Assembly: GCA_046344715.1 (NCBI GenBank)
Contig: JBKDKX010000016.1
Span: 74,202 to 138,201, forward strand
Source: Alphaproteobacteria bacterium
Lineage (GTDB): Bacteria > Pseudomonadota > Alphaproteobacteria > Rickettsiales > SXRF01
DNA length: 64,000 bases
Reading direction: 5' to 3'
Part shown: positions 1 through 64,000 of the stretch, piece by piece
Layout of the letters: every line of letters begins with the position of its first letter
How positions within the stretch are numbered: the stretch's first letter is position 1
Position numbers and translations under genes: made by a program
The notes under the pieces: model-generated
What the model saw: only the letters and a program-made list of their open reading frames with translations
Told to the model about the DNA's origin: nothing
Databases searched by the model: none

Positions 1-937
1 TAATGCAACCTGTCAGGTTTCTTTTCCTGAAATCCTGCTCATGCTGCAAGTGTTTGTGTAATGTCTGTAATTGCTCTGTGCGTATATGGGTATCCGTACC
101 AGATACAGATTTAAGCGCAAAAGACAGCGCTTCAATCGCCATAATTTCCGGCAGTGCTAGAAACGCTGTTTTGTCTAAACGAATAAAACCTGCATCATCA
201 ATGAGAACGACATTAGTTAACTGGCTGACTATTTTATTTTCCAATATGTTGCGAATAGTTCCAAAGCAATTGGCGATGACTCCAGCGCGGATGGATATAT
301 CCGTTCCAGCAAGATTATTGCGAATAATATTGCGTGTATAGGCCATGCTCTGGTTGCTTGGATCTTCCAGCCATGGCTGTTTTCTTTCTTTCAGATAGTC
401 CTGTAATTCCTGTTTGGTATTTCCAAGTAAGGGGCGGATAAGGCGGATGCCATCAAGCATTGACACCATAGGAATACCAGCAAGGCCTTTGATGAAGCTG
501 CCACGTGCCAGCCGGAAAAACAGGGTCTCTCCCTGATCCTCCAGATGATGAGCGGTAAAAAGGTGCTGTATATCATTATTCCTGCACCATGCGGTAAGCA
601 GACTGTAACGGGCGTTTCGTGCCGCTTCCTGTTTGCCCGCAGATGGTTTTGGGCCTTTCCATACCAGCGTATGATGTTCGATATCTAGAGATTGGCACCA
701 TGCGGCAACTTGGGTGGCTTCTCTGGCAGATTCTTGCCGTAGCCCATGATCGACCGTCAATGCGATGGCTTTGCCGCCATGCTGCTTTGCCCAGTCATGT
801 ACCAGTAGCAGCATAGCCATGCTGTCTGAACCGCCTGATACGGCAACGGCCAGTGCAGGACTTTGCTCAAACAAGCCAATGGCAGAAAGAATATCATTAA
901 AATGATTCTGCAAATTAGCTATGCCTAAAGTTTGCAC
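1..937 (-). CDS. tilS: tRNA(Ile)-lysidine synthase; C-terminus lies beyond the window edge
   Basis: Own minus-strand translation; the ORF is absent from the track because it runs off the edge. GTG at 937 is followed by ...SPALAVAVSGGSDSMAMLLLVHDW..., the PP-loop SGGxDS motif, then ...ARYSLLTAWC...HLFTAHHLEDQGETLFFRLARGS... Starts 2 nt after the cpoB stop. Confidence 0.8.
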   Translation of the reverse strand, partial: MQTLGIANLQNHFNDILSAIGLFEQSPALAVAVSGGSDSMAMLLLVHDWAKQHGGKAIALTVDHGLRQESAREATQVAAWCQSLDIEHHTLVWKGPKPSAGKQEAARNARYSLLTAWCRNNDIQHLFTAHHLEDQGETLFFRLARGSFIKGLAGIPMVSMLDGIRLIRPLLGNTKQELQDYLKERKQPWLEDPSNQSMAYTRNIIRNNLAGTDISIRAGVIANCFGTIRNILENKIVSQLTNVVLIDDAGFIRLDKTAFLALPEIMAIEALSFALKSVSGTDTHIRTEQLQTLHKHLQHEQDFRKRNLTGCI

Positions 938-939
938 GG

Positions 940-1893
940 CTAGTTATTGCACCCCATGCGCTTTTGCTCTTTGGCAGCTTTATCCACGATGTTAACCGAG
1001 GTCTTTTTGAATTTTGTAGTAATCTGGCCAAGCACAATACAGGCCTCTTTACCGCGATCCAGCGCATCGAGCGACATGGCAAGTTTCAGTAGATTATCCG
1101 GAGCTTTAGGGCCGTTTGGAAGAGATTCAAAGCCTTGACGGAATGCATCAGCAGCATTTACATAATCACGGCGGATATAGAAGGTTTCACCCTGCCAGTA
1201 ATACGCATTGCCCACGAGCGGGTCTTTCGGATATTTCTTTGTGAAAGTGCCAAAACTCTGTGCGGCTTCTTCATAACGTGTCTGGTTTAAGAGGCGGAAG
1301 GCGTAATTATATAAATCACGCGGGGTATCGAAGGTTTCCGCGTCACCTGGTTCAGGTACGCGCAGCACACCATCACCAGCGGTAGTCTGGCCATCGTTGG
1401 TAGGTTGAGTGTCTGCATCATCCGTTTCAGCGGCTTCATTTCCCACTGCTTTGACAGCACGAGGTTTGAGTGTTGTCTCAACGGGTTTTTCAGGTGACGT
1501 GAGAGTGTCTGTTGCCGTATTTCCGGCAGGTGCTGTATTCTGGCTTAGTTCATTGAAACGGAATTCTGTATCTTTCTGGAATTTTTCCAGCATTTCTTTC
1601 ATCTGGCGCACCTGAAAATCATTCTCTTCCACTTTGCCCTGCAAATCACGCATGGACTCTTCCATGCTGGTAAGGCGGACTTCGGTATCTGCGCTGGGGG
1701 CAAGTTCACCCTGATTGGCTGAAGATGAGGTTGCCACGTTTACACCACTGCGCGCCAGCTGTTTTTGCATCAGCATAATGTCGCGCTCTAAGCGATCAAC
1801 GCGGTCAGACGTGGGGTCGGTTACCTGTGCGGCAAGCGGTAATGCCAGCATGGTAGTTGCAAGCAATGTGGCAAAAATAAATCTTATATGCAT
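940..1893 (-). CDS. cpoB: Tol-Pal system protein CpoB/YbgF (signal peptide, coiled coil, C-terminal TPR)
   Basis: ORF 940..1953. Start trimmed to the ATG at 1893 (MHIRFIFATLLATTMLALPLAAQ signal peptide). Has a coiled-coil segment and a C-terminal TPR-like YYWQGETFY motif. Lies downstream of pal. Confidence 0.8.
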   Translation of the reverse strand: MHIRFIFATLLATTMLALPLAAQVTDPTSDRVDRLERDIMLMQKQLARSGVNVATSSSANQGELAPSADTEVRLTSMEESMRDLQGKVEENDFQVRQMKEMLEKFQKDTEFRFNELSQNTAPAGNTATDTLTSPEKPVETTLKPRAVKAVGNEAAETDDADTQPTNDGQTTAGDGVLRVPEPGDAETFDTPRDLYNYAFRLLNQTRYEEAAQSFGTFTKKYPKDPLVGNAYYWQGETFYIRRDYVNAADAFRQGFESLPNGPKAPDNLLKLAMSLDALDRGKEACIVLGQITTKFKKTSVNIVDKAAKEQKRMGCNN

Positions 1894-1933
1894 ATGATAC
1901 CGAACAATAATTAAAAGCCTGAGGAGGATACCT

Positions 1934-1977
1934 AAAAACACTTCGCCCCACAACAGGTTTCCCTGCGTGGGGCGAAG
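1934..1977 (-). terminator. Rho-independent terminator-like hairpin after pal
   Basis: An 11-bp stem, cttcgccccac (1941-1951) with gtggggcgaag (1967-1977). On the minus strand it is followed by TGTTTTT (1934-1940). Confidence 0.55.
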
Positions 1978-2006
1978 AAATTACTGACTAAAACCAGCGA
2001 TGGTTA

Positions 2007-2492
2007 TTAGTTGCCAATCACCGTCACAGCGCGGCGGTTCTGGCTCCATGCGGATTCATCGGAACCGATGATAGCCGGACGTTCTTTACCGTAGCTGATG
2101 GTGTTGATGCGGCTTGATGCAACGCCAAGGCCAACGAGGTATTTTTTCGCGGCGGCAGCGCGGCGTTCGCCGAGTGCAAGGTTGTATTCACGGGTGCCGC
2201 GCTCATCGCAATGGCCTTCCATGGTTACGCTAACATTTGGATTTTGTTTCATCCATGCAGCTTGACGCTCAAGCGTGCCTTGGCCTTCACCAGTGATTAC
2301 AGCACTGTCATAGTCAAAGAACACGCGGTCAATAACCCCTGGGGCGATTTCTTTTGCGTTTGCATACAGACCAGAACCACCAGCAACGTTACCGCTGCCA
2401 TCAGCACTTGAAGAAGAGCCGGATGGGGTTTCGCAAGCTGCAAGCAGGAAGAGGGCAGAAACAACTGCCATAGATTTTTTAATAATATTCAT
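2007..2492 (-). CDS. pal: peptidoglycan-associated lipoprotein Pal
   Basis: Lipobox LLAAC after the signal peptide (start at MNIIKK). C-terminal OmpA-like domain (EGHCDERGTREYNLALGERRA...NRRAV). Confidence 0.9.
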   Translation of the reverse strand: MNIIKKSMAVVSALFLLAACETPSGSSSSADGSGNVAGGSGLYANAKEIAPGVIDRVFFDYDSAVITGEGQGTLERQAAWMKQNPNVSVTMEGHCDERGTREYNLALGERRAAAAKKYLVGLGVASSRINTISYGKERPAIIGSDESAWSQNRRAVTVIGN

Positions 2493-2628
2493 AATAAACT
2501 CCAATGCGTTAAATCAAACGTTACTAATACGAAGGCGTGGGATGCCATTGAGACCATAACCAGTTAGCGTAAACCAGCGATAAATCAACAGCACTTTCGC
2601 ACTCATTCTGCAAAACAAAGCTATTGTG

Positions 2629-3930
2629 TTATAACGGCAACAGTGGCGACCATGCAGGATCAGACCCATCCATTGGCGTTAATACTTCCCGCAGATTATG
2701 TCCTGTTAAATCAACAGAATACAGGCGGGTATTGCCCATGCGCCCACGTGAGTTGGGGAACTGGCGGTGGAATACCAATACGCGCCCATTCGGGGCCCAG
2801 CTTGGACCCTCATCCAGATAGCTTTCGGTAAGCAGGCGCTCTCCTGAACCATCCGGCCGCATGACGCCAATATAAAAACGTCCCTGATGCATTTTGGTGA
2901 AGGCAATCAGGTCGCCACGCGGTGACCATACTGGTGTGCCATACCGGCCATTGCCAAAGCTGATGCGTTGTATGTCGCCGCCACTTGCATTCATAACGTA
3001 TAATTGCTGTGAACCACCACGATCGGAGTTAAATACGATACGGTTGCCGTCTGGTGAATAGCTGGGTGAGGTATCGATACTATTACCAGAGGTCAGCTTG
3101 TTGAGTTGGCGGTTACGCAAATCCATCTTGAAAATTTGAGTGCTACCACCGGAAGCAATCGACATTACAATCGAATTGCCATCGTTAGAAAAGCGTGGTG
3201 CGAACGACATGCCTTCGAATGTACCCAGTGATTCCTCGCGGCCAGTCTGCAAATCGCGTAGGTAGACGCGTGGTTGCTTGCCAGCATAGGAAAGATACAG
3301 GATTTCCTGTGAGCTCGGTGAGAAGCGCGGAGTAAGCACAAGACTTCTGCCATCGGTTAAGTATTTATGGTTCTCGCCGTCCTGATCCATGATGGCAAGG
3401 CGCTTGACACGCTTCAGGTCAGGTCCGCTTTCGGACACATAGACGATACGGGAATCAAAATACCCATCTTCACCGGTCAGGCGTTTGTAAATTTCATCAG
3501 CGATGATATGAGCAATACGACGCCAGTTGCTTTTGAAGGTGTTGTATTCTTTGCCTGCAACCTGCTGTTCGGCATAGACATCCCACAGGCGGAAAGAGAC
3601 TTTCAGCTTATCGCCGCTTTCGGAGATGACCATGCCTGTGACAAGGGCGGCGGCATTGATTTTGCGCCAGTCACCAAAGCGCGGATTAGCTGTTTGTGTG
3701 GTAATCTGCTCAATAAACGCTTGCTTCTCAATAGGGCGGAACAGGCCGCTGCGCTCAAGGTCTGCCGATACCACACGCATGATCTCAGCACCCATACCAT
3801 GCCCAGGAAGGTCGGGAAGTGCAATCGGCATCGGGTCAACATTGCCGCGTGTAATATCAATTTTCAGCACAGCATGTGCTGGGGTAGATAAGAGAAAGAA
3901 GGCTGCAAGAATATAAAAAAAGCGCGTCAT
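2629..3930 (-). CDS. tolB: Tol-Pal system beta-propeller protein TolB
   Basis: Signal peptide and repeated propeller motifs ([37 protein letters not shown]). Lies between tolA and pal. Confidence 0.92.
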
Positions 3931-4028
3931 GATGTGGGTGTTTCCCTAGTTGAGCAAATAAATAGGCAATCATACTTATATGAAATGCACGCTTTGCTCA
4001 AGGGTGAGAATAATTAAATTCGTGTAAG

Positions 4029-4835
4029 TTAAAACAACATTTCCTTCGGATCAAAGGTCAGTTCCATGTCGCGCCATGTGCTGTATTTATCGGCTGGCAG
4101 GTTTTGCAGCGGGCTGCACTGTTTTACTGCGCGTATGGCAGAGTCTGCCGCCGCACGGAAGAACGTGTCGCTAGCGTAGCGAGATTTACTCTCTTTTGCC
4201 AGTTCAACTTTAATAACACTGCCATCCTGTGCCAATTCCAGGCGTAGTATTACAATCAGCTCATGCGCATCACGCGCACCGGCTGGCACGCTCCAGCATT
4301 TTGCAATCTGGCTGCGGATAGCATCTTTCTCACTGATAGAAAGGGGCAGAGTGGGGTCGTACTGGTCAGACTTGCTTTTGCCGCCGCCGTCTTCCTTCTC
4401 TTTTTCCTTTTTATCTTTATCTTTCTGCGCGGTATCACGTACAGCTTTTAATACTGCGGTTAAATCTTCTTCTTTTGATTTTTTCTTATCGTCTTTTTTG
4501 TCTTTAGGTTTTTCTTCTGCTTTTTTATCCGGCTCTTTCGGTTTTTTTACCTCGGCTGGTTTTTCTGCCGGAGGAGGGGAATCTTCCGCTGCTTTCACGG
4601 GTGGCGAAGGTTTTTCCTGCGCTTTGGCTTCTTCCGGTTTTTCTTTTTCAGCCAGTTTCTCTGAAGGCTTTACGTTGCTGATGGCACTGATAGGCAGCAG
4701 TTCTACCGTAATGGCTTGCGGTTCTATCTCGCGTTTATTGTCTAGTAGGGAAGGCAGGCCAAAAATAACCAAAATCACCACGAACGCGTGAAGCGCAGCA
4801 GAATAGGTCAGTCCTTTCTGGCGTTCCTGATACAC
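4029..4835 (-). CDS. tolA: cell envelope integrity protein TolA
   Basis: N-terminal TM helix, a long K/E/P/A-rich linker and a conserved C-terminal globular domain. Lies between tolR and tolB. Confidence 0.8.
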   Translation of the reverse strand: MYQERQKGLTYSAALHAFVVILVIFGLPSLLDNKREIEPQAITVELLPISAISNVKPSEKLAEKEKPEEAKAQEKPSPPVKAAEDSPPPAEKPAEVKKPKEPDKKAEEKPKDKKDDKKKSKEEDLTAVLKAVRDTAQKDKDKKEKEKEDGGGKSKSDQYDPTLPLSISEKDAIRSQIAKCWSVPAGARDAHELIVILRLELAQDGSVIKVELAKESKSRYASDTFFRAAADSAIRAVKQCSPLQNLPADKYSTWRDMELTFDPKEMLF

Positions 4836-4838
4836 CGT

Positions 4839-5297
4839 TTACTTGCCTTTGCCTGCTACAGTGCCAACTTCGGTGAGTAGGGCAACCTTGTTGAATCCGG
4901 CTGCATTGACTTCACCTACTACCTGCATGATTTTGCCATAATCTACGCTCTTGTCGCCGCGCACGAAAATACGCGTATCTTTCTTTTCTTTGGTGATGGC
5001 ACCGAGTTTATTCTTAAAATCTTTGAGCGAAACCGCCGTTTTCTGGATATAAATTTTTCCATCAGAGGTGATTGAAACGGTAAGTGGTTCATCCTGCCCT
5101 GGAACTGGATTGGCAGAGGATTCTGGTAAATCAACGGTGACACCAGTGGTCATCATCGGGGCGGCCACCATGAAGATGATGAGCAGCACCAACATGACAT
5201 CTACCATCGGGGTTATGTTTATTTCGGCAAAACTTCCTTGCCTTCCATTACGTCTGCGGCTTCCGCCGCCGTTTCCACCGCCCAGACTCGCGCCCAT
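4839..5297 (-). CDS. tolR: ExbD/TolR family protein TolR
   Basis: Single TM with INITPMVDVMLVLLIIFMV. Immediately follows tolQ. Confidence 0.88.
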   Translation of the reverse strand: MGASLGGGNGGGSRRRNGRQGSFAEINITPMVDVMLVLLIIFMVAAPMMTTGVTVDLPESSANPVPGQDEPLTVSITSDGKIYIQKTAVSLKDFKNKLGAITKEKKDTRIFVRGDKSVDYGKIMQVVGEVNAAGFNKVALLTEVGTVAGKGK

Positions 5298-6044
5298 TTA
5301 TGCCTCCAGCTGACGTGAGAGGATAGTATCGAATTCGGTGGAGAAATCTTCCAGCTTGTTGGAAAAACGCACCAGTTCGATATTAAATTTATTGTATGCA
5401 ATAACGGCGGGTATGGCGGCGAACAACCCAATGGCTGTGGCAAACAAGGCTTCTGCAATACCTGGAGCAACGGCTACCAGCGACGTATTTTTGGATATCG
5501 CAATAGCGTGAAAGCTGTGCATGATACCCCATACTGTACCAAACAGACCAATAAAAGGTGCTGCTGATCCTGTAGTAGCAAGAAAGCCAAGGCCATTTTC
5601 CAGAAGCTCTACCTCACGATTACGTGCAACCAGCATCACCTGAACAATCCGATCACGTAGGCCTATTTTGATACCTTGCTGTGGAGATGTGCCTTTATTT
5701 TTGGAGCGAAACCATTCTTCCATCGCGGCGATAAAAATATTTGCCATCGGATGGCCACCGCGCTTTTTGGTTTTTTCATGGAATTGGTCGAGTGCTTCCG
5801 ATGACCAGAAATCATTTTCAAATTTGATCGCCTTGGCTTTCACGCGGCGAAACAGGAATGTTTTTTCAAAAATAATGGCCCAGCTCCAGAAAGATGCAAA
5901 GAGTAACGACAAAATCACCAGCTGTACCACAATATCGGCCTGTGAAAACATGCCCCAGATGGAAAAATCGAACGCAGGTGTAGTGCCTGCCAGATCGGTG
6001 GATGCAACGCCCTCTACTGCGGTGGATACTGCTGGATTTGCCAT
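5298..6044 (-). CDS. tolQ: MotA/TolQ/ExbB proton channel protein TolQ
   Basis: Three TM helices and the conserved GLFGTVWGIM segment. Lies in the tol operon. Confidence 0.9.
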   Translation of the reverse strand: MANPAVSTAVEGVASTDLAGTTPAFDFSIWGMFSQADIVVQLVILSLLFASFWSWAIIFEKTFLFRRVKAKAIKFENDFWSSEALDQFHEKTKKRGGHPMANIFIAAMEEWFRSKNKGTSPQQGIKIGLRDRIVQVMLVARNREVELLENGLGFLATTGSAAPFIGLFGTVWGIMHSFHAIAISKNTSLVAVAPGIAEALFATAIGLFAAIPAVIAYNKFNIELVRFSNKLEDFSTEFDTILSRQLEA

Positions 6045-6062
6045 AGTCTCAAATGTCTTTCG

Positions 6063-6467
6063 TTAGTTGTTATTAAAAATTCTGTATATTGCATCTTTTA
6101 TCTCTGCCGGCATGCGTGCTGGTTTCATGCCATCACCTACCACTGCCAGTCGGATTGATAAAGTTACAAGTATGTCATTATCTCTTTTTATTGTATGGCT
6201 TATATCAAGGCTCGCCGTGCCTATATCGTCGAGGTGGGATTCAATTGTCAAGAGGTCATCCAACCGTGCAGGCTTAAAAAATTCCACGTGGCAGGTGCGC
6301 ACGGCAAATGCGATTTTTTGTGTGGAAAGTAACTCCTGCTGGCTGATGCCTGCGGTGCGAAGCGCCTCAGTACGGGCGCGCTCAGCGAATTTCAGGTAAT
6401 TCGCGTGATACACTACACCGCCAGCATCGGTATCGTCATAATAAACGCGTGTAGAGAATTGGTGCAT
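6063..6467 (-). CDS. ybgC: tol-pal associated acyl-CoA thioesterase (4HBT hot-dog fold)
   Basis: RVYYDDTDAGGVVYHANYLKF motif. Start trimmed to the ATG at 6467, just after the ruvB stop; the ORF track extends to 6512. Confidence 0.85.
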   Translation of the reverse strand: MHQFSTRVYYDDTDAGGVVYHANYLKFAERARTEALRTAGISQQELLSTQKIAFAVRTCHVEFFKPARLDDLLTIESHLDDIGTASLDISHTIKRDNDILVTLSIRLAVVGDGMKPARMPAEIKDAIYRIFNNN

Positions 6468-6471
6468 GGGT

Positions 6472-7521
6472 TTACGCGTCTTCGTTCGTTTCATCAAGCG
6501 GCATTGTTGCAATCTGCGCCGGCGGTTTTAGTCCCAGATGGTTGAAACAGGTTTGTGTCAACATGCGGCCACGCGGCGTGCGCTGCAGGAATCCTACCTG
6601 TAATAAATAAGGCTCGATGGTTTCTTCAATCGCATCACGCTGTTCTGAAAGGGCGGCGGCAATGGTTTCCACACCTACTGGCCCGCCCTGATAATGTTCA
6701 GCAATGTAATGCAAATAACGCCTGTCAGCAGAATCAAGGCCAAGTCCATCTACTTCAAGCCTGAGCAACGCTTTATCAGCAAGTTTTTTATCAATGGCCT
6801 TACTATTTTCTGCATGAGCAAAATCACGCACGCGCCGCAACAATCGGAGTGCAATGCGCGGCGTGCCACGCGCGCGGCAGGCGATTTCATGTGAGCCATC
6901 TTGCGTAATGGCAATGGAAAGTTTTTCTGAGGCACGTTCGATAACATGCTGCAATGCCTTGGTGTCATAAAACCGTAAACGCAGCGGAATGCCGAAGCGG
7001 TCACGTAGTGGATTGGCGAGTAGGCCAAGGCGTGTGGTGGCACCCACTAGCGTGAATTTTGGAAGGTCAATGCGTACGGTACGGGCGGCTGGTCCTTCGC
7101 CAATCATCAAGTCGAGTTTGAAATCTTCCATGGCGGGGTAAAGAATTTCTTCCACAGCTGGATTCAGGCGATGAATTTCATCGACAAACAATACATCGTT
7201 GGGTTGCAAGTTCGTGAGCACAGCGGCGAGGTCTCCGGCTTTGGTAAGTATTGGTCCGGAGGTAGGACGAAAGCCAACCCCCATTTCCTTTGCAACAATC
7301 TGGGCGAGGGTAGTTTTACCCAGTCCGGGTGGGCCATAAAGCAACACATGGTCGAGCGCATCTTTACGAGAACGTGCCGCATTTACGAATATTTTCAGGT
7401 TCTCGCAGGCTTCTGGCTGACCGACGAATTCACCAAATGACATTGGGCGAAGCGCGTGTTGGCCAGCATCGTCTTCTTTTTCAGTTGCGGTTATAAGGCG
7501 ATTTACTGCGTCTTGTGTCAT
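6472..7521 (-). CDS. ruvB: Holliday junction branch migration helicase RuvB
   Basis: AAA+ Walker [10 protein letters not shown], Walker [10 protein letters not shown], RuvB C-terminal winged helix. Confidence 0.95.
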
Positions 7522-8159
7522 CCGCGCATCAGCTCCTTCAAGCTTAATTTGATGAGCTGATCAAGCTCTTGCACATCTGATTGGCTGGCTTTGAGTGCAG
7601 CGGCATAAGCCTCTGACCGCGAATAACCGAGGTTGACAAGGGCGGAGATGGTATCTTCGTGATGTGTGGCGGTTGGTGTGTGGCGGGTGCCAGATGTTTT
7701 TTTTGTGTCTTTATTTTCTTCACGCTTCACGCTCCACGCGCCATTCTCCACTGGCAACTTCATCGCCTTATCTTTCAACTCCGTCACAATGCGTTCGGCG
7801 AGTCCGGCGCCTATGCCTTTAATACGTGAAAACGCGGTAGTATCCTTGGCGAGTATAGCGTTGGCAAGTTGGGAAGGTGAGTAAGCAGACATCATCACAA
7901 GTGCCACTTTATTGCCCACACGTTGTACGGTGGTAAGCAGGCGGAACCATTCGCGTTCCACCGCGTCACTGAATCCATACAAGTGTATATGTTCTTCGCG
8001 AACATGGGTTTCTATGACGAGTGTCGCGGCCTGACCAACGGCGGGCAGGGCAGCCAGCGTGCGGCCTGAGCAGAATATGTGGTATCCCACGCCTCCGACA
8101 TCAAGGATCACATAATCATCACCGGTTTCATCCACACGTCCACGCAGTTTACCAATCAT
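7518..8159 (-). CDS. ruvA: Holliday junction DNA-binding protein RuvA
   Basis: MIGKLRG... N-terminal OB domain and HhH region ([11 protein letters not shown]). 4-nt overlaps with both ruvB and ruvC. Confidence 0.92.
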
Positions 8160-8656
8160 GCCTGTGCTCCTGCGGTGATGCGGTTTAGTGTGCGGTGATG
8201 TGCATGGCAGATGGCAACCGCCAGCGCATCCGACGCATCGGCTTTCACTGCATTGCTTCCCGGCAATAATGTTTTTACCATCATAGCAACCTGCTGTTTA
8301 TCGGCGTGGCCTTTGCCGACCACGCTTTTTTTTACCATGGTGGCACTATACTCATTTACTTGAAGTCCTGCCAGCGAAAGCGCAAGCAAAATTGCCCCGC
8401 GCGCCTGCCCAAGTTTTAGGGCGGAGGCTGCGTTGTTATTCATGAAGGTTTCTTCAACCGCGGATTCATCAACCCCATATACTCTGGCGACTTCAATCAG
8501 CCCGTCGTGCAGCTGTTTCAGGCGCTCAGACATTGGCATGTTGTTGGTGCTGGTAATGACGCCGCAATTAACAAAAGAAAGCTGATTTTGTTTAGAGATA
8601 AGTACGCCCCAGCCTGTGCGCTGCAAACCCGGATCAACACCTAGGATAATGGTCAT
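8156..8656 (-). CDS. ruvC: crossover junction endodeoxyribonuclease RuvC
   Basis: IILGVDPGLQRTGWGV N-terminus and conserved acidic residues; 166 aa. Confidence 0.92.
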   Translation of the reverse strand: MTIILGVDPGLQRTGWGVLISKQNQLSFVNCGVITSTNNMPMSERLKQLHDGLIEVARVYGVDESAVEETFMNNNAASALKLGQARGAILLALSLAGLQVNEYSATMVKKSVVGKGHADKQQVAMMVKTLLPGSNAVKADASDALAVAICHAHHRTLNRITAGAQA

Positions 8657-8671
8657 TGCCTTCTCCTGATA

Positions 8672-8730
8672 TTGTCATCCTGAACGAAGTGAAGGATCTT
8701 CAAGATTCTTCGCTGCGCTCAGAATGACAA
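8672..8730. repeat. 59-nt imperfect palindrome (REP/MITE-like hairpin element) between ruvC and the yebC-family gene
   Basis: ttgtcatcctgaacgaagtgaaggatc / gattcttcgctgcgctcagaatgacaa. About 27-nt arms with 5 non-Watson-Crick positions, 2 of them G-U. Confidence 0.7.
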
Positions 8731-8737
8731 ATTTTAA

Positions 8738-9487
8738 TCACGCGCTCAGTGACGTCACCATGGATTCAGGAATTTCCACGTTGGTGAACACTTCCTGAAC
8801 ATCATCATTATCCTCAAGTGCTTCCACCATTTTTATCAGCTGCTTTGCCTGTTCTTCATTTACGGGTGCGGTGGTTTTGGGAAGCCATGTGATCTTGGCG
8901 GAGGCTGCTGCACCGAAGGATTTCTCCAGCACATCGCGCACTGCACCAAAACTGTCCTGCGAGCAGCTGACGGAATAATTCTCTGCATCGCTGTCGCAAT
9001 TATCGGCACCCGCTTCGAGGGCTGCCTCAAACATTGCCTCTTCGCTCGCGACAGATACCGGGTAGGTGATTAGGCCAACACGGTCAAACATGAAGCTGAC
9101 ACTGCCGGTTTCGCCCATGTTGCCACTGTATTTGGTGAAGATAGAGCGTATGTCGGAGGCGCTGCGGTTGCGGTTATCGGTGAGGGCCTGGACGATGACG
9201 GCAACGCCGCCCGCGCCATAGCCTTCATAGCGCACTTCCTCGAAATTGTCGGTATCAACATTGCCGCTGCCGCGTTTGATGGCCGCTTCAATTTTATCAC
9301 GCGGCATGTTTTCTTCGCGTGCCCATAGCATGGCGGCGCGCAGGCGCGGATTCACCGCAGGGTCTGGCATGCCGAGTTTGGCTGCAGAGATAATCTCACG
9401 TGTAACCTTGGTGAATATCTTCGCCTTTTTTGCATCTTTCGCACCTTTACGGTGCATAATGTTTTTAAATTGCGAATGACCCGCCAT
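8738..9487 (-). CDS. YebC/PmpR family DNA-binding transcriptional regulator
   Basis: Diagnostic N-terminus MAGHSQFKNIMHRKGAKDAKKAKIFTK; 249 aa; classic position next to ruvC. Confidence 0.92.
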   Translation of the reverse strand: MAGHSQFKNIMHRKGAKDAKKAKIFTKVTREIISAAKLGMPDPAVNPRLRAAMLWAREENMPRDKIEAAIKRGSGNVDTDNFEEVRYEGYGAGGVAVIVQALTDNRNRSASDIRSIFTKYSGNMGETGSVSFMFDRVGLITYPVSVASEEAMFEAALEAGADNCDSDAENYSVSCSQDSFGAVRDVLEKSFGAAASAKITWLPKTTAPVNEEQAKQLIKMVEALEDNDDVQEVFTNVEIPESMVTSLSA

Positions 9488-9489
9488 AG

Positions 9490-11196
9490 TTATTTGCCTA
9501 AAGCGTCGATGATAATATCCACGCGATCTGGCTCTCCGCCAGGATTTTTATCACCCTGTGCCTGCACATTAATTCGTAAGTTGGCTACACCCTGTTCAAT
9601 CAGGAATGCACGCACGGCCAGCGCGCGCGAGAGAGAGACACGGCGTGCGGTACTTGCCTGATCGTTGGTGTTAGATGCGTATGATACAAGGTTAACGCGA
9701 AGTTTCTCATCAGCATTAATTTTCTTAGCCAGTTCTTCCAGCTGTGGCTTAATGGTAAGCGGCACAGCAGTTTCGGTAGATTTGAAGGCAATACTCATAT
9801 CAGCTGCGCTTGTCTGCGTTGTAGCAGGTGCCGGTGTAGCTGGCTCTGCTGGCGTGCCATTAGCTGTTGGTGTATCAGGTGCGCTCAATTCTACAGGAGC
9901 TGGCGCATCTGGAGCGGGTGGCGCTGGCGGTGCAGGCATGGCTGGAGGCTCAGGCAGCTTCACTTCCTTTGTTGCAGGTGGCATTGGAGGCAATGTATCT
10001 GCTGGCTTGCTGTCTGCGTCGGTTGGTGGAGGCAGGTCAGGCAATGGTGGCAGGGATGGTTTTCCTTCTGGTTTTGCGTCTGCAGGTGGTGTCGGAATAG
10101 CTGGTATATCCTGCGGTAGTGCTGTGTCAGCTGGAGATGCCGGAGGCACAGTAGGTGCTATTGGCAAAGCAGGTAGTGTGGGGATGGCAGGCACATCATT
10201 TGCAGGAGTTGTCGGCGGAGTTTCAGCCTGAGCAGCTTGCTCCACCTGTTCAGGTGTTGTTGGAGGAGCTATCAGGGCTTTCTCTAGCGCACTTTCTGTT
10301 TCAGGTGCCACGGTTTTTTCTACTTCCGCTGTTGGCGGCGCAGGTGATGCTGTCGGAGCAGCAGGAGCCACAGGTGGTGGCACAGCGGGTTCCTCAGCGG
10401 CAGGAGGCATTGCAACTGCAGGGGCTTCTGGAGCAGGTGGTGGTGTTTCAACGGGTGCAGTCGGTGGTGGAGGTGCTTCTGCCACAGGTGGTTCAACTGG
10501 CACTGCAGGTGTCGCTACAGGTTCTGATGGTTTTGGTTCTTCAGCTGGTGCTTCAGGCTTTACAGTTTCCTGAAGGTGTTTCTCCTTCTTATTCTTTTTG
10601 CCTTTTTTCTCTACAGGCTTTGGTTCTTCAGTTGGTGCGACTGTTTCTTCGGCAGGCATTTCGATGGCTGCCGGTTGTTCTGTAACAGGAGCTATTTCTT
10701 GAGGAGGCGTTTCTACTGGAGCGCTCATGGCCTCTGGTGTTTTAGGCTCTTCTGCTTTCGGATCGGGTTTTTCAACTTTCTTCGCTGCTACTGGTTTTGC
10801 TGCTTTTGGGTTCTCTGGTGCAGGCTTTTTATTTTTTACAAACTTTGGTTCATTTTTATTGATGATTTGTCCTTTAGGGCCCTCGATCCATTGTAATGGC
10901 TGGCCAGTATACTGCATATCTGCACCGGCGGCCTGTGGTGTTGTAACGGGTGCCACGATAGCAGGTTGTGTTGCTTTCGGCTGTGGCGGCTTTTGCGCTG
11001 TTTTTTCCTCTTCTACAACCAGTTTCGGCGCACCTGGCTCACGGTATTTATCGAGGACATCGAGGTTAAGCTCAATGGTTGGCAATGTTGGATTTGAGCG
11101 ATTGTCAAATGCAAGCGAGGTCGTAGCTGCCAGAGTAGTTGAGAGGGAAACGCAAACGGCGGCAAGACGAATAAAAACAGGGACAGAACGGGTCAT
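9490..11196 (-). CDS. secreted proline/alanine/glutamate-rich protein with C-terminal OmpA-like peptidoglycan-binding domain
   Basis: Signal peptide, then about 400 aa of PAPE/KPE low-complexity sequence. C-terminus ...RVNLVSYASN...ARRVSLSRALAVRAFLIEQGV... resembles an OmpA_C-like domain. Confidence 0.7.
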   Translation of the reverse strand: MTRSVPVFIRLAAVCVSLSTTLAATTSLAFDNRSNPTLPTIELNLDVLDKYREPGAPKLVVEEEKTAQKPPQPKATQPAIVAPVTTPQAAGADMQYTGQPLQWIEGPKGQIINKNEPKFVKNKKPAPENPKAAKPVAAKKVEKPDPKAEEPKTPEAMSAPVETPPQEIAPVTEQPAAIEMPAEETVAPTEEPKPVEKKGKKNKKEKHLQETVKPEAPAEEPKPSEPVATPAVPVEPPVAEAPPPPTAPVETPPPAPEAPAVAMPPAAEEPAVPPPVAPAAPTASPAPPTAEVEKTVAPETESALEKALIAPPTTPEQVEQAAQAETPPTTPANDVPAIPTLPALPIAPTVPPASPADTALPQDIPAIPTPPADAKPEGKPSLPPLPDLPPPTDADSKPADTLPPMPPATKEVKLPEPPAMPAPPAPPAPDAPAPVELSAPDTPTANGTPAEPATPAPATTQTSAADMSIAFKSTETAVPLTIKPQLEELAKKINADEKLRVNLVSYASNTNDQASTARRVSLSRALAVRAFLIEQGVANLRINVQAQGDKNPGGEPDRVDIIIDALGK

Positions 11197-11286
11197 AAAA
11201 GCCTTTTCGCTGATGGGTGCACAAGTCAGTCCCCATGATTAAGCAAAACTAGCCCTACAGGCAACTGAAATTTCTGTAATATTTTA

Positions 11287-12093
11287 TCAGGCGGCTTTGG
11301 CTACCAGCGATTCAACGGATCGCACCAGATTGCCATTGCAAGCCACCAGCGTGCGTGAATAGCAATTCGCAGGAGCGCCGGAGAGATCCATCACCTTGCC
11401 GCCTGCTTCTTGTACCATTAACAACCCTGCTGCAATATCCCATGCTTCGATGGAGGTGTAAAATCCACCATCCAGCCTGCCTGCCGCAATATAAGCAAGG
11501 TCAAGGGCAGTAGCCCCAAGACGACGGATGGTCTGCTCGCCGGTTGCAAGGTTTTTGTAAGTTTTTTGTTCAGTTGGGGTGAGTTTTTTAAGTGTTTTGG
11601 TGCCGGAACTGGCAAACATGGCATCTGCCATTTTATCGCGGCCAGACACAACAAGGCGGCGGTTGCCAAGAAATGCGCCTTTGTGCTGTTCGGCGGTGAA
11701 CATTTCATTGTGAATGGGGTCGTAAATAATGCCGGCTATGATATTGGTGTTGCCATTTTTTTCGCGTTTTTCTACAGCAATCGAAATGCAAAAATAGGGT
11801 ACGGCGTGAATGAAGTTGCTGGTACCATCGAGAGGATCAATGATGAAGCGGTGTACGCCATCTTTGCCTGCAATCTCGCCGCTTTCTTCCATAAGAAAGC
11901 CAAAATCAGGGCGGGCGATGGAGAGTTCTTTGTGAAGCAATTTTTCTGTGCGTATATCTGCTTTTGTCACAAAGGAATTTGCACCTTTGCGCGAGACCTG
12001 AAGATTATCCACTTCACCAAAATCGCGAAGTAGGCCTTTAGATGCCTTAATGGCAGCCGCTGTCATTACGTTAATAAGAGGCGATTGATTCAC
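11287..12093 (-). CDS. suhB: inositol monophosphatase family protein
   Basis: IMPase motifs FIIDPLDGTSNF and WDIAAG. Confidence 0.9.
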   Translation of the reverse strand: MNQSPLINVMTAAAIKASKGLLRDFGEVDNLQVSRKGANSFVTKADIRTEKLLHKELSIARPDFGFLMEESGEIAGKDGVHRFIIDPLDGTSNFIHAVPYFCISIAVEKREKNGNTNIIAGIIYDPIHNEMFTAEQHKGAFLGNRRLVVSGRDKMADAMFASSGTKTLKKLTPTEQKTYKNLATGEQTIRRLGATALDLAYIAAGRLDGGFYTSIEAWDIAAGLLMVQEAGGKVMDLSGAPANCYSRTLVACNGNLVRSVESLVAKAA

Positions 12094-12663
12094 TTATGAT
12101 GCCTTTGCGCGTTCAACGTAGCTGTTGCTGGTGGTATCCACCACGATGCTTTCACCTGCTTCGATGAATGGTGGCACAAGCACACGCACGCCATTTTCCA
12201 GCACGGCTGGCTTGTAAGAAGAAGAGGCGGTCTGGCCTTTTACCACCGGATCAGCTTCCACAATTTTCAGCGTAACTTTGCCGGGCAGTGCCACAGAAAG
12301 TGGCTTGCCTTCATAGGTTTCCACCATCACTGTCATGCCATCCTGAAGATAAGGGAATGCATCGCCAATCATCTCTTTGTTCATGACAAATTGCTCGTAG
12401 CTTTCATTATCCATGAAGGTCAGGTTGTCGCCATCAGCGAACAGGAAGTTGCATGAGCGTGAATCAAGTGACACGCGTTCCACTTTTTCGTCAGAAGCAA
12501 GGCGGATATTATTTTTTGTACCGGTTTTTAAGTCTTTGAACTCTACCTGATTGAAGGAGCGCAGGTTGCCTGGTGTGCGGATTTCATGCTTTACCACCAG
12601 ATAAAGTTTTCCCTGATATTCCACCACCATACCCATTCTTACTGCCGAACCGTCGATACGCAT
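12094..12663 (-). CDS. efp: translation elongation factor P
   Basis: 189 aa with EF-P domain pattern (KPAVLENGVRVLVPPFIEAGESIVVDT). Confidence 0.92.
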   Translation of the reverse strand: MRIDGSAVRMGMVVEYQGKLYLVVKHEIRTPGNLRSFNQVEFKDLKTGTKNNIRLASDEKVERVSLDSRSCNFLFADGDNLTFMDNESYEQFVMNKEMIGDAFPYLQDGMTVMVETYEGKPLSVALPGKVTLKIVEADPVVKGQTASSSYKPAVLENGVRVLVPPFIEAGESIVVDTTSNSYVERAKAS

Positions 12664-12665
12664 AA

Positions 12666-13340
12666 TTATTCTCTTTTTTCCAAGGCCTTCTTTATGGCCT
12701 GATTAAATTCGTTTACTGCCTCTTTTGAGCCTTTGGGATGATTCCACACGGCGGTAATGGCCGCGATGAAATCCGCACCGGCTGCCACCAGAGGCGCACA
12801 ATTGGCGGCGTTGATACCACCAATTGCCACACACGGCAAGAGCATAAATGCCTGCCACCACTCTAAAATATCGGGGCTTGGCACACCCCATTTCTCAATT
12901 TTTTCCGCAGGCTTGGAGGTGGTGGGGTAAAACGCCCCAAAAGCCACATAATCTGCTCCGGCTTCACCGGCTTCAATGGCAATATGGCGGGAAGCATGGG
13001 CAGTTGCGCCAATGACTACGTCACTTCCCACGATAGCACGTGCATCGGCAATGGACATATCATCAACCCCCAGATGTACGCCATCTGCGCCCAGCTTGGC
13101 GGCTAAATCCGCCCGGTCATTCAGGATAAACGCCACGCCGCGCTCGCGGCAAATGGGCATAAGTTCTTTTGCTGCCTTGATAATATCAGCATCACCCGCT
13201 TCTTTCAGGCGCAGCTGGAACGCGCCGACATCCCCGCCAGCAAACGCCTCTTCAAGCTGTTTCCGGAATTCAGAAACATCAAGGGAAGGTGGGGAAACGA
13301 GGTATAAGCGGCAGGTGTGAGTCATATCTTTCCTTGTCAT
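12666..13340 (-). CDS. thiE: thiamine phosphate synthase
   Basis: TMP-TENI family pattern (LYLVSP..., GADGVHLG, AIGGI). Confidence 0.85.
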   Translation of the reverse strand: MTRKDMTHTCRLYLVSPPSLDVSEFRKQLEEAFAGGDVGAFQLRLKEAGDADIIKAAKELMPICRERGVAFILNDRADLAAKLGADGVHLGVDDMSIADARAIVGSDVVIGATAHASRHIAIEAGEAGADYVAFGAFYPTTSKPAEKIEKWGVPSPDILEWWQAFMLLPCVAIGGINAANCAPLVAAGADFIAAITAVWNHPKGSKEAVNEFNQAIKKALEKRE

Positions 13341-13420
13341 CCCCGACTTGTTCGGGGATCTAGAGCTAAATCCTGCTGCCTTGCAATGATTCCCTAGATC
13401 CCCGCATTTGCGGGAATAAC
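13336..13420. repeat. inverted pair of small hairpin repeats (MITE/REP-like) between thiE and fbaB
   Basis: Left arm gtcatccccgacttgttcggggatctag (13336-13363). Right arm ctagatccccgcatttgcgggaataac (13394-13420). Each arm is itself a hairpin. The element shares the gtcatcc...gatc termini style with the one at 8672. Confidence 0.65.
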
Positions 13421-13425
13421 GAGAT

Positions 13426-14385
13426 CTATTTATTATCCTTATACACCCCGATCATGCTCTCAAGCAGCTTGAGCGCTTCATCGCGGGGGCGTTGGAAGGT
13501 GTTGCGGCCAATGATAGAGCCGTTGCTGCCGCCATCGCGGATGGCACGGGCTTCGTTCAAAATATCTTCTTCGCCTTTGGCAGCGCCGCCGGAGAACACC
13601 ACGATGCGTTTTCCATTAAAGCAGCATTGCTTGATATGGGCAAAACGTGCAGCTGCAGTAGACACATCAATTTTTTCTGCTTCGTATACTTTCTTTGCTT
13701 CTGCCTGCTCAATGTGTGCGGTTGGTGGTTTTACCTTGATGATGTGCGCGCCAAGGAGAGCTGCCATGTGGGCGGCATAGGCAGTGATGTCGATCGCGGT
13801 TTCACCATCTTTAGAAATATCTTCACCACGTGGGTAAGACCAGATAACAACCGCAAGGCCGCAATCTTTCGCTTCACGCGCCATGAAAGCAATTTCTTCC
13901 ATCATCTCAAAACATTCAGCTGAACCGGGATAGATGGTAAAGCCAATGGCTGCACAACCTAAGCGTAGCGCATCTTCAACGGAAGATGTGATGGCTTGGT
14001 TCGGCGCGCCTTTTTTAGGGGCGAGTGAGTTCGAGCTGTTTACTTTCAGGATGGTCGGAATTTTTCCGGCAAAGGTTTCCGAGCCGGCTTCCAAAAAGCC
14101 AAGCGGTGCCGCGTATGCAGAAAGGCCTGCATCCACTGCCAGCTGGTAATGATAATGCGGGTCATACGCCGCAGGGTTTTTAGCAAAGCTGCGGGCAGGG
14201 CCGTGCTCGAATCCTTGATCCACCGGCAGGATAACCAGTTTGCCGGTGCCGCCGAGTTTGCCGTGCATCAATATACGCGCAAGATTTTCCTTGGTTTCAG
14301 GTGAATCACCTTCATAGCAGCTAAGAATCTTTTTTACTTCGGGTGTGAGTGAGTTGATTGCCTGAATTTTTGCGGTCATTGTCAT
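13426..14385 (-). CDS. fbaB: class I fructose-bisphosphate aldolase, DhnA/FbaB type
   Basis: LVILPVDQGFEHGP, HIIKVKPP and GSIIGRNTFQRP motifs as in E. coli FbaB. Confidence 0.85.
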   Translation of the reverse strand: MTMTAKIQAINSLTPEVKKILSCYEGDSPETKENLARILMHGKLGGTGKLVILPVDQGFEHGPARSFAKNPAAYDPHYHYQLAVDAGLSAYAAPLGFLEAGSETFAGKIPTILKVNSSNSLAPKKGAPNQAITSSVEDALRLGCAAIGFTIYPGSAECFEMMEEIAFMAREAKDCGLAVVIWSYPRGEDISKDGETAIDITAYAAHMAALLGAHIIKVKPPTAHIEQAEAKKVYEAEKIDVSTAAARFAHIKQCCFNGKRIVVFSGGAAKGEEDILNEARAIRDGGSNGSIIGRNTFQRPRDEALKLLESMIGVYKDNK

Positions 14386-14441
14386 AACTTTCCTTTACGT
14401 CATTATCTATGGTTTCGTTGTATCTCTGCGCGCCTGCTTTT

Positions 14442-15674
14442 TCAAGCTTGACGTGTGCGTTTGGCTTTGGAAGATGTTTTTGCAAGTGCGGCAACGCCGG
14501 GCAATGTCTTGCCTTCCATCCATTCAAGAAATGCGCCGCCTGCGGTTGAAATATAGCTGAAATTTTGTGTCATTCCGGCATGTGCGAGGGCTGCCACCGT
14601 ATCCCCGCCGCCAGCGATAGAACGCAGTTGTTTGCGAGCGGTATATTTGGCAATGGTGCGGGCAAGGCCGATGGTGCTGGCATCAAACGGGCTTACTTCG
14701 AATGCACCAATAGGTCCATTCCATATCACCGTTTTACAATCAGCCAGTGCTTCGGCGAAAAGCTGTACCGAGCCGGGGCCGACATCGGTTGCCATGCCAT
14801 CATCAGGAATGGCATCCACATCCATAACACGGCAGTTGGCCTGTGTTTTGAATTCAGACACCACCACTAAATCATTGGGCAGCACAATCTCGCAGCCGTT
14901 CTTTTTGGCTGCCTTTAATATGCGCTGCGCAGTTGCTTTCATGTTTTTCTCGCAGATGGATTTACCTACCGAGTAGCCTTGCGCATATAAAAACGTATTT
15001 GCCATGGCGCCACCGATGAGTATTTTATCCATCGTTTTGCTTAAATTTCCGAGTAGTTCCAGCTTGGTAGAAATTTTGGAGCCACCGATGACGGCGGCGA
15101 TCGGTTTTTTTGCGGTGGTGAATATACCGCTTAATACAGAAAGCTCTTCTTCCATAAGTCTGCCTGCAACAGAAGGTAGATATTTGGGAATACCAGAGAC
15201 AGAGGCATGAGCGCGATGTGAGGCAGAGAATGCATCATTCACATAAATATCAGCAAGGCTTGCCAGTTCCTGCGCGAATCGCGCATCGCCTTTTTCTTCT
15301 TCAGCATGGAAGCGGAGATTTTCCAGCAATAATATTTCGCCGTTCTTTAGTTTTTTTACGGCTTCTTCAGCAGCAACGCCAACGCAATCTACACCGAATT
15401 TCACTTCTTTGCCGCCGAGTGCCTGCGAGAGCGGATCAACCAGCGGCGCAAGCGACATCGAGGGAACAAACTTCCCGCCCGGCCTGTCAAAATGCGAAAG
15501 CACCACCACCCGGGCTTTTTTCTTCAGGAGGTAGGAGAGCGTTGGTACTAGTCGCACGATGCGTGTGTTATCGGTTACCTTGCCGCCACTCATAGGCACG
15601 TTCAGGTCGCAGCGCACCAGCACGGTTTTTCCTGTATAGTCGAAGTCTTCAAGTGTATTAAATTGCAGTGTCAT
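14442..15674 (-). CDS. pgk: phosphoglycerate kinase
   Basis: VLVRCDLNVP N-terminal motif, conserved C-terminal GGGDT, short basic C-terminal tail. 4-nt overlap with gap. Confidence 0.95.
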   Translation of the reverse strand: MTLQFNTLEDFDYTGKTVLVRCDLNVPMSGGKVTDNTRIVRLVPTLSYLLKKKARVVVLSHFDRPGGKFVPSMSLAPLVDPLSQALGGKEVKFGVDCVGVAAEEAVKKLKNGEILLLENLRFHAEEEKGDARFAQELASLADIYVNDAFSASHRAHASVSGIPKYLPSVAGRLMEEELSVLSGIFTTAKKPIAAVIGGSKISTKLELLGNLSKTMDKILIGGAMANTFLYAQGYSVGKSICEKNMKATAQRILKAAKKNGCEIVLPNDLVVVSEFKTQANCRVMDVDAIPDDGMATDVGPGSVQLFAEALADCKTVIWNGPIGAFEVSPFDASTIGLARTIAKYTARKQLRSIAGGGDTVAALAHAGMTQNFSYISTAGGAFLEWMEGKTLPGVAALAKTSSKAKRTRQA

Positions 15675-16678
15675 TTAGTGTTCATCCACAATTTTGCTAC
15701 ATCCAGCATACGGCAGGAGAAAGCCCATTCATTATCATACCAGCTTGCGACACGGGCGATTTTACCGGTCACATACGTGCCAGTGATATCGACGATACTG
15801 CTATACGGGGTATGGGTATAATCAATCGACACCAGCGGGCGGCGAGAGATATGCAGAATATCTTTCAGGGATTCAGTTCCTGCGGCTTTATTCAGCGCAT
15901 CATTGATGGCGTCTTTGTTGGCTTCTTTTACGGTAGTGAAACTTAAATCCACCAGCGAAACATTAGGCACGGGCACGCGGATGGCAATGCCATCGAGCTT
16001 GCCTTTGAGTTCAGGTATAATCAGGCCAATAGTTTTTGCTGCACCCGTGCTGGTTGGAATCATCGACATGGCGGCGGAGCGGGCGCGTCGCAAATCTTTG
16101 TGGCTGTTATCTACTAAATTCTGATCACCCGTATAGGCGTGAATAGTGGTCATGAAGCCAGAATCAATGCCAAAGGCCTCATGTAATACTTTAGCAACGG
16201 GCGCCAACGCATTGGTGGTGCAGGAGCCAACGGAGACCACCTGATGGGTGTTTTTGAGCGCATCGTTATTCACGCCATACACAATGGTAGAATCTGCATT
16301 TTCGGCGGGTGCAGATACAAGCACACGTTTTGCACCGCCTGCTAAATGCTTCGCCCCTTCATCGCGCTTATTGAACTTGCCGGAACATTCCAGCACCACA
16401 TCCACACCCATATCTGCCCATTTGATTTGTGCTGGGTCTTTCTGGTGGGATAGCGCTACTTTCTTGCCAGCGATCATCAGCGCATCACCAGCTATCTCGG
16501 ATTTTGTGGCAAAGCGACCATGCACGGAATCATATTTCAGTAGATGCAAAATAGTATCGGCGGGGGCAGGGCTGTTGAGGGCTACCAGCTCGATTCCTTT
16601 ATCAGGATTCTCATAAATTGCGCGGGCGACGCAGCGGCCAATACGACCAAACCCATTTATACCAACTTTTATTGTCAT
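15671..16678 (-). CDS. gap: type I glyceraldehyde-3-phosphate dehydrogenase
   Basis: INGFGRIGR NAD-binding motif and active site SCTTNALAP. Confidence 0.95.
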   Translation of the reverse strand: MTIKVGINGFGRIGRCVARAIYENPDKGIELVALNSPAPADTILHLLKYDSVHGRFATKSEIAGDALMIAGKKVALSHQKDPAQIKWADMGVDVVLECSGKFNKRDEGAKHLAGGAKRVLVSAPAENADSTIVYGVNNDALKNTHQVVSVGSCTTNALAPVAKVLHEAFGIDSGFMTTIHAYTGDQNLVDNSHKDLRRARSAAMSMIPTSTGAAKTIGLIIPELKGKLDGIAIRVPVPNVSLVDLSFTTVKEANKDAINDALNKAAGTESLKDILHISRRPLVSIDYTHTPYSSIVDITGTYVTGKIARVASWYDNEWAFSCRMLDVAKLWMNTK

Positions 16679-16681
16679 GTG

Positions 16682-16960
16682 TTACCTTGTCAGTCCGAAA
16701 ATTCCGATAGTTATCATTATCACGCCGAAGATCGATGTCATGATTCTGATGGTGTTAAGTCCATTGAGTTTTTGCTGCAATTTCTGCTTTTGATCTGGGT
16801 CTGCCGTTGTAAATAGTGCTTCCTGCGCTTTCTTGAATTCTTTTGCTAGCGGCAAAAACGGAACACGCGTTATCATGATATCAAACACACCAAGCACAAG
16901 CAGAATCATGGATAGAATCTGTCCGGTGTCTGATACAAAAAATTCTGTAATTGTTTCCAT
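16682..16960 (-). CDS. small hypothetical 2-TM membrane protein (92 aa)
   Basis: ORF with two hydrophobic helices. Tightly packed between gap and the next ORF. No recognisable family. Confidence 0.5.
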   Translation of the reverse strand: METITEFFVSDTGQILSMILLVLGVFDIMITRVPFLPLAKEFKKAQEALFTTADPDQKQKLQQKLNGLNTIRIMTSIFGVIMITIGIFGLTR

Positions 16961-17009
16961 TTTATTTGCCTAAAAGTTAACGTCAGAGTGTATAGTCATT
17001 TTTTTTAAG

Positions 17010-17402
17010 TTATCCTATGCCTGCGCTGCTGACGGCAGGCTCTGCTTTTGGAAGAGAGATGCTTTTAGCCACGCAGACTGCATTTAAGCATTGTGAATAC
17101 ATCTCTCTGGAAGATGCGCTAATTTTATCTGTGTAATTCTTGCCTTGGTTATAGCTTCCAATAGCAATCTCTACTTCCTTGTGTATCTCATCCTGTAGGC
17201 GACGAATTTTTATACCATCGTGAGAAAAGCCGAACAATTGTCCTGCCTCGTTTGCTGTTTTGCCGATTACATGTTCATTTCTTTTCCAAAGATTTGCAAT
17301 TTCTACGAATTTATTGGTGACAGACGCTGGCAATGTTATTTCTTTGCTATCCTCAGAAACGACTAATTCATTGTTTTCCTTAACGTGCGCTTTGATACTC
17401 AT
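17010..17402 (-). CDS. hypothetical protein (130 aa)
   Basis: ORF 5 nt downstream of the tkt stop. No recognisable motif. Confidence 0.5.
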   Translation of the reverse strand: MSIKAHVKENNELVVSEDSKEITLPASVTNKFVEIANLWKRNEHVIGKTANEAGQLFGFSHDGIKIRRLQDEIHKEVEIAIGSYNQGKNYTDKISASSREMYSQCLNAVCVAKSISLPKAEPAVSSAGIG

Positions 17403-17407
17403 ATGCT

Positions 17408-19465
17408 TTATCCTTTTTTCATAATGGCGTTTACAACGGCTTCAGCCGTGATGCCAAAATGTTTGTATAAATCTGGCGCTGGTGCTGATGCGCCGAAGCC
17501 GTTCATGCCGATGAAAATGCCATCATTGCCGATGTAGCGTTCCCAGCCGAAACCTCCGGCTGCCTCAATGGCAACTTTCAAAGTATTTTTGCCCAGCACT
17601 TCTTCACGGTATTTTGTTGGTTGTGCATCGAACAATTCCCAGCAAGGTAAGGAGACCACGCGGGCAGTGATATTTTTCTCAGCGAGCTTTTTCTTTGCTT
17701 CAATGGCAATGCTGATTTCAGAGCCGCTTGCGATGAGTGTTACCTTTGGGTTTTCATCAGAAAATTCACACATCACATAGCCGCCGTAGCTGCATAAATT
17801 ATCCTGCGTATATTGACTGCGCACAGACGGAACATTCTGGCGTGTGAGTGAAAGAATGGATGGTGTATTTTTATTGGTAAGCGCAAGCGCCCAGCATTCT
17901 GCGGTTTCCGTGGCGTCCGCTGGGCGGAATACATTCAGGTTAGGAATGGCGCGCAAGCTGGCGAGATGCTCAATCGGTTGATGCGTTGGGCCGTCTTCAC
18001 CAAGACCAATAGAATCATGCGTCATTACATAAATCACGCGCTGCTGCATGAGTGCTGAAAGGCGAATGGCTGGCCTGCAATAATCGGTGAATACCATGAA
18101 GGTACCCCCGTAGGGTATAAAGCCGCCATGCAGGGCGATGCCGTTCATCATCGAAGCCATGGCGTGTTCACGCACGCCGTAATAAATATAACTTCCGTTA
18201 TACTGGCTACTGGTCACTGGCAACTGACTCTTTGCCTTGGTATTGTTTGAGCCAGTTAAATCAGCCGAGCCGCCTGCCAGTTCGGGAATGACTGGGGCAA
18301 GGGCGTTTAGCACATTTTCTGATGACTTGCGGGTGGCCTCGTTCGGTGCTGTTTCTGCCAGTTTCTTTTTGAATGCGTCAAACGCTGCCTGCCAGCCATC
18401 GGGCAGTTCGCCTGCTATCTGGCGGCTGAATTCGGATTGGATTTTTCCATCCGCGCTTTCAAAAGTTTTTGTCCAGTCAGTAAATGCGTTGCCGCCTTTT
18501 TTGCCCACATCGCGCCATGCGGATAAAATATCAGCAGGTACTTCAAATTCTGCGTGCGCCCAGCCGAGGTTTTTGCGTGCGCCAGCAATTTCATCTTTCC
18601 CCAATGGCGAGCCGTGGCATTTCTCAGAGCCTTCTTTGCTTGGCGCGCCGAAGCCGATTTTCGTACGGCAGGCAATAAGGGTAGGGGCGTTTGATTTTTT
18701 TGCCTTTGCCAGCGCATCGCGCACGGCATCCGCGTTATGGCCATCCACGGATGGAATCACATTCCAGCCATAGGCCTCAAAACGTTTGGTCATGTCTTCG
18801 GAGGTGGTGAGGCTGGTTGGCCCGTCGATAGAGATTTTATTATCGTCCCATAGCACAATGAGTTTGGAAAGCTTCAAATGCCCCGCGAGCGATGCCGCTT
18901 CGTGGCTGATGCCTTCCATCAGGCAGCCGTCACCTGCGATCACATAGGTATAATGGCCGACGATATCGTCACCAAATCGCGCATTCAGCATGCGCTCCGC
19001 CAGTGCCATACCCACGGCGTTCGCGATGCCTTGCCCCAGTGGGCCGGTGGTGGTTTCAATGCCGGTTGCGTGGCCAAATTCAGGATGGCCTGCGGTTTTT
19101 GCACCGAGCTTGCGGAATTTTTTGATGTCCCCAATCGTCATATCCTCATAGCCGGTGAGGTAGAGCAGGGCGTATTGCAGCATGGAGCCATGACCAGCGG
19201 AAAGCACAAAACGGTCGCGATCCGGCCAGTTCGGGTGTTTGGGGTCAAATTTCAGGAATTCAGAGAACAGCACCGTTGCCGCATCTGCCATGCCCATGGG
19301 CATGCCCGGGTGGCCGGAGGCGGCCTTTTCCACCGCATCCATAGAAAGGGCGCGTATGGCGTTTGCCATGTCTTTTAATGAAACAGAAGGAAAATCAGAT
19401 GGTTTGGGCATAAGCGATGGCATATCTTTTTTCTTTATTTCTGACAGTAGCATGTTAAGATTCAT
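17408..19465 (-). CDS. tkt: transketolase
   Basis: ANAIRALSMDAVEKAASGHPGMPMG, GDGCLMEG and THDSIGLGEDGPTHQP motifs. Start trimmed to the ATG at 19465 (an alternative is 19423), because the longer track ORF overlaps the divergent gene. Confidence 0.93.
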   Translation of the reverse strand: MNLNMLLSEIKKKDMPSLMPKPSDFPSVSLKDMANAIRALSMDAVEKAASGHPGMPMGMADAATVLFSEFLKFDPKHPNWPDRDRFVLSAGHGSMLQYALLYLTGYEDMTIGDIKKFRKLGAKTAGHPEFGHATGIETTTGPLGQGIANAVGMALAERMLNARFGDDIVGHYTYVIAGDGCLMEGISHEAASLAGHLKLSKLIVLWDDNKISIDGPTSLTTSEDMTKRFEAYGWNVIPSVDGHNADAVRDALAKAKKSNAPTLIACRTKIGFGAPSKEGSEKCHGSPLGKDEIAGARKNLGWAHAEFEVPADILSAWRDVGKKGGNAFTDWTKTFESADGKIQSEFSRQIAGELPDGWQAAFDAFKKKLAETAPNEATRKSSENVLNALAPVIPELAGGSADLTGSNNTKAKSQLPVTSSQYNGSYIYYGVREHAMASMMNGIALHGGFIPYGGTFMVFTDYCRPAIRLSALMQQRVIYVMTHDSIGLGEDGPTHQPIEHLASLRAIPNLNVFRPADATETAECWALALTNKNTPSILSLTRQNVPSVRSQYTQDNLCSYGGYVMCEFSDENPKVTLIASGSEISIAIEAKKKLAEKNITARVVSLPCWELFDAQPTKYREEVLGKNTLKVAIEAAGGFGWERYIGNDGIFIGMNGFGASAPAPDLYKHFGITAEAVVNAIMKKG

Positions 19466-19507
19466 CGTTGTAATCAGATTATTAGAACTTCTCAACGAAA
19501 AACGATT

Positions 19508-19810
19508 ATGTCGGACACACAAACACAATCGCCTCTGACCGCCGCCCTTGAGAAGATACACGCCGCGCTTGACCGGCTGGAGGTGGGTGTACAGCAAAAG
19601 TCGGTGGAAAATGGGCATGATGCGCGCGAAAAACAGCATTTAAGCCTGGTGGTGAGCGAGAATAAAGCGTTGCAGGACGAGCAGCAGCGCCTGAATCAGG
19701 CGATAGATGACGTCCAGAACCAGTATGATGACCTGCACAAGGTGGCGGTGAATATTTACGGGCGGCTGGATGATTCCGTGCGCCGGATTACCAAGATTAT
19801 TGGTAACTAG
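19508..19810 (+). CDS. small coiled-coil protein, possibly DUF4164/ZauP-like
   Basis: 100-aa helical Q/E/D-rich ORF divergent from tkt, a position occupied by DUF4164 genes in many alphaproteobacteria. Family assignment is tentative. Confidence 0.5.
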   Translation: MSDTQTQSPLTAALEKIHAALDRLEVGVQQKSVENGHDAREKQHLSLVVSENKALQDEQQRLNQAIDDVQNQYDDLHKVAVNIYGRLDDSVRRITKIIGN

Positions 19811-19896
19811 ATACGTGCGCTGCTAAGTTTTTTATTTTTCCAGCAAATATCGCTTGACTAAAACCACGATACGATTAATTTTCCCGCCTGCCTATG

Positions 19897-19972
19897 TGGG
19901 GGTGTAGCTCAGTTGGTAGAGCACTTGATTTGCATTCAAGATGTCGCGGGTTCGATTCCTGTCGCCTCCACC
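19897..19972 (+). tRNA. tRNA-Ala (anticodon UGC)
   Basis: Hand-folded 76-nt cloverleaf. Acceptor GGGGGUG/CGCCUCC includes the G3:U70 Ala identity pair. D arm GCUC-AGUUGGUA-GAGC, anticodon loop UUUGCAU, T loop UUCGAUU, encoded CCA. Confidence 0.9.
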
Positions 19973-19973
19973 A
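19953..19973 (+). repeat. attL core (direct repeat copy 1, within the tRNA-Ala 3' end)
   Basis: Identical 21-mer to 27928-27948. Confidence 0.85.
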
Positions 19974-20012
19974 TTCTCTTATATAACAATCACCTATAGC
20001 CTGATTTCAGAG

Positions 20013-20034
20013 GTGTGACATACATGTGTGACAT
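20013..20034 (+). repeat. two GTGTGACAT motifs (putative integrase arm-type sites) at the attL side
   Basis: GTGTGACAT at 20013-20021 and 20026-20034, directly upstream of the integrase start codon at 20038. Confidence 0.6.
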
Positions 20035-20037
20035 TGT

Positions 20038-21612
20038 ATGCCATCTCCAAGCTATCTTGTGGCCTCACGCTTTGGCCATTTCTATTTCCGCTTCCCAATC
20101 CCTGCAAACCTCCACCCAGAGCGCAAACAAAGCTGTATCCGTCTATCGTTGGATACGCGCTGCCCTCGTGAAGCGTTGCAATTATCCCGCGCTCTCAGTT
20201 ATGTTGGTATTCAACTGCTTCAGAAACCTGAGATTTATAGCATGGACTATCAGGATATAAGGGAGGTGCTATTCGACCACTTCAAGGCCATGCGGGAACG
20301 CATGAAGCAGCGTATCAATACGCATGGTCGCCTGACTGAGCAAGATAAGAACGCATTGCTGAATAATAAGTCGTTATCTGAAGTTGCCTTACAGGATAAG
20401 GATTATAGCCTTGTGGGAACAGATGACCAGATGAATAGCCTGATTGATGATTACGCTTTGCCTATCACTCGCAACAGCCAACATTATAACACGCTTCAAA
20501 CTGAGTTCCTTAAAGCCTTCCGTGATTATTGCTCAAGCGTCATGGAATACGATTCACGGTTTGAGGGGTATAACTTCAAGACTGACCCTGCCTCGCTTGC
20601 CATGCAACAGGCTACCAAACGTACTTCTAAGAAGAAGCTGGTAGATGTCTTGGAAGGCTATATTGCTGAGAAGATACGCCTCAAGAAGTGGCGTATAAAC
20701 GTAGCGAATGACTATCGCACCCAGTTCAATCTGCTGCTGAAGTATCTGGGACAAGATGCCTCGCTGCATATCTCGGATGATTTAGCCAAAGACGTGAAGA
20801 ACATGCTGCTCAGGATGCCTATCAATGCCAACAAGAAGGCTGAACTCAAGGACAAGGCTATTCACGAGTTAATCACACTGGAAGGCCATAAGCGGATGAG
20901 TGCTCCTACCGTAAGCAAGCATATTGGCACATACAGCACCTTTTATGACTGGGCAGTAAAGCGCAAGGAAACAAGTGAGAATCCTTTTGCTGCTCTCGTT
21001 GATGATGTCAAACAGGTGTACGAAGAACGTGACCCTTTCTCACTGGCGCAATCTAAGGCTATTATCCAAGCGGCATTTGCAGCCAAGAAGCCGCACCAGA
21101 AATGTGGTGTGCTGATAGCTTTCTTTACAGGTGTAAGGCTGAATGAAGTAGCACAACTGGACATAACCGACATTAGGCAGGTGGAAGGTATCTGGTGCTT
21201 TGACATTAACGACAAAGGCGAATTCAAACGACTCAAGAACCCAGCTTCAAGACGTATAGTACCTGTTCACTCCAAGCTAATCGAATGGGGTTTACTAGAT
21301 TACGTTAAAGAAGCTGGCAAAGGTCGCTTGTTTCCTGATTTATCGTATCACCAGAAAGATGGATACGGACGCAATCTAGGTCGTTGGTTCAATGATTCTT
21401 TGCTTAAGAAATTAGAGATTAAATCGGATAAACTGGTGTTCCATTCTATCCGTCATACTGTTGCAGACCAGCTACGCAATAATGAGGTTGAACTCAGTAC
21501 CATCAAGGACATTCTTGGCCATACGCATGAGGATGTAACTATTGATGTGTATGCAAGTAATTTGCGTAAAGGGCTTATGCAGAAGGCAGTTGAAACAATT
21601 GCTTACAGTTAG
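20038..21612 (+). CDS. int: tyrosine-type site-specific integrase
   Basis: C-terminal catalytic pattern: GVRLNE (Arg), HSIRHT (HxxR), LGHTHEDVTIDVY (His/Tyr). The N-terminus YLVASRFGHFYFRFPIP resembles DUF6538-type integrase N-domains. Adjacent to the tRNA. Confidence 0.88.
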   Translation: MPSPSYLVASRFGHFYFRFPIPANLHPERKQSCIRLSLDTRCPREALQLSRALSYVGIQLLQKPEIYSMDYQDIREVLFDHFKAMRERMKQRINTHGRLTEQDKNALLNNKSLSEVALQDKDYSLVGTDDQMNSLIDDYALPITRNSQHYNTLQTEFLKAFRDYCSSVMEYDSRFEGYNFKTDPASLAMQQATKRTSKKKLVDVLEGYIAEKIRLKKWRINVANDYRTQFNLLLKYLGQDASLHISDDLAKDVKNMLLRMPINANKKAELKDKAIHELITLEGHKRMSAPTVSKHIGTYSTFYDWAVKRKETSENPFAALVDDVKQVYEERDPFSLAQSKAIIQAAFAAKKPHQKCGVLIAFFTGVRLNEVAQLDITDIRQVEGIWCFDINDKGEFKRLKNPASRRIVPVHSKLIEWGLLDYVKEAGKGRLFPDLSYHQKDGYGRNLGRWFNDSLLKKLEIKSDKLVFHSIRHTVADQLRNNEVELSTIKDILGHTHEDVTIDVYASNLRKGLMQKAVETIAYS

Positions 21613-21847
21613 AACTCAGTAATTCCTTTCTATATTTGAATTGACGCTAACCAGACGCTGCACTAGCGTTCTGGGTGGAAGTGCCTATGTAGGTGCTTCT
21701 GAGGCTAGTTACCTCTCACATGCGGCCTAATACAGCGTCAGGCCGTTACCAATGATGCTGCTTTCTCACCTTAGGGTCGAGGGGGCGGCTGAATACAATA
21801 GCGCAAGCGAATAAGCTGCGCCGTTCATGTGACGGTAACTATCCCTC

Positions 21848-21880
21848 GGCTGCCAGAGCAATCTGGTAGCCGTTTGTTTA
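21848..21880 (+). terminator. 10-bp stem with GCAA tetraloop followed by a T-rich tract
   Basis: ggctgccaga-GCAA-tctggtagcc (21848-21871), then gtttgttta. Ends 16 nt before the RBS/ATG of the next gene. Confidence 0.5.
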
Positions 21881-21895
21881 TGGCATGGAGGTAAT

Positions 21896-22720
21896 ATGCA
21901 CCAACCGATATTTACAAGGCGTGGAAAGATAGTTCTCGGCATCCTTACAATCCTTGTGGGAATGGGATGGATAATGGCTTCGCTGCCTGACATCGAAAGA
22001 TACTTGAAGGGTACGGGTGAGGATGAGCAACTACGCCAGAAGCATTATAGAGAATTGGTTTTGTACCAGTTGCAGTCGGAGTGGGAATGTTTGCCTGATT
22101 CACAGCAAGAGCGTGAAGCATTCGTGCTGAGAATAATGAAGCGGTTTCGCCCAGATGATTGGGCATTGATGGAATCTGGGCACAAATGGAAGCAAGAATA
22201 TGACAAGAAACAACATGCTAAAACATTAACCGTTAAAGAGCGCAAGCATGTCGCAGATAGCTATAAAGCTATCTCGATGGAGCCTCATGTTAAGGATGTA
22301 AGGCGGATACCATACACCTATTATTCTTTGCCTTGGACTAATACCTTGCCACGTTATTTAAGGCTTTCAGAATGTGTAATTAACGCGACAGAATCTTGTG
22401 AAAAGCCACGCTTTAGCTTCTCGGTAAACAAAGAGTCCGCAGCTATTTATGCAGAATATGAGAACGACTATGTGCGGTGGGAATTGCCCGCTGCTGCTTG
22501 GGAAGATGTATTAAAAGATGGTGAATTCCGCGAGTTAGGGAGGAGCAAGAAGATTAATGAGACTATTGCAGCAATCGAAGAACAGAAACAGCGTGATTAT
22601 GCGTTAGAGAAGCAAGCGCGGGATACCGTAATGAAGCTGAGTGCGTCAGCTATTCCCCCTCATCTTGAAGAATCTGCTATCGAGCAGGAATATCTGAGGC
22701 TCAAGTGCAAGGTGCAATAA
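21896..22720 (+). CDS. hypothetical membrane-anchored protein (274 aa)
   Basis: GGAGG RBS 7 nt upstream. N-terminal TM IVLGILTILVGMGWIMASL. The rest is charged and helical with no recognisable motif. Confidence 0.6.
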   Translation: MHQPIFTRRGKIVLGILTILVGMGWIMASLPDIERYLKGTGEDEQLRQKHYRELVLYQLQSEWECLPDSQQEREAFVLRIMKRFRPDDWALMESGHKWKQEYDKKQHAKTLTVKERKHVADSYKAISMEPHVKDVRRIPYTYYSLPWTNTLPRYLRLSECVINATESCEKPRFSFSVNKESAAIYAEYENDYVRWELPAAAWEDVLKDGEFRELGRSKKINETIAAIEEQKQRDYALEKQARDTVMKLSASAIPPHLEESAIEQEYLRLKCKVQ

Positions 22721-23214
22721 TACCAGTTATATGGATAGGGATATTAGCTATCTTACTGGTTGGTATTGTTCCAGCCGAGGCAAGAGATTACCGAGGTGAA
22801 GTGGTTGCTGTGACTGATGGTGATACACTCACCATGAGAGCGGGTAATAACCGTCGGATGATTATCCGGTTGGCCGATATTGACGCGCCAGAGAAACGCC
22901 AGCCATATGGTATGGAAGCAAAGCAGTCATTGGCTGGATTGGCACAAGGACAAGCGGTTATCGTGAACAAACAGACCAAGGATAAATATAGCCGTACAGT
23001 TGGTACGGTTTATCGTTCCAGTGATGCCTTAAACCTAAACCAAGAGATGACCAAGAGAGGTAATGCGTGGGCTTACCGCGCCTACCTACAGGACACCTCT
23101 ATAATCGCTTTAGAACAGGCCGCAGAAGCGCAGAAGATTGGGTTGTGGAGCTTGCCGCCAGAGGAGCGGATTCCTCCTTGGGAGTGGCGTAAAGAGCAAC
23201 GGGAATCGCATTAG
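22705..23214 (+). CDS. secreted thermonuclease (staphylococcal nuclease, SNase-like) family protein
   Basis: Signal/TM segment, then VTDGDTL...IRLADIDAPE...QPYG...KYSRTVG...WAYRAY, the SNase catalytic pattern. GTG start overlaps the upstream gene by 16 nt. Confidence 0.8.
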   Translation: MQGAIIPVIWIGILAILLVGIVPAEARDYRGEVVAVTDGDTLTMRAGNNRRMIIRLADIDAPEKRQPYGMEAKQSLAGLAQGQAVIVNKQTKDKYSRTVGTVYRSSDALNLNQEMTKRGNAWAYRAYLQDTSIIALEQAAEAQKIGLWSLPPEERIPPWEWRKEQRESH

Positions 23215-23279
23215 AAATGATAAGCTGCCATGTAAGGGTGAAATATCTATCTTTTTACTATAGTACAGTATGTTAAGTG

Positions 23280-23301
23280 CTAATATGCTTCGTACCTAGT
23301 A
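23280..23301 (+). repeat. 22-bp direct repeat copy 1 (CTAATATGCTTCGTACCTAGTA)
   Basis: Perfect match to 24158-24179. Lies 112 nt upstream of the ATG at 23413. Confidence 0.8.
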
Positions 23302-23412
23302 TAACAGGAGGTTATGGGTTTTGTACCAATATGCTAATTTACTAAAGTAAATATAGGTAAACATAGTACGGTTATATCCCTCCTTCCTGTTCTTTTAAAC
23401 TAGGAAGGTTAT

Positions 23413-24117
23413 ATGCAACAAACAATACCCCAAATAAAGCAAAGTCTAAAAGATGCTCAAACTGAAGTTCGTCTAGCAGGAGAAGCAAAATGGCAAGAAA
23501 TCAAAGCACATAATCCTCATCTGTCGGGCTTTGAAGTTAAGACTAAACCATATAGTTATAAAAAGCGTCCGGCAGGATTTAACAAGGTCATTGAACGTTT
23601 GATGAGTGAGATATCGTATCCATCTGGGATGAATTATGACTCAGGCGTATCATACACAGCAGGGGCAGACAGAACTCAAGCAGCGATTATAGAGAGAATC
23701 AGGCCATCATTCTCCAATCATAAGATACTACCGAATGTTTGGAATAGAAAGCTTACTAAGAAACAGTTTGAGAAAATGCAAGGGATGGCATGGCGCAATT
23801 TCCGTAAGCCAATTGACATTAAAGGTTGCAAAACGCTTGCTCAGGTCAAGAAACGTATCCAAGCAGCAATACATGCGAATGATGCCACATTTACCTTTAA
23901 AGGGACGATTGCTATTGACAATAAGGCCGTGATTGTTGGGAAAGATATTTACGCTATCGAAACGAGGAAATCGACTGGCCATGAATACCCTTCTATTCGG
24001 GTTAATATAGGCAATAAACGTGCATGGCTAAGGGTTGATTTGCTACGCTTAATACTGCCATGTAATATGATAATAGCTGAAAACAAGGCAAGTAAAACGG
24101 CTCTCAAAACATCATAG
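23413..24117 (+). CDS. hypothetical basic protein (234 aa)
   Basis: ORF with the RBS-like sequence aggaagg upstream. No recognisable motif. Confidence 0.55.
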   Translation: MQQTIPQIKQSLKDAQTEVRLAGEAKWQEIKAHNPHLSGFEVKTKPYSYKKRPAGFNKVIERLMSEISYPSGMNYDSGVSYTAGADRTQAAIIERIRPSFSNHKILPNVWNRKLTKKQFEKMQGMAWRNFRKPIDIKGCKTLAQVKKRIQAAIHANDATFTFKGTIAIDNKAVIVGKDIYAIETRKSTGHEYPSIRVNIGNKRAWLRVDLLRLILPCNMIIAENKASKTALKTS

Positions 24118-24157
24118 AATGTGTAAGAAGCTTGTTGGATAATTGTAAGCGGTATTC

Positions 24158-24179
24158 CTAATATGCTTCGTACCTAGTA
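24158..24179 (+). repeat. 22-bp direct repeat copy 2 (CTAATATGCTTCGTACCTAGTA)
   Basis: Perfect match to 23280-23301. Lies 232 nt upstream of the ATG at 24411. Similarity continues downstream (AACAGGAGGTTAT vs AACAGAAGGTGGTTTAT). Confidence 0.8.
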
Positions 24180-24410
24180 ACGATAGAACAGAAGGTGGTT
24201 TATAATAAATATGAAGATTATATCACTATGACTATCAGGTAATGGCCTTGGGGCTAATACACACTAGTTAATTGTTTGAGTAACTAGAAATAAGTAATTC
24301 CCATGCTGGGGGAGCTAATGCATGTCTAGCTTCAGGATTACAATAAGATTGTCTATAAAGTAAACTTATTCTACTAATACTGGAATAAATAGCCTGATTA
24401 GGAATTAATC

Positions 24411-25871
24411 ATGACGTTGTGGGATTGCATAATAGAGCAGATTGGAAACATCGAGAATCAATATAAAGATGTATTCAAGAAGATTGAAGCTGCTCAAGAT
24501 GGAAGTAAGCAGCGTTTAAATCTTACTGATGGTATTCCTAATTATCATGAATCTATAAATAGCATCCGAGCAAGGCTAACAACTGCACTTGGATTGTTTA
24601 AATCATTATTGGGTGTAGATACCAGCAGACTGCTTATTCCAATGCCCTATTTAAATAACTTGAATAGTGGCTTGAGGGGCATTCATGAATCCTTAAATGC
24701 TATTACTGGGTCATTTACAAATCTAGATGCGAATGGTGGAATTGCCAGCATCAATCCATCAAACTGGGATGTATTGAGTGTCAATCAGGCGTTTACGTTC
24801 AACATTGCAGCCCAATTGCAAGCGATAGACAGTCAGCTAGATAAAGCATTGGATGGATTTTATAGTATTCACGGCCTTGTACAAAGGCCAGACTACACAG
24901 GACTTTCAGACATTGGGGATACACTTACAGGAATTCTCGATGAATTCGCTGAAAGACGTAGCGAAGTCGTGGCGCTGGCAGATGAAGTTAAAAAGAGTAA
25001 GAAGCAAGTTGAGGGTGTAGTTGCCAACGTTAATACACAATTGCAGACTGCTACCGATATTAATAAGCAAATTGATGGAGCCAAGCAAAGTGCTGATAAC
25101 AAGCTAAAAGACATTACAACTGCCGAAGCTTCTGTAGTTCTAAAGATGCCTACAATCGAAGATGTGCACACTAAAGTCACTGCACTCAAGAAAGATGTAG
25201 AGGATTACAAACCTCAATTTGAAAAGTTCAAAGAGCAACTTGAGCAGCGGGTGAAGAAGTATACTGAAGGCAATATCGAGCTTGAGAAGTTGTTAAAATC
25301 ATTGATAGACCAAGAAATAGAAATCAAACGTATTAATGGCGAAGCTTCAGCAGCATTAAACTTTGCTACTGTAGCGGGTATTGCGAAGGGTTTTGAAGAT
25401 AGAAGGGCAGCTCTCGATATAGAATTGAAGAATGCGTATCGCTGGTATGTAGGTGCGGTTGTTAGTTTGTTCGTAACAACAATGGTTCCAGCATCCTATG
25501 TGGTGGCGATTATATTTAAGTTGGAGTATGTGAAAGACACAACTGAGATAGACTATCATGCACTGGTAACACTCTTGCTGTTGGTTGTGCCATCTGCAAT
25601 TATGACCCGCTTTACTTCGAGTCGCTATAACAGCCTCTTCAGGCTAAGAGAACAGTACGCACATAAATTCTCGATTGCATTCAGTATGGAAGGGTTCAAG
25701 AAGGCACTCAAGGAAGATGAACAAAACAAACTTGTTGCCACTACATTTGCACAGCTTTCAAGCAATAATCCGGCTGACTCAATAGATAATAAATCAAGTT
25801 CAAGTTCAGAAGAACATCCTTTGCCTATTTGGGAGAAATGCCTTGATTTCATTTGTCCCAGCAAGAAATAG
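24411..25871 (+). CDS. hypothetical coiled-coil protein with C-terminal 2-TM module (486 aa)
   Basis: About 340 aa of helical K/E/Q/D-rich sequence. Hydrophobic helices at about aa 345-369 and 383-399 (nt 25443-25607), then a charged Ser-rich tail. No enzymatic motif seen. Confidence 0.65.
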   Translation: MTLWDCIIEQIGNIENQYKDVFKKIEAAQDGSKQRLNLTDGIPNYHESINSIRARLTTALGLFKSLLGVDTSRLLIPMPYLNNLNSGLRGIHESLNAITGSFTNLDANGGIASINPSNWDVLSVNQAFTFNIAAQLQAIDSQLDKALDGFYSIHGLVQRPDYTGLSDIGDTLTGILDEFAERRSEVVALADEVKKSKKQVEGVVANVNTQLQTATDINKQIDGAKQSADNKLKDITTAEASVVLKMPTIEDVHTKVTALKKDVEDYKPQFEKFKEQLEQRVKKYTEGNIELEKLLKSLIDQEIEIKRINGEASAALNFATVAGIAKGFEDRRAALDIELKNAYRWYVGAVVSLFVTTMVPASYVVAIIFKLEYVKDTTEIDYHALVTLLLLVVPSAIMTRFTSSRYNSLFRLREQYAHKFSIAFSMEGFKKALKEDEQNKLVATTFAQLSSNNPADSIDNKSSSSSEEHPLPIWEKCLDFICPSKK

Positions 25872-25908
25872 CCCCCATTTCGTATGGGTGGTGAGATAAG
25901 GTAATGCG

Positions 25909-27648
25909 ATGTCATTAGAGAATATCAAGAAATCCATTTGTAATTTCCTGCGTTCAGACGACACGGGAATTCTACTTATTCGTGGCAAATGGGGGGTAGG
26001 AAAAACACATCTTTGGAATGAAGCTCTCAAGGAGTGCGGGGCGGATATAAAAATACCAATATGCTACCAATCACTGTTTGGTATTACCTCGCTGCATGAG
26101 GTTAAGTTTGGGCTGGCAACTCAACTGCTATTGGCTGAAGAAAGATGGGAACCCAAGACTTCCAAACTGGGCAAATATAGCGACACTGCAAAGAGTGCCC
26201 TCAGGTGGACGCGAAAAGGAACCGGAAAGTTTGGTGGTGCAGTTGAGGCACTAATGCCTGCTATGCAGAAAGCCCTCGCTCTTTCCGCGTTTAATGCACT
26301 CGATTCTGCTGTTATTTGCTTCGACGATTTGGAAAGAAAGAATCCATCTCTAACGATGAATGAATTACTAGGATTAGCAACGCTTCTACGGGATGAGAAG
26401 CAATGCAAAGTGGTATTCATCTTGAATACGGATATGCTTGATGAAAAAGATAGGGACGATTTGCAACGCTATAAAGAAAAGATTGTAGATATTGACTTGC
26501 TCTTAGAACCCAGTCCTGAAGAATGTATCCATATCGCCGCGCCTGAACTTCAGGAGGAAGAGAATGCAGTAATTCGAGCGTCTATACAGAAGCTGAATAT
26601 TAGCAATATCCGAATAATCAGGCGCATACTCAGGCAGTGGCGGGAGCTGAAAGCTCACCTACCATCATCCCATTTTCATCAAACCACAATTAACTCTGCT
26701 GCTTCTAGCTTATGCCTTTTCTCATGGGCTTATTATGGCACTGCTGAAAATAAGCCAGATGTAGAGTTTCTTAAGAAATATCAGGTGTGGAATGATAAAG
26801 AGAATGCCGATGCACAAGTGCAGATATGGCGCAAACTATTAGAAGATTACGGATACCAGTCTACTGATGAACTTGACCTTGAGATTGAGTCATTTGTTCG
26901 TACTGGCTTTATAAATGATAATCTATTTACTAAAGCTGATGCCCTGAATCAGGGAGTTGCAAGGTCTGCACTGGAATCCGAATTCTCAAAAGCCTGGGAC
27001 ATCTATCACGATTCCTTCCAAGATGACGTTCAATTAGTATTGGATACGTTATTTGAGGCATTTAAAAGATGTGTCATAGGGATAAGCCCCGGCAATCTTA
27101 ATGGAGTGGTGCGGTTATTTAAAGAACTTAGTGACCCTCAACGTGCTCAGCAAATGATTGACTACTACATGGAACAGCGGGGGGATGAGCTTGAGCTATT
27201 TGATATGAACGAGCGTTCTATTTCCTTCTTTGAGGAACCACAGCCTGAGGTTCTAGCGGCCTTTGAAAACCATAGGCTACGATTAGAGCAATCGGATACT
27301 AGTACCCTTGAGTCTTTAATTGATGAGTTAGTAAAAGAGCGTTCATTACGTTCATTTAAGGAACGGCGTTTGATAAGTGCAACTGTGGATGAATATTATG
27401 CTTACTTTAAATCCCTATCTATGGGGGCATACAAGGCTGTCCGTGCCTGTCTACAGTATGCACCGTATAACGATGATAAGAAGATAATCGCCGTGAATGC
27501 AGCTAAAGCTCTTGAAAGAATATCGGCAGAAAGTGCATTGCAAGCAAGGCGTGTGGCTCAGAAATTAGGAAGAAATCATTCGCTTCTGCAAAATACGGAA
27601 ACGCAAGATGGTGATGAAGAATCATTGGAAGCCGAAGTAGAGGTCTAA
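25909..27648 (+). CDS. KAP-like P-loop NTPase (579 aa)
   Basis: Walker A GKWGVGKT (aa 26-33), Walker B VICFDDLER (aa 135-143), then VVFILNTD and NIRIIRRI segments as in KAP-family NTPases. The helical C-terminal half of about 350 aa is unassigned. Confidence 0.65.
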   Translation: MSLENIKKSICNFLRSDDTGILLIRGKWGVGKTHLWNEALKECGADIKIPICYQSLFGITSLHEVKFGLATQLLLAEERWEPKTSKLGKYSDTAKSALRWTRKGTGKFGGAVEALMPAMQKALALSAFNALDSAVICFDDLERKNPSLTMNELLGLATLLRDEKQCKVVFILNTDMLDEKDRDDLQRYKEKIVDIDLLLEPSPEECIHIAAPELQEEENAVIRASIQKLNISNIRIIRRILRQWRELKAHLPSSHFHQTTINSAASSLCLFSWAYYGTAENKPDVEFLKKYQVWNDKENADAQVQIWRKLLEDYGYQSTDELDLEIESFVRTGFINDNLFTKADALNQGVARSALESEFSKAWDIYHDSFQDDVQLVLDTLFEAFKRCVIGISPGNLNGVVRLFKELSDPQRAQQMIDYYMEQRGDELELFDMNERSISFFEEPQPEVLAAFENHRLRLEQSDTSTLESLIDELVKERSLRSFKERRLISATVDEYYAYFKSLSMGAYKAVRACLQYAPYNDDKKIIAVNAAKALERISAESALQARRVAQKLGRNHSLLQNTETQDGDEESLEAEVEV

Positions 27649-27836
27649 CCAGAAATTCGACATAGTTTTCCGTGAGGGCATATACATATAAGATGGCACG
27701 GAATGTCCCCCGTAGGGCAGGTCTCCTAGAAATGGCCGTAGAAGGGGTATAATCCATTTGCATGAGCTTGGGTTATATCTAGTAGCAATCGCTGTTGTAC
27801 GGGCTTCTTATTGCGTCACAAGGTTATTGACTTTAG

Positions 27837-27868
27837 GTGTGACATAGTGTGACATAAAGGTGCGACAT
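27837..27868 (+). repeat. three GTG(T/C)GACAT motifs (putative arm-type sites) at the attR side
   Basis: GTGTGACAT at 27837-27845 and 27847-27855, GTGCGACAT at 27860-27868. Same orientation as the attL-side copies. Confidence 0.6.
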
Positions 27869-27927
27869 AGAACTAGTCACGTCTTCTGAAAGCCTCAGGT
27901 TTTCTGGTGATTATGATGATTGGTGGA

Positions 27928-27948
27928 GATTCCTGTCGCCTCCACCAT
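27928..27948 (+). repeat. attR core (direct repeat copy 2, displaced tRNA-Ala 3' end fragment)
   Basis: Identical 21-mer to 19953-19973. Confidence 0.85.
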
Positions 27949-27955
27949 AACAAAT

Positions 27956-27980
27956 AAGCCGCTCTTAGCGGCTTTTTTGT
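27956..27980 (+). terminator. Rho-independent terminator (probably the native tRNA-Ala terminator displaced by the island)
   Basis: aagccgc-tctta-gcggctt followed by tttttgtt, starting 8 nt after the attR copy. Confidence 0.75.
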
Positions 27981-28114
27981 TATGGTATAAGGGATTAATC
28001 GAACCCCTGGGTTCGAAATTTTTTCAGCAAGAAAAAATTGACGGCGAAGCCGCCCGTAGGGTGCGAAGCCAGCAGGCGAGCATCAATCCTGTAGCGGTGT
28101 TAAAGATAAATAGT

Positions 28115-28996
28115 TCATTGACTGTTAACGTGATTGTTTAAAATGGTAGCAGAAGTTTGCTCTGAGGATTTAGCCGCATAGTAAGCCTGAACAATAGCCG
28201 CAAAAGCGATGATAAAGGTAAGAATACCTATGAGCCATTGAGTTCTTATGGCATCTGTATGACGACGCTTGCTTTCATGGAAATCTCCAAGTGTTTGGAT
28301 TGCGCGAGGATCGAGCGTGTAGCCAATGCCATCCCTCACAAGATCACCAGAAGCCACGAATGCATCCAAAAACAAATCCAGCCTTCGCTTTGCTTTTTGC
28401 GAATGTGGGTGATAAATCCATTTCGATGATCGAAGTTCTGTCATAAGTTGGAATGCGCTGAAGGTTGGCTTCGTATTATTTGAAGTGGGGGATGTTATGG
28501 AGCCTTCAGAGCCTAAGTGTCTTTCGATGATAAATTCAAGCAAGCCCATCCGGTCGCGGATTACCCATAGCGGTTTTTGGTTGAAAAACCATTGCGAGAG
28601 ATTCTTCCAAAAAATCCTACAGTATACTTCAATCTGTACCCAACGCATCTTATAGTCTCGGACTAGGCGGTGGACGTCCGTGTAGTCTTCCCAATATGTC
28701 TTGTAGAAATATTTTACATGGAGGGGGTATTGGAGGGCATCGGATAATGCGACTGTCGTGCTTATTGTAAAAGCACTGTTTCCATCAGGAGTATAAACAT
28801 CAAGCATGCGTGTGTTTGGATTATAGTCCTCTACCAAATATTGATTACCAAAATGGATGCTATAGTAATCATTCAATTGTGCTGTTTCTCCCGTTAAAGA
28901 AATGCGGGAGGGAGCCTTCTTGATGAGTAACTTGGGGAGTAACTCGTGCAGAACGTGTTCCGGAGATGATTTTCTAAATAGATTCATGCTCAACAT
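28115..28996 (-). CDS. hypothetical protein with C-terminal TM anchor (293 aa)
   Basis: ORF with the single hydrophobic helix WLIGILTFIIAFAAIVQAYYAA near the C-terminus. No recognisable motif. AT-richer than the neighbouring tpm. Confidence 0.55.
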   Translation of the reverse strand: MLSMNLFRKSSPEHVLHELLPKLLIKKAPSRISLTGETAQLNDYYSIHFGNQYLVEDYNPNTRMLDVYTPDGNSAFTISTTVALSDALQYPLHVKYFYKTYWEDYTDVHRLVRDYKMRWVQIEVYCRIFWKNLSQWFFNQKPLWVIRDRMGLLEFIIERHLGSEGSITSPTSNNTKPTFSAFQLMTELRSSKWIYHPHSQKAKRRLDLFLDAFVASGDLVRDGIGYTLDPRAIQTLGDFHESKRRHTDAIRTQWLIGILTFIIAFAAIVQAYYAAKSSEQTSATILNNHVNSQ

Positions 28997-29041
28997 TATA
29001 GATCGGAAAAGAAAAAAACCAACATATTGCTGAAAATAGAA

Positions 29042-29206
29042 TCAAGCCAGCAATGCCAGCGGTTCAAACTTGAAGCTCTTTCCATCCAGTCGAGGCGTGT
29101 TTTCAAAAACGCGCCCCATATCGTTCAAAGCATCTATAAAACTTACTGCTCCCTCTCCACTGTGGACCGCCATTAAAGCAGCCGCCTTTCCGGCGGTTTT
29201 TTTCAT
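29042..29206 (-). CDS. small hypothetical protein (54 aa) translationally coupled to tpm
   Basis: The ATG at 29206 overlaps the tpm stop (ATGA). Sequence MKKTAGKAAALMAVHSGEGAVSFIDALNDMG... has no known motif. Confidence 0.35.
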   Translation of the reverse strand: MKKTAGKAAALMAVHSGEGAVSFIDALNDMGRVFENTPRLDGKSFKFEPLALLA

Positions 29207-29847
29207 GCTTTCTTCCTCCCCAGCCACCAAACACTCTCCTTCGCGGGGCTTAGGCCTTTCAGGCCGCCGGCGACGTCTAAAGTTTCGAGTGGTGTGATGG
29301 TGTAGTGCGCGCGGTAATGCAGCTGCACTTCCTCAGTGCTCACCGAAAATGGCGGGCCGGGTTGCGTCGATTGATCATATTCATAACAAATAAGCAGCTG
29401 CGGTGCTTTGTGTGTGATGGTCATCAGGTGCGCCACATATTGCGCGCGCATGGCATCCGGCAGGGCGACCAGCGCGGCGCGGTCATATACCGCATCCACA
29501 TGCCCCAGCGTGGCGGCATCCAGCGCAAAAATATCACCCACGAATATATCAATATTTTCTGCGCTGTAATGTTCCAGTGTGCCCACATCGGTGATGGTGG
29601 GCGTAACGCCAAGCTCTGCAAATAATTGCTCGATAGCGAGAGGAATGAGTTCCGCGCCAACAACGCGAAAGCCCTGCGCTAGCAGCCACGCAATATCCAG
29701 CGTCTTGCCACACAGCGGCACGAATACGCGCTGGCCTTCCTTCAGCGACAGCGCGCTGAAATGTTTCAGCAGCAGCGGGTTCGCATTTTTTTCGTGAAAA
29801 GCAATTTCGTTTTTGTGCCAGCGGCGTTGCCAGAAGCCTGCGTCCAT
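29203..29847 (-). CDS. tpm: thiopurine S-methyltransferase family protein
   Basis: FWQRRWHKNEIAFHE and VPLCGKTLDIAWL motifs typical of bacterial TPMT; 214 aa. Confidence 0.85.
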   Translation of the reverse strand: MDAGFWQRRWHKNEIAFHEKNANPLLLKHFSALSLKEGQRVFVPLCGKTLDIAWLLAQGFRVVGAELIPLAIEQLFAELGVTPTITDVGTLEHYSAENIDIFVGDIFALDAATLGHVDAVYDRAALVALPDAMRAQYVAHLMTITHKAPQLLICYEYDQSTQPGPPFSVSTEEVQLHYRAHYTITPLETLDVAGGLKGLSPAKESVWWLGRKKA

Positions 29848-29949
29848 AAAATTCTCCCTGATTATTTTTTAGTTCTGTTGCGCGGGTGGCACAAGCGCAA
29901 CTTCATAACCTCATTGCTTCCTTATCTCACATCGCGTACAAGGCTCGGC

Positions 29950-30273
29950 ATGATATTTTCATGTAGAAATTTTTGTGTGCTGGTGGTGGTGTGTATGCTT
30001 GCTGCCTGTGATGGATTGCATCCATCGGAAGAAATTGTGGGCGAGGGTAGCATTGCTGCGCTGAATGAAGAGCAATTGCTCATTCAGGAAAAATCCAGCG
30101 TGGTAACGCTGGATATGAAAGGTGCGACGGGACAATCGCTGGCGGCGCGATATAAAGCCGGGCAGGGTGTGAAGCTGGTTGGCACTAAATCAATCGATGA
30201 ATTTGGCGAAATGCGCGAAACCATCAAAGCCATCGAATTTGAGGACGGTAAGCGCCTTTACGTTTCCCGGTAG
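29950..30273 (+). CDS. small lipoprotein (107 aa)
   Basis: Start trimmed to the ATG at 29950, because the track ORF overlaps tpm. Lipobox MLAAC. Confidence 0.5.
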   Translation: MIFSCRNFCVLVVVCMLAACDGLHPSEEIVGEGSIAALNEEQLLIQEKSSVVTLDMKGATGQSLAARYKAGQGVKLVGTKSIDEFGEMRETIKAIEFEDGKRLYVSR

Positions 30274-30582
30274 CCGTAAATCAGCAAAAATGCCCAATTT
30301 TTAGAGATTTTGCTGTAATTGGGATGTTTTTACGCATTTTTATATATTAAATGATTAACATTTATAGTTAAAAATGGTGCGGATAATGGCTTATTCAGGC
30401 ACATTATATGCATAAAATACATATAAAATTCAATATATTATAATAAACAGTTAAAGTATATTAGATATATTTATGTCAATCAATGGCTTGTCATTTGTTA
30501 ATTTACTAAAATGCAACCAATTATTAAATAGTAAATAACTCTCTCGGCATATAATAGAAGGCATAACAAATAAGGTTTTGCC

Positions 30583-33500
30583 TTGAAATTATACGCCACA
30601 ACACAAAAACAATGCCTGAATTTAGCGCGTAGGCTAATAGCCTGGCTCGTGTGCTGCGCATTGGTTGTGCAGCCGACGCTGGTATACGCGCTGCCTACGG
30701 GTGGCACTGTGGTTGGTGGTGATGCGAGTATTGTCGCCGGTGATTCATCCCTGACTGTAAACCAAACAACGCAGCGCGCACTCATCAACTGGACGGGTTT
30801 TGACATTGGTGGCGCGGAATCGGTGCAATTTAACCAGCCTGGTGCGTCATCGATCACGCTTAACCGTGTAAATAGTGCCAGTGCATCGCAAATTAATGGC
30901 TCGCTTTCTTCAAATGGTCAGGTGTGGATTGTAAACCAGAATGGCGTGATGTTCGGGCAGGGCGCGCAGGTGAATGTGGGCGGCTTGCTGGCTACCACCG
31001 CAAATATTTCCGACAGTAATTTCATGAACGGCAACTATGTTTTTGATGTTGCTGGTAATCATGCCGCATCTATCGTGAATGATGGCAGTATCACGGTGGC
31101 AGATGCCGGGTTTGCAGCATTGGTTGCTCCGGTGGTGCGCAATAATGGCGTGATTCAGGCGAAGCTCGGCACGGTGAATTTATCATCAGGCGATACGTTC
31201 GCGGTGGATTTGTATGGTGATGGTTTGATAAACCTCGAAGCAAGCGCGGCACTGCAACAGCAGCTGATTTCAAACAGTGGGCTTATTGAAGCTAATGGCG
31301 GATCTGTATTCCTTACAGCAGCTGCAGCTGGTGACATGGTGGATAGCCTCATCAATATGGATGGTATTATTCGCGCAAATAGTATCGGCGAGAAAAATGG
31401 CTCAATTGTTTTATATGCGGAAGGTAGCAATGCCGTTGCTGGGAATGTTGCAGCGGATAAAGGCCAGAAACAAGGCATAAGCACCGTGCTGGTAAGCGGT
31501 ACAATCGAAGCAAAAGGCAATGCAGCTGGTGAGCATGGCGGTAATGTAGATGTACTTGGCGATCATGTTGGGTTAATGAGCGGCGCATCACTTGATGCAA
31601 GCGGAATGAATGGCGGTGGTAAAATTCGCATTGGTGGTGATTATTTCGGGGGTGGCGACACACCGACCGCACTTAAAACCTTAGTGCAGCGCAATACAAC
31701 CATCAAAGCCAACGCGATCGAATCCGGCGATGGCGGGCGCATTACCCTATGGTCAGATGATACCACATGGTTTGGCGGCGCAATTGAAGCCAAAGGCGGT
31801 GCATTTTCCGGCAATGGTGGTTTTGTTGAAGTATCCGGCAAAGAATATCTTACATTCCGCGGCACAGTAGATACACGCGCGGAAAATGGTGCAACGGGTT
31901 TGTTGCTGCTTGATCCAGCAGACATCGTGATTGCTGATGGTACGGCGGATAGCGCAGCGGATGGCAGCAATACGTTTTCAGGCGATCCATCTGGCACAGT
32001 AGGCACAATACTAAGTGGCGATACAGGACCCGCTACCATTTATGAATCTGAGTTGGAAGGCATTGCTGCAAGCACCAATATTTCTCTGGCTTCCACCAAC
32101 AGCATCACCATCAATAATCTCACCGATAACAATCTGAATCTCGCGCAGACGGGCGGCAACTCCGTTACCTTCACCACGGGCGCAGGTGGCTTCAATATGA
32201 ATTCCGGTGATGCCATCACTACCGCCGGTGGTGCAATCAACATCGTCACCACCGGTGGCACCAGCACGATTGGTAGTCTTGCAGCTGGTGGTGGCCTTAT
32301 CACACTTAATATGGGCGGCACAATAACCGTTTCCGGTGTAATCAGCGGTACAGGCACAGGACTTACCAAAACCGGTTCAGGGACACTCGCTCTTAATAAT
32401 GCAAATACCTATGATGGCACCACCACACTCACGGCTGGTACAATTGCAGTGGGTAATAACTCTGCACTCGGTACAGGTACGCTTTCACTCAATGGCGGTA
32501 CGCTGCAGGGTGATGGCACAGCGCGTACATTGGCGAATAACATAACACTGTCAGCAAACAGCACCATCGGTGGTAGTTCTGCGCTACAATTTGATGGTAC
32601 GTTTGGGAATCTATCAGGTAACCGTACGCTCACCGTGAGCAACTCTGCCAATACCACCTTTGATGACATTAATATTTCCAGCAGTGCGACAGACCGTGAA
32701 TTGTTTATTGATGGTGCAGGTAATATGATTGTGAATGGCGTGATTGCCAATGGTGGTGGTTCCAGCGGAAGTGTTTTGACACACTTAGGTTCTGGGATGC
32801 TTGCGCTTAATGGTGCGAACACTTTTGGTCGTTATTCGCAGTTTAATAATGGTATCACGCAGATAGGTAATGACAGTGCGCTTGGCAGCGGCAGCGTATG
32901 GCTGGCAGGTGGCACGTGGCGTGGTGATGGCACAACACGCACAATTTCCAATAATTTATCATTATTTGATAGTATAACGATTGCTGGCAGCTCAGACCTT
33001 GTTTTTAATGGCAATCTTAACAGCGGTGACCTTTCGATTACTAATAACAATAGCGGTCTCACTACATTTGCTAACATCAACCTTTCTGATGGCGCGACTG
33101 ACCGTACACTGACAATTACCGGTACAGGTAATACAGTAATAAGCGGTGTAATCGCCAACGGTAGCACATCAACTGCCAGCGGTATAACTAAGGCTGGTTC
33201 AGGTACTCTTACGCTGGATGGCAGTAATACTTATGGCGGTATTACGACGCTTACTGCCGGTACAATCGAAGTTGGTCACAATAACGCACTCGGCACCGGC
33301 GCACTTTCACTCAATGGTGGCACACTGCGCGGTGATGGCACAGCGCGTACATTGACGAATAACGTAACGCTTGCTGCAGACAGCACCATCGGTGGATCAT
33401 CAGCACTTCAGTTCGATGGTACGCTTGGGAATATCACCGGTACACGGTATTTGGATGTAAGCAACAGTGCGACCACGACATTCGGTAACATAAACGTATC

Positions 33501-36024
33501 AAGTGATGCGACTGACCGCTTTATGTTTTTTACCGGTACGGGTAATACGGTGGTGAATGGTGTTGTTGCTAACGGTGGAGGTTCAGCAAGTAGTGGCATT
33601 GGCTTGGTAAGTTCCGGCTCCCTGACCCTGAATGGAAATAATACCTATGGTGGCAATTTCTATCACGATGGTGGCACACTCATATTAGGCCATGACAACG
33701 CGCTGGGTACGGCCAATTTCCTGGCCTATGGCGGTACTATTCAGGGTACGGGTGGTACGCGCACCATAGCCAATAACATATCTTACTGGGATGATACAAC
33801 GTTTGCCGGTAGCGTAGCACTGGTATTCAACGGTGATTTTTATAATACAAACAACCTGAGTGTTACGAATAACAACACAGCTACCACGACATTCTCCAAT
33901 ATCGATCTTGCATATGACGCCACTAACTTTACGCTGACCTTCGGTGGTACGGGTAACACGGTAGTAGGCGGTGTAATTAGCAATGGTGGTGGTGGTTCAA
34001 CAACCAGTGCCATAACCAAAACTGGTTCTGGTACATTAACACTAGATGGTAACAACACTTATGGCGGCACCACAACACTGACCGCAGGTACGATTGAAGT
34101 AGGTCATAATAATGCACTGGGTACGGGCACGCTTTCGCTGAACGGAGGCACGTTACGTGGTGACGGTACGGCACGCACATTGGCGAATAATATTACATTA
34201 GATGAAAACAGCACCATCGCTGGCAGTTCTGCGCTCCAATTTGACGGTACGTTTGGGAATTTATCCGCTGATAGAACCATTACGGTTAACAACAGTGCCA
34301 CCACAACATTTGATGATATTAATATATCCAGCAGCGCAACTAATCGCACACTTACAATCGCTGGTACGGGTAACACCGTAATAAGCGGCGTGATCGCTAA
34401 CGGCAGTACATCAACAGCCAGCGGCATTACAAAATCTGGTGCGGGTATCCTGACGCTTTCCGGCAATAATACCTATGCGGGCGATACAAACATCAACGGC
34501 GGCACGCTGCGTCTTGGTGCAGCAAACCGTCTGGCCAACACTACCGATGTGGTAATTGGTGCATCTGGTACGTTTGATTTGAATGGTTATAGCGAAACCG
34601 TGGCGAGCATCACCAACGGTGGCGCAATCACCATGGGTACAGGCAACACACTCACCACCACCGGCGCACAGACGCACACTGGCAGCATCAGCGGCACGGA
34701 TATCTCCATCATTGCCAATACCGGCAACCTGACTTTTGATACGGTTTCTACTAATACACTCTTTGCACAGGCTGTTGCCGGTGACATTATCCTGAATGAC
34801 CAGATAACGGCTGCTGCCAATGCTGGCACATCCATCACGCTGGTGGCTGACGACCAGTTTATCAATAACCATGGCGCAACGGCTCTGCAAACTGCAGGCA
34901 CAGCACGTTGGTTAGTATATTCTGATGATTCTGCGAACAATACGCGCGGCAGCCTGACAGGTTTCAACCGTTATGGCTGTACTTACAATGCTGGTTCACC
35001 GGATTGTGCGGTGGGTACGTCTACGCCTGCCACGGGCAATGGGTTTTATTTCAACTTCGCACCAACCTTGACTATTTCAGGACTCAGCGCAGCCAACAAA
35101 GTATATGATGGTAATACGACTGCCACCATCACCGGCACGGCAACACTCAATGGCATAATTAATAGTGATACGGTAACGCTGGATGCCAGCGGAGCCACTG
35201 CAACGTTTGATAACCGCAACGTAGGCAACGGAAAAACCGTGACATTCTCTGGTTATGGTTTTGCAACTAATCTGGGTTATTTGCTGACACAGCCTTCAAC
35301 CGTGGTGGCAAATATCATGGCCAAGGCGCTGACCATCGCTGGACTTGCTGCCGCTAACAAAGTGTATGATGGCACAACGGCGGCGGCACTTTCCGGCACG
35401 GGATCGCTCGTTGGCGTCGTCGGTGGTGATACGGTAGGTTTCACTATGGGTACGGCAACCTTTGATACGCCAAATGTCGGCACTAACAAAACAGTTACCG
35501 GTTCTGGTTTTGGCCTGAGTGGTGCGGATTTAGGCAATTACTTGCTGACTCAGCCAAGCTGGTTTGCAGATATTACTTCTGGATCAGTGGTTGCAAATTC
35601 TAACCAGAACACTATCAATGCCATTGTATCACAGCTTGGATTACTCATTGAAATTGCCAGCGCAGTAACTAGTGTAAGTAGTACGGCTAACATCTTTGAG
35701 TATGCGCCAGGCATTCCAGAGCCTTCACGTATGGATATTTCTGCTGTGGAAGAGGCACCGCAGCAAAAAACATCACAAGATAAGCCAGTGGCAGCCAAAA
35801 AGAAGGATGAAGCATGGATTGAAATCAATGCCTTGATCGATTTTGGTGGTTTGTTGAAAGGTGCTGCCACAGAAATGCAGGCAGCCCCGCCTTCCGATGA
35901 GGCTGTTGCACCAACAAAACCTGCTGTAAAACATTCCGATGAACGCAATCAATGCGGCGGACTAATGGGCAGCGCCGTCTGCGCCTCTAAAATTTTCTCA
36001 ACCATCGGTGTGCCGAATATTTAA
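30583..36024 (+). CDS. two-partner-secretion exoprotein (TpsA): filamentous-haemagglutinin N-terminal TPS domain, autotransporter-associated beta-strand (PATR) repeats and two YDG domains
   Basis: TTG start and signal peptide. TPS domain LPTGGTVVGGDASI...NQTTQRALINW..F.IG...V.F.QP...SITLNRV......ING.L.SNGQVWIVNQNGVMFG. Repeated GSGTLTLDGNNTYGGTTTLTAGT modules at 32365-34560. ANKVYDG(N/T)T YDG domains at about 35066-35580. Confidence 0.85.
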   Translation: MKLYATTQKQCLNLARRLIAWLVCCALVVQPTLVYALPTGGTVVGGDASIVAGDSSLTVNQTTQRALINWTGFDIGGAESVQFNQPGASSITLNRVNSASASQINGSLSSNGQVWIVNQNGVMFGQGAQVNVGGLLATTANISDSNFMNGNYVFDVAGNHAASIVNDGSITVADAGFAALVAPVVRNNGVIQAKLGTVNLSSGDTFAVDLYGDGLINLEASAALQQQLISNSGLIEANGGSVFLTAAAAGDMVDSLINMDGIIRANSIGEKNGSIVLYAEGSNAVAGNVAADKGQKQGISTVLVSGTIEAKGNAAGEHGGNVDVLGDHVGLMSGASLDASGMNGGGKIRIGGDYFGGGDTPTALKTLVQRNTTIKANAIESGDGGRITLWSDDTTWFGGAIEAKGGAFSGNGGFVEVSGKEYLTFRGTVDTRAENGATGLLLLDPADIVIADGTADSAADGSNTFSGDPSGTVGTILSGDTGPATIYESELEGIAASTNISLASTNSITINNLTDNNLNLAQTGGNSVTFTTGAGGFNMNSGDAITTAGGAINIVTTGGTSTIGSLAAGGGLITLNMGGTITVSGVISGTGTGLTKTGSGTLALNNANTYDGTTTLTAGTIAVGNNSALGTGTLSLNGGTLQGDGTARTLANNITLSANSTIGGSSALQFDGTFGNLSGNRTLTVSNSANTTFDDINISSSATDRELFIDGAGNMIVNGVIANGGGSSGSVLTHLGSGMLALNGANTFGRYSQFNNGITQIGNDSALGSGSVWLAGGTWRGDGTTRTISNNLSLFDSITIAGSSDLVFNGNLNSGDLSITNNNSGLTTFANINLSDGATDRTLTITGTGNTVISGVIANGSTSTASGITKAGSGTLTLDGSNTYGGITTLTAGTIEVGHNNALGTGALSLNGGTLRGDGTARTLTNNVTLAADSTIGGSSALQFDGTLGNITGTRYLDVSNSATTTFGNINVSSDATDRFMFFTGTGNTVVNGVVANGGGSASSGIGLVSSGSLTLNGNNTYGGNFYHDGGTLILGHDNALGTANFLAYGGTIQGTGGTRTIANNISYWDDTTFAGSVALVFNGDFYNTNNLSVTNNNTATTTFSNIDLAYDATNFTLTFGGTGNTVVGGVISNGGGGSTTSAITKTGSGTLTLDGNNTYGGTTTLTAGTIEVGHNNALGTGTLSLNGGTLRGDGTARTLANNITLDENSTIAGSSALQFDGTFGNLSADRTITVNNSATTTFDDINISSSATNRTLTIAGTGNTVISGVIANGSTSTASGITKSGAGILTLSGNNTYAGDTNINGGTLRLGAANRLANTTDVVIGASGTFDLNGYSETVASITNGGAITMGTGNTLTTTGAQTHTGSISGTDISIIANTGNLTFDTVSTNTLFAQAVAGDIILNDQITAAANAGTSITLVADDQFINNHGATALQTAGTARWLVYSDDSANNTRGSLTGFNRYGCTYNAGSPDCAVGTSTPATGNGFYFNFAPTLTISGLSAANKVYDGNTTATITGTATLNGIINSDTVTLDASGATATFDNRNVGNGKTVTFSGYGFATNLGYLLTQPSTVVANIMAKALTIAGLAAANKVYDGTTAAALSGTGSLVGVVGGDTVGFTMGTATFDTPNVGTNKTVTGSGFGLSGADLGNYLLTQPSWFADITSGSVVANSNQNTINAIVSQLGLLIEIASAVTSVSSTANIFEYAPGIPEPSRMDISAVEEAPQQKTSQDKPVAAKKKDEAWIEINALIDFGGLLKGAATEMQAAPPSDEAVAPTKPAVKHSDERNQCGGLMGSAVCASKIFSTIGVPNI

Positions 36025-36279
36025 GTTCAGCATACAGTGGTTATATTTTACATAAAAAATTAAAATAGCGAATCCGAGGTTTCACGCAAATCTGCGATAT
36101 CCAGTGTGGTAAACTGATTATCGAGTAAATTTCTATACAGCTTATCAAGCCTGACAGGCGTGTCTATAACCCTGCCTTCCATACCAGGAATTTTAATGGC
36201 TATAAAAATTGCCCGCCAATCCTGATTATAGTTAGTGGTGGTGTAGTCTTTAGAAAAACTGTAATTGTGAAGGCCAACC

Positions 36280-37944
36280 TCATTTGGTTTTTAGAATGTA
36301 TTTTGTTGTTTTACGTTTGCGGAGACGTTCTTCATACGCTTTGCGCTTGGTTGCTGCGCTATGAAGTATAGCGGAAGCATCCGCCAGTAAGTAGTCATAT
36401 GCATTTGTTTGGAAACCAAATATTGCTTTTATGCGCCTGAAGCTCCATATATCTCCCGCTGTCACTTCACGTAATAGGCGATAATACTCAGCCAGTTCGG
36501 GGTTCATATGCCTGGTATCTCCGGTAGCGCGTGCTTTGACGTATCCAGCAGGGACTTCACGCCGGTAGTGTCCCGCGCGCCAGTATTTTTCTGATTTTAT
36601 GATAGGCAAGCGTGCAAGGAAAGGGTCGGCCAGTGCAAACGTGTCAATGATAATCCTTTGTCTCCTAGAATAAAAGCCATACATGCCAATATTGCGCTGT
36701 ACAATAACACCACGCTTCTTTTTATGTTTCTCTACCTTGTCTATCCATGTGTGAACTGGAGTGGTTGTAAAGTTTGGAAGAAAATGATGCTGCACTGTGG
36801 TTTCATGTTTGTAATAATCACGCTCTCTGAATACCACGTTTCGATAGTCAGTAATGTCTGAATTTCTATAAGGTACGATGTTTGAAAGGAATACTGTCTG
36901 GACAAAGGTTATACTGAGCAGAGCAACCAGAAATATTGTATGACAATGTTTATCAAATTTAGCAAACAGATGAAATAGAACGATTATACAGATCAATATG
37001 ATATTCATCATGAAGCGGCCAGACATCATGTCTCCGCCTATCCATATTACATAAGCAATATGGATCACACATCCTGTTAACAACAAGGCTATAGCCGTTT
37101 CCTCAGCATTACGTATTATGCGCAGTCGCTTTTTATAAAAAAAATAAATTGATAAAGAAAATGCCAAGAGAATTATTAATGCTGCTGCCGTGTCATAATA
37201 CAGGAAATTTTCCATATACCTGATTCCCTGAGGCAATAAATCCTGAGGGGTAAGGCCGGTGTTCAGCTTGGCATATTTTGTATTAGGGAACAAAAACCCG
37301 TAATATATCAGGCTGAATACATACCACAAAATAACTGGAATTTGTGTGATGATAAGAAATAATAAACTTAACTGCTTTTTGTATGTAAAGACTAGCCACA
37401 TTAAAACAGGAGCAATCACAAAAATATTATCAAGGCGCGTAAGAAGCAGTAGCCCTGCAATAACGCACAGAAGATAAATTTTCTTCTGATCAATTTTAGA
37501 GAATAAAATATATAAAAATCCGCTGAGGAGTAGAAAATTAAGGCAATTTTCCATACCACTGATCATAAAATCACGTATTGTTACGCTGCATATTAAGGGC
37601 AGCATAATTAGCAATAAAATGGATAATTTATCAGTGCTGAATCTCCATAATATAACCAAGCTAGCTGCAGAGCATATTGTACAGGCTATAAGAGCGGTTA
37701 GTACGGCATCTTTGGTAACCGCATAAATAGGCGTTAGCAGTATCATCCAAAGTGGATGGGTATAAACTTGGACTCTTTCATCAATATTCCATCGCAGACC
37801 GTATCCATTGATAAAATTATCAATAACCCTGAAGGTAATAAACGCATCTTCAGCCATCCAACCGTTTAGAAAGAAAAACGTTATCATAAGGAATGATGCG
37901 ATGAAGGCGTCGGTAGTGGAAATAGGTATGGTTTGTTTTGTCAT
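36280..37944 (-). CDS. polytopic membrane protein, possibly a GT-C-type glycosyltransferase (554 aa)
   Basis: At least 10 predicted TM helices. The N-terminal loop motif AEDAFITFRVIDN resembles the DDAxISFRY motif of GT-C arabinosyl/mannosyl-transferase-like proteins. Markedly AT-rich. Family call is tentative. Confidence 0.5.
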   Translation of the reverse strand: MTKQTIPISTTDAFIASFLMITFFFLNGWMAEDAFITFRVIDNFINGYGLRWNIDERVQVYTHPLWMILLTPIYAVTKDAVLTALIACTICSAASLVILWRFSTDKLSILLLIMLPLICSVTIRDFMISGMENCLNFLLLSGFLYILFSKIDQKKIYLLCVIAGLLLLTRLDNIFVIAPVLMWLVFTYKKQLSLLFLIITQIPVILWYVFSLIYYGFLFPNTKYAKLNTGLTPQDLLPQGIRYMENFLYYDTAAALIILLAFSLSIYFFYKKRLRIIRNAEETAIALLLTGCVIHIAYVIWIGGDMMSGRFMMNIILICIIVLFHLFAKFDKHCHTIFLVALLSITFVQTVFLSNIVPYRNSDITDYRNVVFRERDYYKHETTVQHHFLPNFTTTPVHTWIDKVEKHKKKRGVIVQRNIGMYGFYSRRQRIIIDTFALADPFLARLPIIKSEKYWRAGHYRREVPAGYVKARATGDTRHMNPELAEYYRLLREVTAGDIWSFRRIKAIFGFQTNAYDYLLADASAILHSAATKRKAYEERLRKRKTTKYILKTK

Positions 37945-37998
37945 AGCCTAATATTATTTGCTCATCACTACCATTAACATATACAGAGAGTCATAATC

Positions 37999-38715
37999 TC
38001 AGCGGAAGAAGCTGTTTAGGCCCTTTGCCGCATCATCCAATACACCTTTAGCATCACCAAGTCCTGGCACACCGTTGAACAGCCCATTCTGCCGCGCGGC
38101 GCTTTCCACTGAGCCAAGATATTTCGTTACCACCTGCTCAATAGCCTTGCCCGCATCCACACCTTTGTCACCCCCGATGTTGGAAAACTTCAGGGCAGGG
38201 AGCTGGATAGATTGAATATCCTTATCCAGCATGGCGATACTGGTGTTGATGGTGGAGGCATCAATCACCAGATGTTTGATGATGACGCGTATCTGCTCGC
38301 TGCCGACGCTTTCTTTTTGCTCTTTTTTATTGGCGAGCGCTTTGAGGTCAGTGAGATTCATGCCTTTTTCGTTTATTTCCACATTCACCACCGAGCCTTT
38401 CACCTGAATATCATTGAAATCGATGATTTCTTTGCTGGCGGTATTGAGGCCGATATGGATGCTCTCGGCAGTGAGCGCATGTGGCTTGCGATACCCCGAA
38501 GGGTTGCCAACCTTTATGGAATGAACAGTAACTTTCTTATCATACAGCGACACATCAATGCTGCCGATGGCAACCTTCACGCCCAGCGCATCGCTGGCGA
38601 TTTTCTCGGTGGTGCGGGTGATAAAGCTGCCGAGGTTCATATATACATATGCACCGGCAGCAACCAATACAGCGAGGATGATAAGTTTTTTTGAGGGGTT
38701 CTTTTTGGCGGGCAT
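37999..38715 (-). CDS. hypothetical membrane-anchored protein (238 aa)
   Basis: N-terminal TM LIILAVLVAAGAYVYM. The rest looks beta-rich. No firm family assignment. Confidence 0.55.
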   Translation of the reverse strand: MPAKKNPSKKLIILAVLVAAGAYVYMNLGSFITRTTEKIASDALGVKVAIGSIDVSLYDKKVTVHSIKVGNPSGYRKPHALTAESIHIGLNTASKEIIDFNDIQVKGSVVNVEINEKGMNLTDLKALANKKEQKESVGSEQIRVIIKHLVIDASTINTSIAMLDKDIQSIQLPALKFSNIGGDKGVDAGKAIEQVVTKYLGSVESAARQNGLFNGVPGLGDAKGVLDDAAKGLNSFFR

Positions 38716-38865
38716 GGAGGAGTCCTTAGGGTTTATATGTAGACAATCACCCTTGTAGCACTACTGGAAATAGATGGAATAGATTTTGAGAATGGTCAGA
38801 GTGTAAAATAAAGAAGCCCTCAATCAAGAGGGCTTCTGTTCTTAGTCTCTGATTATTCTAAATTA

Positions 38866-39555
38866 TCACATTAGCAAATCCTTGAGTGCGATTCTAATAC
38901 CGCTTGCGATTTTCTTTTTAATCGCACCTTCAATGATTTTTATATCTTGAGCGGTATAATTATTGGGGTTTTCCTGCCAGCGAACTTTCTCAGAAGCGCA
39001 AGGACCTTGTAGTAGATCAAACCCCCACTGCCAGCCAAGTGACTTGGCTGTTTTTGTATCAACTGCTCTAACTATAAAACTTGCATAAGGGCAATTATAC
39101 ACTTCCATCAGATACTGCGTACGGTTAAATATACCATATCCCTCCTCCATAAGGTGCATATTTCCGTATCTGGAAGGTTCTAGTACCACCAGCGTATCAT
39201 ATCCACTCGCATGTGCAATTTTTGCTGCATCAATCGGGTTAAATGAATGTAATTTTTTATTAAAAACGCTGGCAGATTGCCCAATGCCCATTTCTTTGAG
39301 GGCATTGATGGTCTCTTGTTCCGAAAATCCTTTAATATCCCATTGCGCTACAGGCACCTTGTTATACTCATTAAAGAACACAGTAGTGGCAATCAGAGTA
39401 TGATTCATCTCTGTTCCGAAACCTGAATATACAGCAACATTTCGTATATTTTTACGAGCATCACTCGAAACAGAGCCACGAATGCCTAGTTCTGCACAGC
39501 CTGTAGTAAGCATAGCTACTGTGATGATAATAATTGAATGCAAAATTTTTTTCAT
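38866..39555 (-). CDS. hypothetical lipoprotein (229 aa)
   Basis: Start trimmed to MKKILHSIIIITVAMLTTGC (lipobox). No recognisable domain. Confidence 0.55.
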   Translation of the reverse strand: MKKILHSIIIITVAMLTTGCAELGIRGSVSSDARKNIRNVAVYSGFGTEMNHTLIATTVFFNEYNKVPVAQWDIKGFSEQETINALKEMGIGQSASVFNKKLHSFNPIDAAKIAHASGYDTLVVLEPSRYGNMHLMEEGYGIFNRTQYLMEVYNCPYASFIVRAVDTKTAKSLGWQWGFDLLQGPCASEKVRWQENPNNYTAQDIKIIEGAIKKKIASGIRIALKDLLM

Positions 39556-39585
39556 GACGATTTGCTCTAAAACTAACATTTGTAA

Positions 39586-39662
<77 letters not shown>

Positions 39663-39765
39663 ACACTGGGATTATAGTTGGCTGTTGCCAGTTTATGGTT
39701 GCCGTACTATAGAGGAAAGCTTTATTATACTGGCAACACGCAACTGGCAACTAGAAACTAAAAAT

Positions 39766-40638
39766 ATGTTCAAAGGCATCTATACCGCGCTTATAACCCC
39801 GTTTTCTAACGGAAAAATTGATGAAAAAGCCTTCCAGTCCTTCGTGGAGTGGCAGATTGCCGAGGGCGTGCATGGGCTTGTGCCCTGTGGCACCACTGGC
39901 GAATCGCCTACCTTGTCGCATGATGAGCATAACCGTGTGGTGGCCATGTGTATCGAAGTGGCAAAGGGCAGGGTACCGGTAATGGCCGGAACTGGCTCTA
40001 ACTCTACCGAAGAAGCCATCATGATGACCCAGCACGCCAAAAAAGCGGGGGCGAATGGGGCTTTGGTGGTCGCGCCATATTATAACAAGCCGACACAGGA
40101 AGGCATATACCAGCATTACAAGGCCATCCATGATGCTGTGGAGATTCCTATTGTTATTTACAATATTCCTGGCCGCAGCGTGATTAACATCACCGATGAC
40201 ACGCTGGCGCGGCTTTCTGCCTTGCCAAATATCGTGGGCGTCAAGGATGCCACGGGCGATCTGGCGCGGCCATATACGCTGCGCGCACTCCAGAAGAAAA
40301 AACTGGCACTGCTTTCCGGCGAGGATATGACGGCGGTGGCCTTCAATGCCTCCGGCGGGCAGGGCTGTATTTCGGTGACCTCTAATATTATGCCCAAGCG
40401 CTGCGCTGAAGTGCAGGAAGCCTGCCTTGCGGGTGATTATACAAAAGCGCTTGCGCTGCATGACACGCTGGTTGCTCTGCATAACGTGATGTTTTGTGAG
40501 ACCAGCCCAGCGCCGGTGAAGTTTGCGGCATCGCTTTTGGGCAAATGTAAACCCGACGTAAGATTGCCATTGGTGCAGGCGAGTGAAAGTGGTAAACAAC
40601 AGATCACTCAAGTATTAAAAAATTTACACTTGCTCTAG
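39766..40638 (+). CDS. dapA: 4-hydroxy-tetrahydrodipicolinate synthase
   Basis: [13 protein letters not shown] start and [14 protein letters not shown] motif. Active-site Lys context VGVKDATGD. Start trimmed from the track ORF. Confidence 0.93.
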
Positions 40639-40677
40639 TAACTTTTTTCATCTTTATTAGCAACTCATGAAGATTTT

Positions 40678-41154
40678 ATGACCGGAAAAAAAGAATCAAC
40701 CGGAAGTAATGTGGCGTTTAACCGCAAGGCGCGCCATGAATACGCTATTGAAGAGGAGTTTGAAGCAGGCATAGTATTAACGGGGACAGAAGTTAAATCG
40801 TTGCGCGCAGGCAAGGTTAATATTAACGATGCTTACGCAGGAACAAAAGAAGATGCCATCTGGCTATTTAACGTTCACATCAGCGAATATGAAGGCGGTA
40901 ATCGCTTTAACCACGAACCCAAGCGCCCAAGGAAATTATTACTGCACAAGAAGCAGATAAATAAAATCATTGGGCGGCTGAAGGTGAAGGGGGTGACTTT
41001 GGTTCCTCTGGCACTATATTTTAATAGTCGGGGTTTAGCCAAAATTAAACTGGGGCTGGGCACCGGCAAGAAATCGTATGAAAAACGGGAAACGATCAAA
41101 AAACGCGACTGGCAGCGTGACAAATCCCGAATCATGCGCAGTAAGAACGGGTAA
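40678..41154 (+). CDS. smpB: SsrA-binding protein
   Basis: NRKARHEYAIEEEFEAGIVLTGTEVKSLR motif; 158 aa. Confidence 0.93.
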   Translation: MTGKKESTGSNVAFNRKARHEYAIEEEFEAGIVLTGTEVKSLRAGKVNINDAYAGTKEDAIWLFNVHISEYEGGNRFNHEPKRPRKLLLHKKQINKIIGRLKVKGVTLVPLALYFNSRGLAKIKLGLGTGKKSYEKRETIKKRDWQRDKSRIMRSKNG

Positions 41155-41174
41155 CGCAACGGAAGGATATAATT

Positions 41175-42551
41175 ATGTTGGACGCTATTTCCGATTTCTG
41201 GAAACCGGCGAAGAAAAATCAGCCGGCTGACAAACTCAACCCTGCGGAGTTGCAGGTTGGGACGTCGATTGGTTTTGGTTTTGTGCCGCAGGCATCACTC
41301 TCTGGTCGCAGGCTTCAGGTGGTGGGTATTAATACGTACCGTTTTGGTGAAGATGAAGAGCCGCTGACATCTTTTGTATTGTCGCCGGAAAAAGATGTAG
41401 CTTCGCCTGCCAGCATTTCCATGATTGTAGCGGATGACGGTGACCAGCAGTATCTCTGCATTTCGCGCCGTATCAGTATTGGCGACCGCATGAAGATGTT
41501 TGACAGCATTGAGCTGGAAAATGCTATTGATAAAACAGATTTCACCAAGCTGTCTTGCAAAGATGGTAATTCTGATTTCAAAGGCTGGACAGTTGCATCA
41601 TATAATCGCAAGCAGCACGGCATTGTTGGTCAGATTTTCAAGGGTGATTTCCGAAAATCAAAAGTACCAGATAGCAAGGAAGCACAGGAATTTACCTATG
41701 CGCTATTGCTCAGCGATAGCGAAGAAAACGCTATAGAGATTGAAAAATACAAAGATGGCCGTGTGGAAGTGTATGCCTCGGTCTACCGCCTGATTAGCGA
41801 TATTGGTGAAGTGACACAACCTACGCGTACCGATTTACTTTCCCGCCCAGATTTGAAGCTGGCATCCAAGCCTGAAGAAGTAAAGGTAGAAGAAAAGAAG
41901 GAAGAAGTGAAAGCGGCAGCTCCTTTTGTAGCGGCGCCCGTAGTTCCCAAGCAGGAAGAAAAACCTGCAGTAAAAGCTGAAATAACACCCGAAGTGAAGG
42001 CAGAACCGGTTAAATCCGAGCCGGTGAAACTTCAGGAATTCCCGAAAACTCAGGTGGCGCAACCACTTGAAGTTGAAAAGCCTAAGCCGGTTGTGCAGGC
42101 CGCTGCGGCACCAACATCAACTGCACAACCCGCAACACCAAAAAGTCAAGAGGAGAAAAAACCAATGGCTATGAATGAACCGGTAATGAACGGCGCTATG
42201 GGTGATAAAACCCCATCGCTCGTGCGTAATGAATCCGCAAAACAGGAGTCAAAGACTGTGAATAAGATTGTAAACGGCATCGATAATGATGCACTGGAAT
42301 GTGACCTTCGCGTGGCAAACCGTATCATCGATGAAGCGATTCGTAGCGAAATGCGCCTCTCCGATGTAGTTCGCCGCATCATTGAACTGCCGGTTTCCCA
42401 TCAGGAAGCGGTGCAACTGCCAATTACTCTGTCTGATGAAGACTACGCACTGCTTGCGATCCGTTATGGTGTATCACCATCTGATCGCAATGCGATTAAA
42501 ACCCGCATCATCGAAGACCTCGGTAGCTTTTCAGGTAAAAAAGCGGCTTAA
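41175..42551 (+). CDS. hypothetical protein with central K/E/P/V-rich linker (458 aa); the N-terminus is possibly DUF4178-like
   Basis: ORF 20 nt after smpB. Low-complexity segment KPEEVKVEEKKEEVK...PKPVVQAAAAP. Domain guess is weak. Confidence 0.55.
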   Translation: MLDAISDFWKPAKKNQPADKLNPAELQVGTSIGFGFVPQASLSGRRLQVVGINTYRFGEDEEPLTSFVLSPEKDVASPASISMIVADDGDQQYLCISRRISIGDRMKMFDSIELENAIDKTDFTKLSCKDGNSDFKGWTVASYNRKQHGIVGQIFKGDFRKSKVPDSKEAQEFTYALLLSDSEENAIEIEKYKDGRVEVYASVYRLISDIGEVTQPTRTDLLSRPDLKLASKPEEVKVEEKKEEVKAAAPFVAAPVVPKQEEKPAVKAEITPEVKAEPVKSEPVKLQEFPKTQVAQPLEVEKPKPVVQAAAAPTSTAQPATPKSQEEKKPMAMNEPVMNGAMGDKTPSLVRNESAKQESKTVNKIVNGIDNDALECDLRVANRIIDEAIRSEMRLSDVVRRIIELPVSHQEAVQLPITLSDEDYALLAIRYGVSPSDRNAIKTRIIEDLGSFSGKKAA

Positions 42552-42660
42552 TTATCAACCACGCATTTATTGCGTGGTCTGGTTTGCCGTATGCCGTCAT
42601 AAAGACAGCGTAACACTGTGATGGATTACTTCGGATTTACCTCGCAATTACTAATAAAAA

Positions 42661-42697
42661 CAAGCCCCGCTGGGATACTGGCGGGGCTTTTTATTTG
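42661..42697 (+). terminator. Rho-independent terminator
   Basis: aagccccgc-tgggatactg-gcggggctt followed by tttatttg. Confidence 0.75.
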
Positions 42698-42797
42698 TTA
42701 ATCAACATGTTAAAAATGTCAGCGAACTGTAACTTTTGTGTGGGTGGGGTTTGCTGTACTATTCTAAGATAATTTATCTTGGATACCTAGGATACCA

Positions 42798-43085
42798 ATG
42801 TCCAATCGAGCCGACCGTAAAAAAGCAAGAGATCAACTAGTTAGGAAGTTGATGAATCTTGAGCTTCCTCGTTTAGTGGATGGTACTGATACACGTACTG
42901 GAGGAATGCGCATTCCTATCGTTGGAGAGGTTAAGAATTCGTTGGATCATGAAGGCATTACTATAGCGCAGTTATTACAAGCAGGTCTGCTTGTTAGTGG
43001 CACACATCAAATAGATTACAGGGCATTAATCGCGGCTGCGCGTGAGGCCGTCAGTCCTGAATCACCCAAAGGGCGTTCATTTTAA
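42798..43085 (+). CDS. hypothetical protein (95 aa)
   Basis: ORF only. Converges on bioA and overlaps its 3' end by 9 nt. Confidence 0.4.
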   Translation: MSNRADRKKARDQLVRKLMNLELPRLVDGTDTRTGGMRIPIVGEVKNSLDHEGITIAQLLQAGLLVSGTHQIDYRALIAAAREAVSPESPKGRSF

Positions 43086-44327
43086 TACGCTGCGTATTGC
43101 TTCGCAGAGCTTGCTGCATTCTTCCGGTGAAATGGTGAATGCTGGCGTTATATACACAATATCCCCAAACGGGCGAATCCACACACCATGCTCAATAAAT
43201 TTTTGCCGTAGTTCATCTTTCTTAAGCACCCCCGGCTCTAATTGAACTACCCCAATTGCACCCTTCACCCGTACGTCCACCACATGTGGCAATGTGCTGC
43301 AAACTTCCAGCTCTTCGCGCAGTTGCGCTTCAATGGCTTCAACCTGTTTCAGGCGAGGTTCTTTTTCGAAGAGATCCAGCGAAGCATTTGCGGCGGCGCA
43401 GGCGAGAGGGTTTGCCATATAGGTGGGCCCGTGCATGAAAGCGTGGTCGGTATCATCACTTAGAAAAGATGCAAATATTTCCTCACTGGCGAGTGTTGCC
43501 CCCAGCGTGATGGCTCCGCCCGTGAGTGCCTTGCCGAGGCACATGATATCCGGCGTGATGCCTGCCTCATTGACTGCGAACATATTGCCGGTGCGGCCAA
43601 AGCCGGTGGCGATTTCATCGGCAATGAACAATATCCCATGTTTTTTGCAGATGCGGTGTATCTCTGCCAGCACATCGGCGGAGTGGAAAATCATACCACC
43701 TGCACCTTGCACAAGGGGTTCTATAATCACTGCAGCAATAGTATTGTGAAATCCAGCGAGCAGCGAATCAAACTCAGCGAACGCATATTCATCAGTCGGG
43801 ATATCCACCACATACTGTTTTATTACAGCATTGCGGAAGGCTTTGTGCAGTGATTTATCGGGGTCGGACACCGACATCGCACCGGCAGTATCGCCATGGT
43901 AGCCATTATGAAAACATAGGAAGCGATCTTTCTTTGGCTTGCCTTTGTTCTGCCAGTATTGCAGCGCCATCTTCAGGGCAATTTCTACGGCTACTGAGCC
44001 AGAATCTCCAAAAAATACCCGCGGCAGGCCGGTGAGTGTTGCAAGGCGTTTTGCAAGCGTAAGTGCCGGCTCATGGACAAGTCCACCAAACATAACATGT
44101 GGCATTTTCTCAAGCTGTGACTGCATGGATTTGATGATGTGTGGGTGGTTGTAGCCATGGCAGGCTGTCCACCATGAGGCGACGCCGTCTATTAGCTCAC
44201 GCCCATCGGTGAGCTTAATACGTGAGCCTAGCGTGCTAACCACCGCCTGCGGATGCGGCGCGGTTTGCATCTGGGCGTATGGAAGCCATATATGCGGCAG
44301 GCCGGAGTTATACCAATCAGGCTTCAT
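43077..44327 (-). CDS. bioA: adenosylmethionine-8-amino-7-oxononanoate aminotransferase
   Basis: Class III aminotransferase pattern (WWTACHGYNHP, FIADEIATGFGRTG). Lies in the bio cluster. Confidence 0.9.
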   Translation of the reverse strand: MKPDWYNSGLPHIWLPYAQMQTAPHPQAVVSTLGSRIKLTDGRELIDGVASWWTACHGYNHPHIIKSMQSQLEKMPHVMFGGLVHEPALTLAKRLATLTGLPRVFFGDSGSVAVEIALKMALQYWQNKGKPKKDRFLCFHNGYHGDTAGAMSVSDPDKSLHKAFRNAVIKQYVVDIPTDEYAFAEFDSLLAGFHNTIAAVIIEPLVQGAGGMIFHSADVLAEIHRICKKHGILFIADEIATGFGRTGNMFAVNEAGITPDIMCLGKALTGGAITLGATLASEEIFASFLSDDTDHAFMHGPTYMANPLACAAANASLDLFEKEPRLKQVEAIEAQLREELEVCSTLPHVVDVRVKGAIGVVQLEPGVLKKDELRQKFIEHGVWIRPFGDIVYITPAFTISPEECSKLCEAIRSVLK

Positions 44328-44345
44328 GGAAATTGCCTAAAGCGG

Positions 44346-45323
44346 TTATGCTGCACACGCCTTGGATTCTTGCAGTGCCATTGGCTTTATGCCTAGCTTT
44401 TCAAACAGTGCCATGTCTTTATCTGCTTCCGGATTTGCAGTGGTGAGGAGTTTTTCTCCGTAGAAAATAGAATTTGCACCGGCAAAGAAGCATAATGCTT
44501 GTGTCTGCTCATTCATGTTTTCGCGACCTGCAGACAGGCGCACAAAAGACTGCGGCATCATGATGCGTGCCACTGCGATGGTGCGGATAAAATCAAATGC
44601 ATCAAGTTCATCTTTACCGGAAAGTGGTGTGCCTTCCACTTGTACAAGCAAATTGATGGGGACACTTTCGGGATGCTTCGGCATGTTAGCCAGTGTGCGC
44701 AGCAGTTCAGCGCGATCTTCCTCTTTTTCACCCATACCGACAATGCCGCCACAGCAGACATTCATGCCCACATTGCGCACATTTTCAAGTGTGTCAAGCC
44801 TGTCCTGATAAGTGCGGGTGGTGATGATTTCTTTGTAATATGCCTCGGAGGTGTCGAGGTTATGGTTATAATAATCGAGTCCAGCGTTCTTTAATTTTTG
44901 TGCGTGGACGGGGGTGAGCATACCCAGCGTGGCACAGGTTTCCATGCCTAGTGACTTCACACCTTCAATAATCTCCGAGAGGTTTTCAATATCCCGATCT
45001 TTGGGGGAACGCCACGCGGCACCCATGCAGAAACGCGATGCACCGGCGTCCTTCGCCTTTTTAGCTTCAGTCAAAATAGTATTTTTATCCATGAGCTTAC
45101 CGGCTTTTACATCGGTATCGAATTTGGCGCTTTGCGGGCAATAGGCGCAATCTTCCGGGCAACCGCCGGTTTTAATGGAAAGCAGGGTGGATATCTGCAC
45201 GCCATTAGCATCAAAGTGCTGGCGGTGAGTGCTGGCTGCACGGAACAGCAAATCATTAAACGGCAGGGCGAACAGGCCAAGGACTTCTTCCGGCTGCCAA
45301 TCGTGACGAAGGGTTGTATGCAT
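44346..45323 (-). CDS. bioB: biotin synthase
   Basis: Radical [14 protein letters not shown] and YNHNLDTS motifs. The ATG at 45323 is preceded by an AGGTG RBS. Confidence 0.93.
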
Positions 45324-45376
45324 AAGGAACACCTATTATAGTGAGTTTCCCTAAGGTTTAACGGATTCTACGGAAA

Positions 45377-46504
45377 ATGCCAGCATTAGACGCGCATTTA
45401 GAGCAAAAATTGAAATTACTCGCAAGTAAGCATTTACTGCGTGAACCTGTAACCACGTCCCGAACCAAGGGGGTGCAGGTGGAGCGCGGTGGCAAAACGC
45501 TTATATCCTTCAGCTGTAATGATTATCTGGGTTTAAGCCACCATCCTGAAGTGATAAAAGCGGCGCAGGAAGCTACTGCCGCATATGGCGCGGGGGCAGG
45601 GGCATCGCGGCTGGTGACAGGTAATTATCCACTGTATGACGAACTTGAAACAATATTGGCAGGCTATAAAGGCACTCAGGCTGCCTGTATTTTTGGCAGC
45701 GGATACCTCGCTAATCTTGGAACTATTCCGGCGCTTGTAAGTGCGGGCGATCTCATTATCGCTGATAAACTCTCGCATGCTTGCATGTTGGATGCCGCGC
45801 GATTATCCGGCGCGACACTTATGCGTTTTGCTCATAATAATATACCCCACCTGCGTATGCTGCTTTCTGCCAATCGCACCGAGCACCATAACTGCCTCAT
45901 CATCACTGAAACCATTTTTAGTATGGATGGCGATGCTGCACCCATTCCTGAACTATACCAGCTTGCCGAGGAATATGACGCATGGCTGATGACCGATGAT
46001 GCGCATGGGCTTGGCATTATATCGTCGCAAAAAGCACATATCCAGATGGGTACGCTTTCCAAAGCGGCAGGTAGCTATGGGGGGTATGTGTGCGGATCAA
46101 AAACTGTGATTGATTATATCAAAACCTCCGCCCGCAGCCTGATTTACTCCACTGGCCTGCCACCCGCATCTTTAGCCGTATCCATCGCAGCACTAAAGCT
46201 GATGAAGAATGATAAAACATTAGGTGAAAAAGCATTGGAAAATGCCCGCTATTTTACCGCGCTGCTTGGATTGCCGGACGCACAAAGCACCATTGTACCA
46301 GTCATAGTGAAAGAAAATGAAAAGGCACTGGAACTTTCTACAAAGTTGGAAGATCAGGGTTTTCTGGTATCGGCCATTCGCCCGCCCACAGTGCCAGAAC
46401 ATACCGCGCGGTTGCGCTTTACTTTTTCGGCATTGCATGAAAAGCACCAGATTGAGGCCGTGGCCAATATTCTTAAATCAGAAGGCATACCATGCGCATC
46501 ATGA
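45377..46504 (+). CDS. bioF: 8-amino-7-oxononanoate synthase
   Basis: Alpha-oxoamine synthase pattern (SCNDYLGLS, MGTLSKAAG PLP-lysine context). Divergent from bioB. Confidence 0.9.
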   Translation: MPALDAHLEQKLKLLASKHLLREPVTTSRTKGVQVERGGKTLISFSCNDYLGLSHHPEVIKAAQEATAAYGAGAGASRLVTGNYPLYDELETILAGYKGTQAACIFGSGYLANLGTIPALVSAGDLIIADKLSHACMLDAARLSGATLMRFAHNNIPHLRMLLSANRTEHHNCLIITETIFSMDGDAAPIPELYQLAEEYDAWLMTDDAHGLGIISSQKAHIQMGTLSKAAGSYGGYVCGSKTVIDYIKTSARSLIYSTGLPPASLAVSIAALKLMKNDKTLGEKALENARYFTALLGLPDAQSTIVPVIVKENEKALELSTKLEDQGFLVSAIRPPTVPEHTARLRFTFSALHEKHQIEAVANILKSEGIPCAS

Positions 46505-47178
46505 CACTTTCTGGCTGGGGGCAGCCATATGATGCGCTTATGGAGGCTTTTCCGGATTCTACCCCTATAGGGTATGCACATTATCCATCCATGCAGCAGG
46601 CAATGGAAGAAATTGCAGTAGCAGCAAAGAGCCACGATGTGGTGGTTGGCTGGTCCCTCGGCGGCAGGCTGGCGGCACAGGCAACACTTGCTGGTTTAAT
46701 GAGGCCAAAGAAACTGGTGCTGATTGCGTCAGCATTCCAGTTTGCAAAATCCGCTGAACTTCCGATGGGTATATCGCAGGATCAGCATGATAAATTCCGT
46801 GATAATTACCGGCGTAATTCGCGTCGTGCTATCGATAAAGGTTGGGAATTGATTATAAAAGATGATAAATATGCAGAACGTATCCGTGCGCGCTTTACTG
46901 ATGCAGCAAAACAATCGGTACTGAATGGTATTGATTGGCTGCGCTGGCTGGATGATTTGAATGGATTTACATTCCACGGTAAAAACCTTGAAGATATACC
47001 CCCCACGCTACTGATTCATGGAACAAATGACGCAATTGTGTATCCAGAGCAGTCACAGCATTTTGCCAGTTTGTTGCCACAGGCAAAGCTGGTGATGCTT
47101 GAAGATTGTGGTCATGCACCACACTGGCATAATCCAGAATTCGTACGGGATACCGTAAGGGAGTTTATTCGTGTTTGA
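46492..47178 (+). CDS. bioH: pimeloyl-ACP methyl ester esterase (alpha/beta hydrolase, BioH-like)
   Basis: Nucleophile elbow GWSLGG and C-terminal DCGHAPH. Overlaps bioF and bioC within the operon. Confidence 0.75.
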   Translation: MRIMTLSGWGQPYDALMEAFPDSTPIGYAHYPSMQQAMEEIAVAAKSHDVVVGWSLGGRLAAQATLAGLMRPKKLVLIASAFQFAKSAELPMGISQDQHDKFRDNYRRNSRRAIDKGWELIIKDDKYAERIRARFTDAAKQSVLNGIDWLRWLDDLNGFTFHGKNLEDIPPTLLIHGTNDAIVYPEQSQHFASLLPQAKLVMLEDCGHAPHWHNPEFVRDTVREFIRV

Positions 47179-47947
47179 TAATATCGCTATACAGGATGCA
47201 TTCGGGCGTGCGGCTGCGCATTATGATGAGCACGCGCAGCTACAGCGCATGGTGCGAAGCTATGCTACATCCATTGCGCTGCAATACTGGCCAAAGGCTG
47301 GATTGATACTGGATGCAGGCTGCGGTACGGGGGTATTTGCGACCGAGCTTAAAGGTCAAAGGCCTGCCTTGTCGGTGGTCGGATTTGATATATCATCAGG
47401 CATGTGCGCGCAGGCAGTAAAAAACAACCATCGCTGCGTGAGTGCAGATGCACGCCACATTCCGTTTGCATCTAATAGCTTTGACGCCATCTTTTCATCC
47501 CTCATGTTGCAATGGGTGGAGGATACAAGATCGGCATTTGTCGAGATGCATCGCATATTAAAGCAAGGACGGGTAGCTGTGATTGCTACGCTTGCCGATG
47601 GCACACTACACGAGTTGAAAGAAGCATTCGCAGCGGTGGATGATAAGCCACATGTTAGTGATTTTTATTCACCGCATACATTGATTGAATCCGCAGAAAT
47701 GGCTGGGTTCTCGCTGGCAGTTGCCAAGCAGGATAAAATAGTGGAATACTATCCGGATACGATTGCGCTGATGCGTTCGCTTCAGGCAATCGGCGCAACC
47801 AACAAGCATACAGCGCGCAGTAAAGGGCTCATGACGGCAGCAAAATTCACCACGCTTGAAAAAGCTTATCGGCAGCTGGCACATGCGGAAGGTCTGCCTT
47901 CCACATGGCATATACTTACTCTTGTGCTACGGAAAGAATCTTTATGA
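47171..47947 (+). CDS. bioC: malonyl-ACP O-methyltransferase
   Basis: SAM-binding LDAGCGTG motif. N-terminal FGRAAAHYDEHAQLQR is typical of BioC. Confidence 0.85.
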   Translation: MFDNIAIQDAFGRAAAHYDEHAQLQRMVRSYATSIALQYWPKAGLILDAGCGTGVFATELKGQRPALSVVGFDISSGMCAQAVKNNHRCVSADARHIPFASNSFDAIFSSLMLQWVEDTRSAFVEMHRILKQGRVAVIATLADGTLHELKEAFAAVDDKPHVSDFYSPHTLIESAEMAGFSLAVAKQDKIVEYYPDTIALMRSLQAIGATNKHTARSKGLMTAAKFTTLEKAYRQLAHAEGLPSTWHILTLVLRKESL

Positions 47948-48648
47948 ACCATTATTTTATTACGGCATCTGGTACAGACGTGGGTAAGACACTGGTAACG
48001 ACTGCGCTATGCTGGCAGCTGCGCCAGCAGGGCAAGAAAGTAACAGCATTAAAGCCAGTTGCCACTGGTTTCAGCGCAGCTGATGAACATAGCGATTCGG
48101 CGCTTATTTTAAAAAGTTGTGGGCTTACACCAACGCCTTCGATGATAGAAACGATTACCCCGTGGCGGTATGCAGCCTATCTTACGCCCAGTATGGCGGC
48201 GCCGCAAGAGCGCGATCAGGTAGATTTCAGTAAGTTGATTGGCTACTGCAAAGATCACACCAATCTGGAATCCGATGTGGTGCTAGTGGAGGGCGTGGGC
48301 GGTATTATGGCGCCAATGACAGAAAGCAAAACGGTACTTGACTGGATGAAGCAACTGCGCTGGCCGGTGATACTGGTGGGGGGTACCTATCTTGGTTCCA
48401 TCAGCCACACGCTTTCTTCCTATGAAGCATTGAAGGCGCATAATGTGCAGGTGCGCGCAATTATTCTCAGTGAATCAGAAAGAAGTACCGTGCCAATCAA
48501 TGATACGGTTGCGGCGTTGCAGGCATTTGTGAATCCGGATATGCCGGTTGTAAAAATTCCTCGTATTCAGTCACATCAGGAATTATGGCAACATGCACCA
48601 CTTATTAGCTGGCTGGTGAGTGATGAAAAATATACGGGGGTAATGTAA
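47944..48648 (+). CDS. bioD: dethiobiotin synthase
   Basis: MNHYFITASGTDVGKT P-loop. The ATG overlaps the bioC stop (ATGA). Confidence 0.9.
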   Translation: MNHYFITASGTDVGKTLVTTALCWQLRQQGKKVTALKPVATGFSAADEHSDSALILKSCGLTPTPSMIETITPWRYAAYLTPSMAAPQERDQVDFSKLIGYCKDHTNLESDVVLVEGVGGIMAPMTESKTVLDWMKQLRWPVILVGGTYLGSISHTLSSYEALKAHNVQVRAIILSESERSTVPINDTVAALQAFVNPDMPVVKIPRIQSHQELWQHAPLISWLVSDEKYTGVM

Positions 48649-49229
48649 TGTTTGGCATGGCAGGTCTTGGCTTTCGCAGGCCTACGGAAGAAGAAAAAAA
48701 ATATGGCAATTTTAACCGCCGTATGCTGGCGGCAACGTTGGATTTTGCCATTATCGGTATTGTTATTGCGCCATTGCTTGATATGTTTTTTGGTAATGTA
48801 ACTATTGATTTTCATGCTCTTCAGGCCAAAATGGCAGCCTCTGCAGATGAGGCTGAGAGAGCACGTATATTTCGCGAATATATTGTGGAATCTGGTGCGT
48901 TGGAACGCTGGGTTGAGAACATGAGCAAGCAGTTTTCCATATTATTTGTATTGGTTGCATTTTGCTGGCACTTCTGGGCGGCGACACCAGGAAAAATGAT
49001 AACACGCATGAAAATTGTAGATGCGAAAACTGGTGAAAAAATTTCTGATACGCAGATACTGCTCCGGCTTGCGGGTTATGTTATATCTACGTTATGTTTT
49101 CTGATAGGGTTTTTCTGGATTGGTATTGATAAGCGAAAACAGGGTTGGCACGATAAGTTTGCAGGGACTGTGGTAAAAACAATTCCCTGGAAAAAACCTA
49201 CACCAGACTCGAAAGCTGCTGATCAGTAA
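48648..49229 (+). CDS. RDD family membrane protein
   Basis: NRRMLAATLDFAIIG... and ...KRKQGWHDKFAGTVV, characteristic of RDD domains. Confidence 0.75.
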   Translation: MFGMAGLGFRRPTEEEKKYGNFNRRMLAATLDFAIIGIVIAPLLDMFFGNVTIDFHALQAKMAASADEAERARIFREYIVESGALERWVENMSKQFSILFVLVAFCWHFWAATPGKMITRMKIVDAKTGEKISDTQILLRLAGYVISTLCFLIGFFWIGIDKRKQGWHDKFAGTVVKTIPWKKPTPDSKAADQ

Positions 49230-49692
49230 GATTTCCTGGCACCATTAATATAGGTGTCAGTAGCTTGTGGCCAAGCTGGCTTGCCAGCCATGCCATAAGT
49301 TTGCCGCGGCTATTACTTTGCAGTGCAATGCCCATCACCAGCATAATGATATCATGGTCATCCATGGCGGCCGCTACAATTTCATCGCCGGTTATACCCT
49401 CCCGTAGTATCATGCCTGGGGTTATACCATGCTCCGCGCTCGCTTCATCGGCGAGTTGTTTAAGTAAAGCCTCTCCTTCCTGCCTGCGTTCTTCCTTCAT
49501 GCGATCGGCAATGGCACCCAGAGTCTGGAAATCTGCAGGTGATACAACGTGTAACATGTCCACGGTACCTTTGCGTTCTATGGCCTTCATGCAGGCTAGT
49601 TTGAGTGCCACGCGGGATTCAATGCGCGCATCCACACATACAAGATATTTCGGTGATTTTAGTACTTTATCTGTAGCAAGTGAGGTGCTCAT
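49198..49692 (-). CDS. universal stress protein family
   Basis: YLVCVD...VDMLHVV...MGIALQSNSRGKLM...PILMVPG follows the Usp fold pattern. Start trimmed to the ATG at 49692. Confidence 0.75.
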   Translation of the reverse strand: MSTSLATDKVLKSPKYLVCVDARIESRVALKLACMKAIERKGTVDMLHVVSPADFQTLGAIADRMKEERRQEGEALLKQLADEASAEHGITPGMILREGITGDEIVAAAMDDHDIIMLVMGIALQSNSRGKLMAWLASQLGHKLLTPILMVPGNLTDQQLSSLV

Positions 49693-49705
49693 TATAAAAA
49701 CTCCA

Positions 49706-50443
49706 TTACTTTTTCTCAAACAGGCGGCCACCAAACCACCCGGCTGACAGTGCTATGAGGACGGCGGTAATACCATATAAAAAAGGATGATTATGTGCGT
49801 AATTGTATACGAAAGCATCAATGCCCGTTTTCATTACTTTAATAGGTGTGGACTGCATACCAACAATATCCCCTTCACTAATAAGATATATTTCTGCAGT
49901 GTAATTACCGGATGGAATATTATCTGGAAATTCAATGACGGTCTTGAATAAGGTTTCACCCATAAAACTGATTGGTTGTGGGTTGGTTATATACAGGTTG
50001 CGGTTGCGCTGGTGCTGCATGAAGGCTTCTGAAAAGCCCTTGAATTTCTCCGGATTATTCAGACCACTGGGTGCTTTGAGTAATTGCGTTTCTCCGATAC
50101 CTAATTTCTGAAACACGCCAAACTCAGCAATATCATCCAGTGGTTTGCTGCTTGCGATTGCATAATAATCAGGCACGTTAAAGAATTTCATGCGCTCGCG
50201 GTTTATCCATATACCCAGTAGGGGTTCTTTTTTACGTACGATATAATTTTTATCGGGTCCGCGCACCGCAACCACTACATCGCCGCTCTCATTGCGCGTG
50301 CCAAATAGAAACATACGTGTTCCATTAAAACTGGAATCCATATGGATACGATAATTGGATAGGTCGGCAACCAGTGGTGTTGCAGAGGCAGAGCATACTA
50401 AAGCAAACAATAGTGATATGCCAATGAGTAGTTTTCTAATCAT
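49706..50443 (-). CDS. TIGR02186-like conserved alphaproteobacterial membrane protein
   Basis: Signal peptide plus a C-terminal TM. Overlaps and follows the TauE/SafE gene, the usual pairing for TIGR02186. Assignment rests on context and pattern. Confidence 0.6.
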   Translation of the reverse strand: MIRKLLIGISLLFALVCSASATPLVADLSNYRIHMDSSFNGTRMFLFGTRNESGDVVVAVRGPDKNYIVRKKEPLLGIWINRERMKFFNVPDYYAIASSKPLDDIAEFGVFQKLGIGETQLLKAPSGLNNPEKFKGFSEAFMQHQRNRNLYITNPQPISFMGETLFKTVIEFPDNIPSGNYTAEIYLISEGDIVGMQSTPIKVMKTGIDAFVYNYAHNHPFLYGITAVLIALSAGWFGGRLFEKK

Positions 50444-51344
50444 CGAGTACGCTCACACTGTATATATTGTCTGGTGGCGTAAACAGGTTAAATGCAAGTT
50501 TTGTTGCAAGCACGATAACCATCAGCGCTAGCAATCCACGTAGATATTCTGCTGGCAGCTTTGTGCTGAGCGAGCTGCCAAATTGCGCGCCAAATACCGC
50601 ACCGGTGAGTAGCAGCAGCGCAAGTATGACGTCGACTGTTTGGGTGGTAATGGCTTGTAGCAATGTGACATTGGCAGTAATAAAAATAATCTGAAACAGC
50701 GAAGTGCCAATGACGATGCTGGTGGGCATACCGAGCAGGTAAATCATCGCAGGAATTAGGAAAAAGCCGCCACCAATACCCATGAGCGATACCATGATGC
50801 CGACAAAAAAGCCAATGCATACTGGCATGATGGCACTGATTTCAATCTTTGAACGCGGGAACAAAACCTTGAATGGAAGCTGGTGAGCAAGGCGCGCTGT
50901 TTCGGCAGCAGCTGATTTTTTTTGCACTTTAAGAATGCTTCGTATGCTTTCGCCTGCCATCATGGCGCCGATAACACCAAGGAAGCTTACATAAGATACA
51001 GAAATAATCAGGTCTATCTGGCCAATGTCTTTAAGCCATCGGAAGAGGCCTACTCCGAGCGTTGAACCGACAAAGCCACCTGCCAGTAAAAAGCCACCCA
51101 TTTTGAAATCCACATTTCCGCGCCGCCAGTGTCCCATAAAGCCAGAAAGGGACGATGCGACAATCTGGTTGGCTGCGGATGCAACAGAAACAGTAGGTGG
51201 CACGCCTATAAACATAAGTAATGGTGTAATTAAGAAGCCACCACCAACACCGAATAAACCAGACAAAACACCTGTAACCGCCCCTAATCCAAGAATCAGG
51301 AAGATATTGACTGACATCTCGGCAATGGGGAGATAGATATTCAT
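50436..51344 (-). CDS. sulfite exporter TauE/SafE family permease
   Basis: Polytopic protein with repeated G-rich helices (GVGGGFLITPLL, GIGGGFFLIPAM). Confidence 0.85.
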   Translation of the reverse strand: MNIYLPIAEMSVNIFLILGLGAVTGVLSGLFGVGGGFLITPLLMFIGVPPTVSVASAANQIVASSLSGFMGHWRRGNVDFKMGGFLLAGGFVGSTLGVGLFRWLKDIGQIDLIISVSYVSFLGVIGAMMAGESIRSILKVQKKSAAAETARLAHQLPFKVLFPRSKIEISAIMPVCIGFFVGIMVSLMGIGGGFFLIPAMIYLLGMPTSIVIGTSLFQIIFITANVTLLQAITTQTVDVILALLLLTGAVFGAQFGSSLSTKLPAEYLRGLLALMVIVLATKLAFNLFTPPDNIYSVSVLDD

Positions 51345-51354
51345 CGGCCGTTAC

Positions 51355-51975
51355 TTAGGGATTATGTGAAAAGCTGATATAGCCTGACATGAACATAAAC
51401 ATGTTCTTTTCAAGTTGGGCATTAATCAGCGTCATGAGCTCGGTAATCATCTTGCGGAAGGCCTCTTCACGTTCCTGTACGGTTGCACTCTCATTTATTA
51501 CAACGGTGCGTGATGCTTTTGCATTCACGTTAGCTGCAGACATAGCGCTGCCGGATTCATCATAGATACGCATCTCAACTTCCAGATAGGCTTCATATTT
51601 CTTATCAGGTTCGCCAGTAAAGAAGCCGCCAATGCCGCTTTGTTTAGGAAGTTCGGTGGCAGTTACCGCGCCATTTTTGATGATAACTTCCATGCGGTTT
51701 TCAAGCCCAACAGCACGCAGGCGCTGCTTGACCCAGATATCCATAGTCTCGGCTGGAGAATAGGGAATCCGATGCTCAACATAGGGTGGTACCATCGGAG
51801 ATTTATACTCCTCGATGACATCAATTTTTGAGACGGCCATGTGAATCGGCAGGTACTGCTTGAATGCGATTGGCTGGCGTTCAATATAAGGAGCACTCTC
51901 CTGGCATGATGTAAGGAAACAGATTGCCAGTGTAAGATACACGAACGATTGTTTTTTTAGTGTTACAGTAAACAT
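51355..51975 (-). CDS. hypothetical lipoprotein
   Basis: Lipobox FLTSC after the start MFTVTLKK. No recognisable domain. Confidence 0.5.
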   Translation of the reverse strand: MFTVTLKKQSFVYLTLAICFLTSCQESAPYIERQPIAFKQYLPIHMAVSKIDVIEEYKSPMVPPYVEHRIPYSPAETMDIWVKQRLRAVGLENRMEVIIKNGAVTATELPKQSGIGGFFTGEPDKKYEAYLEVEMRIYDESGSAMSAANVNAKASRTVVINESATVQEREEAFRKMITELMTLINAQLEKNMFMFMSGYISFSHNP

Positions 51976-52026
51976 AATAAATACCTCGATAAATTTTTTC
52001 AGCATCATAACAAAACTGCGCAGATT

Positions 52027-52665
52027 TCAAAGCATGGATTTGTCTTTGACTTTTGGCATGGTGATATCTGGTGGACGGATGTAAAATGGCGACAGCGGTG
52101 TTGCAGAAGTGCTTGCGGCTGCAAGTGCTGCAAGATTGTCTGCCCGCGGAAATGCTTTGATAATATTCTCTCCATCGATATTACCGACCCATTGCGCGTT
52201 TGCCTGCGCCGCATTAGCAGCTTTTTCTGGCGATGCAACTTGAGCGGTATCAATGGCATTCCAGTATGGCTCTACAGAAAATCCCTGAAAATACCACTCG
52301 CCTTTACCTGCATTCAGCACAGCAAAAATATTTTTATGTGTATCTTTCAAGCCATATGCAACCACGTCCAGTGTAGTAAAACCGAGGCCATGAATGCCTG
52401 CGGCATAAGCAATGCCACGCGCGGTGGCGAGCCCTATGCGTATGCCGGTGAAGCTGCCCGGGCCGGTGGTGCAGGCGACGGCGGTTAAATCCTTATAGGT
52501 TAGCTGTGCTTGTCTCAGTACATCTTCAATGAGCGGTACAAGGCGCGAAGACTGGATGGTAGGGCGTAAATCCTCAGCATAGCCAGCAATTGCGCCATTT
52601 TTCCACACGGCAGCGCTGCATGGGCCGGTGGCGCAATCAATGGCTAAAATGTATTTATCTTGCAT
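52027..52665 (-). CDS. tsaB: tRNA threonylcarbamoyladenosine biosynthesis protein TsaB
   Basis: ILAIDCATGPCSAAV and GPGSFTGIRIGLATARG motifs. Start trimmed to the ATG at 52665. Confidence 0.85.
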   Translation of the reverse strand: MQDKYILAIDCATGPCSAAVWKNGAIAGYAEDLRPTIQSSRLVPLIEDVLRQAQLTYKDLTAVACTTGPGSFTGIRIGLATARGIAYAAGIHGLGFTTLDVVAYGLKDTHKNIFAVLNAGKGEWYFQGFSVEPYWNAIDTAQVASPEKAANAAQANAQWVGNIDGENIIKAFPRADNLAALAAASTSATPLSPFYIRPPDITMPKVKDKSML

Positions 52666-52716
52666 TGTTTGACGAAGTCCAAATAAACATATAATAATAC
52701 GGGACTTACATAAACT

Positions 52717-53058
52717 ATGATGGTTACTGATACAATGCTTAGTCAGAAAAAATGTGCCCCATGCGCGCCTGGTACAGATCCTATCCATCCGGATACTGCA
52801 AAATCCCTGTTGATTGAAATTCCTGGTTGGGAGCTGGCTATAGAAGGTCGAGCTATTCGCCGCCGCTTCCAGTTCAAGGATTTTATGAGCGCATTGGCAT
52901 TTGTTCAGAAACTGGCTCCAGTTGCGGAGGCGGAAGGGCATCATCCTGATATTATGCTTGGTTGGGGGTATGTGGAATGCGTGTTATGGACGCACAGCAT
53001 TACCGGCCTGCACCAGAATGATTTTATAATGGCGAGTAAAATCAATGAGTTGGCGTAG
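52717..53058 (+). CDS. phhB: 4a-hydroxytetrahydrobiopterin (pterin-4-alpha-carbinolamine) dehydratase
   Basis: AEGHHPD motif; 113 aa. Confidence 0.85.
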   Translation: MMVTDTMLSQKKCAPCAPGTDPIHPDTAKSLLIEIPGWELAIEGRAIRRRFQFKDFMSALAFVQKLAPVAEAEGHHPDIMLGWGYVECVLWTHSITGLHQNDFIMASKINELA

Positions 53059-53116
53059 TAGTGCTGAAATCATTGAATTCACCTGGTAAAATGCTTTAGA
53101 ATACAAGCATATCTTA

Positions 53117-54496
53117 TTGTTATGTGGTGATTTCTTGACCAAAAAACTCTACATCAAAACCTATGGCTGCCAGATGAATGTGTACGATTCCGTGCGCATG
53201 GGCGATGTTATGGCGCCTCTGGGGTATAGCATTTCTGATTCACAGGACGATGCTGATCTTGTTATCCTCAATACCTGCCACATACGTGAAAAGGCCGAGG
53301 AAAAAGTGTATTCCGATTTAGGCCGCATCCGTAAGGAAAAAGAAAAGAAAAAAGAGCGCGGCGAACAGATGCTGATTGCTGTTGGTGGATGCGTTGGACA
53401 GGCGGAAGGCGATGAAATCATCAAACGCGCTCCGTATGTCGATATGGTGCTGGGGCCACAAAGCTATCACCAGTTGCCGGAAATGGTAACCCGCGCCATT
53501 CGTGGGCAGGGGGGTATCGTTGAACTTGATTTTCCTGAGATTCAGAAGTTTGATCTGCTGCCGGAAACCATGAACCCCCGTGGGGTATCTGCATTTTTAT
53601 CGGTGCAGGAAGGCTGTGATAAATTCTGCAGTTTCTGCGTGGTGCCGTACACGCGTGGCGCGGAATATTCCCGTCCGGTTGCCAGCATCCTTGATGAAGC
53701 AAAACGCATGGCGGATAGCGGTACGGTGGAAATTACCCTGCTTGGCCAGAATGTGAATGCCTATCATGGTGATGATGCAAATGGGACCACTGCATCGCTG
53801 GCGGAGTTGATTGAGAAGTTGGCGCGGATACAAGGCATTGAGCGCATTCGTTATACCACTTCGCACCCGCGAGACATGAGTGAGGATTTAATTGCTATTC
53901 ATGGCACTGAGCCAAAGCTCATGCCGTATCTGCACCTGCCAATACAGTCTGGTTCTAACTCGGTGCTTAAGCGTATGAACCGCAAGCATGAAGCTGCTTT
54001 CTATGTAGACATTATACATCGCTTGCGTGCGGCGCGCCCTGATATTGCGCTATCGGGTGATTTTATTGTGGGTTTCCCGGGTGAGACGGATAAGGAATTT
54101 GAAGAAACGCTCGGCTTGGTAAAAGCGGTGGGTTATGCTTCTAGCTATTCCTTCAAATACAGCCCGCGCCCTGGCACGCCAGCGGCTACCGATGATGCAC
54201 AGATAGATGAAGCTGTTAAAGAAGATCGTCTCGCACGTCTGCAATCACTGTTGCTTGGCCAGCATCAGGCGTTCAATGATTCCTGTGTTGGAAAAACCAT
54301 GCCAGTATTGCTTGATCGTGATGGTAAGCATGAAGGCCAGTTCATTGGCAGAACTCCCTATATGCAGTCGGTATATTTATATGCACCGGATGCTGCGCAC
54401 GGCAAAATTGTAGATGTAACCATCATTGGTGCCAGCGGTGTAAGTCTTAAAGGTGAATTAGCAGAACATTCCAACCCCCTCAGAAAGGCCAGCTAG
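53117..54496 (+). CDS. miaB: tRNA (i6A37) methylthiotransferase MiaB
   Basis: [13 protein letters not shown]-terminal UPF0004 motif and radical [14 protein letters not shown]. The true start may be the in-frame TTG at 53135. Confidence 0.92.
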
Positions 54497-55524
54497 TGAA
54501 AGAAAAAACCAGCAAGAACGGTAAAAATGGTGCGCATGAACCTGCCAATATCAGTATCGTTTTTGAGGATAACGCATTGCTTCCCATGCTTTACGGCGAT
54601 GATGATGCGCATCTGGCCAAGCTTGAAAAGCATTTCGGTGTTCAGGTGTCTTCACGTGGTAATGTGCTGGCACTGACGGGCGAAAAAGAACCGGTGGAGT
54701 TTAGCCGCCGTGTGCTTGAATCGCTCTATGCAGATTTGCGAAAAGGGGCGGAAATTGGTCTTCAGCAGGTGGATGCAGCGATTCGCATGAATAGCCCGCA
54801 GGAAGCAGGTGAGACCAAAAGCCTTTTTGGCATGAGTGATATAGTCATCAAGACTATGAAAAAAACAGTAAAGCCCTATTCGCAGACACAGGCAAAATAC
54901 ATACAGATGCTGGGCAACCATGATCTGGTATTTGCACAAGGCCCCGCCGGTACGGGTAAAACCTATATTGCGGTTGCCATGGCGGTTTCGCAGTTTACCA
55001 GTGGCAAGGTAGAAAAAATTATTCTCTCGCGTCCGGCAGTGGAAGCGGGCGAAAAGCTTGGCTTTCTGCCAGGGGACTTAAAAGAAAAAATCGATCCATA
55101 TCTGCGTCCGCTATATGATGCGCTGTATGACATGATCCCGGGTGAAAAACTTCTGCGTCACATGGAAAACGGAGATATTGAGGTGGCACCGCTTGCGTTC
55201 ATGCGTGGCCGTACATTTTCTAATTCATTTGTGATTCTTGATGAAGCGCAGAACACCACCGCAACCCAAATGAAGATGTTTTTAACCCGTATGGGGCAGG
55301 GGTCACGCATGGTGGTTACGGGTGATTTGTCGCAAACTGATTTACCGAAAGACGTAAAATCCGGCTTAGGTGATGCCATCAGGAAACTTGAAGGCATTGA
55401 CGCCATTGGCTCTGTGCGTTTCTCAGATACTGATGTGGTGCGCCATGCGTTGGCGGCGCGCATTATTCAGGCGTATGACGAGTGGGACAAGAAGCGCCGT
55501 ACGCCAAACCAGCATGATCAGTAA
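54496..55524 (+). CDS. phoH: PhoH family ATPase
   Basis: Walker A GPAGTGKTY and ILDEAQN Walker B. Confidence 0.9.
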   Translation: MKEKTSKNGKNGAHEPANISIVFEDNALLPMLYGDDDAHLAKLEKHFGVQVSSRGNVLALTGEKEPVEFSRRVLESLYADLRKGAEIGLQQVDAAIRMNSPQEAGETKSLFGMSDIVIKTMKKTVKPYSQTQAKYIQMLGNHDLVFAQGPAGTGKTYIAVAMAVSQFTSGKVEKIILSRPAVEAGEKLGFLPGDLKEKIDPYLRPLYDALYDMIPGEKLLRHMENGDIEVAPLAFMRGRTFSNSFVILDEAQNTTATQMKMFLTRMGQGSRMVVTGDLSQTDLPKDVKSGLGDAIRKLEGIDAIGSVRFSDTDVVRHALAARIIQAYDEWDKKRRTPNQHDQ

Positions 55525-55967
55525 TGGTCGTATCAGTTATTATTGATGTACGTGATGCGCGCTGGAAGAAATCCTTACGTCCATACCGTAAAACTATCAT
55601 AGATGCGTGCCATACGGCACTCTCTGCATGTAAGGTAAAGCAGGGCGAATTAGCGGTTGTGCTTGCTGATGATAGTTTTGTGCAGCAGCTTAATGCGACG
55701 TACCGTGGTAAAAATAATCCCACCAATGTATTGTCGTTTGAAGGAGAAGATGAATCTCTGGGTGATATTGTACTAGCCTTTGAAACCATAGAAAAAGAGG
55801 CAGAAGACCAGAAAAAATCATTCAGGGATCACAGTACACATCTTGCCGTGCATGGTGTTTTGCATCTGCTTGGGTATGACCATATGAAGCAAAATGAGGC
55901 CAATAGGATGGAAGCGCTCGAAATAAAAATACTTAAAAAACTAGGGGTTGCAAATCCATACTTGTAG
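55524..55967 (+). CDS. ybeY: rRNA maturation endoribonuclease YbeY
   Basis: Zinc motif HGVLHLLGYDH. Confidence 0.92.
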   Translation: MVVSVIIDVRDARWKKSLRPYRKTIIDACHTALSACKVKQGELAVVLADDSFVQQLNATYRGKNNPTNVLSFEGEDESLGDIVLAFETIEKEAEDQKKSFRDHSTHLAVHGVLHLLGYDHMKQNEANRMEALEIKILKKLGVANPYL

Positions 55968-56001
55968 AGATGGTCAGAGTTTGCTACTAATCAAGACCTC
56001 T

Positions 56002-56952
56002 ATGAAACTTGCAACACGTATTCAAATTTCCGACTCTGTGTCTGAACAATCCTCGCCAGAAAAAACTACAGACGCGCCTGCTTTTAATAGTAGCGGCGCG
56101 GAGAGCAACCCTTCGTTTGGCCAATCTTTTCGTAGTTGGTTGCGTCGTCTGGTTGGTGGTAAGCCAGATGGTTCGCTCAAGGAAGCATTAGAAGAAGTCA
56201 TTGAAGAGCGTGAGGAGCAGGGTGATATAACGTTGCCACCGGAAGAAAAAGTAATTCTGCATAATGTGCTTTCTTTCGGTGATATTAAGGTCAGTGACAT
56301 TATGGTGCCACGCACCGATATTGCTGCCGTGCCTTCTGACATCACGCTCGATGCGCTTAAAGCGCACATTATAGATCAGCGTCACACACGTATTCCCGTG
56401 TATGACGGTACGATGGATAAGATGCAGGGATTCCTGCATGTAAAAGATTTGCTTCCTATGCTTTCCTGCGATGTGCCTTATGACATACGCACGGTAATGC
56501 GCAGCCTGCTGTTTGTTCCGGCTTCCATGCGTATCATGGATTTGCTGGTACGGATGCGTCATGCGGGTAGCCATATGGCTATTGTGGTTGATGAATATGG
56601 TGGCAGTGACGGTCTTGTGACCATGGAAGATGTCTTCGAAGAAATCGTTGGTGATATTCAGGATGAGCATGATGAAGATGAAGTGCTGGCCGAAGAAATA
56701 TACCGTATCAATGAAAAAACCTATGAGGTGAATGCTCGTATTCGCGTTGATAAGCTGGAGCAGGAACTAGGCCTGAATTTGATTACCGAAGAAAAGAAAG
56801 ATGATTTTGATACCTTGGGGGGGCTTATTTTCTTCCAGCTTGGGCGCGTGCCTGTAAAAGGTGAAATGATTCCGCATGTATCGGGCATTCGCTTTGAGAT
56901 CACAGAGGCTGATATGCGCCGTATTCGTCGTGTGCGTATCCACACCTCCTGA
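56002..56952 (+). CDS. corC: CBS-domain hemolysin/CorC (TlyC) family protein
   Basis: CBS pair (IMVPRTDI..., RIPVY...) and a CorC_HlyC C-terminal domain. Start uncertain: 55948 or 56002. Confidence 0.85.
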   Translation: MKLATRIQISDSVSEQSSPEKTTDAPAFNSSGAESNPSFGQSFRSWLRRLVGGKPDGSLKEALEEVIEEREEQGDITLPPEEKVILHNVLSFGDIKVSDIMVPRTDIAAVPSDITLDALKAHIIDQRHTRIPVYDGTMDKMQGFLHVKDLLPMLSCDVPYDIRTVMRSLLFVPASMRIMDLLVRMRHAGSHMAIVVDEYGGSDGLVTMEDVFEEIVGDIQDEHDEDEVLAEEIYRINEKTYEVNARIRVDKLEQELGLNLITEEKKDDFDTLGGLIFFQLGRVPVKGEMIPHVSGIRFEITEADMRRIRRVRIHTS

Positions 56953-58406
56953 TGAGGAAGATATTTTCTATTGGTATGCTGCGTGGGTGGCGGCGTAATT
57001 TTGCGGCGTTTGCATTTGGCGTATGCGCCACGTTTACCTTGCCGCCCTTCTTCTTTTTTCCGCTTTTGATACCTGCTTTTTCCGGTCTTTTTCTGTTACT
57101 GCATGGTGCAGAAAATCGCCGACGCATGTTTCTTGATGGCTGGTGGTGGGGCTGGGGATATTACATCACCGGATTATACTGGTTCTGTATAGCGCTGCTT
57201 ACGGATGCTGAAAAATTTGCGTGGTTGATACCTTTTGCCTTATTTGGTCTTACAGCGGTTATTGCTTTATATAACGGTGTTATTTGCCTGTTATTTTCTT
57301 TTATACGCTTGGGAGGCATTGGCCGCATTGCTGCGTTTTCGTTCATCTGGCTTGGTGTTGAATATGCACGTGGACATTTATTCACCGGATTTCCGTGGAA
57401 TCTTGCGGGGTATATATTTGCGGCATCGGATATATCCATTCAGCTTGCATCATTGGTGGGTGCCTATGGACTTACATGGTTTGCTGTATTGTTGGGTGTA
57501 GTTCCTGCATTATGTGTAATGAAACATATAGATAAAAAACATGCCATAACCTGTGCTGCATCTGTATATCTGGTTTTATGTATTGGCCTTGCATGGGGTG
57601 CATGGCGTTTGCATCAGGCAGGTGAAACCCAATTTGTAAAAGGCGTAAAGATCCGGCTTGTGCAGGCCAATATCGCGCAGCATCATAAATGGGATCCTGC
57701 CCTGCAGATGGAAGGGCTGAGAGCATATGCCGAGCTTACGCAGGCAGAAGGGATAGAAACCATCACCCACGTGATATGGCCGGAGACTGCGGTGCCCTAT
57801 GTGGTGCGCGAAGGCAGTAGGCTGACTGAGATGCTGGGTGCTGTATTAGCACCGCATTCCACACTAATTACCGGTGCGCTCCGTGCCGAGGGTGCCGGAC
57901 AAGACGGAAAGATATGGAACAGTGTGGTAGCCCTTGACGCTAATGGGAATATTCTAGGAAGCTATGATAAGCACAAGCTGGTGCCTTTTGGCGAATTTCT
58001 GCCATTTCGTTCATTGATTCCTGAGAAATGGGCAACACCCGTAGGCAATAAAGATTTTTCAGCAGGTACAGGGCCTGCTACCCTTGATTGGGCAGGTCTT
58101 TCGGGAATAAGCCCACTAATATGCTACGAGGCGATTTTTCCTGAGTTAGCCGTTAATAATGATCATACTCCTTCATTATTACTGAATCTTACCAACGATG
58201 CCTGGTTTGGAACCAGTTCAGGGCCGCATCAGCACTTTCACATGAGCCGTATGCGGGCGGTAGAGCACGGGATTCCAATGATTCGGGTGGCTAACACGGG
58301 CATATCGGCTGTGATTGATAGTTATGGCCGTGTGATACAAAGACTGGAACTAGAGCAGGGCGGCGTGATTGACACCGGCTTACCTGAAAAAGCAAACCTG
58401 TATTAA
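56952..58406 (+). CDS. lnt: apolipoprotein N-acyltransferase
   Basis: Multi-TM N-terminus plus a CN-hydrolase domain (ICYEAIFP active-site Cys context). Confidence 0.9.
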   Translation: MRKIFSIGMLRGWRRNFAAFAFGVCATFTLPPFFFFPLLIPAFSGLFLLLHGAENRRRMFLDGWWWGWGYYITGLYWFCIALLTDAEKFAWLIPFALFGLTAVIALYNGVICLLFSFIRLGGIGRIAAFSFIWLGVEYARGHLFTGFPWNLAGYIFAASDISIQLASLVGAYGLTWFAVLLGVVPALCVMKHIDKKHAITCAASVYLVLCIGLAWGAWRLHQAGETQFVKGVKIRLVQANIAQHHKWDPALQMEGLRAYAELTQAEGIETITHVIWPETAVPYVVREGSRLTEMLGAVLAPHSTLITGALRAEGAGQDGKIWNSVVALDANGNILGSYDKHKLVPFGEFLPFRSLIPEKWATPVGNKDFSAGTGPATLDWAGLSGISPLICYEAIFPELAVNNDHTPSLLLNLTNDAWFGTSSGPHQHFHMSRMRAVEHGIPMIRVANTGISAVIDSYGRVIQRLELEQGGVIDTGLPEKANLY

Positions 58407-58648
58407 ATTCTAACATTTCAGGTAAATACCTTTTGTATAGATGTAGTAATTCTGGACTGATTCCTGCCTATATATTAGTATCACCTCATTAAATCTCGCT
58501 ATAGAATATTGAGTAATTTGATATGACTTTCTGTTAACTTTTCGCTTGCAAGTTGTGGTGGTTTGTTAATACAATCCAAAATTATTAATTCTCCAAAACT
58601 TATTAATTTTTTTTTCGTATTCTTTCGGGAGTACACAAAGCTAGGTCT

Positions 58649-59086
58649 ATGAGTGCAAAAAAAAATACCGTTTCGAAATCTTCCGTGTCAAAAAAAGATG
58701 TGGATGCTCACATTGGTCAGCGACTGCGCCAGCGTCGTACCATGATGGGATTGAGTCAGGAATCCGTGGCTCGTGCAGTGGGCATCACGTTTCAGCAGGT
58801 ACAAAAGTACGAAAAAGGCACGAATGCCATGAATGCTGCTCGCCTTTATGAATTCGCCAATTTTATGAATGTTCCAGTGGCATATTTCTTTGATGGGCTG
58901 GGACAAGCATCTGCGCAGCCTGGATTTGCTGAATCTGGGGCAGATACATTTGATCAAAAACGTGTATCAGATCGGGAATCGCTGGAGATGATGAAAGCGT
59001 TCAAACGTATTCCAGAGCAGGTTATCCGCAAGCGCTTGTCCGATCTGGTGCGTGCAGTAGCTGATAATAAGTCTATCCTCGATTAA
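58649..59086 (+). CDS. XRE-family helix-turn-helix transcriptional regulator
   Basis: HIGQRLRQRRTMMGLSQESVARAVGITFQQVQKYEKGTN HTH motif. Conserved lnt-XRE-metK position in alphaproteobacteria. Confidence 0.85.
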   Translation: MSAKKNTVSKSSVSKKDVDAHIGQRLRQRRTMMGLSQESVARAVGITFQQVQKYEKGTNAMNAARLYEFANFMNVPVAYFFDGLGQASAQPGFAESGADTFDQKRVSDRESLEMMKAFKRIPEQVIRKRLSDLVRAVADNKSILD

Positions 59087-59137
59087 TATCGAACACTTGA
59101 CTTAAGGTGTATTTTATATAGTCTGTGGGCCAGTTCA

Positions 59138-59210
59138 GGTGGGGATTTGGTTTGCTTGCCGCCACGATAAAAACAGGTCTAAGCGTTCCGGAGTAGGTTC
59201 CGGAGTTGCA
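59138..59210 (+). promoter_or_regulatory. possible SAM-II-like riboswitch in the metK leader (tentative)
   Basis: The hairpin GUGGGG-AUUUGGUUUGCUUG-CCGCCAC has a GAUUU...GCUUG loop, and a downstream UAAGC could pair with the loop GCUU (H-type pseudoknot). A TCCGGA/TCCGGA hairpin follows. Matched to the consensus from memory only. Confidence 0.3.
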
Positions 59211-59246
59211 CGCCGTATCCCTGAATTTTTTTGAAAGGGTTTTGTC

Positions 59247-60455
59247 GTGTCCAGTCGTTTTTCAGATCGCAGCAGTTATATTTTTACCAGTGAGTCCGTA
59301 GCGGAAGGTCATCCAGATAAAGTCTGTGACCAGATTTCCGACGCCATTGTCGATGCCATGCTGGAAGAAAATCCAGAAGCGCGTGTGGCAGCGGAGTGCT
59401 TAGCCACCACCAACACCATCGTGATTGCGGGTGAAACGCGCGGCGCAGAAAATATCACCAAAGCGCAGATTGAAAAAATCGCGCGCGATAAAGTGCGCGA
59501 AATTGGATATCTTCAGGAAGGTTTTCACGCCGATAATATGGACGTATATGTGCATCTGCACAGCCAGTCTACCGATATTGCCATGGGTGTAGATGCGGGC
59601 GAAAATAAAGATGAAGGCGCAGGTGACCAGGGTATTATGTTTGGCTTTGCCTGCAACGAAACAGAGCAGTTTATGCCAGCGCCTATTCAACTGGCAAACC
59701 GTATTCTGCTTGGGCTTTCACGCGCTCGCCATACCGGTGAGGCGAAAGGTCTTGGCCCTGATGCAAAGAGCCAGATTTCCTTGCTGTATGAAAACGGCAA
59801 GCCTGTAAAAGCAACGTCCATCGTTGTTTCAACCCAGCATGATAAAGACGTAAATCAAAAACAAATCCGTGAAATTGTCCGTCATTATGTCATGCAATCA
59901 CTACCAAATAAAAACTGGATGTGCGATGAAGCGGAGTTTTATGTCAATCCAACCGGACAGTTTATCATTGGTGGACCAGATGGTGACTGTGGCCTTACGG
60001 GTCGTAAAATCATCGTGGATACATACGGCGGCGCGGCACCCCATGGTGGTGGAGCGTTCTCAGGCAAAGATCCCACAAAAGTGGATCGTTCGGCGGCCTA
60101 TATGGCACGCTACCTTGCTAAAAACGTGGTGGCCGCAGGTCTTTCTGACCGCTGTACCATTCAGCTGTCATACGCCATTGGGGTATCTAAGCCGCTATCG
60201 TTTTACGTGAGCACGGATGGTACGAGTCAGGTGGATGAAGCCAAGCTGGAGCAACGGTTGCAGCAGATGGTAGATTTAAGCCCGCGCGGTATCCGCAAAC
60301 ACCTGCAGCTTAACCGTCCGATTTATGCACGCACAGCAGCTTATGGTCATTTTGGCCGTGAGCCAGATAAAACCGGCGGCTTCACATGGGAGAAGCTGGA
60401 TTTAGTGGATGCGTTGCGAAGCGAATTTGGTGCCAAGAAAAAACAGGCACTATAA
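59247..60455 (+). CDS. metK: S-adenosylmethionine synthase
   Basis: GTG start; motifs [27 protein letters not shown] and [16 protein letters not shown]. Confidence 0.95.
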
Positions 60456-60464
60456 ATACGCTCA

Positions 60465-61202
60465 ATGCATTCTAAGGAAGAATGGCAACATCACCGGCCG
60501 CTTGCCTCGTTTGGCAGGCGCAAAGGGCGTAGCTTGCGTACCACACGGCAAACGCTGGTTGATACGTTGCTGCCACAACTTGAGATAAGTAGTGTAGTCA
60601 TGGAGTCATGGAGTGGTGGAGGTGAAAAAAAGATGTGTTCATCTCTATTCCCCCATTACTCCACTACTCCATCACTCCACCACCCCCTCTGGCTTGAAAT
60701 AGGCTTTGGTGGCGGTGAGCACCTTGCGCATCAGGCGGCGTTATACCCCCATGTAGGTATCATCGGATGCGAGCCCTATATCAATGGCATCGGCGATTTA
60801 CTCAAAAAAATTGATGCACAGAAACTCTCTAACATTCGCATATTTACCGATGATGCACGGTTGTTGATTGAAGAACTGCCAGACAGTTGTCTGGAAAAAG
60901 TGTTCATTTCATATCCTGACCCATGGCCTAAAACACGTCACCACAAACGTCGGCTGGTTTCGAAAGAAACGCTGGATATGCTGGCGAGGGTGATGAAAAA
61001 AGGAGCAGAGCTGCGGCTTGCCACCGACCATGCGGATTATGCCACATGGATGCTGGAGCAGCTGCTAACCCACCCAAATTTCACATGGACAGCACAATGT
61101 GCTAGTGATTGGAAAACTCCACCAAGTGACTGGATTCCCACGCGTTATGAGCAAAAGCGCCTCGCCGGAACGCCCACGTATTTGAATTTTACACGTTCCT
61201 GA
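60465..61202 (+). CDS. trmB: tRNA (guanine46-N7)-methyltransferase
   Basis: FGRRKGRSLR N-terminal motif, SAM-binding LEIGFGGGEHL, and YPDPWPKTRHHKRRL. Contains an internal palindromic repeat (see findings). Confidence 0.88.
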   Translation: MHSKEEWQHHRPLASFGRRKGRSLRTTRQTLVDTLLPQLEISSVVMESWSGGGEKKMCSSLFPHYSTTPSLHHPLWLEIGFGGGEHLAHQAALYPHVGIIGCEPYINGIGDLLKKIDAQKLSNIRIFTDDARLLIEELPDSCLEKVFISYPDPWPKTRHHKRRLVSKETLDMLARVMKKGAELRLATDHADYATWMLEQLLTHPNFTWTAQCASDWKTPPSDWIPTRYEQKRLAGTPTYLNFTRS

Positions 61203-61253
61203 TTAACCAGTAAGTAATTACCGCTATATATACTTGAATTCTGGCAGGTAAAA

Positions 61254-61883
61254 ATGGCTGAACTTGATCGCAAATGGACACTTCGGACTGCCGGTTCTGA
61301 CAATGTTGTCATCCATATTAATCAGAAAAAAGGTAATAATGGTGCTGATGGCGATGGCTTCTATATGGAGGTGGAAGGCCTCATAGATCCATGTCTGTCT
61401 AAACAAGAGCCATCAGGTGGTGCTATTTGTATTGGATATGAAACTAAGAATCCTGCATTGCTAAATATGATGTTTTTATTACAGGAAAAAATGCAAGACA
61501 TTGTCGCTAAAGCAGCACATGATACCAATGTATTGCAGCAAATTTCTCGACTAAACCCGCAAGGACTTCCAAATTTTAGGTTGGAAAATTATTCAAGAGA
61601 TAGTTTGTTTGGGGCGGTATCTTTCAACAATGGAGGTTTCGGAACAGGCAGAGCAAGAAAAAAGTTTTTTGAGAATGTAGCACGGGCGATAGATGTACTG
61701 ATTCCTGAGCTTAATGCAGTCATACAAAAAGATTCAAAATTGCAACCAGATCCTGCAAATCCTGACCATGTTCAGGCTGCGGTGCAACGTTACAATGACA
61801 CAGCCATGGATAGTGCACAAAGCCTCACCAGAATACTGAATCTACGCGCACAAAGAGAAAATGGTGGTAAACAGATTGGCTAA
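61254..61883 (+). CDS. hypothetical protein (209 aa)
   Basis: ORF only; no motif recognised. Confidence 0.5.
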   Translation: MAELDRKWTLRTAGSDNVVIHINQKKGNNGADGDGFYMEVEGLIDPCLSKQEPSGGAICIGYETKNPALLNMMFLLQEKMQDIVAKAAHDTNVLQQISRLNPQGLPNFRLENYSRDSLFGAVSFNNGGFGTGRARKKFFENVARAIDVLIPELNAVIQKDSKLQPDPANPDHVQAAVQRYNDTAMDSAQSLTRILNLRAQRENGGKQIG

Positions 61884-61888
61884 TAGTA

Positions 61889-63085
61889 TTAAGATTTTAG
61901 CGCTCTCAAAATATCTGCTTCCAAATCCTTTATATCCTCAATCCCAACAGACAAGCGAACCAGTCCGTCTGTGATGCCGTGTGCTTTGCGCTCGGCGGCA
62001 CTGATGCTAGAATGTGTGGTGCTGGCCGGATGTGTGGCAAGGCTTTTGGCATTGCCCAGATTGTTTGAAATATCAAATACACTAAGTGCATTCATGAATT
62101 TAAATGCTGCTTTCTTGCCGCCTTTTAGTTCAATGGCGATCATTGATCCGCCGGATGCCATTTGTTTTTTAGCCAGCGCAAATTGCGGATGGCTTTTTAA
62201 GTGCGGGTACACCACTTTCAACACTTTCGGGTGTTTTTCCAGTACTGCTGCAAGCCGCGCTGCATTGCTTGAGTGGCGCTCAAGCCGCAGCGGCAGAGTC
62301 TCCAAACTTTTCAGTAACACCCACGCATTAAACGGGCTCATATGCGGGCCGGTGTGGCGCACAAACGGCATCAGCACATCATCAATGAATTTGCGCTTTC
62401 CAAGCACCGCGCCACCGAGCGTCCGCCCCTGACCATCCAGATGTTTTGTGGTGGAATAAATCACCACATCTGCACCCAACTCAAGCGGTGCTTGAATCGA
62501 AGCGGGTGCAAACACGTTATCGACAATTAATTGTGCTTTTACTTTTTTGCAAAGTTTGGCAACAGATGCTATATCCACCAGTTCCAGCGTAGGATTCGCC
62601 GGAGATTCCAAAAACACACAGGCAGGCTTTGCTGCGAGTGCTTTTTCCCATGCCTTCATATCTGTGCCATCCACCAGCTTGTAGGTGATGCCAAAGCGCG
62701 GCAGAATTTGCGTGATAATATAATGGCAGGAGCTGAACATCACGCGTGCGGCCACCACATGGTCACCCGCCTTCAGCTGGCACATGAGGGCAGCAAACAC
62801 TGCCGCCATACCGGAAGCGGTGACAATGCAGGCTTCTGCACCTTCCATCAAACACAGGCGTTCCTGCAGCATTTCAAGGTTTGGGTGGGAGTAGCGGCCA
62901 TATTTGAAGCCCACATCCTTGCCTGCAAAGCGGGCTTCGCCTTGTTCTGCCGAGTCGTAAGAGTATGAAGAATTGAGGAATAATGCCTCAGAGGTTTCGC
63001 CATAAGGGCTTTGCAGGCGGCCGCCACGCACAAGGCGTGTTGCCAGTTGCCAGTTCTTCGGATTTGCCGTATTTTTGCGCTTCAT
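61889..63085 (-). CDS. metZ: O-succinylhomoserine sulfhydrylase (Cys/Met-metabolism PLP enzyme)
   Basis: TRLVRGGRLQSPYGETSEALFLNSSYSYDSAEQGEARF N-terminal pattern and the STTKHLDGQG PLP-lysine motif. Start trimmed to the ATG at 63085. Confidence 0.85.
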   Translation of the reverse strand: MKRKNTANPKNWQLATRLVRGGRLQSPYGETSEALFLNSSYSYDSAEQGEARFAGKDVGFKYGRYSHPNLEMLQERLCLMEGAEACIVTASGMAAVFAALMCQLKAGDHVVAARVMFSSCHYIITQILPRFGITYKLVDGTDMKAWEKALAAKPACVFLESPANPTLELVDIASVAKLCKKVKAQLIVDNVFAPASIQAPLELGADVVIYSTTKHLDGQGRTLGGAVLGKRKFIDDVLMPFVRHTGPHMSPFNAWVLLKSLETLPLRLERHSSNAARLAAVLEKHPKVLKVVYPHLKSHPQFALAKKQMASGGSMIAIELKGGKKAAFKFMNALSVFDISNNLGNAKSLATHPASTTHSSISAAERKAHGITDGLVRLSVGIEDIKDLEADILRALKS

Positions 63086-63107
63086 AAGTGTAACATAAGG
63101 GATTTTT

Positions 63108-63503
63108 ATGCTGGATGTCACGGCGTTTTTTGCAGGTATATTGGGACTGATGCTGGTTGCGCTCTCGATAAATATCATTATCGACCGCTACAGGTATAAA
63201 GTTTCGCTGGGAGACGGCGGTCATGCTGACACAAACCGTAAGATACGCGCACAGGCCAATTTTGTAGAATATGTGCCGTTCGCGCTTATCCTGATGGTGA
63301 TAGGGGAGATATCAGGAACAGAAAAAGATATTCTAGCGTATCTGGGAGTGCTTCTGGTGTTTGGCCGTATATCGCATGCTTTCAGCCTCCTGTATTTTGA
63401 GTCGCGTTTTAAAAAAATAATTTTCAGGCAGATCGGCATGGTTTCTACATTTACCGTTATTATTCTGCTTTCGCTGATCTTTGCATTGGGACATCTGGCG
63501 TAA
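63108..63503 (+). CDS. MAPEG family membrane protein
   Basis: 131 aa, 3-4 TM, with RAQANFVEYVPFALIL motif. Confidence 0.75.
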   Translation: MLDVTAFFAGILGLMLVALSINIIIDRYRYKVSLGDGGHADTNRKIRAQANFVEYVPFALILMVIGEISGTEKDILAYLGVLLVFGRISHAFSLLYFESRFKKIIFRQIGMVSTFTVIILLSLIFALGHLA

Positions 63504-64000
63504 TGTTCGGCAAAAACCCTATAAGACCACCAGTTGCCGGTGATGGACAAGTGCTGGAGGTGAAATCCGTATTTGCCACGCTACAGGGCGAAGGTCCATA
63601 TGCTGGTGTTCCCGCCGTATTCATCCGGCTTGGCGGCTGCAACCTTGCCTGTACATTTTGTGATACGGAGTTTGAGGATTATACATCTGTAGCACTTGAA
63701 GATTTGCTAAATGACGTGGTTGCTAAAGCTACACATAAAGGTAAGAGCGTCAGGCATTTAATTGTCATTACCGGCGGTGAGCCATTGCGCCAGAATATTA
63801 CGCCGCTCTGTGAGGCATTGCTTGCAGCAGGATTTAAGGTGCAGATAGAAACCAATGGCACATTATACAGGCCACTTCCCACTGCGGTAGAAATTGTCTG
63901 TTCGCCTAAGAATACAGGGCAGGGGTATTTCCCTGTGCGGGAAGATCTGCTTTCACGTATCAATGCCCTTAAATTCATTATCTCAAAATCAAATACCCAG
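63503..64000 (+). CDS. queE: 7-carboxy-7-deazaguanine synthase (radical SAM); C-terminus lies beyond the window edge
   Basis: Own translation; the ORF is not in the track because it runs off the edge. The ATG overlaps the MAPEG stop (TAATG). Motifs FATLQGEGPYAGVPAVFIRLGGCNLACTFCDTEF (CxxxCxxC) and ITGGEPL. Confidence 0.85.
   Translation, partial: MFGKNPIRPPVAGDGQVLEVKSVFATLQGEGPYAGVPAVFIRLGGCNLACTFCDTEFEDYTSVALEDLLNDVVAKATHKGKSVRHLIVITGGEPLRQNITPLCEALLAAGFKVQIETNGTLYRPLPTAVEIVCSPKNTGQGYFPVREDLLSRINALKFIISKSNTQ

Follow-up and report, generated by a model that had tools for sequence, protein, structure and literature searches.

Two co-oriented genes close an integrative island in a contig from a bacterium of the Alphaproteobacteria (Rickettsiales; GenBank assembly GCA_046344715.1, contig JBKDKX010000016.1). 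We analysed a stretch of 64,000 nucleotides of this contig, called the window below, and all positions are those of the window. The upstream gene (ORF A) encodes a coiled-coil protein with two hydrophobic helices and the downstream gene (ORF B) a P-loop NTPase. A first-pass annotation had proposed that the pair forms an undescribed two-gene defence or abortive-infection system. Do these genes make up one system, or are they separate genes that lie side by side in this island? Our analysis favours the second answer: ORF A and ORF B are probably two independent mobile accessory genes, juxtaposed as island cargo and not an obligate two-gene system, each of them a candidate for a standalone antiphage function.

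ORF A and ORF B are the last genes of a tRNA-Ala island

The two ORFs encode proteins of 486 and 579 aa, are co-oriented and lie 37 nt apart, in exact agreement with the first-pass annotation. They are the final genes of an island of 8 kb (19954–27948) integrated at a tRNA-Ala gene. The features of the island considered here are as follows.

19898–19973, + strand: tRNA-Ala(TGC), the integration target of the island (ARAGORN; Rfam tRNA, 69 bits)
19954–19974, + strand: attL core, a 21-nt perfect direct repeat that is the 3′ end of the tRNA-Ala (repeat search)
20013–20035, + strand: two GTGTGACAT(A/T) repeats adjoining attL, putative arm-type integrase binding sites (repeat motif)
20038–21612, + strand: tyrosine integrase, 524 aa (Pfam Phage_integrase, 6.2e-16)
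24158–24179, + strand: 22-nt perfect repeat, 232 nt upstream of ORF A (0 expected by chance)
24411–25871, + strand: ORF A, 486 aa, member of a large uncharacterised family (ORF, alignments, hydropathy)
25872–25908, + strand: spacer between ORF A and ORF B, 37 nt (sequence inspection, hairpin z-score)
25909–27648, + strand: ORF B, 579 aa, soluble KAP-type P-loop NTPase (Pfam, PADLOC, PHROG, alignment, AF2)
27837–27869, + strand: three GTG(T/C)GACATA repeats adjoining attR, putative arm-type sites (repeat motif)
27928–27948, + strand: attR core, second copy of the 21-nt repeat and end of the island (repeat search)

This is a tRNA-targeting integrative island: the integrase gene is located beside the tRNA, the 3′ end of the tRNA is repeated at the far border, and the composition is deviant, with a GC content of 0.40–0.43 in the island vs about 0.50 in the flanking core genes. 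The 21-nt repeat has two matches within the window as compared to 0 expected by chance, and GTGTGACATA motifs are repeated at both island ends. The placement of the pair at the distal end of a tRNA-Ala island is therefore correct, since the tRNA-Ala, the integrase, the perfect 21-nt repeats and the low GC content could all be located. The 22-nt repeat upstream of ORF A has a second copy at 23280–23301, upstream of a 234-aa ORF. It is part of a similar element of about 60 nt, possibly a shared regulatory site. An Rfam search returned two tRNAs and no further RNA match. The island also carries a nuclease gene pair.

ORF B is a soluble KAP-type NTPase

ORF B is composed of an NTPase region (aa 1–250) and an all-helical C-terminal domain (aa 251–555). 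The following motifs were located by alignment.

25984–26007, + strand: Walker A, GKWGVGKT, aa 26–33 (K32)
26311–26337, + strand: Walker B, VICFDDLER, aa 135–143
26605–26628, + strand: NIRIIRRI, aa 233–240, a putative sensor or arginine motif

Together with VVFILNTD at aa 168–175, these motifs had led to the prediction that ORF B is a KAP-type P-loop NTPase. The Pfam KAP_NTPase model (PF07693) bears this out, with a match of 44.7 bits (E 1.4e-11; gathering score, 20) that spans aa 8–208 and covers profile positions 6–234 of 293. Many ORF B homologues carry a precomputed PF07693 match. In an alignment of 30 homologues, no variation was seen at residues G31, K32, T33, D139, D140, E142, R143, N233 and R235. 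The AF2 model of ORF B (pLDDT 84, pTM 0.72) contains a low-confidence helical insert at aa 81–130, between Walker A and Walker B. Its top Foldseek matches are ORC4, Cdc6, SAMD9, RdrA and Apaf-1, all with a probability of 1.0 and with TM-scores of 0.2–0.3, so that the likeness is confined to the NTPase core, which is AAA+/STAND-like in the predicted structure.

No transmembrane (TM) segment was found in ORF B, its 19-residue Kyte-Doolittle windows peaking at 1.24 for a threshold of 1.4. TM helices accompany the NTPase in many members of the KAP family and are absent in PifA (PMC13001434); such helices are thus not obligatory. ORF B has no recognisable effector domain either. It matches phrog_4740 over its full length (E 2.4e-61), and its nearest homologue is 35% identical. 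Among 600 matches listed, at least 568 stretches related to ORF B were confirmed in GTDB species genomes. Temperate phages carry relatives as well, and so do 143 plasmids, whose homologues are annotated 'KAP family NTPase'.

Relatives of ORF B occupy a known defence hotspot

ORF B matches all three PADLOC models of PDC-S49 (PDLC05031, 7.7e-26; PDLC05029, 7.1e-19; PDLC05030, 2.1e-13). The best match reaches 89 bits between aa 23–476 and profile positions 28–483 of 624. PDC systems are 'guilt-by-embedding' candidates, proposed by prediction only (Payne et al. 2024 preprint). Relatives of ORF B, as distinct from the copy in the window, are also recurrently found in the interval between the replication gene gpA and the portal gene gpQ of P2-like prophages, a described defence hotspot (PMC13586616). 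In 36 of 80 IMG/VR loci, the relative is the last gene of this interval, alone or with varying co-cargo, an annotated example being that of E. coli AF5 (WP_001518830.1). The B family appears to work without ORF A, because its members are frequently the sole sizeable cargo gene of the P2 hotspot.

Phage protection by single-gene KAP NTPases has been demonstrated for EF_KAP and three others; EF_KAP requires its Walker B motif as well as its C-terminal region (PMC13552941). Reve, a single-gene KAP NTPase of P4 hotspots, is protective too (PMC13586616).

ORF A belongs to a widespread family

ORF A is made up of a helical N-domain (aa 1–160), a heptad coiled coil (aa 160–340), a predicted 2-TM hairpin and a conserved C-terminal tail. 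The C-terminal features are located as follows.

25446–25526, + strand: hydrophobic helix 1, aa 346–372 (hydropathy)
25545–25622, + strand: hydrophobic helix 2, aa 379–404 (hydropathy)
25623–25868, + strand: post-TM tail, RFTSSRYNSLFRLREQYAHKFSIAFSMEGFK ... NNPAD ... HPLP (family alignment)

The only 19-residue Kyte-Doolittle windows that reach 1.4 or more start at aa 346–354 and 379–386. Between aa 160 and 340, two heptad phases are 63–71% hydrophobic vs 37% overall, and the Ser content of the tail is 16%. Hydropathy and heptad periodicity thus agree with the description of ORF A as a coiled-coil protein with two C-terminal hydrophobic helices and a Ser-rich tail. Its likening to a small 2-TM module had to be abandoned: the protein has 486 aa, no SLATT match was obtained in Pfam at E≤0.1, and SLATT is absent from the 25 most frequent of the 95 Pfam families matched by 60 members of the A family. 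The AF2 model of ORF A, built from 3 sequences, is poor (pLDDT 50, below 40 in the TM region).

A word-indexed homologue search returned only 2–3 relatives of ORF A, profile query included, and the family surfaced by an exhaustive HMMER search, with 160 cluster representatives at E≤1e-30. The nearest homologues are 57% and 48% identical, and conservation within the family is highest in the post-TM tail. Sequence searches in Pfam, NCBIfam, PADLOC and PDB, with ORF A alone or with 3- and 60-sequence profiles, gave no named family. Matches to SMC, Rad50, JetC, LmuB, MCP and Taxilin were rejected as compositional coiled-coil matches, and the PADLOC models yielded coiled-coil noise only (e.g. LmuB, JetC). 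The A family, of about 490 aa, widespread and conserved over its full length, is therefore without annotation in Pfam, NCBIfam, PADLOC or PDB. The term 'undescribed' used by the first-pass annotation suits ORF A; it does not suit ORF B, whose family is already listed in PADLOC as a predicted single-gene candidate, other single-gene KAP NTPases having been validated as antiphage proteins. In the PHROG collection, aa 185–438 of ORF A match phrog_30912 (E 6.4e-11), whose proteins, of about 423 aa, lack the N-terminal domain of ORF A. The PHROGs phrog_30912 and phrog_34659 (ORF A) and phrog_4740 (ORF B) are all unannotated.

Among the loci examined, ORF A and ORF B are side by side in this island only

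The spacer between the two genes contains a weak hairpin without T-run (z -1.6) and a purine-rich stretch ahead of the ATG of ORF B, and no terminator-like site was found on the + strand between the two ORFs. Co-transcription is therefore likely, and ORF A and ORF B are probably read from one transcript. Their GC contents (0.400 and 0.426) and codon usage (r 0.75) are similar. These measures do not separate the two genes and are thus uninformative on an independent origin.

The first-pass annotation had named conservation of the pair as neighbours in other genomes among its checks, and the lack of it among the results that would refute its proposal. We carried out this check and found no co-conservation, genes in the fetched loci being crude longest-ORF calls. 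No ORF resembling ORF A is present in the best 79 genome loci of the at least 568 ORF B relatives, and the A-family profile detected no adjacent relative in the 80 IMG/VR loci. The sole real match in these viral loci lies 4.6 kb from the B relative, on the opposite strand. Reciprocally, neither a B-family protein nor a recurrent partner was found in 38 loci of full-length A relatives and in about 45 loci of shorter ones. The only other copies of the pair are in the same island of the same organism. The nearest homologues are distant (35% for ORF B, 57% and 48% for ORF A), so that the comparison includes no close relative of the pair. The 48% homologue of ORF A is followed, at a spacing of 36 nt, by genes for proteins of 117 and 209 aa unrelated to ORF B, and the 57% homologue has no called gene within 400 nt downstream. 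Around ORF B relatives, no neighbour family recurs save for synteny in one clade. To this clade synteny belong TM proteins of about 210 aa, located upstream of some homologues, which appear to be the LysE-type translocators of the Pfam census, and a 223-aa neighbour that, judging by its sequence, resembles proteins of the uracil-DNA-glycosylase type. The TM proteins of about 210 aa were compared with the 209-aa TM protein encoded after the 48% homologue of ORF A and are unrelated to it.

Since ORF A and ORF B are side by side in none of the other loci examined, we consider them independent cargo rather than a new two-gene system. Co-orientation, the 37-nt spacing, the lack of a terminator and the similar composition nevertheless leave room for a coupling evolved locally. 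The first-pass model was that of a lineage-specific two-component abortive-infection system, in which ORF B would sense infection and its nucleotide-dependent switch would activate or assemble ORF A, whose hairpin would perturb the inner membrane. It draws on the probable single transcript, on the shared composition, on the fact that ORF B has neither TM helices nor an identifiable effector, and on the one viral contig in which an A-like gene lies 4.6 kb from a B-like gene. PifA has no TM helices either and yet acts at the membrane, where it causes lesions (PMC13001434), and a partner in trans for ORF B would make mechanistic sense. This model is nonetheless unlikely. Adjacency was observed in 0 of 159 B-relative loci (0/79 in genomes, 0/80 in viruses) and in 0 of about 70 A-relative loci, the genes downstream of the closest ORF A homologues differ or are missing, B relatives are frequently alone in the P2 hotspot, and A relatives are often monocistronic, located between divergent or convergent genes.

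Chimeric systems have been reported to arise at defence hotspots. A TM-less KAP NTPase captured downstream of a member of the A family, which has hundreds of cluster representatives, could have produced a newly formed chimeric sensor-effector abortive-infection operon in this lineage. We regard such a capture as quite improbable; if it took place, the operon would provide the first function for the A family and a new class of membrane effector.

Genomic contexts of the A family

The prophage relatives of ORF A are shorter and their neighbours are mostly anti-repressors, repressors and integrases. One relative is found in an island with an integrase and an Mrr-like gene, another near DarT, where a filamentous prophage ends. 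Genes for GmrSD, type IIG R-M, PycC, ArdC, PDC-S05 and HEC-06 occur near A relatives, in neighbourhoods that were sampled, as were those of ORF B, without a background model. ArdC/MPTase genes of conjugative elements adjoin A relatives in 3 loci, and housekeeping genes, uvrA among them, flank several members of the family. The recurrent Walker-A neighbours of 900–1000 aa are, from the Pfam census of neighbours, most likely UvrA itself.

These contexts could also be read as signs that ORF B is a standalone defence gene and ORF A a non-defence protein, acting in entry or surface exclusion for conjugative or filamentous elements, as a membrane scaffold, or as an accessory of lysis or secretion. 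The ArdC/MPTase neighbours, the filamentous prophage, the regulatory modules of the prophage relatives, the housekeeping flanks of several members and the lack of PADLOC matches beyond coiled-coil noise all accord with it. However, exclusion or abortive-infection genes are typically located where these relatives lie, in immunity regions of prophages and next to nucleases in small integrase islands, GmrSD, type IIG R-M, PycC, PDC-S05 and HEC-06 are among the neighbours, and the exclusion of incoming elements is a conflict function too. We give this reading a small chance. It is highly improbable that the island carries both genes as passengers that are neutral or in decay: the role of both families, PDC-S49 included, is a predicted one, but neither ORF is interrupted or truncated by comparison with its family, the catalytic residues of ORF B are invariant, the conserved tail of ORF A is intact, the att repeats are perfect, and the two families are patchy yet widespread on phages, plasmids and islands.

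Two candidate antiphage genes

A defence or abortive-infection role, as put forward in the first-pass annotation, is plausible for each gene taken separately, given PDC-S49, phrog_4740 and the P2 hotspot in the case of ORF B, and lysogeny modules and integrase islands in the case of ORF A. Under the favoured reading of independent cargo, ORF B is most likely a single-gene anti-phage protein of the PDC-S49/phrog_4740 family. A cue derived from the phage would be recognised by its helical C-terminal domain, and an oligomeric or conformational switch, driven by the Walker A/B NTPase, would block infection. ORF A would be an inner-membrane protein of about 490 aa, anchored by its 2-TM hairpin, with N-domain, coiled coil and tail predicted to be cytoplasmic. 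Most likely, it acts by itself at the membrane, in superinfection exclusion or abortive infection.

Annotators should not enter the two ORFs as a new two-gene system. With at most 35% identity to any other sequence, ORF B is a divergent member of its KAP-NTPase family, which has already been listed as a single-gene defence candidate and is present in the P2 hotspot. The more useful lead is ORF A, from a widespread family of about 490 aa without annotation. Should either gene turn out to be protective against phage, two defence genes and a nuclease gene pair would be carried together on one compact natural element, and the A family would be a new membrane-acting exclusion or abortive-infection family worth mechanistic study.

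Comparison with known systems

RexA and RexB of phage lambda are a sensor and a membrane protein whose genes are strictly co-inherited. The first-pass model follows a similar logic, with a cytoplasmic sensor and a membrane effector side by side on a mobile element. ORF A and ORF B are not co-inherited, and the likeness would be one of logic only. Tmn is an NTPase defence associated with the membrane, and it links the turnover of NTP to an effect on the membrane. Its two TM helices are inserted inside the P-loop domain of one polypeptide of a different family, whereas in the window the TM hairpin belongs to a separate, unlinked protein, ORF A.

PifA, the T7-exclusion protein of the F plasmid and founding KAP member, has a KAP fold without TM helices, as does ORF B, the two being compared by description. 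In the abortive infection that it causes, the membrane is depolarised and nucleotides leak out (PMC13001434). Neither its triggers (T7 gp1.2 and gp10) nor its operon context bears any relation to this island. PDC-S49 and the family of ORF B share, besides a distant sequence match, a single-gene character with variable neighbours; in the window, ORF B has a co-oriented membrane-protein gene upstream. EF_KAP and Reve were set beside ORF B by description and not by sequence. EF_KAP has been modelled with two TM helices as opposed to none in ORF B. In both systems the KAP domain is followed, as in ORF B, by a C-terminal region of about 300 aa without known domain, and both are single-gene systems carried by mobile elements, like the B family.

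Integrative island carrying ORFs A and B

ORF A, a coiled-coil protein with two transmembrane (TM) helices, and ORF B, a KAP-type P-loop NTPase, are the last two genes ahead of attR on a tRNA-Ala element. Both ORFs were recovered with the coordinates and lengths given in the first-pass annotation, 37 nt apart, and their placement at the distal end of the island is borne out by the tRNA, the integrase, the repeat at both borders and a shift in GC content.

19898-19973, tRNA-Ala
19954-19974 and 27928-27948, perfect 21-nt repeat of the tRNA-Ala 3' end (attL, attR)
20038-21612, tyrosine integrase gene
24411-25871 (+), ORF A, 486 aa
25909-27648 (+), ORF B, 579 aa

GTGTGACATA repeats lie inside each end, and GC content is 0.40-0.45 on the island versus ~0.50 in flanking core genes. 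The setting of A and B is an integrative island, and the four public contigs that contain B all carry this island. A strong terminator-like hairpin directly past attR (27956-27974) is probably the original tRNA-Ala terminator, moved 8 kb away by the island.

Other genes were noted on the island. An overlapping pair (21896-23214) encodes a 274-aa protein with a hydrophobic N-terminal anchor, matching no family, and a 169-aa nuclease of the SNase family whose N-terminus resembles a signal sequence (Pfam SNase, 9.5e-22; PADLOC 'SNc+LTD' matches weakly). The basic 234-aa protein at 23413-24117 (GC 0.40, low like A and B) had no match in Pfam, PADLOC, NCBIfam or PHROGs, and its cluster is a singleton. 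A perfect 22-nt direct repeat, CTAATATGCTTCGTACCTAGTA, occurs at 23280-23301 and 24158-24179 within a similar element of ~60 nt. The first copy precedes the 234-aa ORF by 112 nt and the second precedes A by 232 nt. Chance would produce no such repeat, which may act as a shared operator/promoter or mark a cassette junction.

Barely outside attR, a 293-aa ORF of low GC (28115-28996 (-), 0.43) with a C-terminal hydrophobic helix matches phrog_7611 (2.9e-17). It may be left over from an older insertion at tRNA-Ala; a search turned up no additional att copy. Further along, a 1813-aa ORF (30583-36024; precomputed Pfam TPS, PATR and YDG domains) is a putative large exoprotein of two-partner-secretion or autotransporter type, and a second GC trough (0.36-0.41, 36000-38000) near tRNA-Pro (39586-39662) may mark another island.

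Protein families of B and A

The assignment of B to the KAP family was confirmed by Pfam KAP_NTPase (44.7 bits, gathering score 20), with the motifs in the proposed layout: Walker A GKWGVGKT (K32) at aa 26, Walker B VICFDDLER at aa 135, VVFILNTD at aa 168 and NIRIIRRI at aa 233, their key residues invariant in 30 homologues. All three PADLOC PDC-S49 models match B (best E 7.7e-26) and phrog_4740 matches its full length (2.4e-61); NCBIfam gave no match, and sequence comparison with solved structures no relative. Hydropathy revealed no hydrophobic segment. AF2 gave a confident model (pLDDT 84, pTM 0.72), with an alpha/beta NTPase core followed by an all-helical C-terminal domain and a poorly ordered helical insert (aa 81-130) between Walker A and B. 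Foldseek retrieved AAA+/STAND-type ATPases (ORC4, Cdc6, SAMD9, RdrA, Apaf-1) with low TM-scores, so the structural likeness covers the core only. The family is large and scattered across taxa. The protein index contains 121 clusters, of which the closest shares just 35% identity with B; GTDB species genomes contribute at least 568 confirmed loci and IMG/VR 120 loci, and there are 143 plasmid records and a few isolated temperate phages. B is a divergent representative of an already known candidate family.

The features proposed for A were likewise seen: the only hydropathy windows above 1.4 lie around aa 346-372 and 379-404, heptad periodicity is clear over aa 160-340, and Ser is abundant in the tail. 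A word-indexed search retrieved two relatives only (57% and 48% identity). Using their alignment as query, an exhaustive HMMER search recovered 160 cluster representatives at E<=1e-30, rising to 385 at E<=1e-10, nearly all of 470-520 aa and aligned end to end. Members share a GATxAGLAxxF motif ahead of TM1, a variable inter-TM loop and, beyond the TM helices, a highly conserved tail (F.A.RH..LFRLREHYAYKYS.A.SVEGFKKQ ... FNPAD ... HPNP). A lacks a signal peptide and its N-terminal domain is large, from which we infer that this domain and the tail are both cytoplasmic. Pfam, NCBIfam, PADLOC and PDB gave no match except via the coiled coil; the C-terminal half matches two PHROGs without a functional annotation, phrog_30912 and phrog_34659. 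A structure prediction built on three sequences was too poor for use. A belongs to a family of membrane proteins that lacks annotation.

Relationship between A and B

The first-pass annotation proposed A and B as a two-gene defence or abortive-infection system and named conservation as neighbours as a check; the result was negative in loci of both B relatives and A relatives. Among the best 79 of at least 568 genome loci of B relatives, none has an A-like ORF nearby, and immediate neighbours vary in size, strand and family. Genomic B relatives have recurring neighbours only in one group of Desulfuromonas-type loci; these neighbours include LysE-type translocators and, judged from its sequence, a glycosylase-like protein. 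Searching 80 viral loci around B relatives with the A-family profile gave one real match, 4.6 kb off on the opposite strand. That locus, L228, is the only one examined that has both kinds of gene on one contig, with a B-family gene at 8001-9680 (+) and an A-family-like gene at 14333-15769 (-) (E 1.8e-26).

Conversely, loci of A relatives (32 viral, 48 metagenomic and others checked individually) contain no B-family protein, nor any recurrent partner across the viral and metagenomic loci examined. The 48% homologue of A is followed, after a comparably short gap of 36 nt, by unrelated proteins of 117 and 209 aa; no gene is called within 400 nt downstream of the 57% homologue.

In the window, no terminator separates A from B, and both resemble each other in composition. 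They are likely co-transcribed, and this is the sole link between them. We judge it most plausible, with some reserve, that A and B are each a standalone anti-phage candidate, placed side by side on the same island. A sensor-effector pair that evolved locally seems rather unlikely to us; in its favour, the genes probably share one transcript and B itself has neither an effector nor a membrane anchor.

Genomic company and known systems

Whatever defence role A or B may have is suggested by homology and genomic position. Prophage relatives of A sit amid anti-repressor, repressor and integrase genes, a common seat of temperate-phage exclusion and Abi genes. Of the other relatives, one occurs in an integrase and Mrr-like island much resembling that of the window, one is alone beside DUF488 and caspase-like genes, and one is at a filamentous prophage end near DarT. 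Sampled neighbours include integrases, ArdC, GmrSD, type IIG R-M, PycC, PDC-S05, HEC-06 and housekeeping genes; those of genomic B relatives form a similar mixture. Several A-family genes (L138, L139, L145, L149) directly adjoin 900-1000-aa Walker-A proteins, which a Pfam census of neighbours suggests are UvrA, so the arrangement may reflect a recurrent insertion site and not a partner.

In 36 of 80 viral loci the B relative occupies the final position in the stretch from P2 replication gene A to portal gene Q, accompanied by short ORFs only or by differing other cargo. This interval is a hotspot of defence systems (PMC13586616). Its co-cargo differs widely among otherwise similar prophages. 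In the P2-like prophage hotspot of E. coli AF5 (NZ_OZ547033.1, 6989-10665; L253), an LA2681-family HEPN protein adjoins the B homologue WP_001518830.1.

Among known systems, the PDC systems matched by B are predicted candidates from guilt-by-embedding (10.1101/2024.01.29.577857). PifA is a KAP protein without TM segments that causes membrane depolarisation (PMC13001434). In Enterococcus faecalis, protection is conferred by single-gene KAP NTPases whose C-terminal regions are uncharacterised; for EF_KAP it depends on both that region and the Walker B motif (PMC13552941). Reve, a single-gene KAP P-loop system of P4 hotspots, gives strong protection (PMC13586616).
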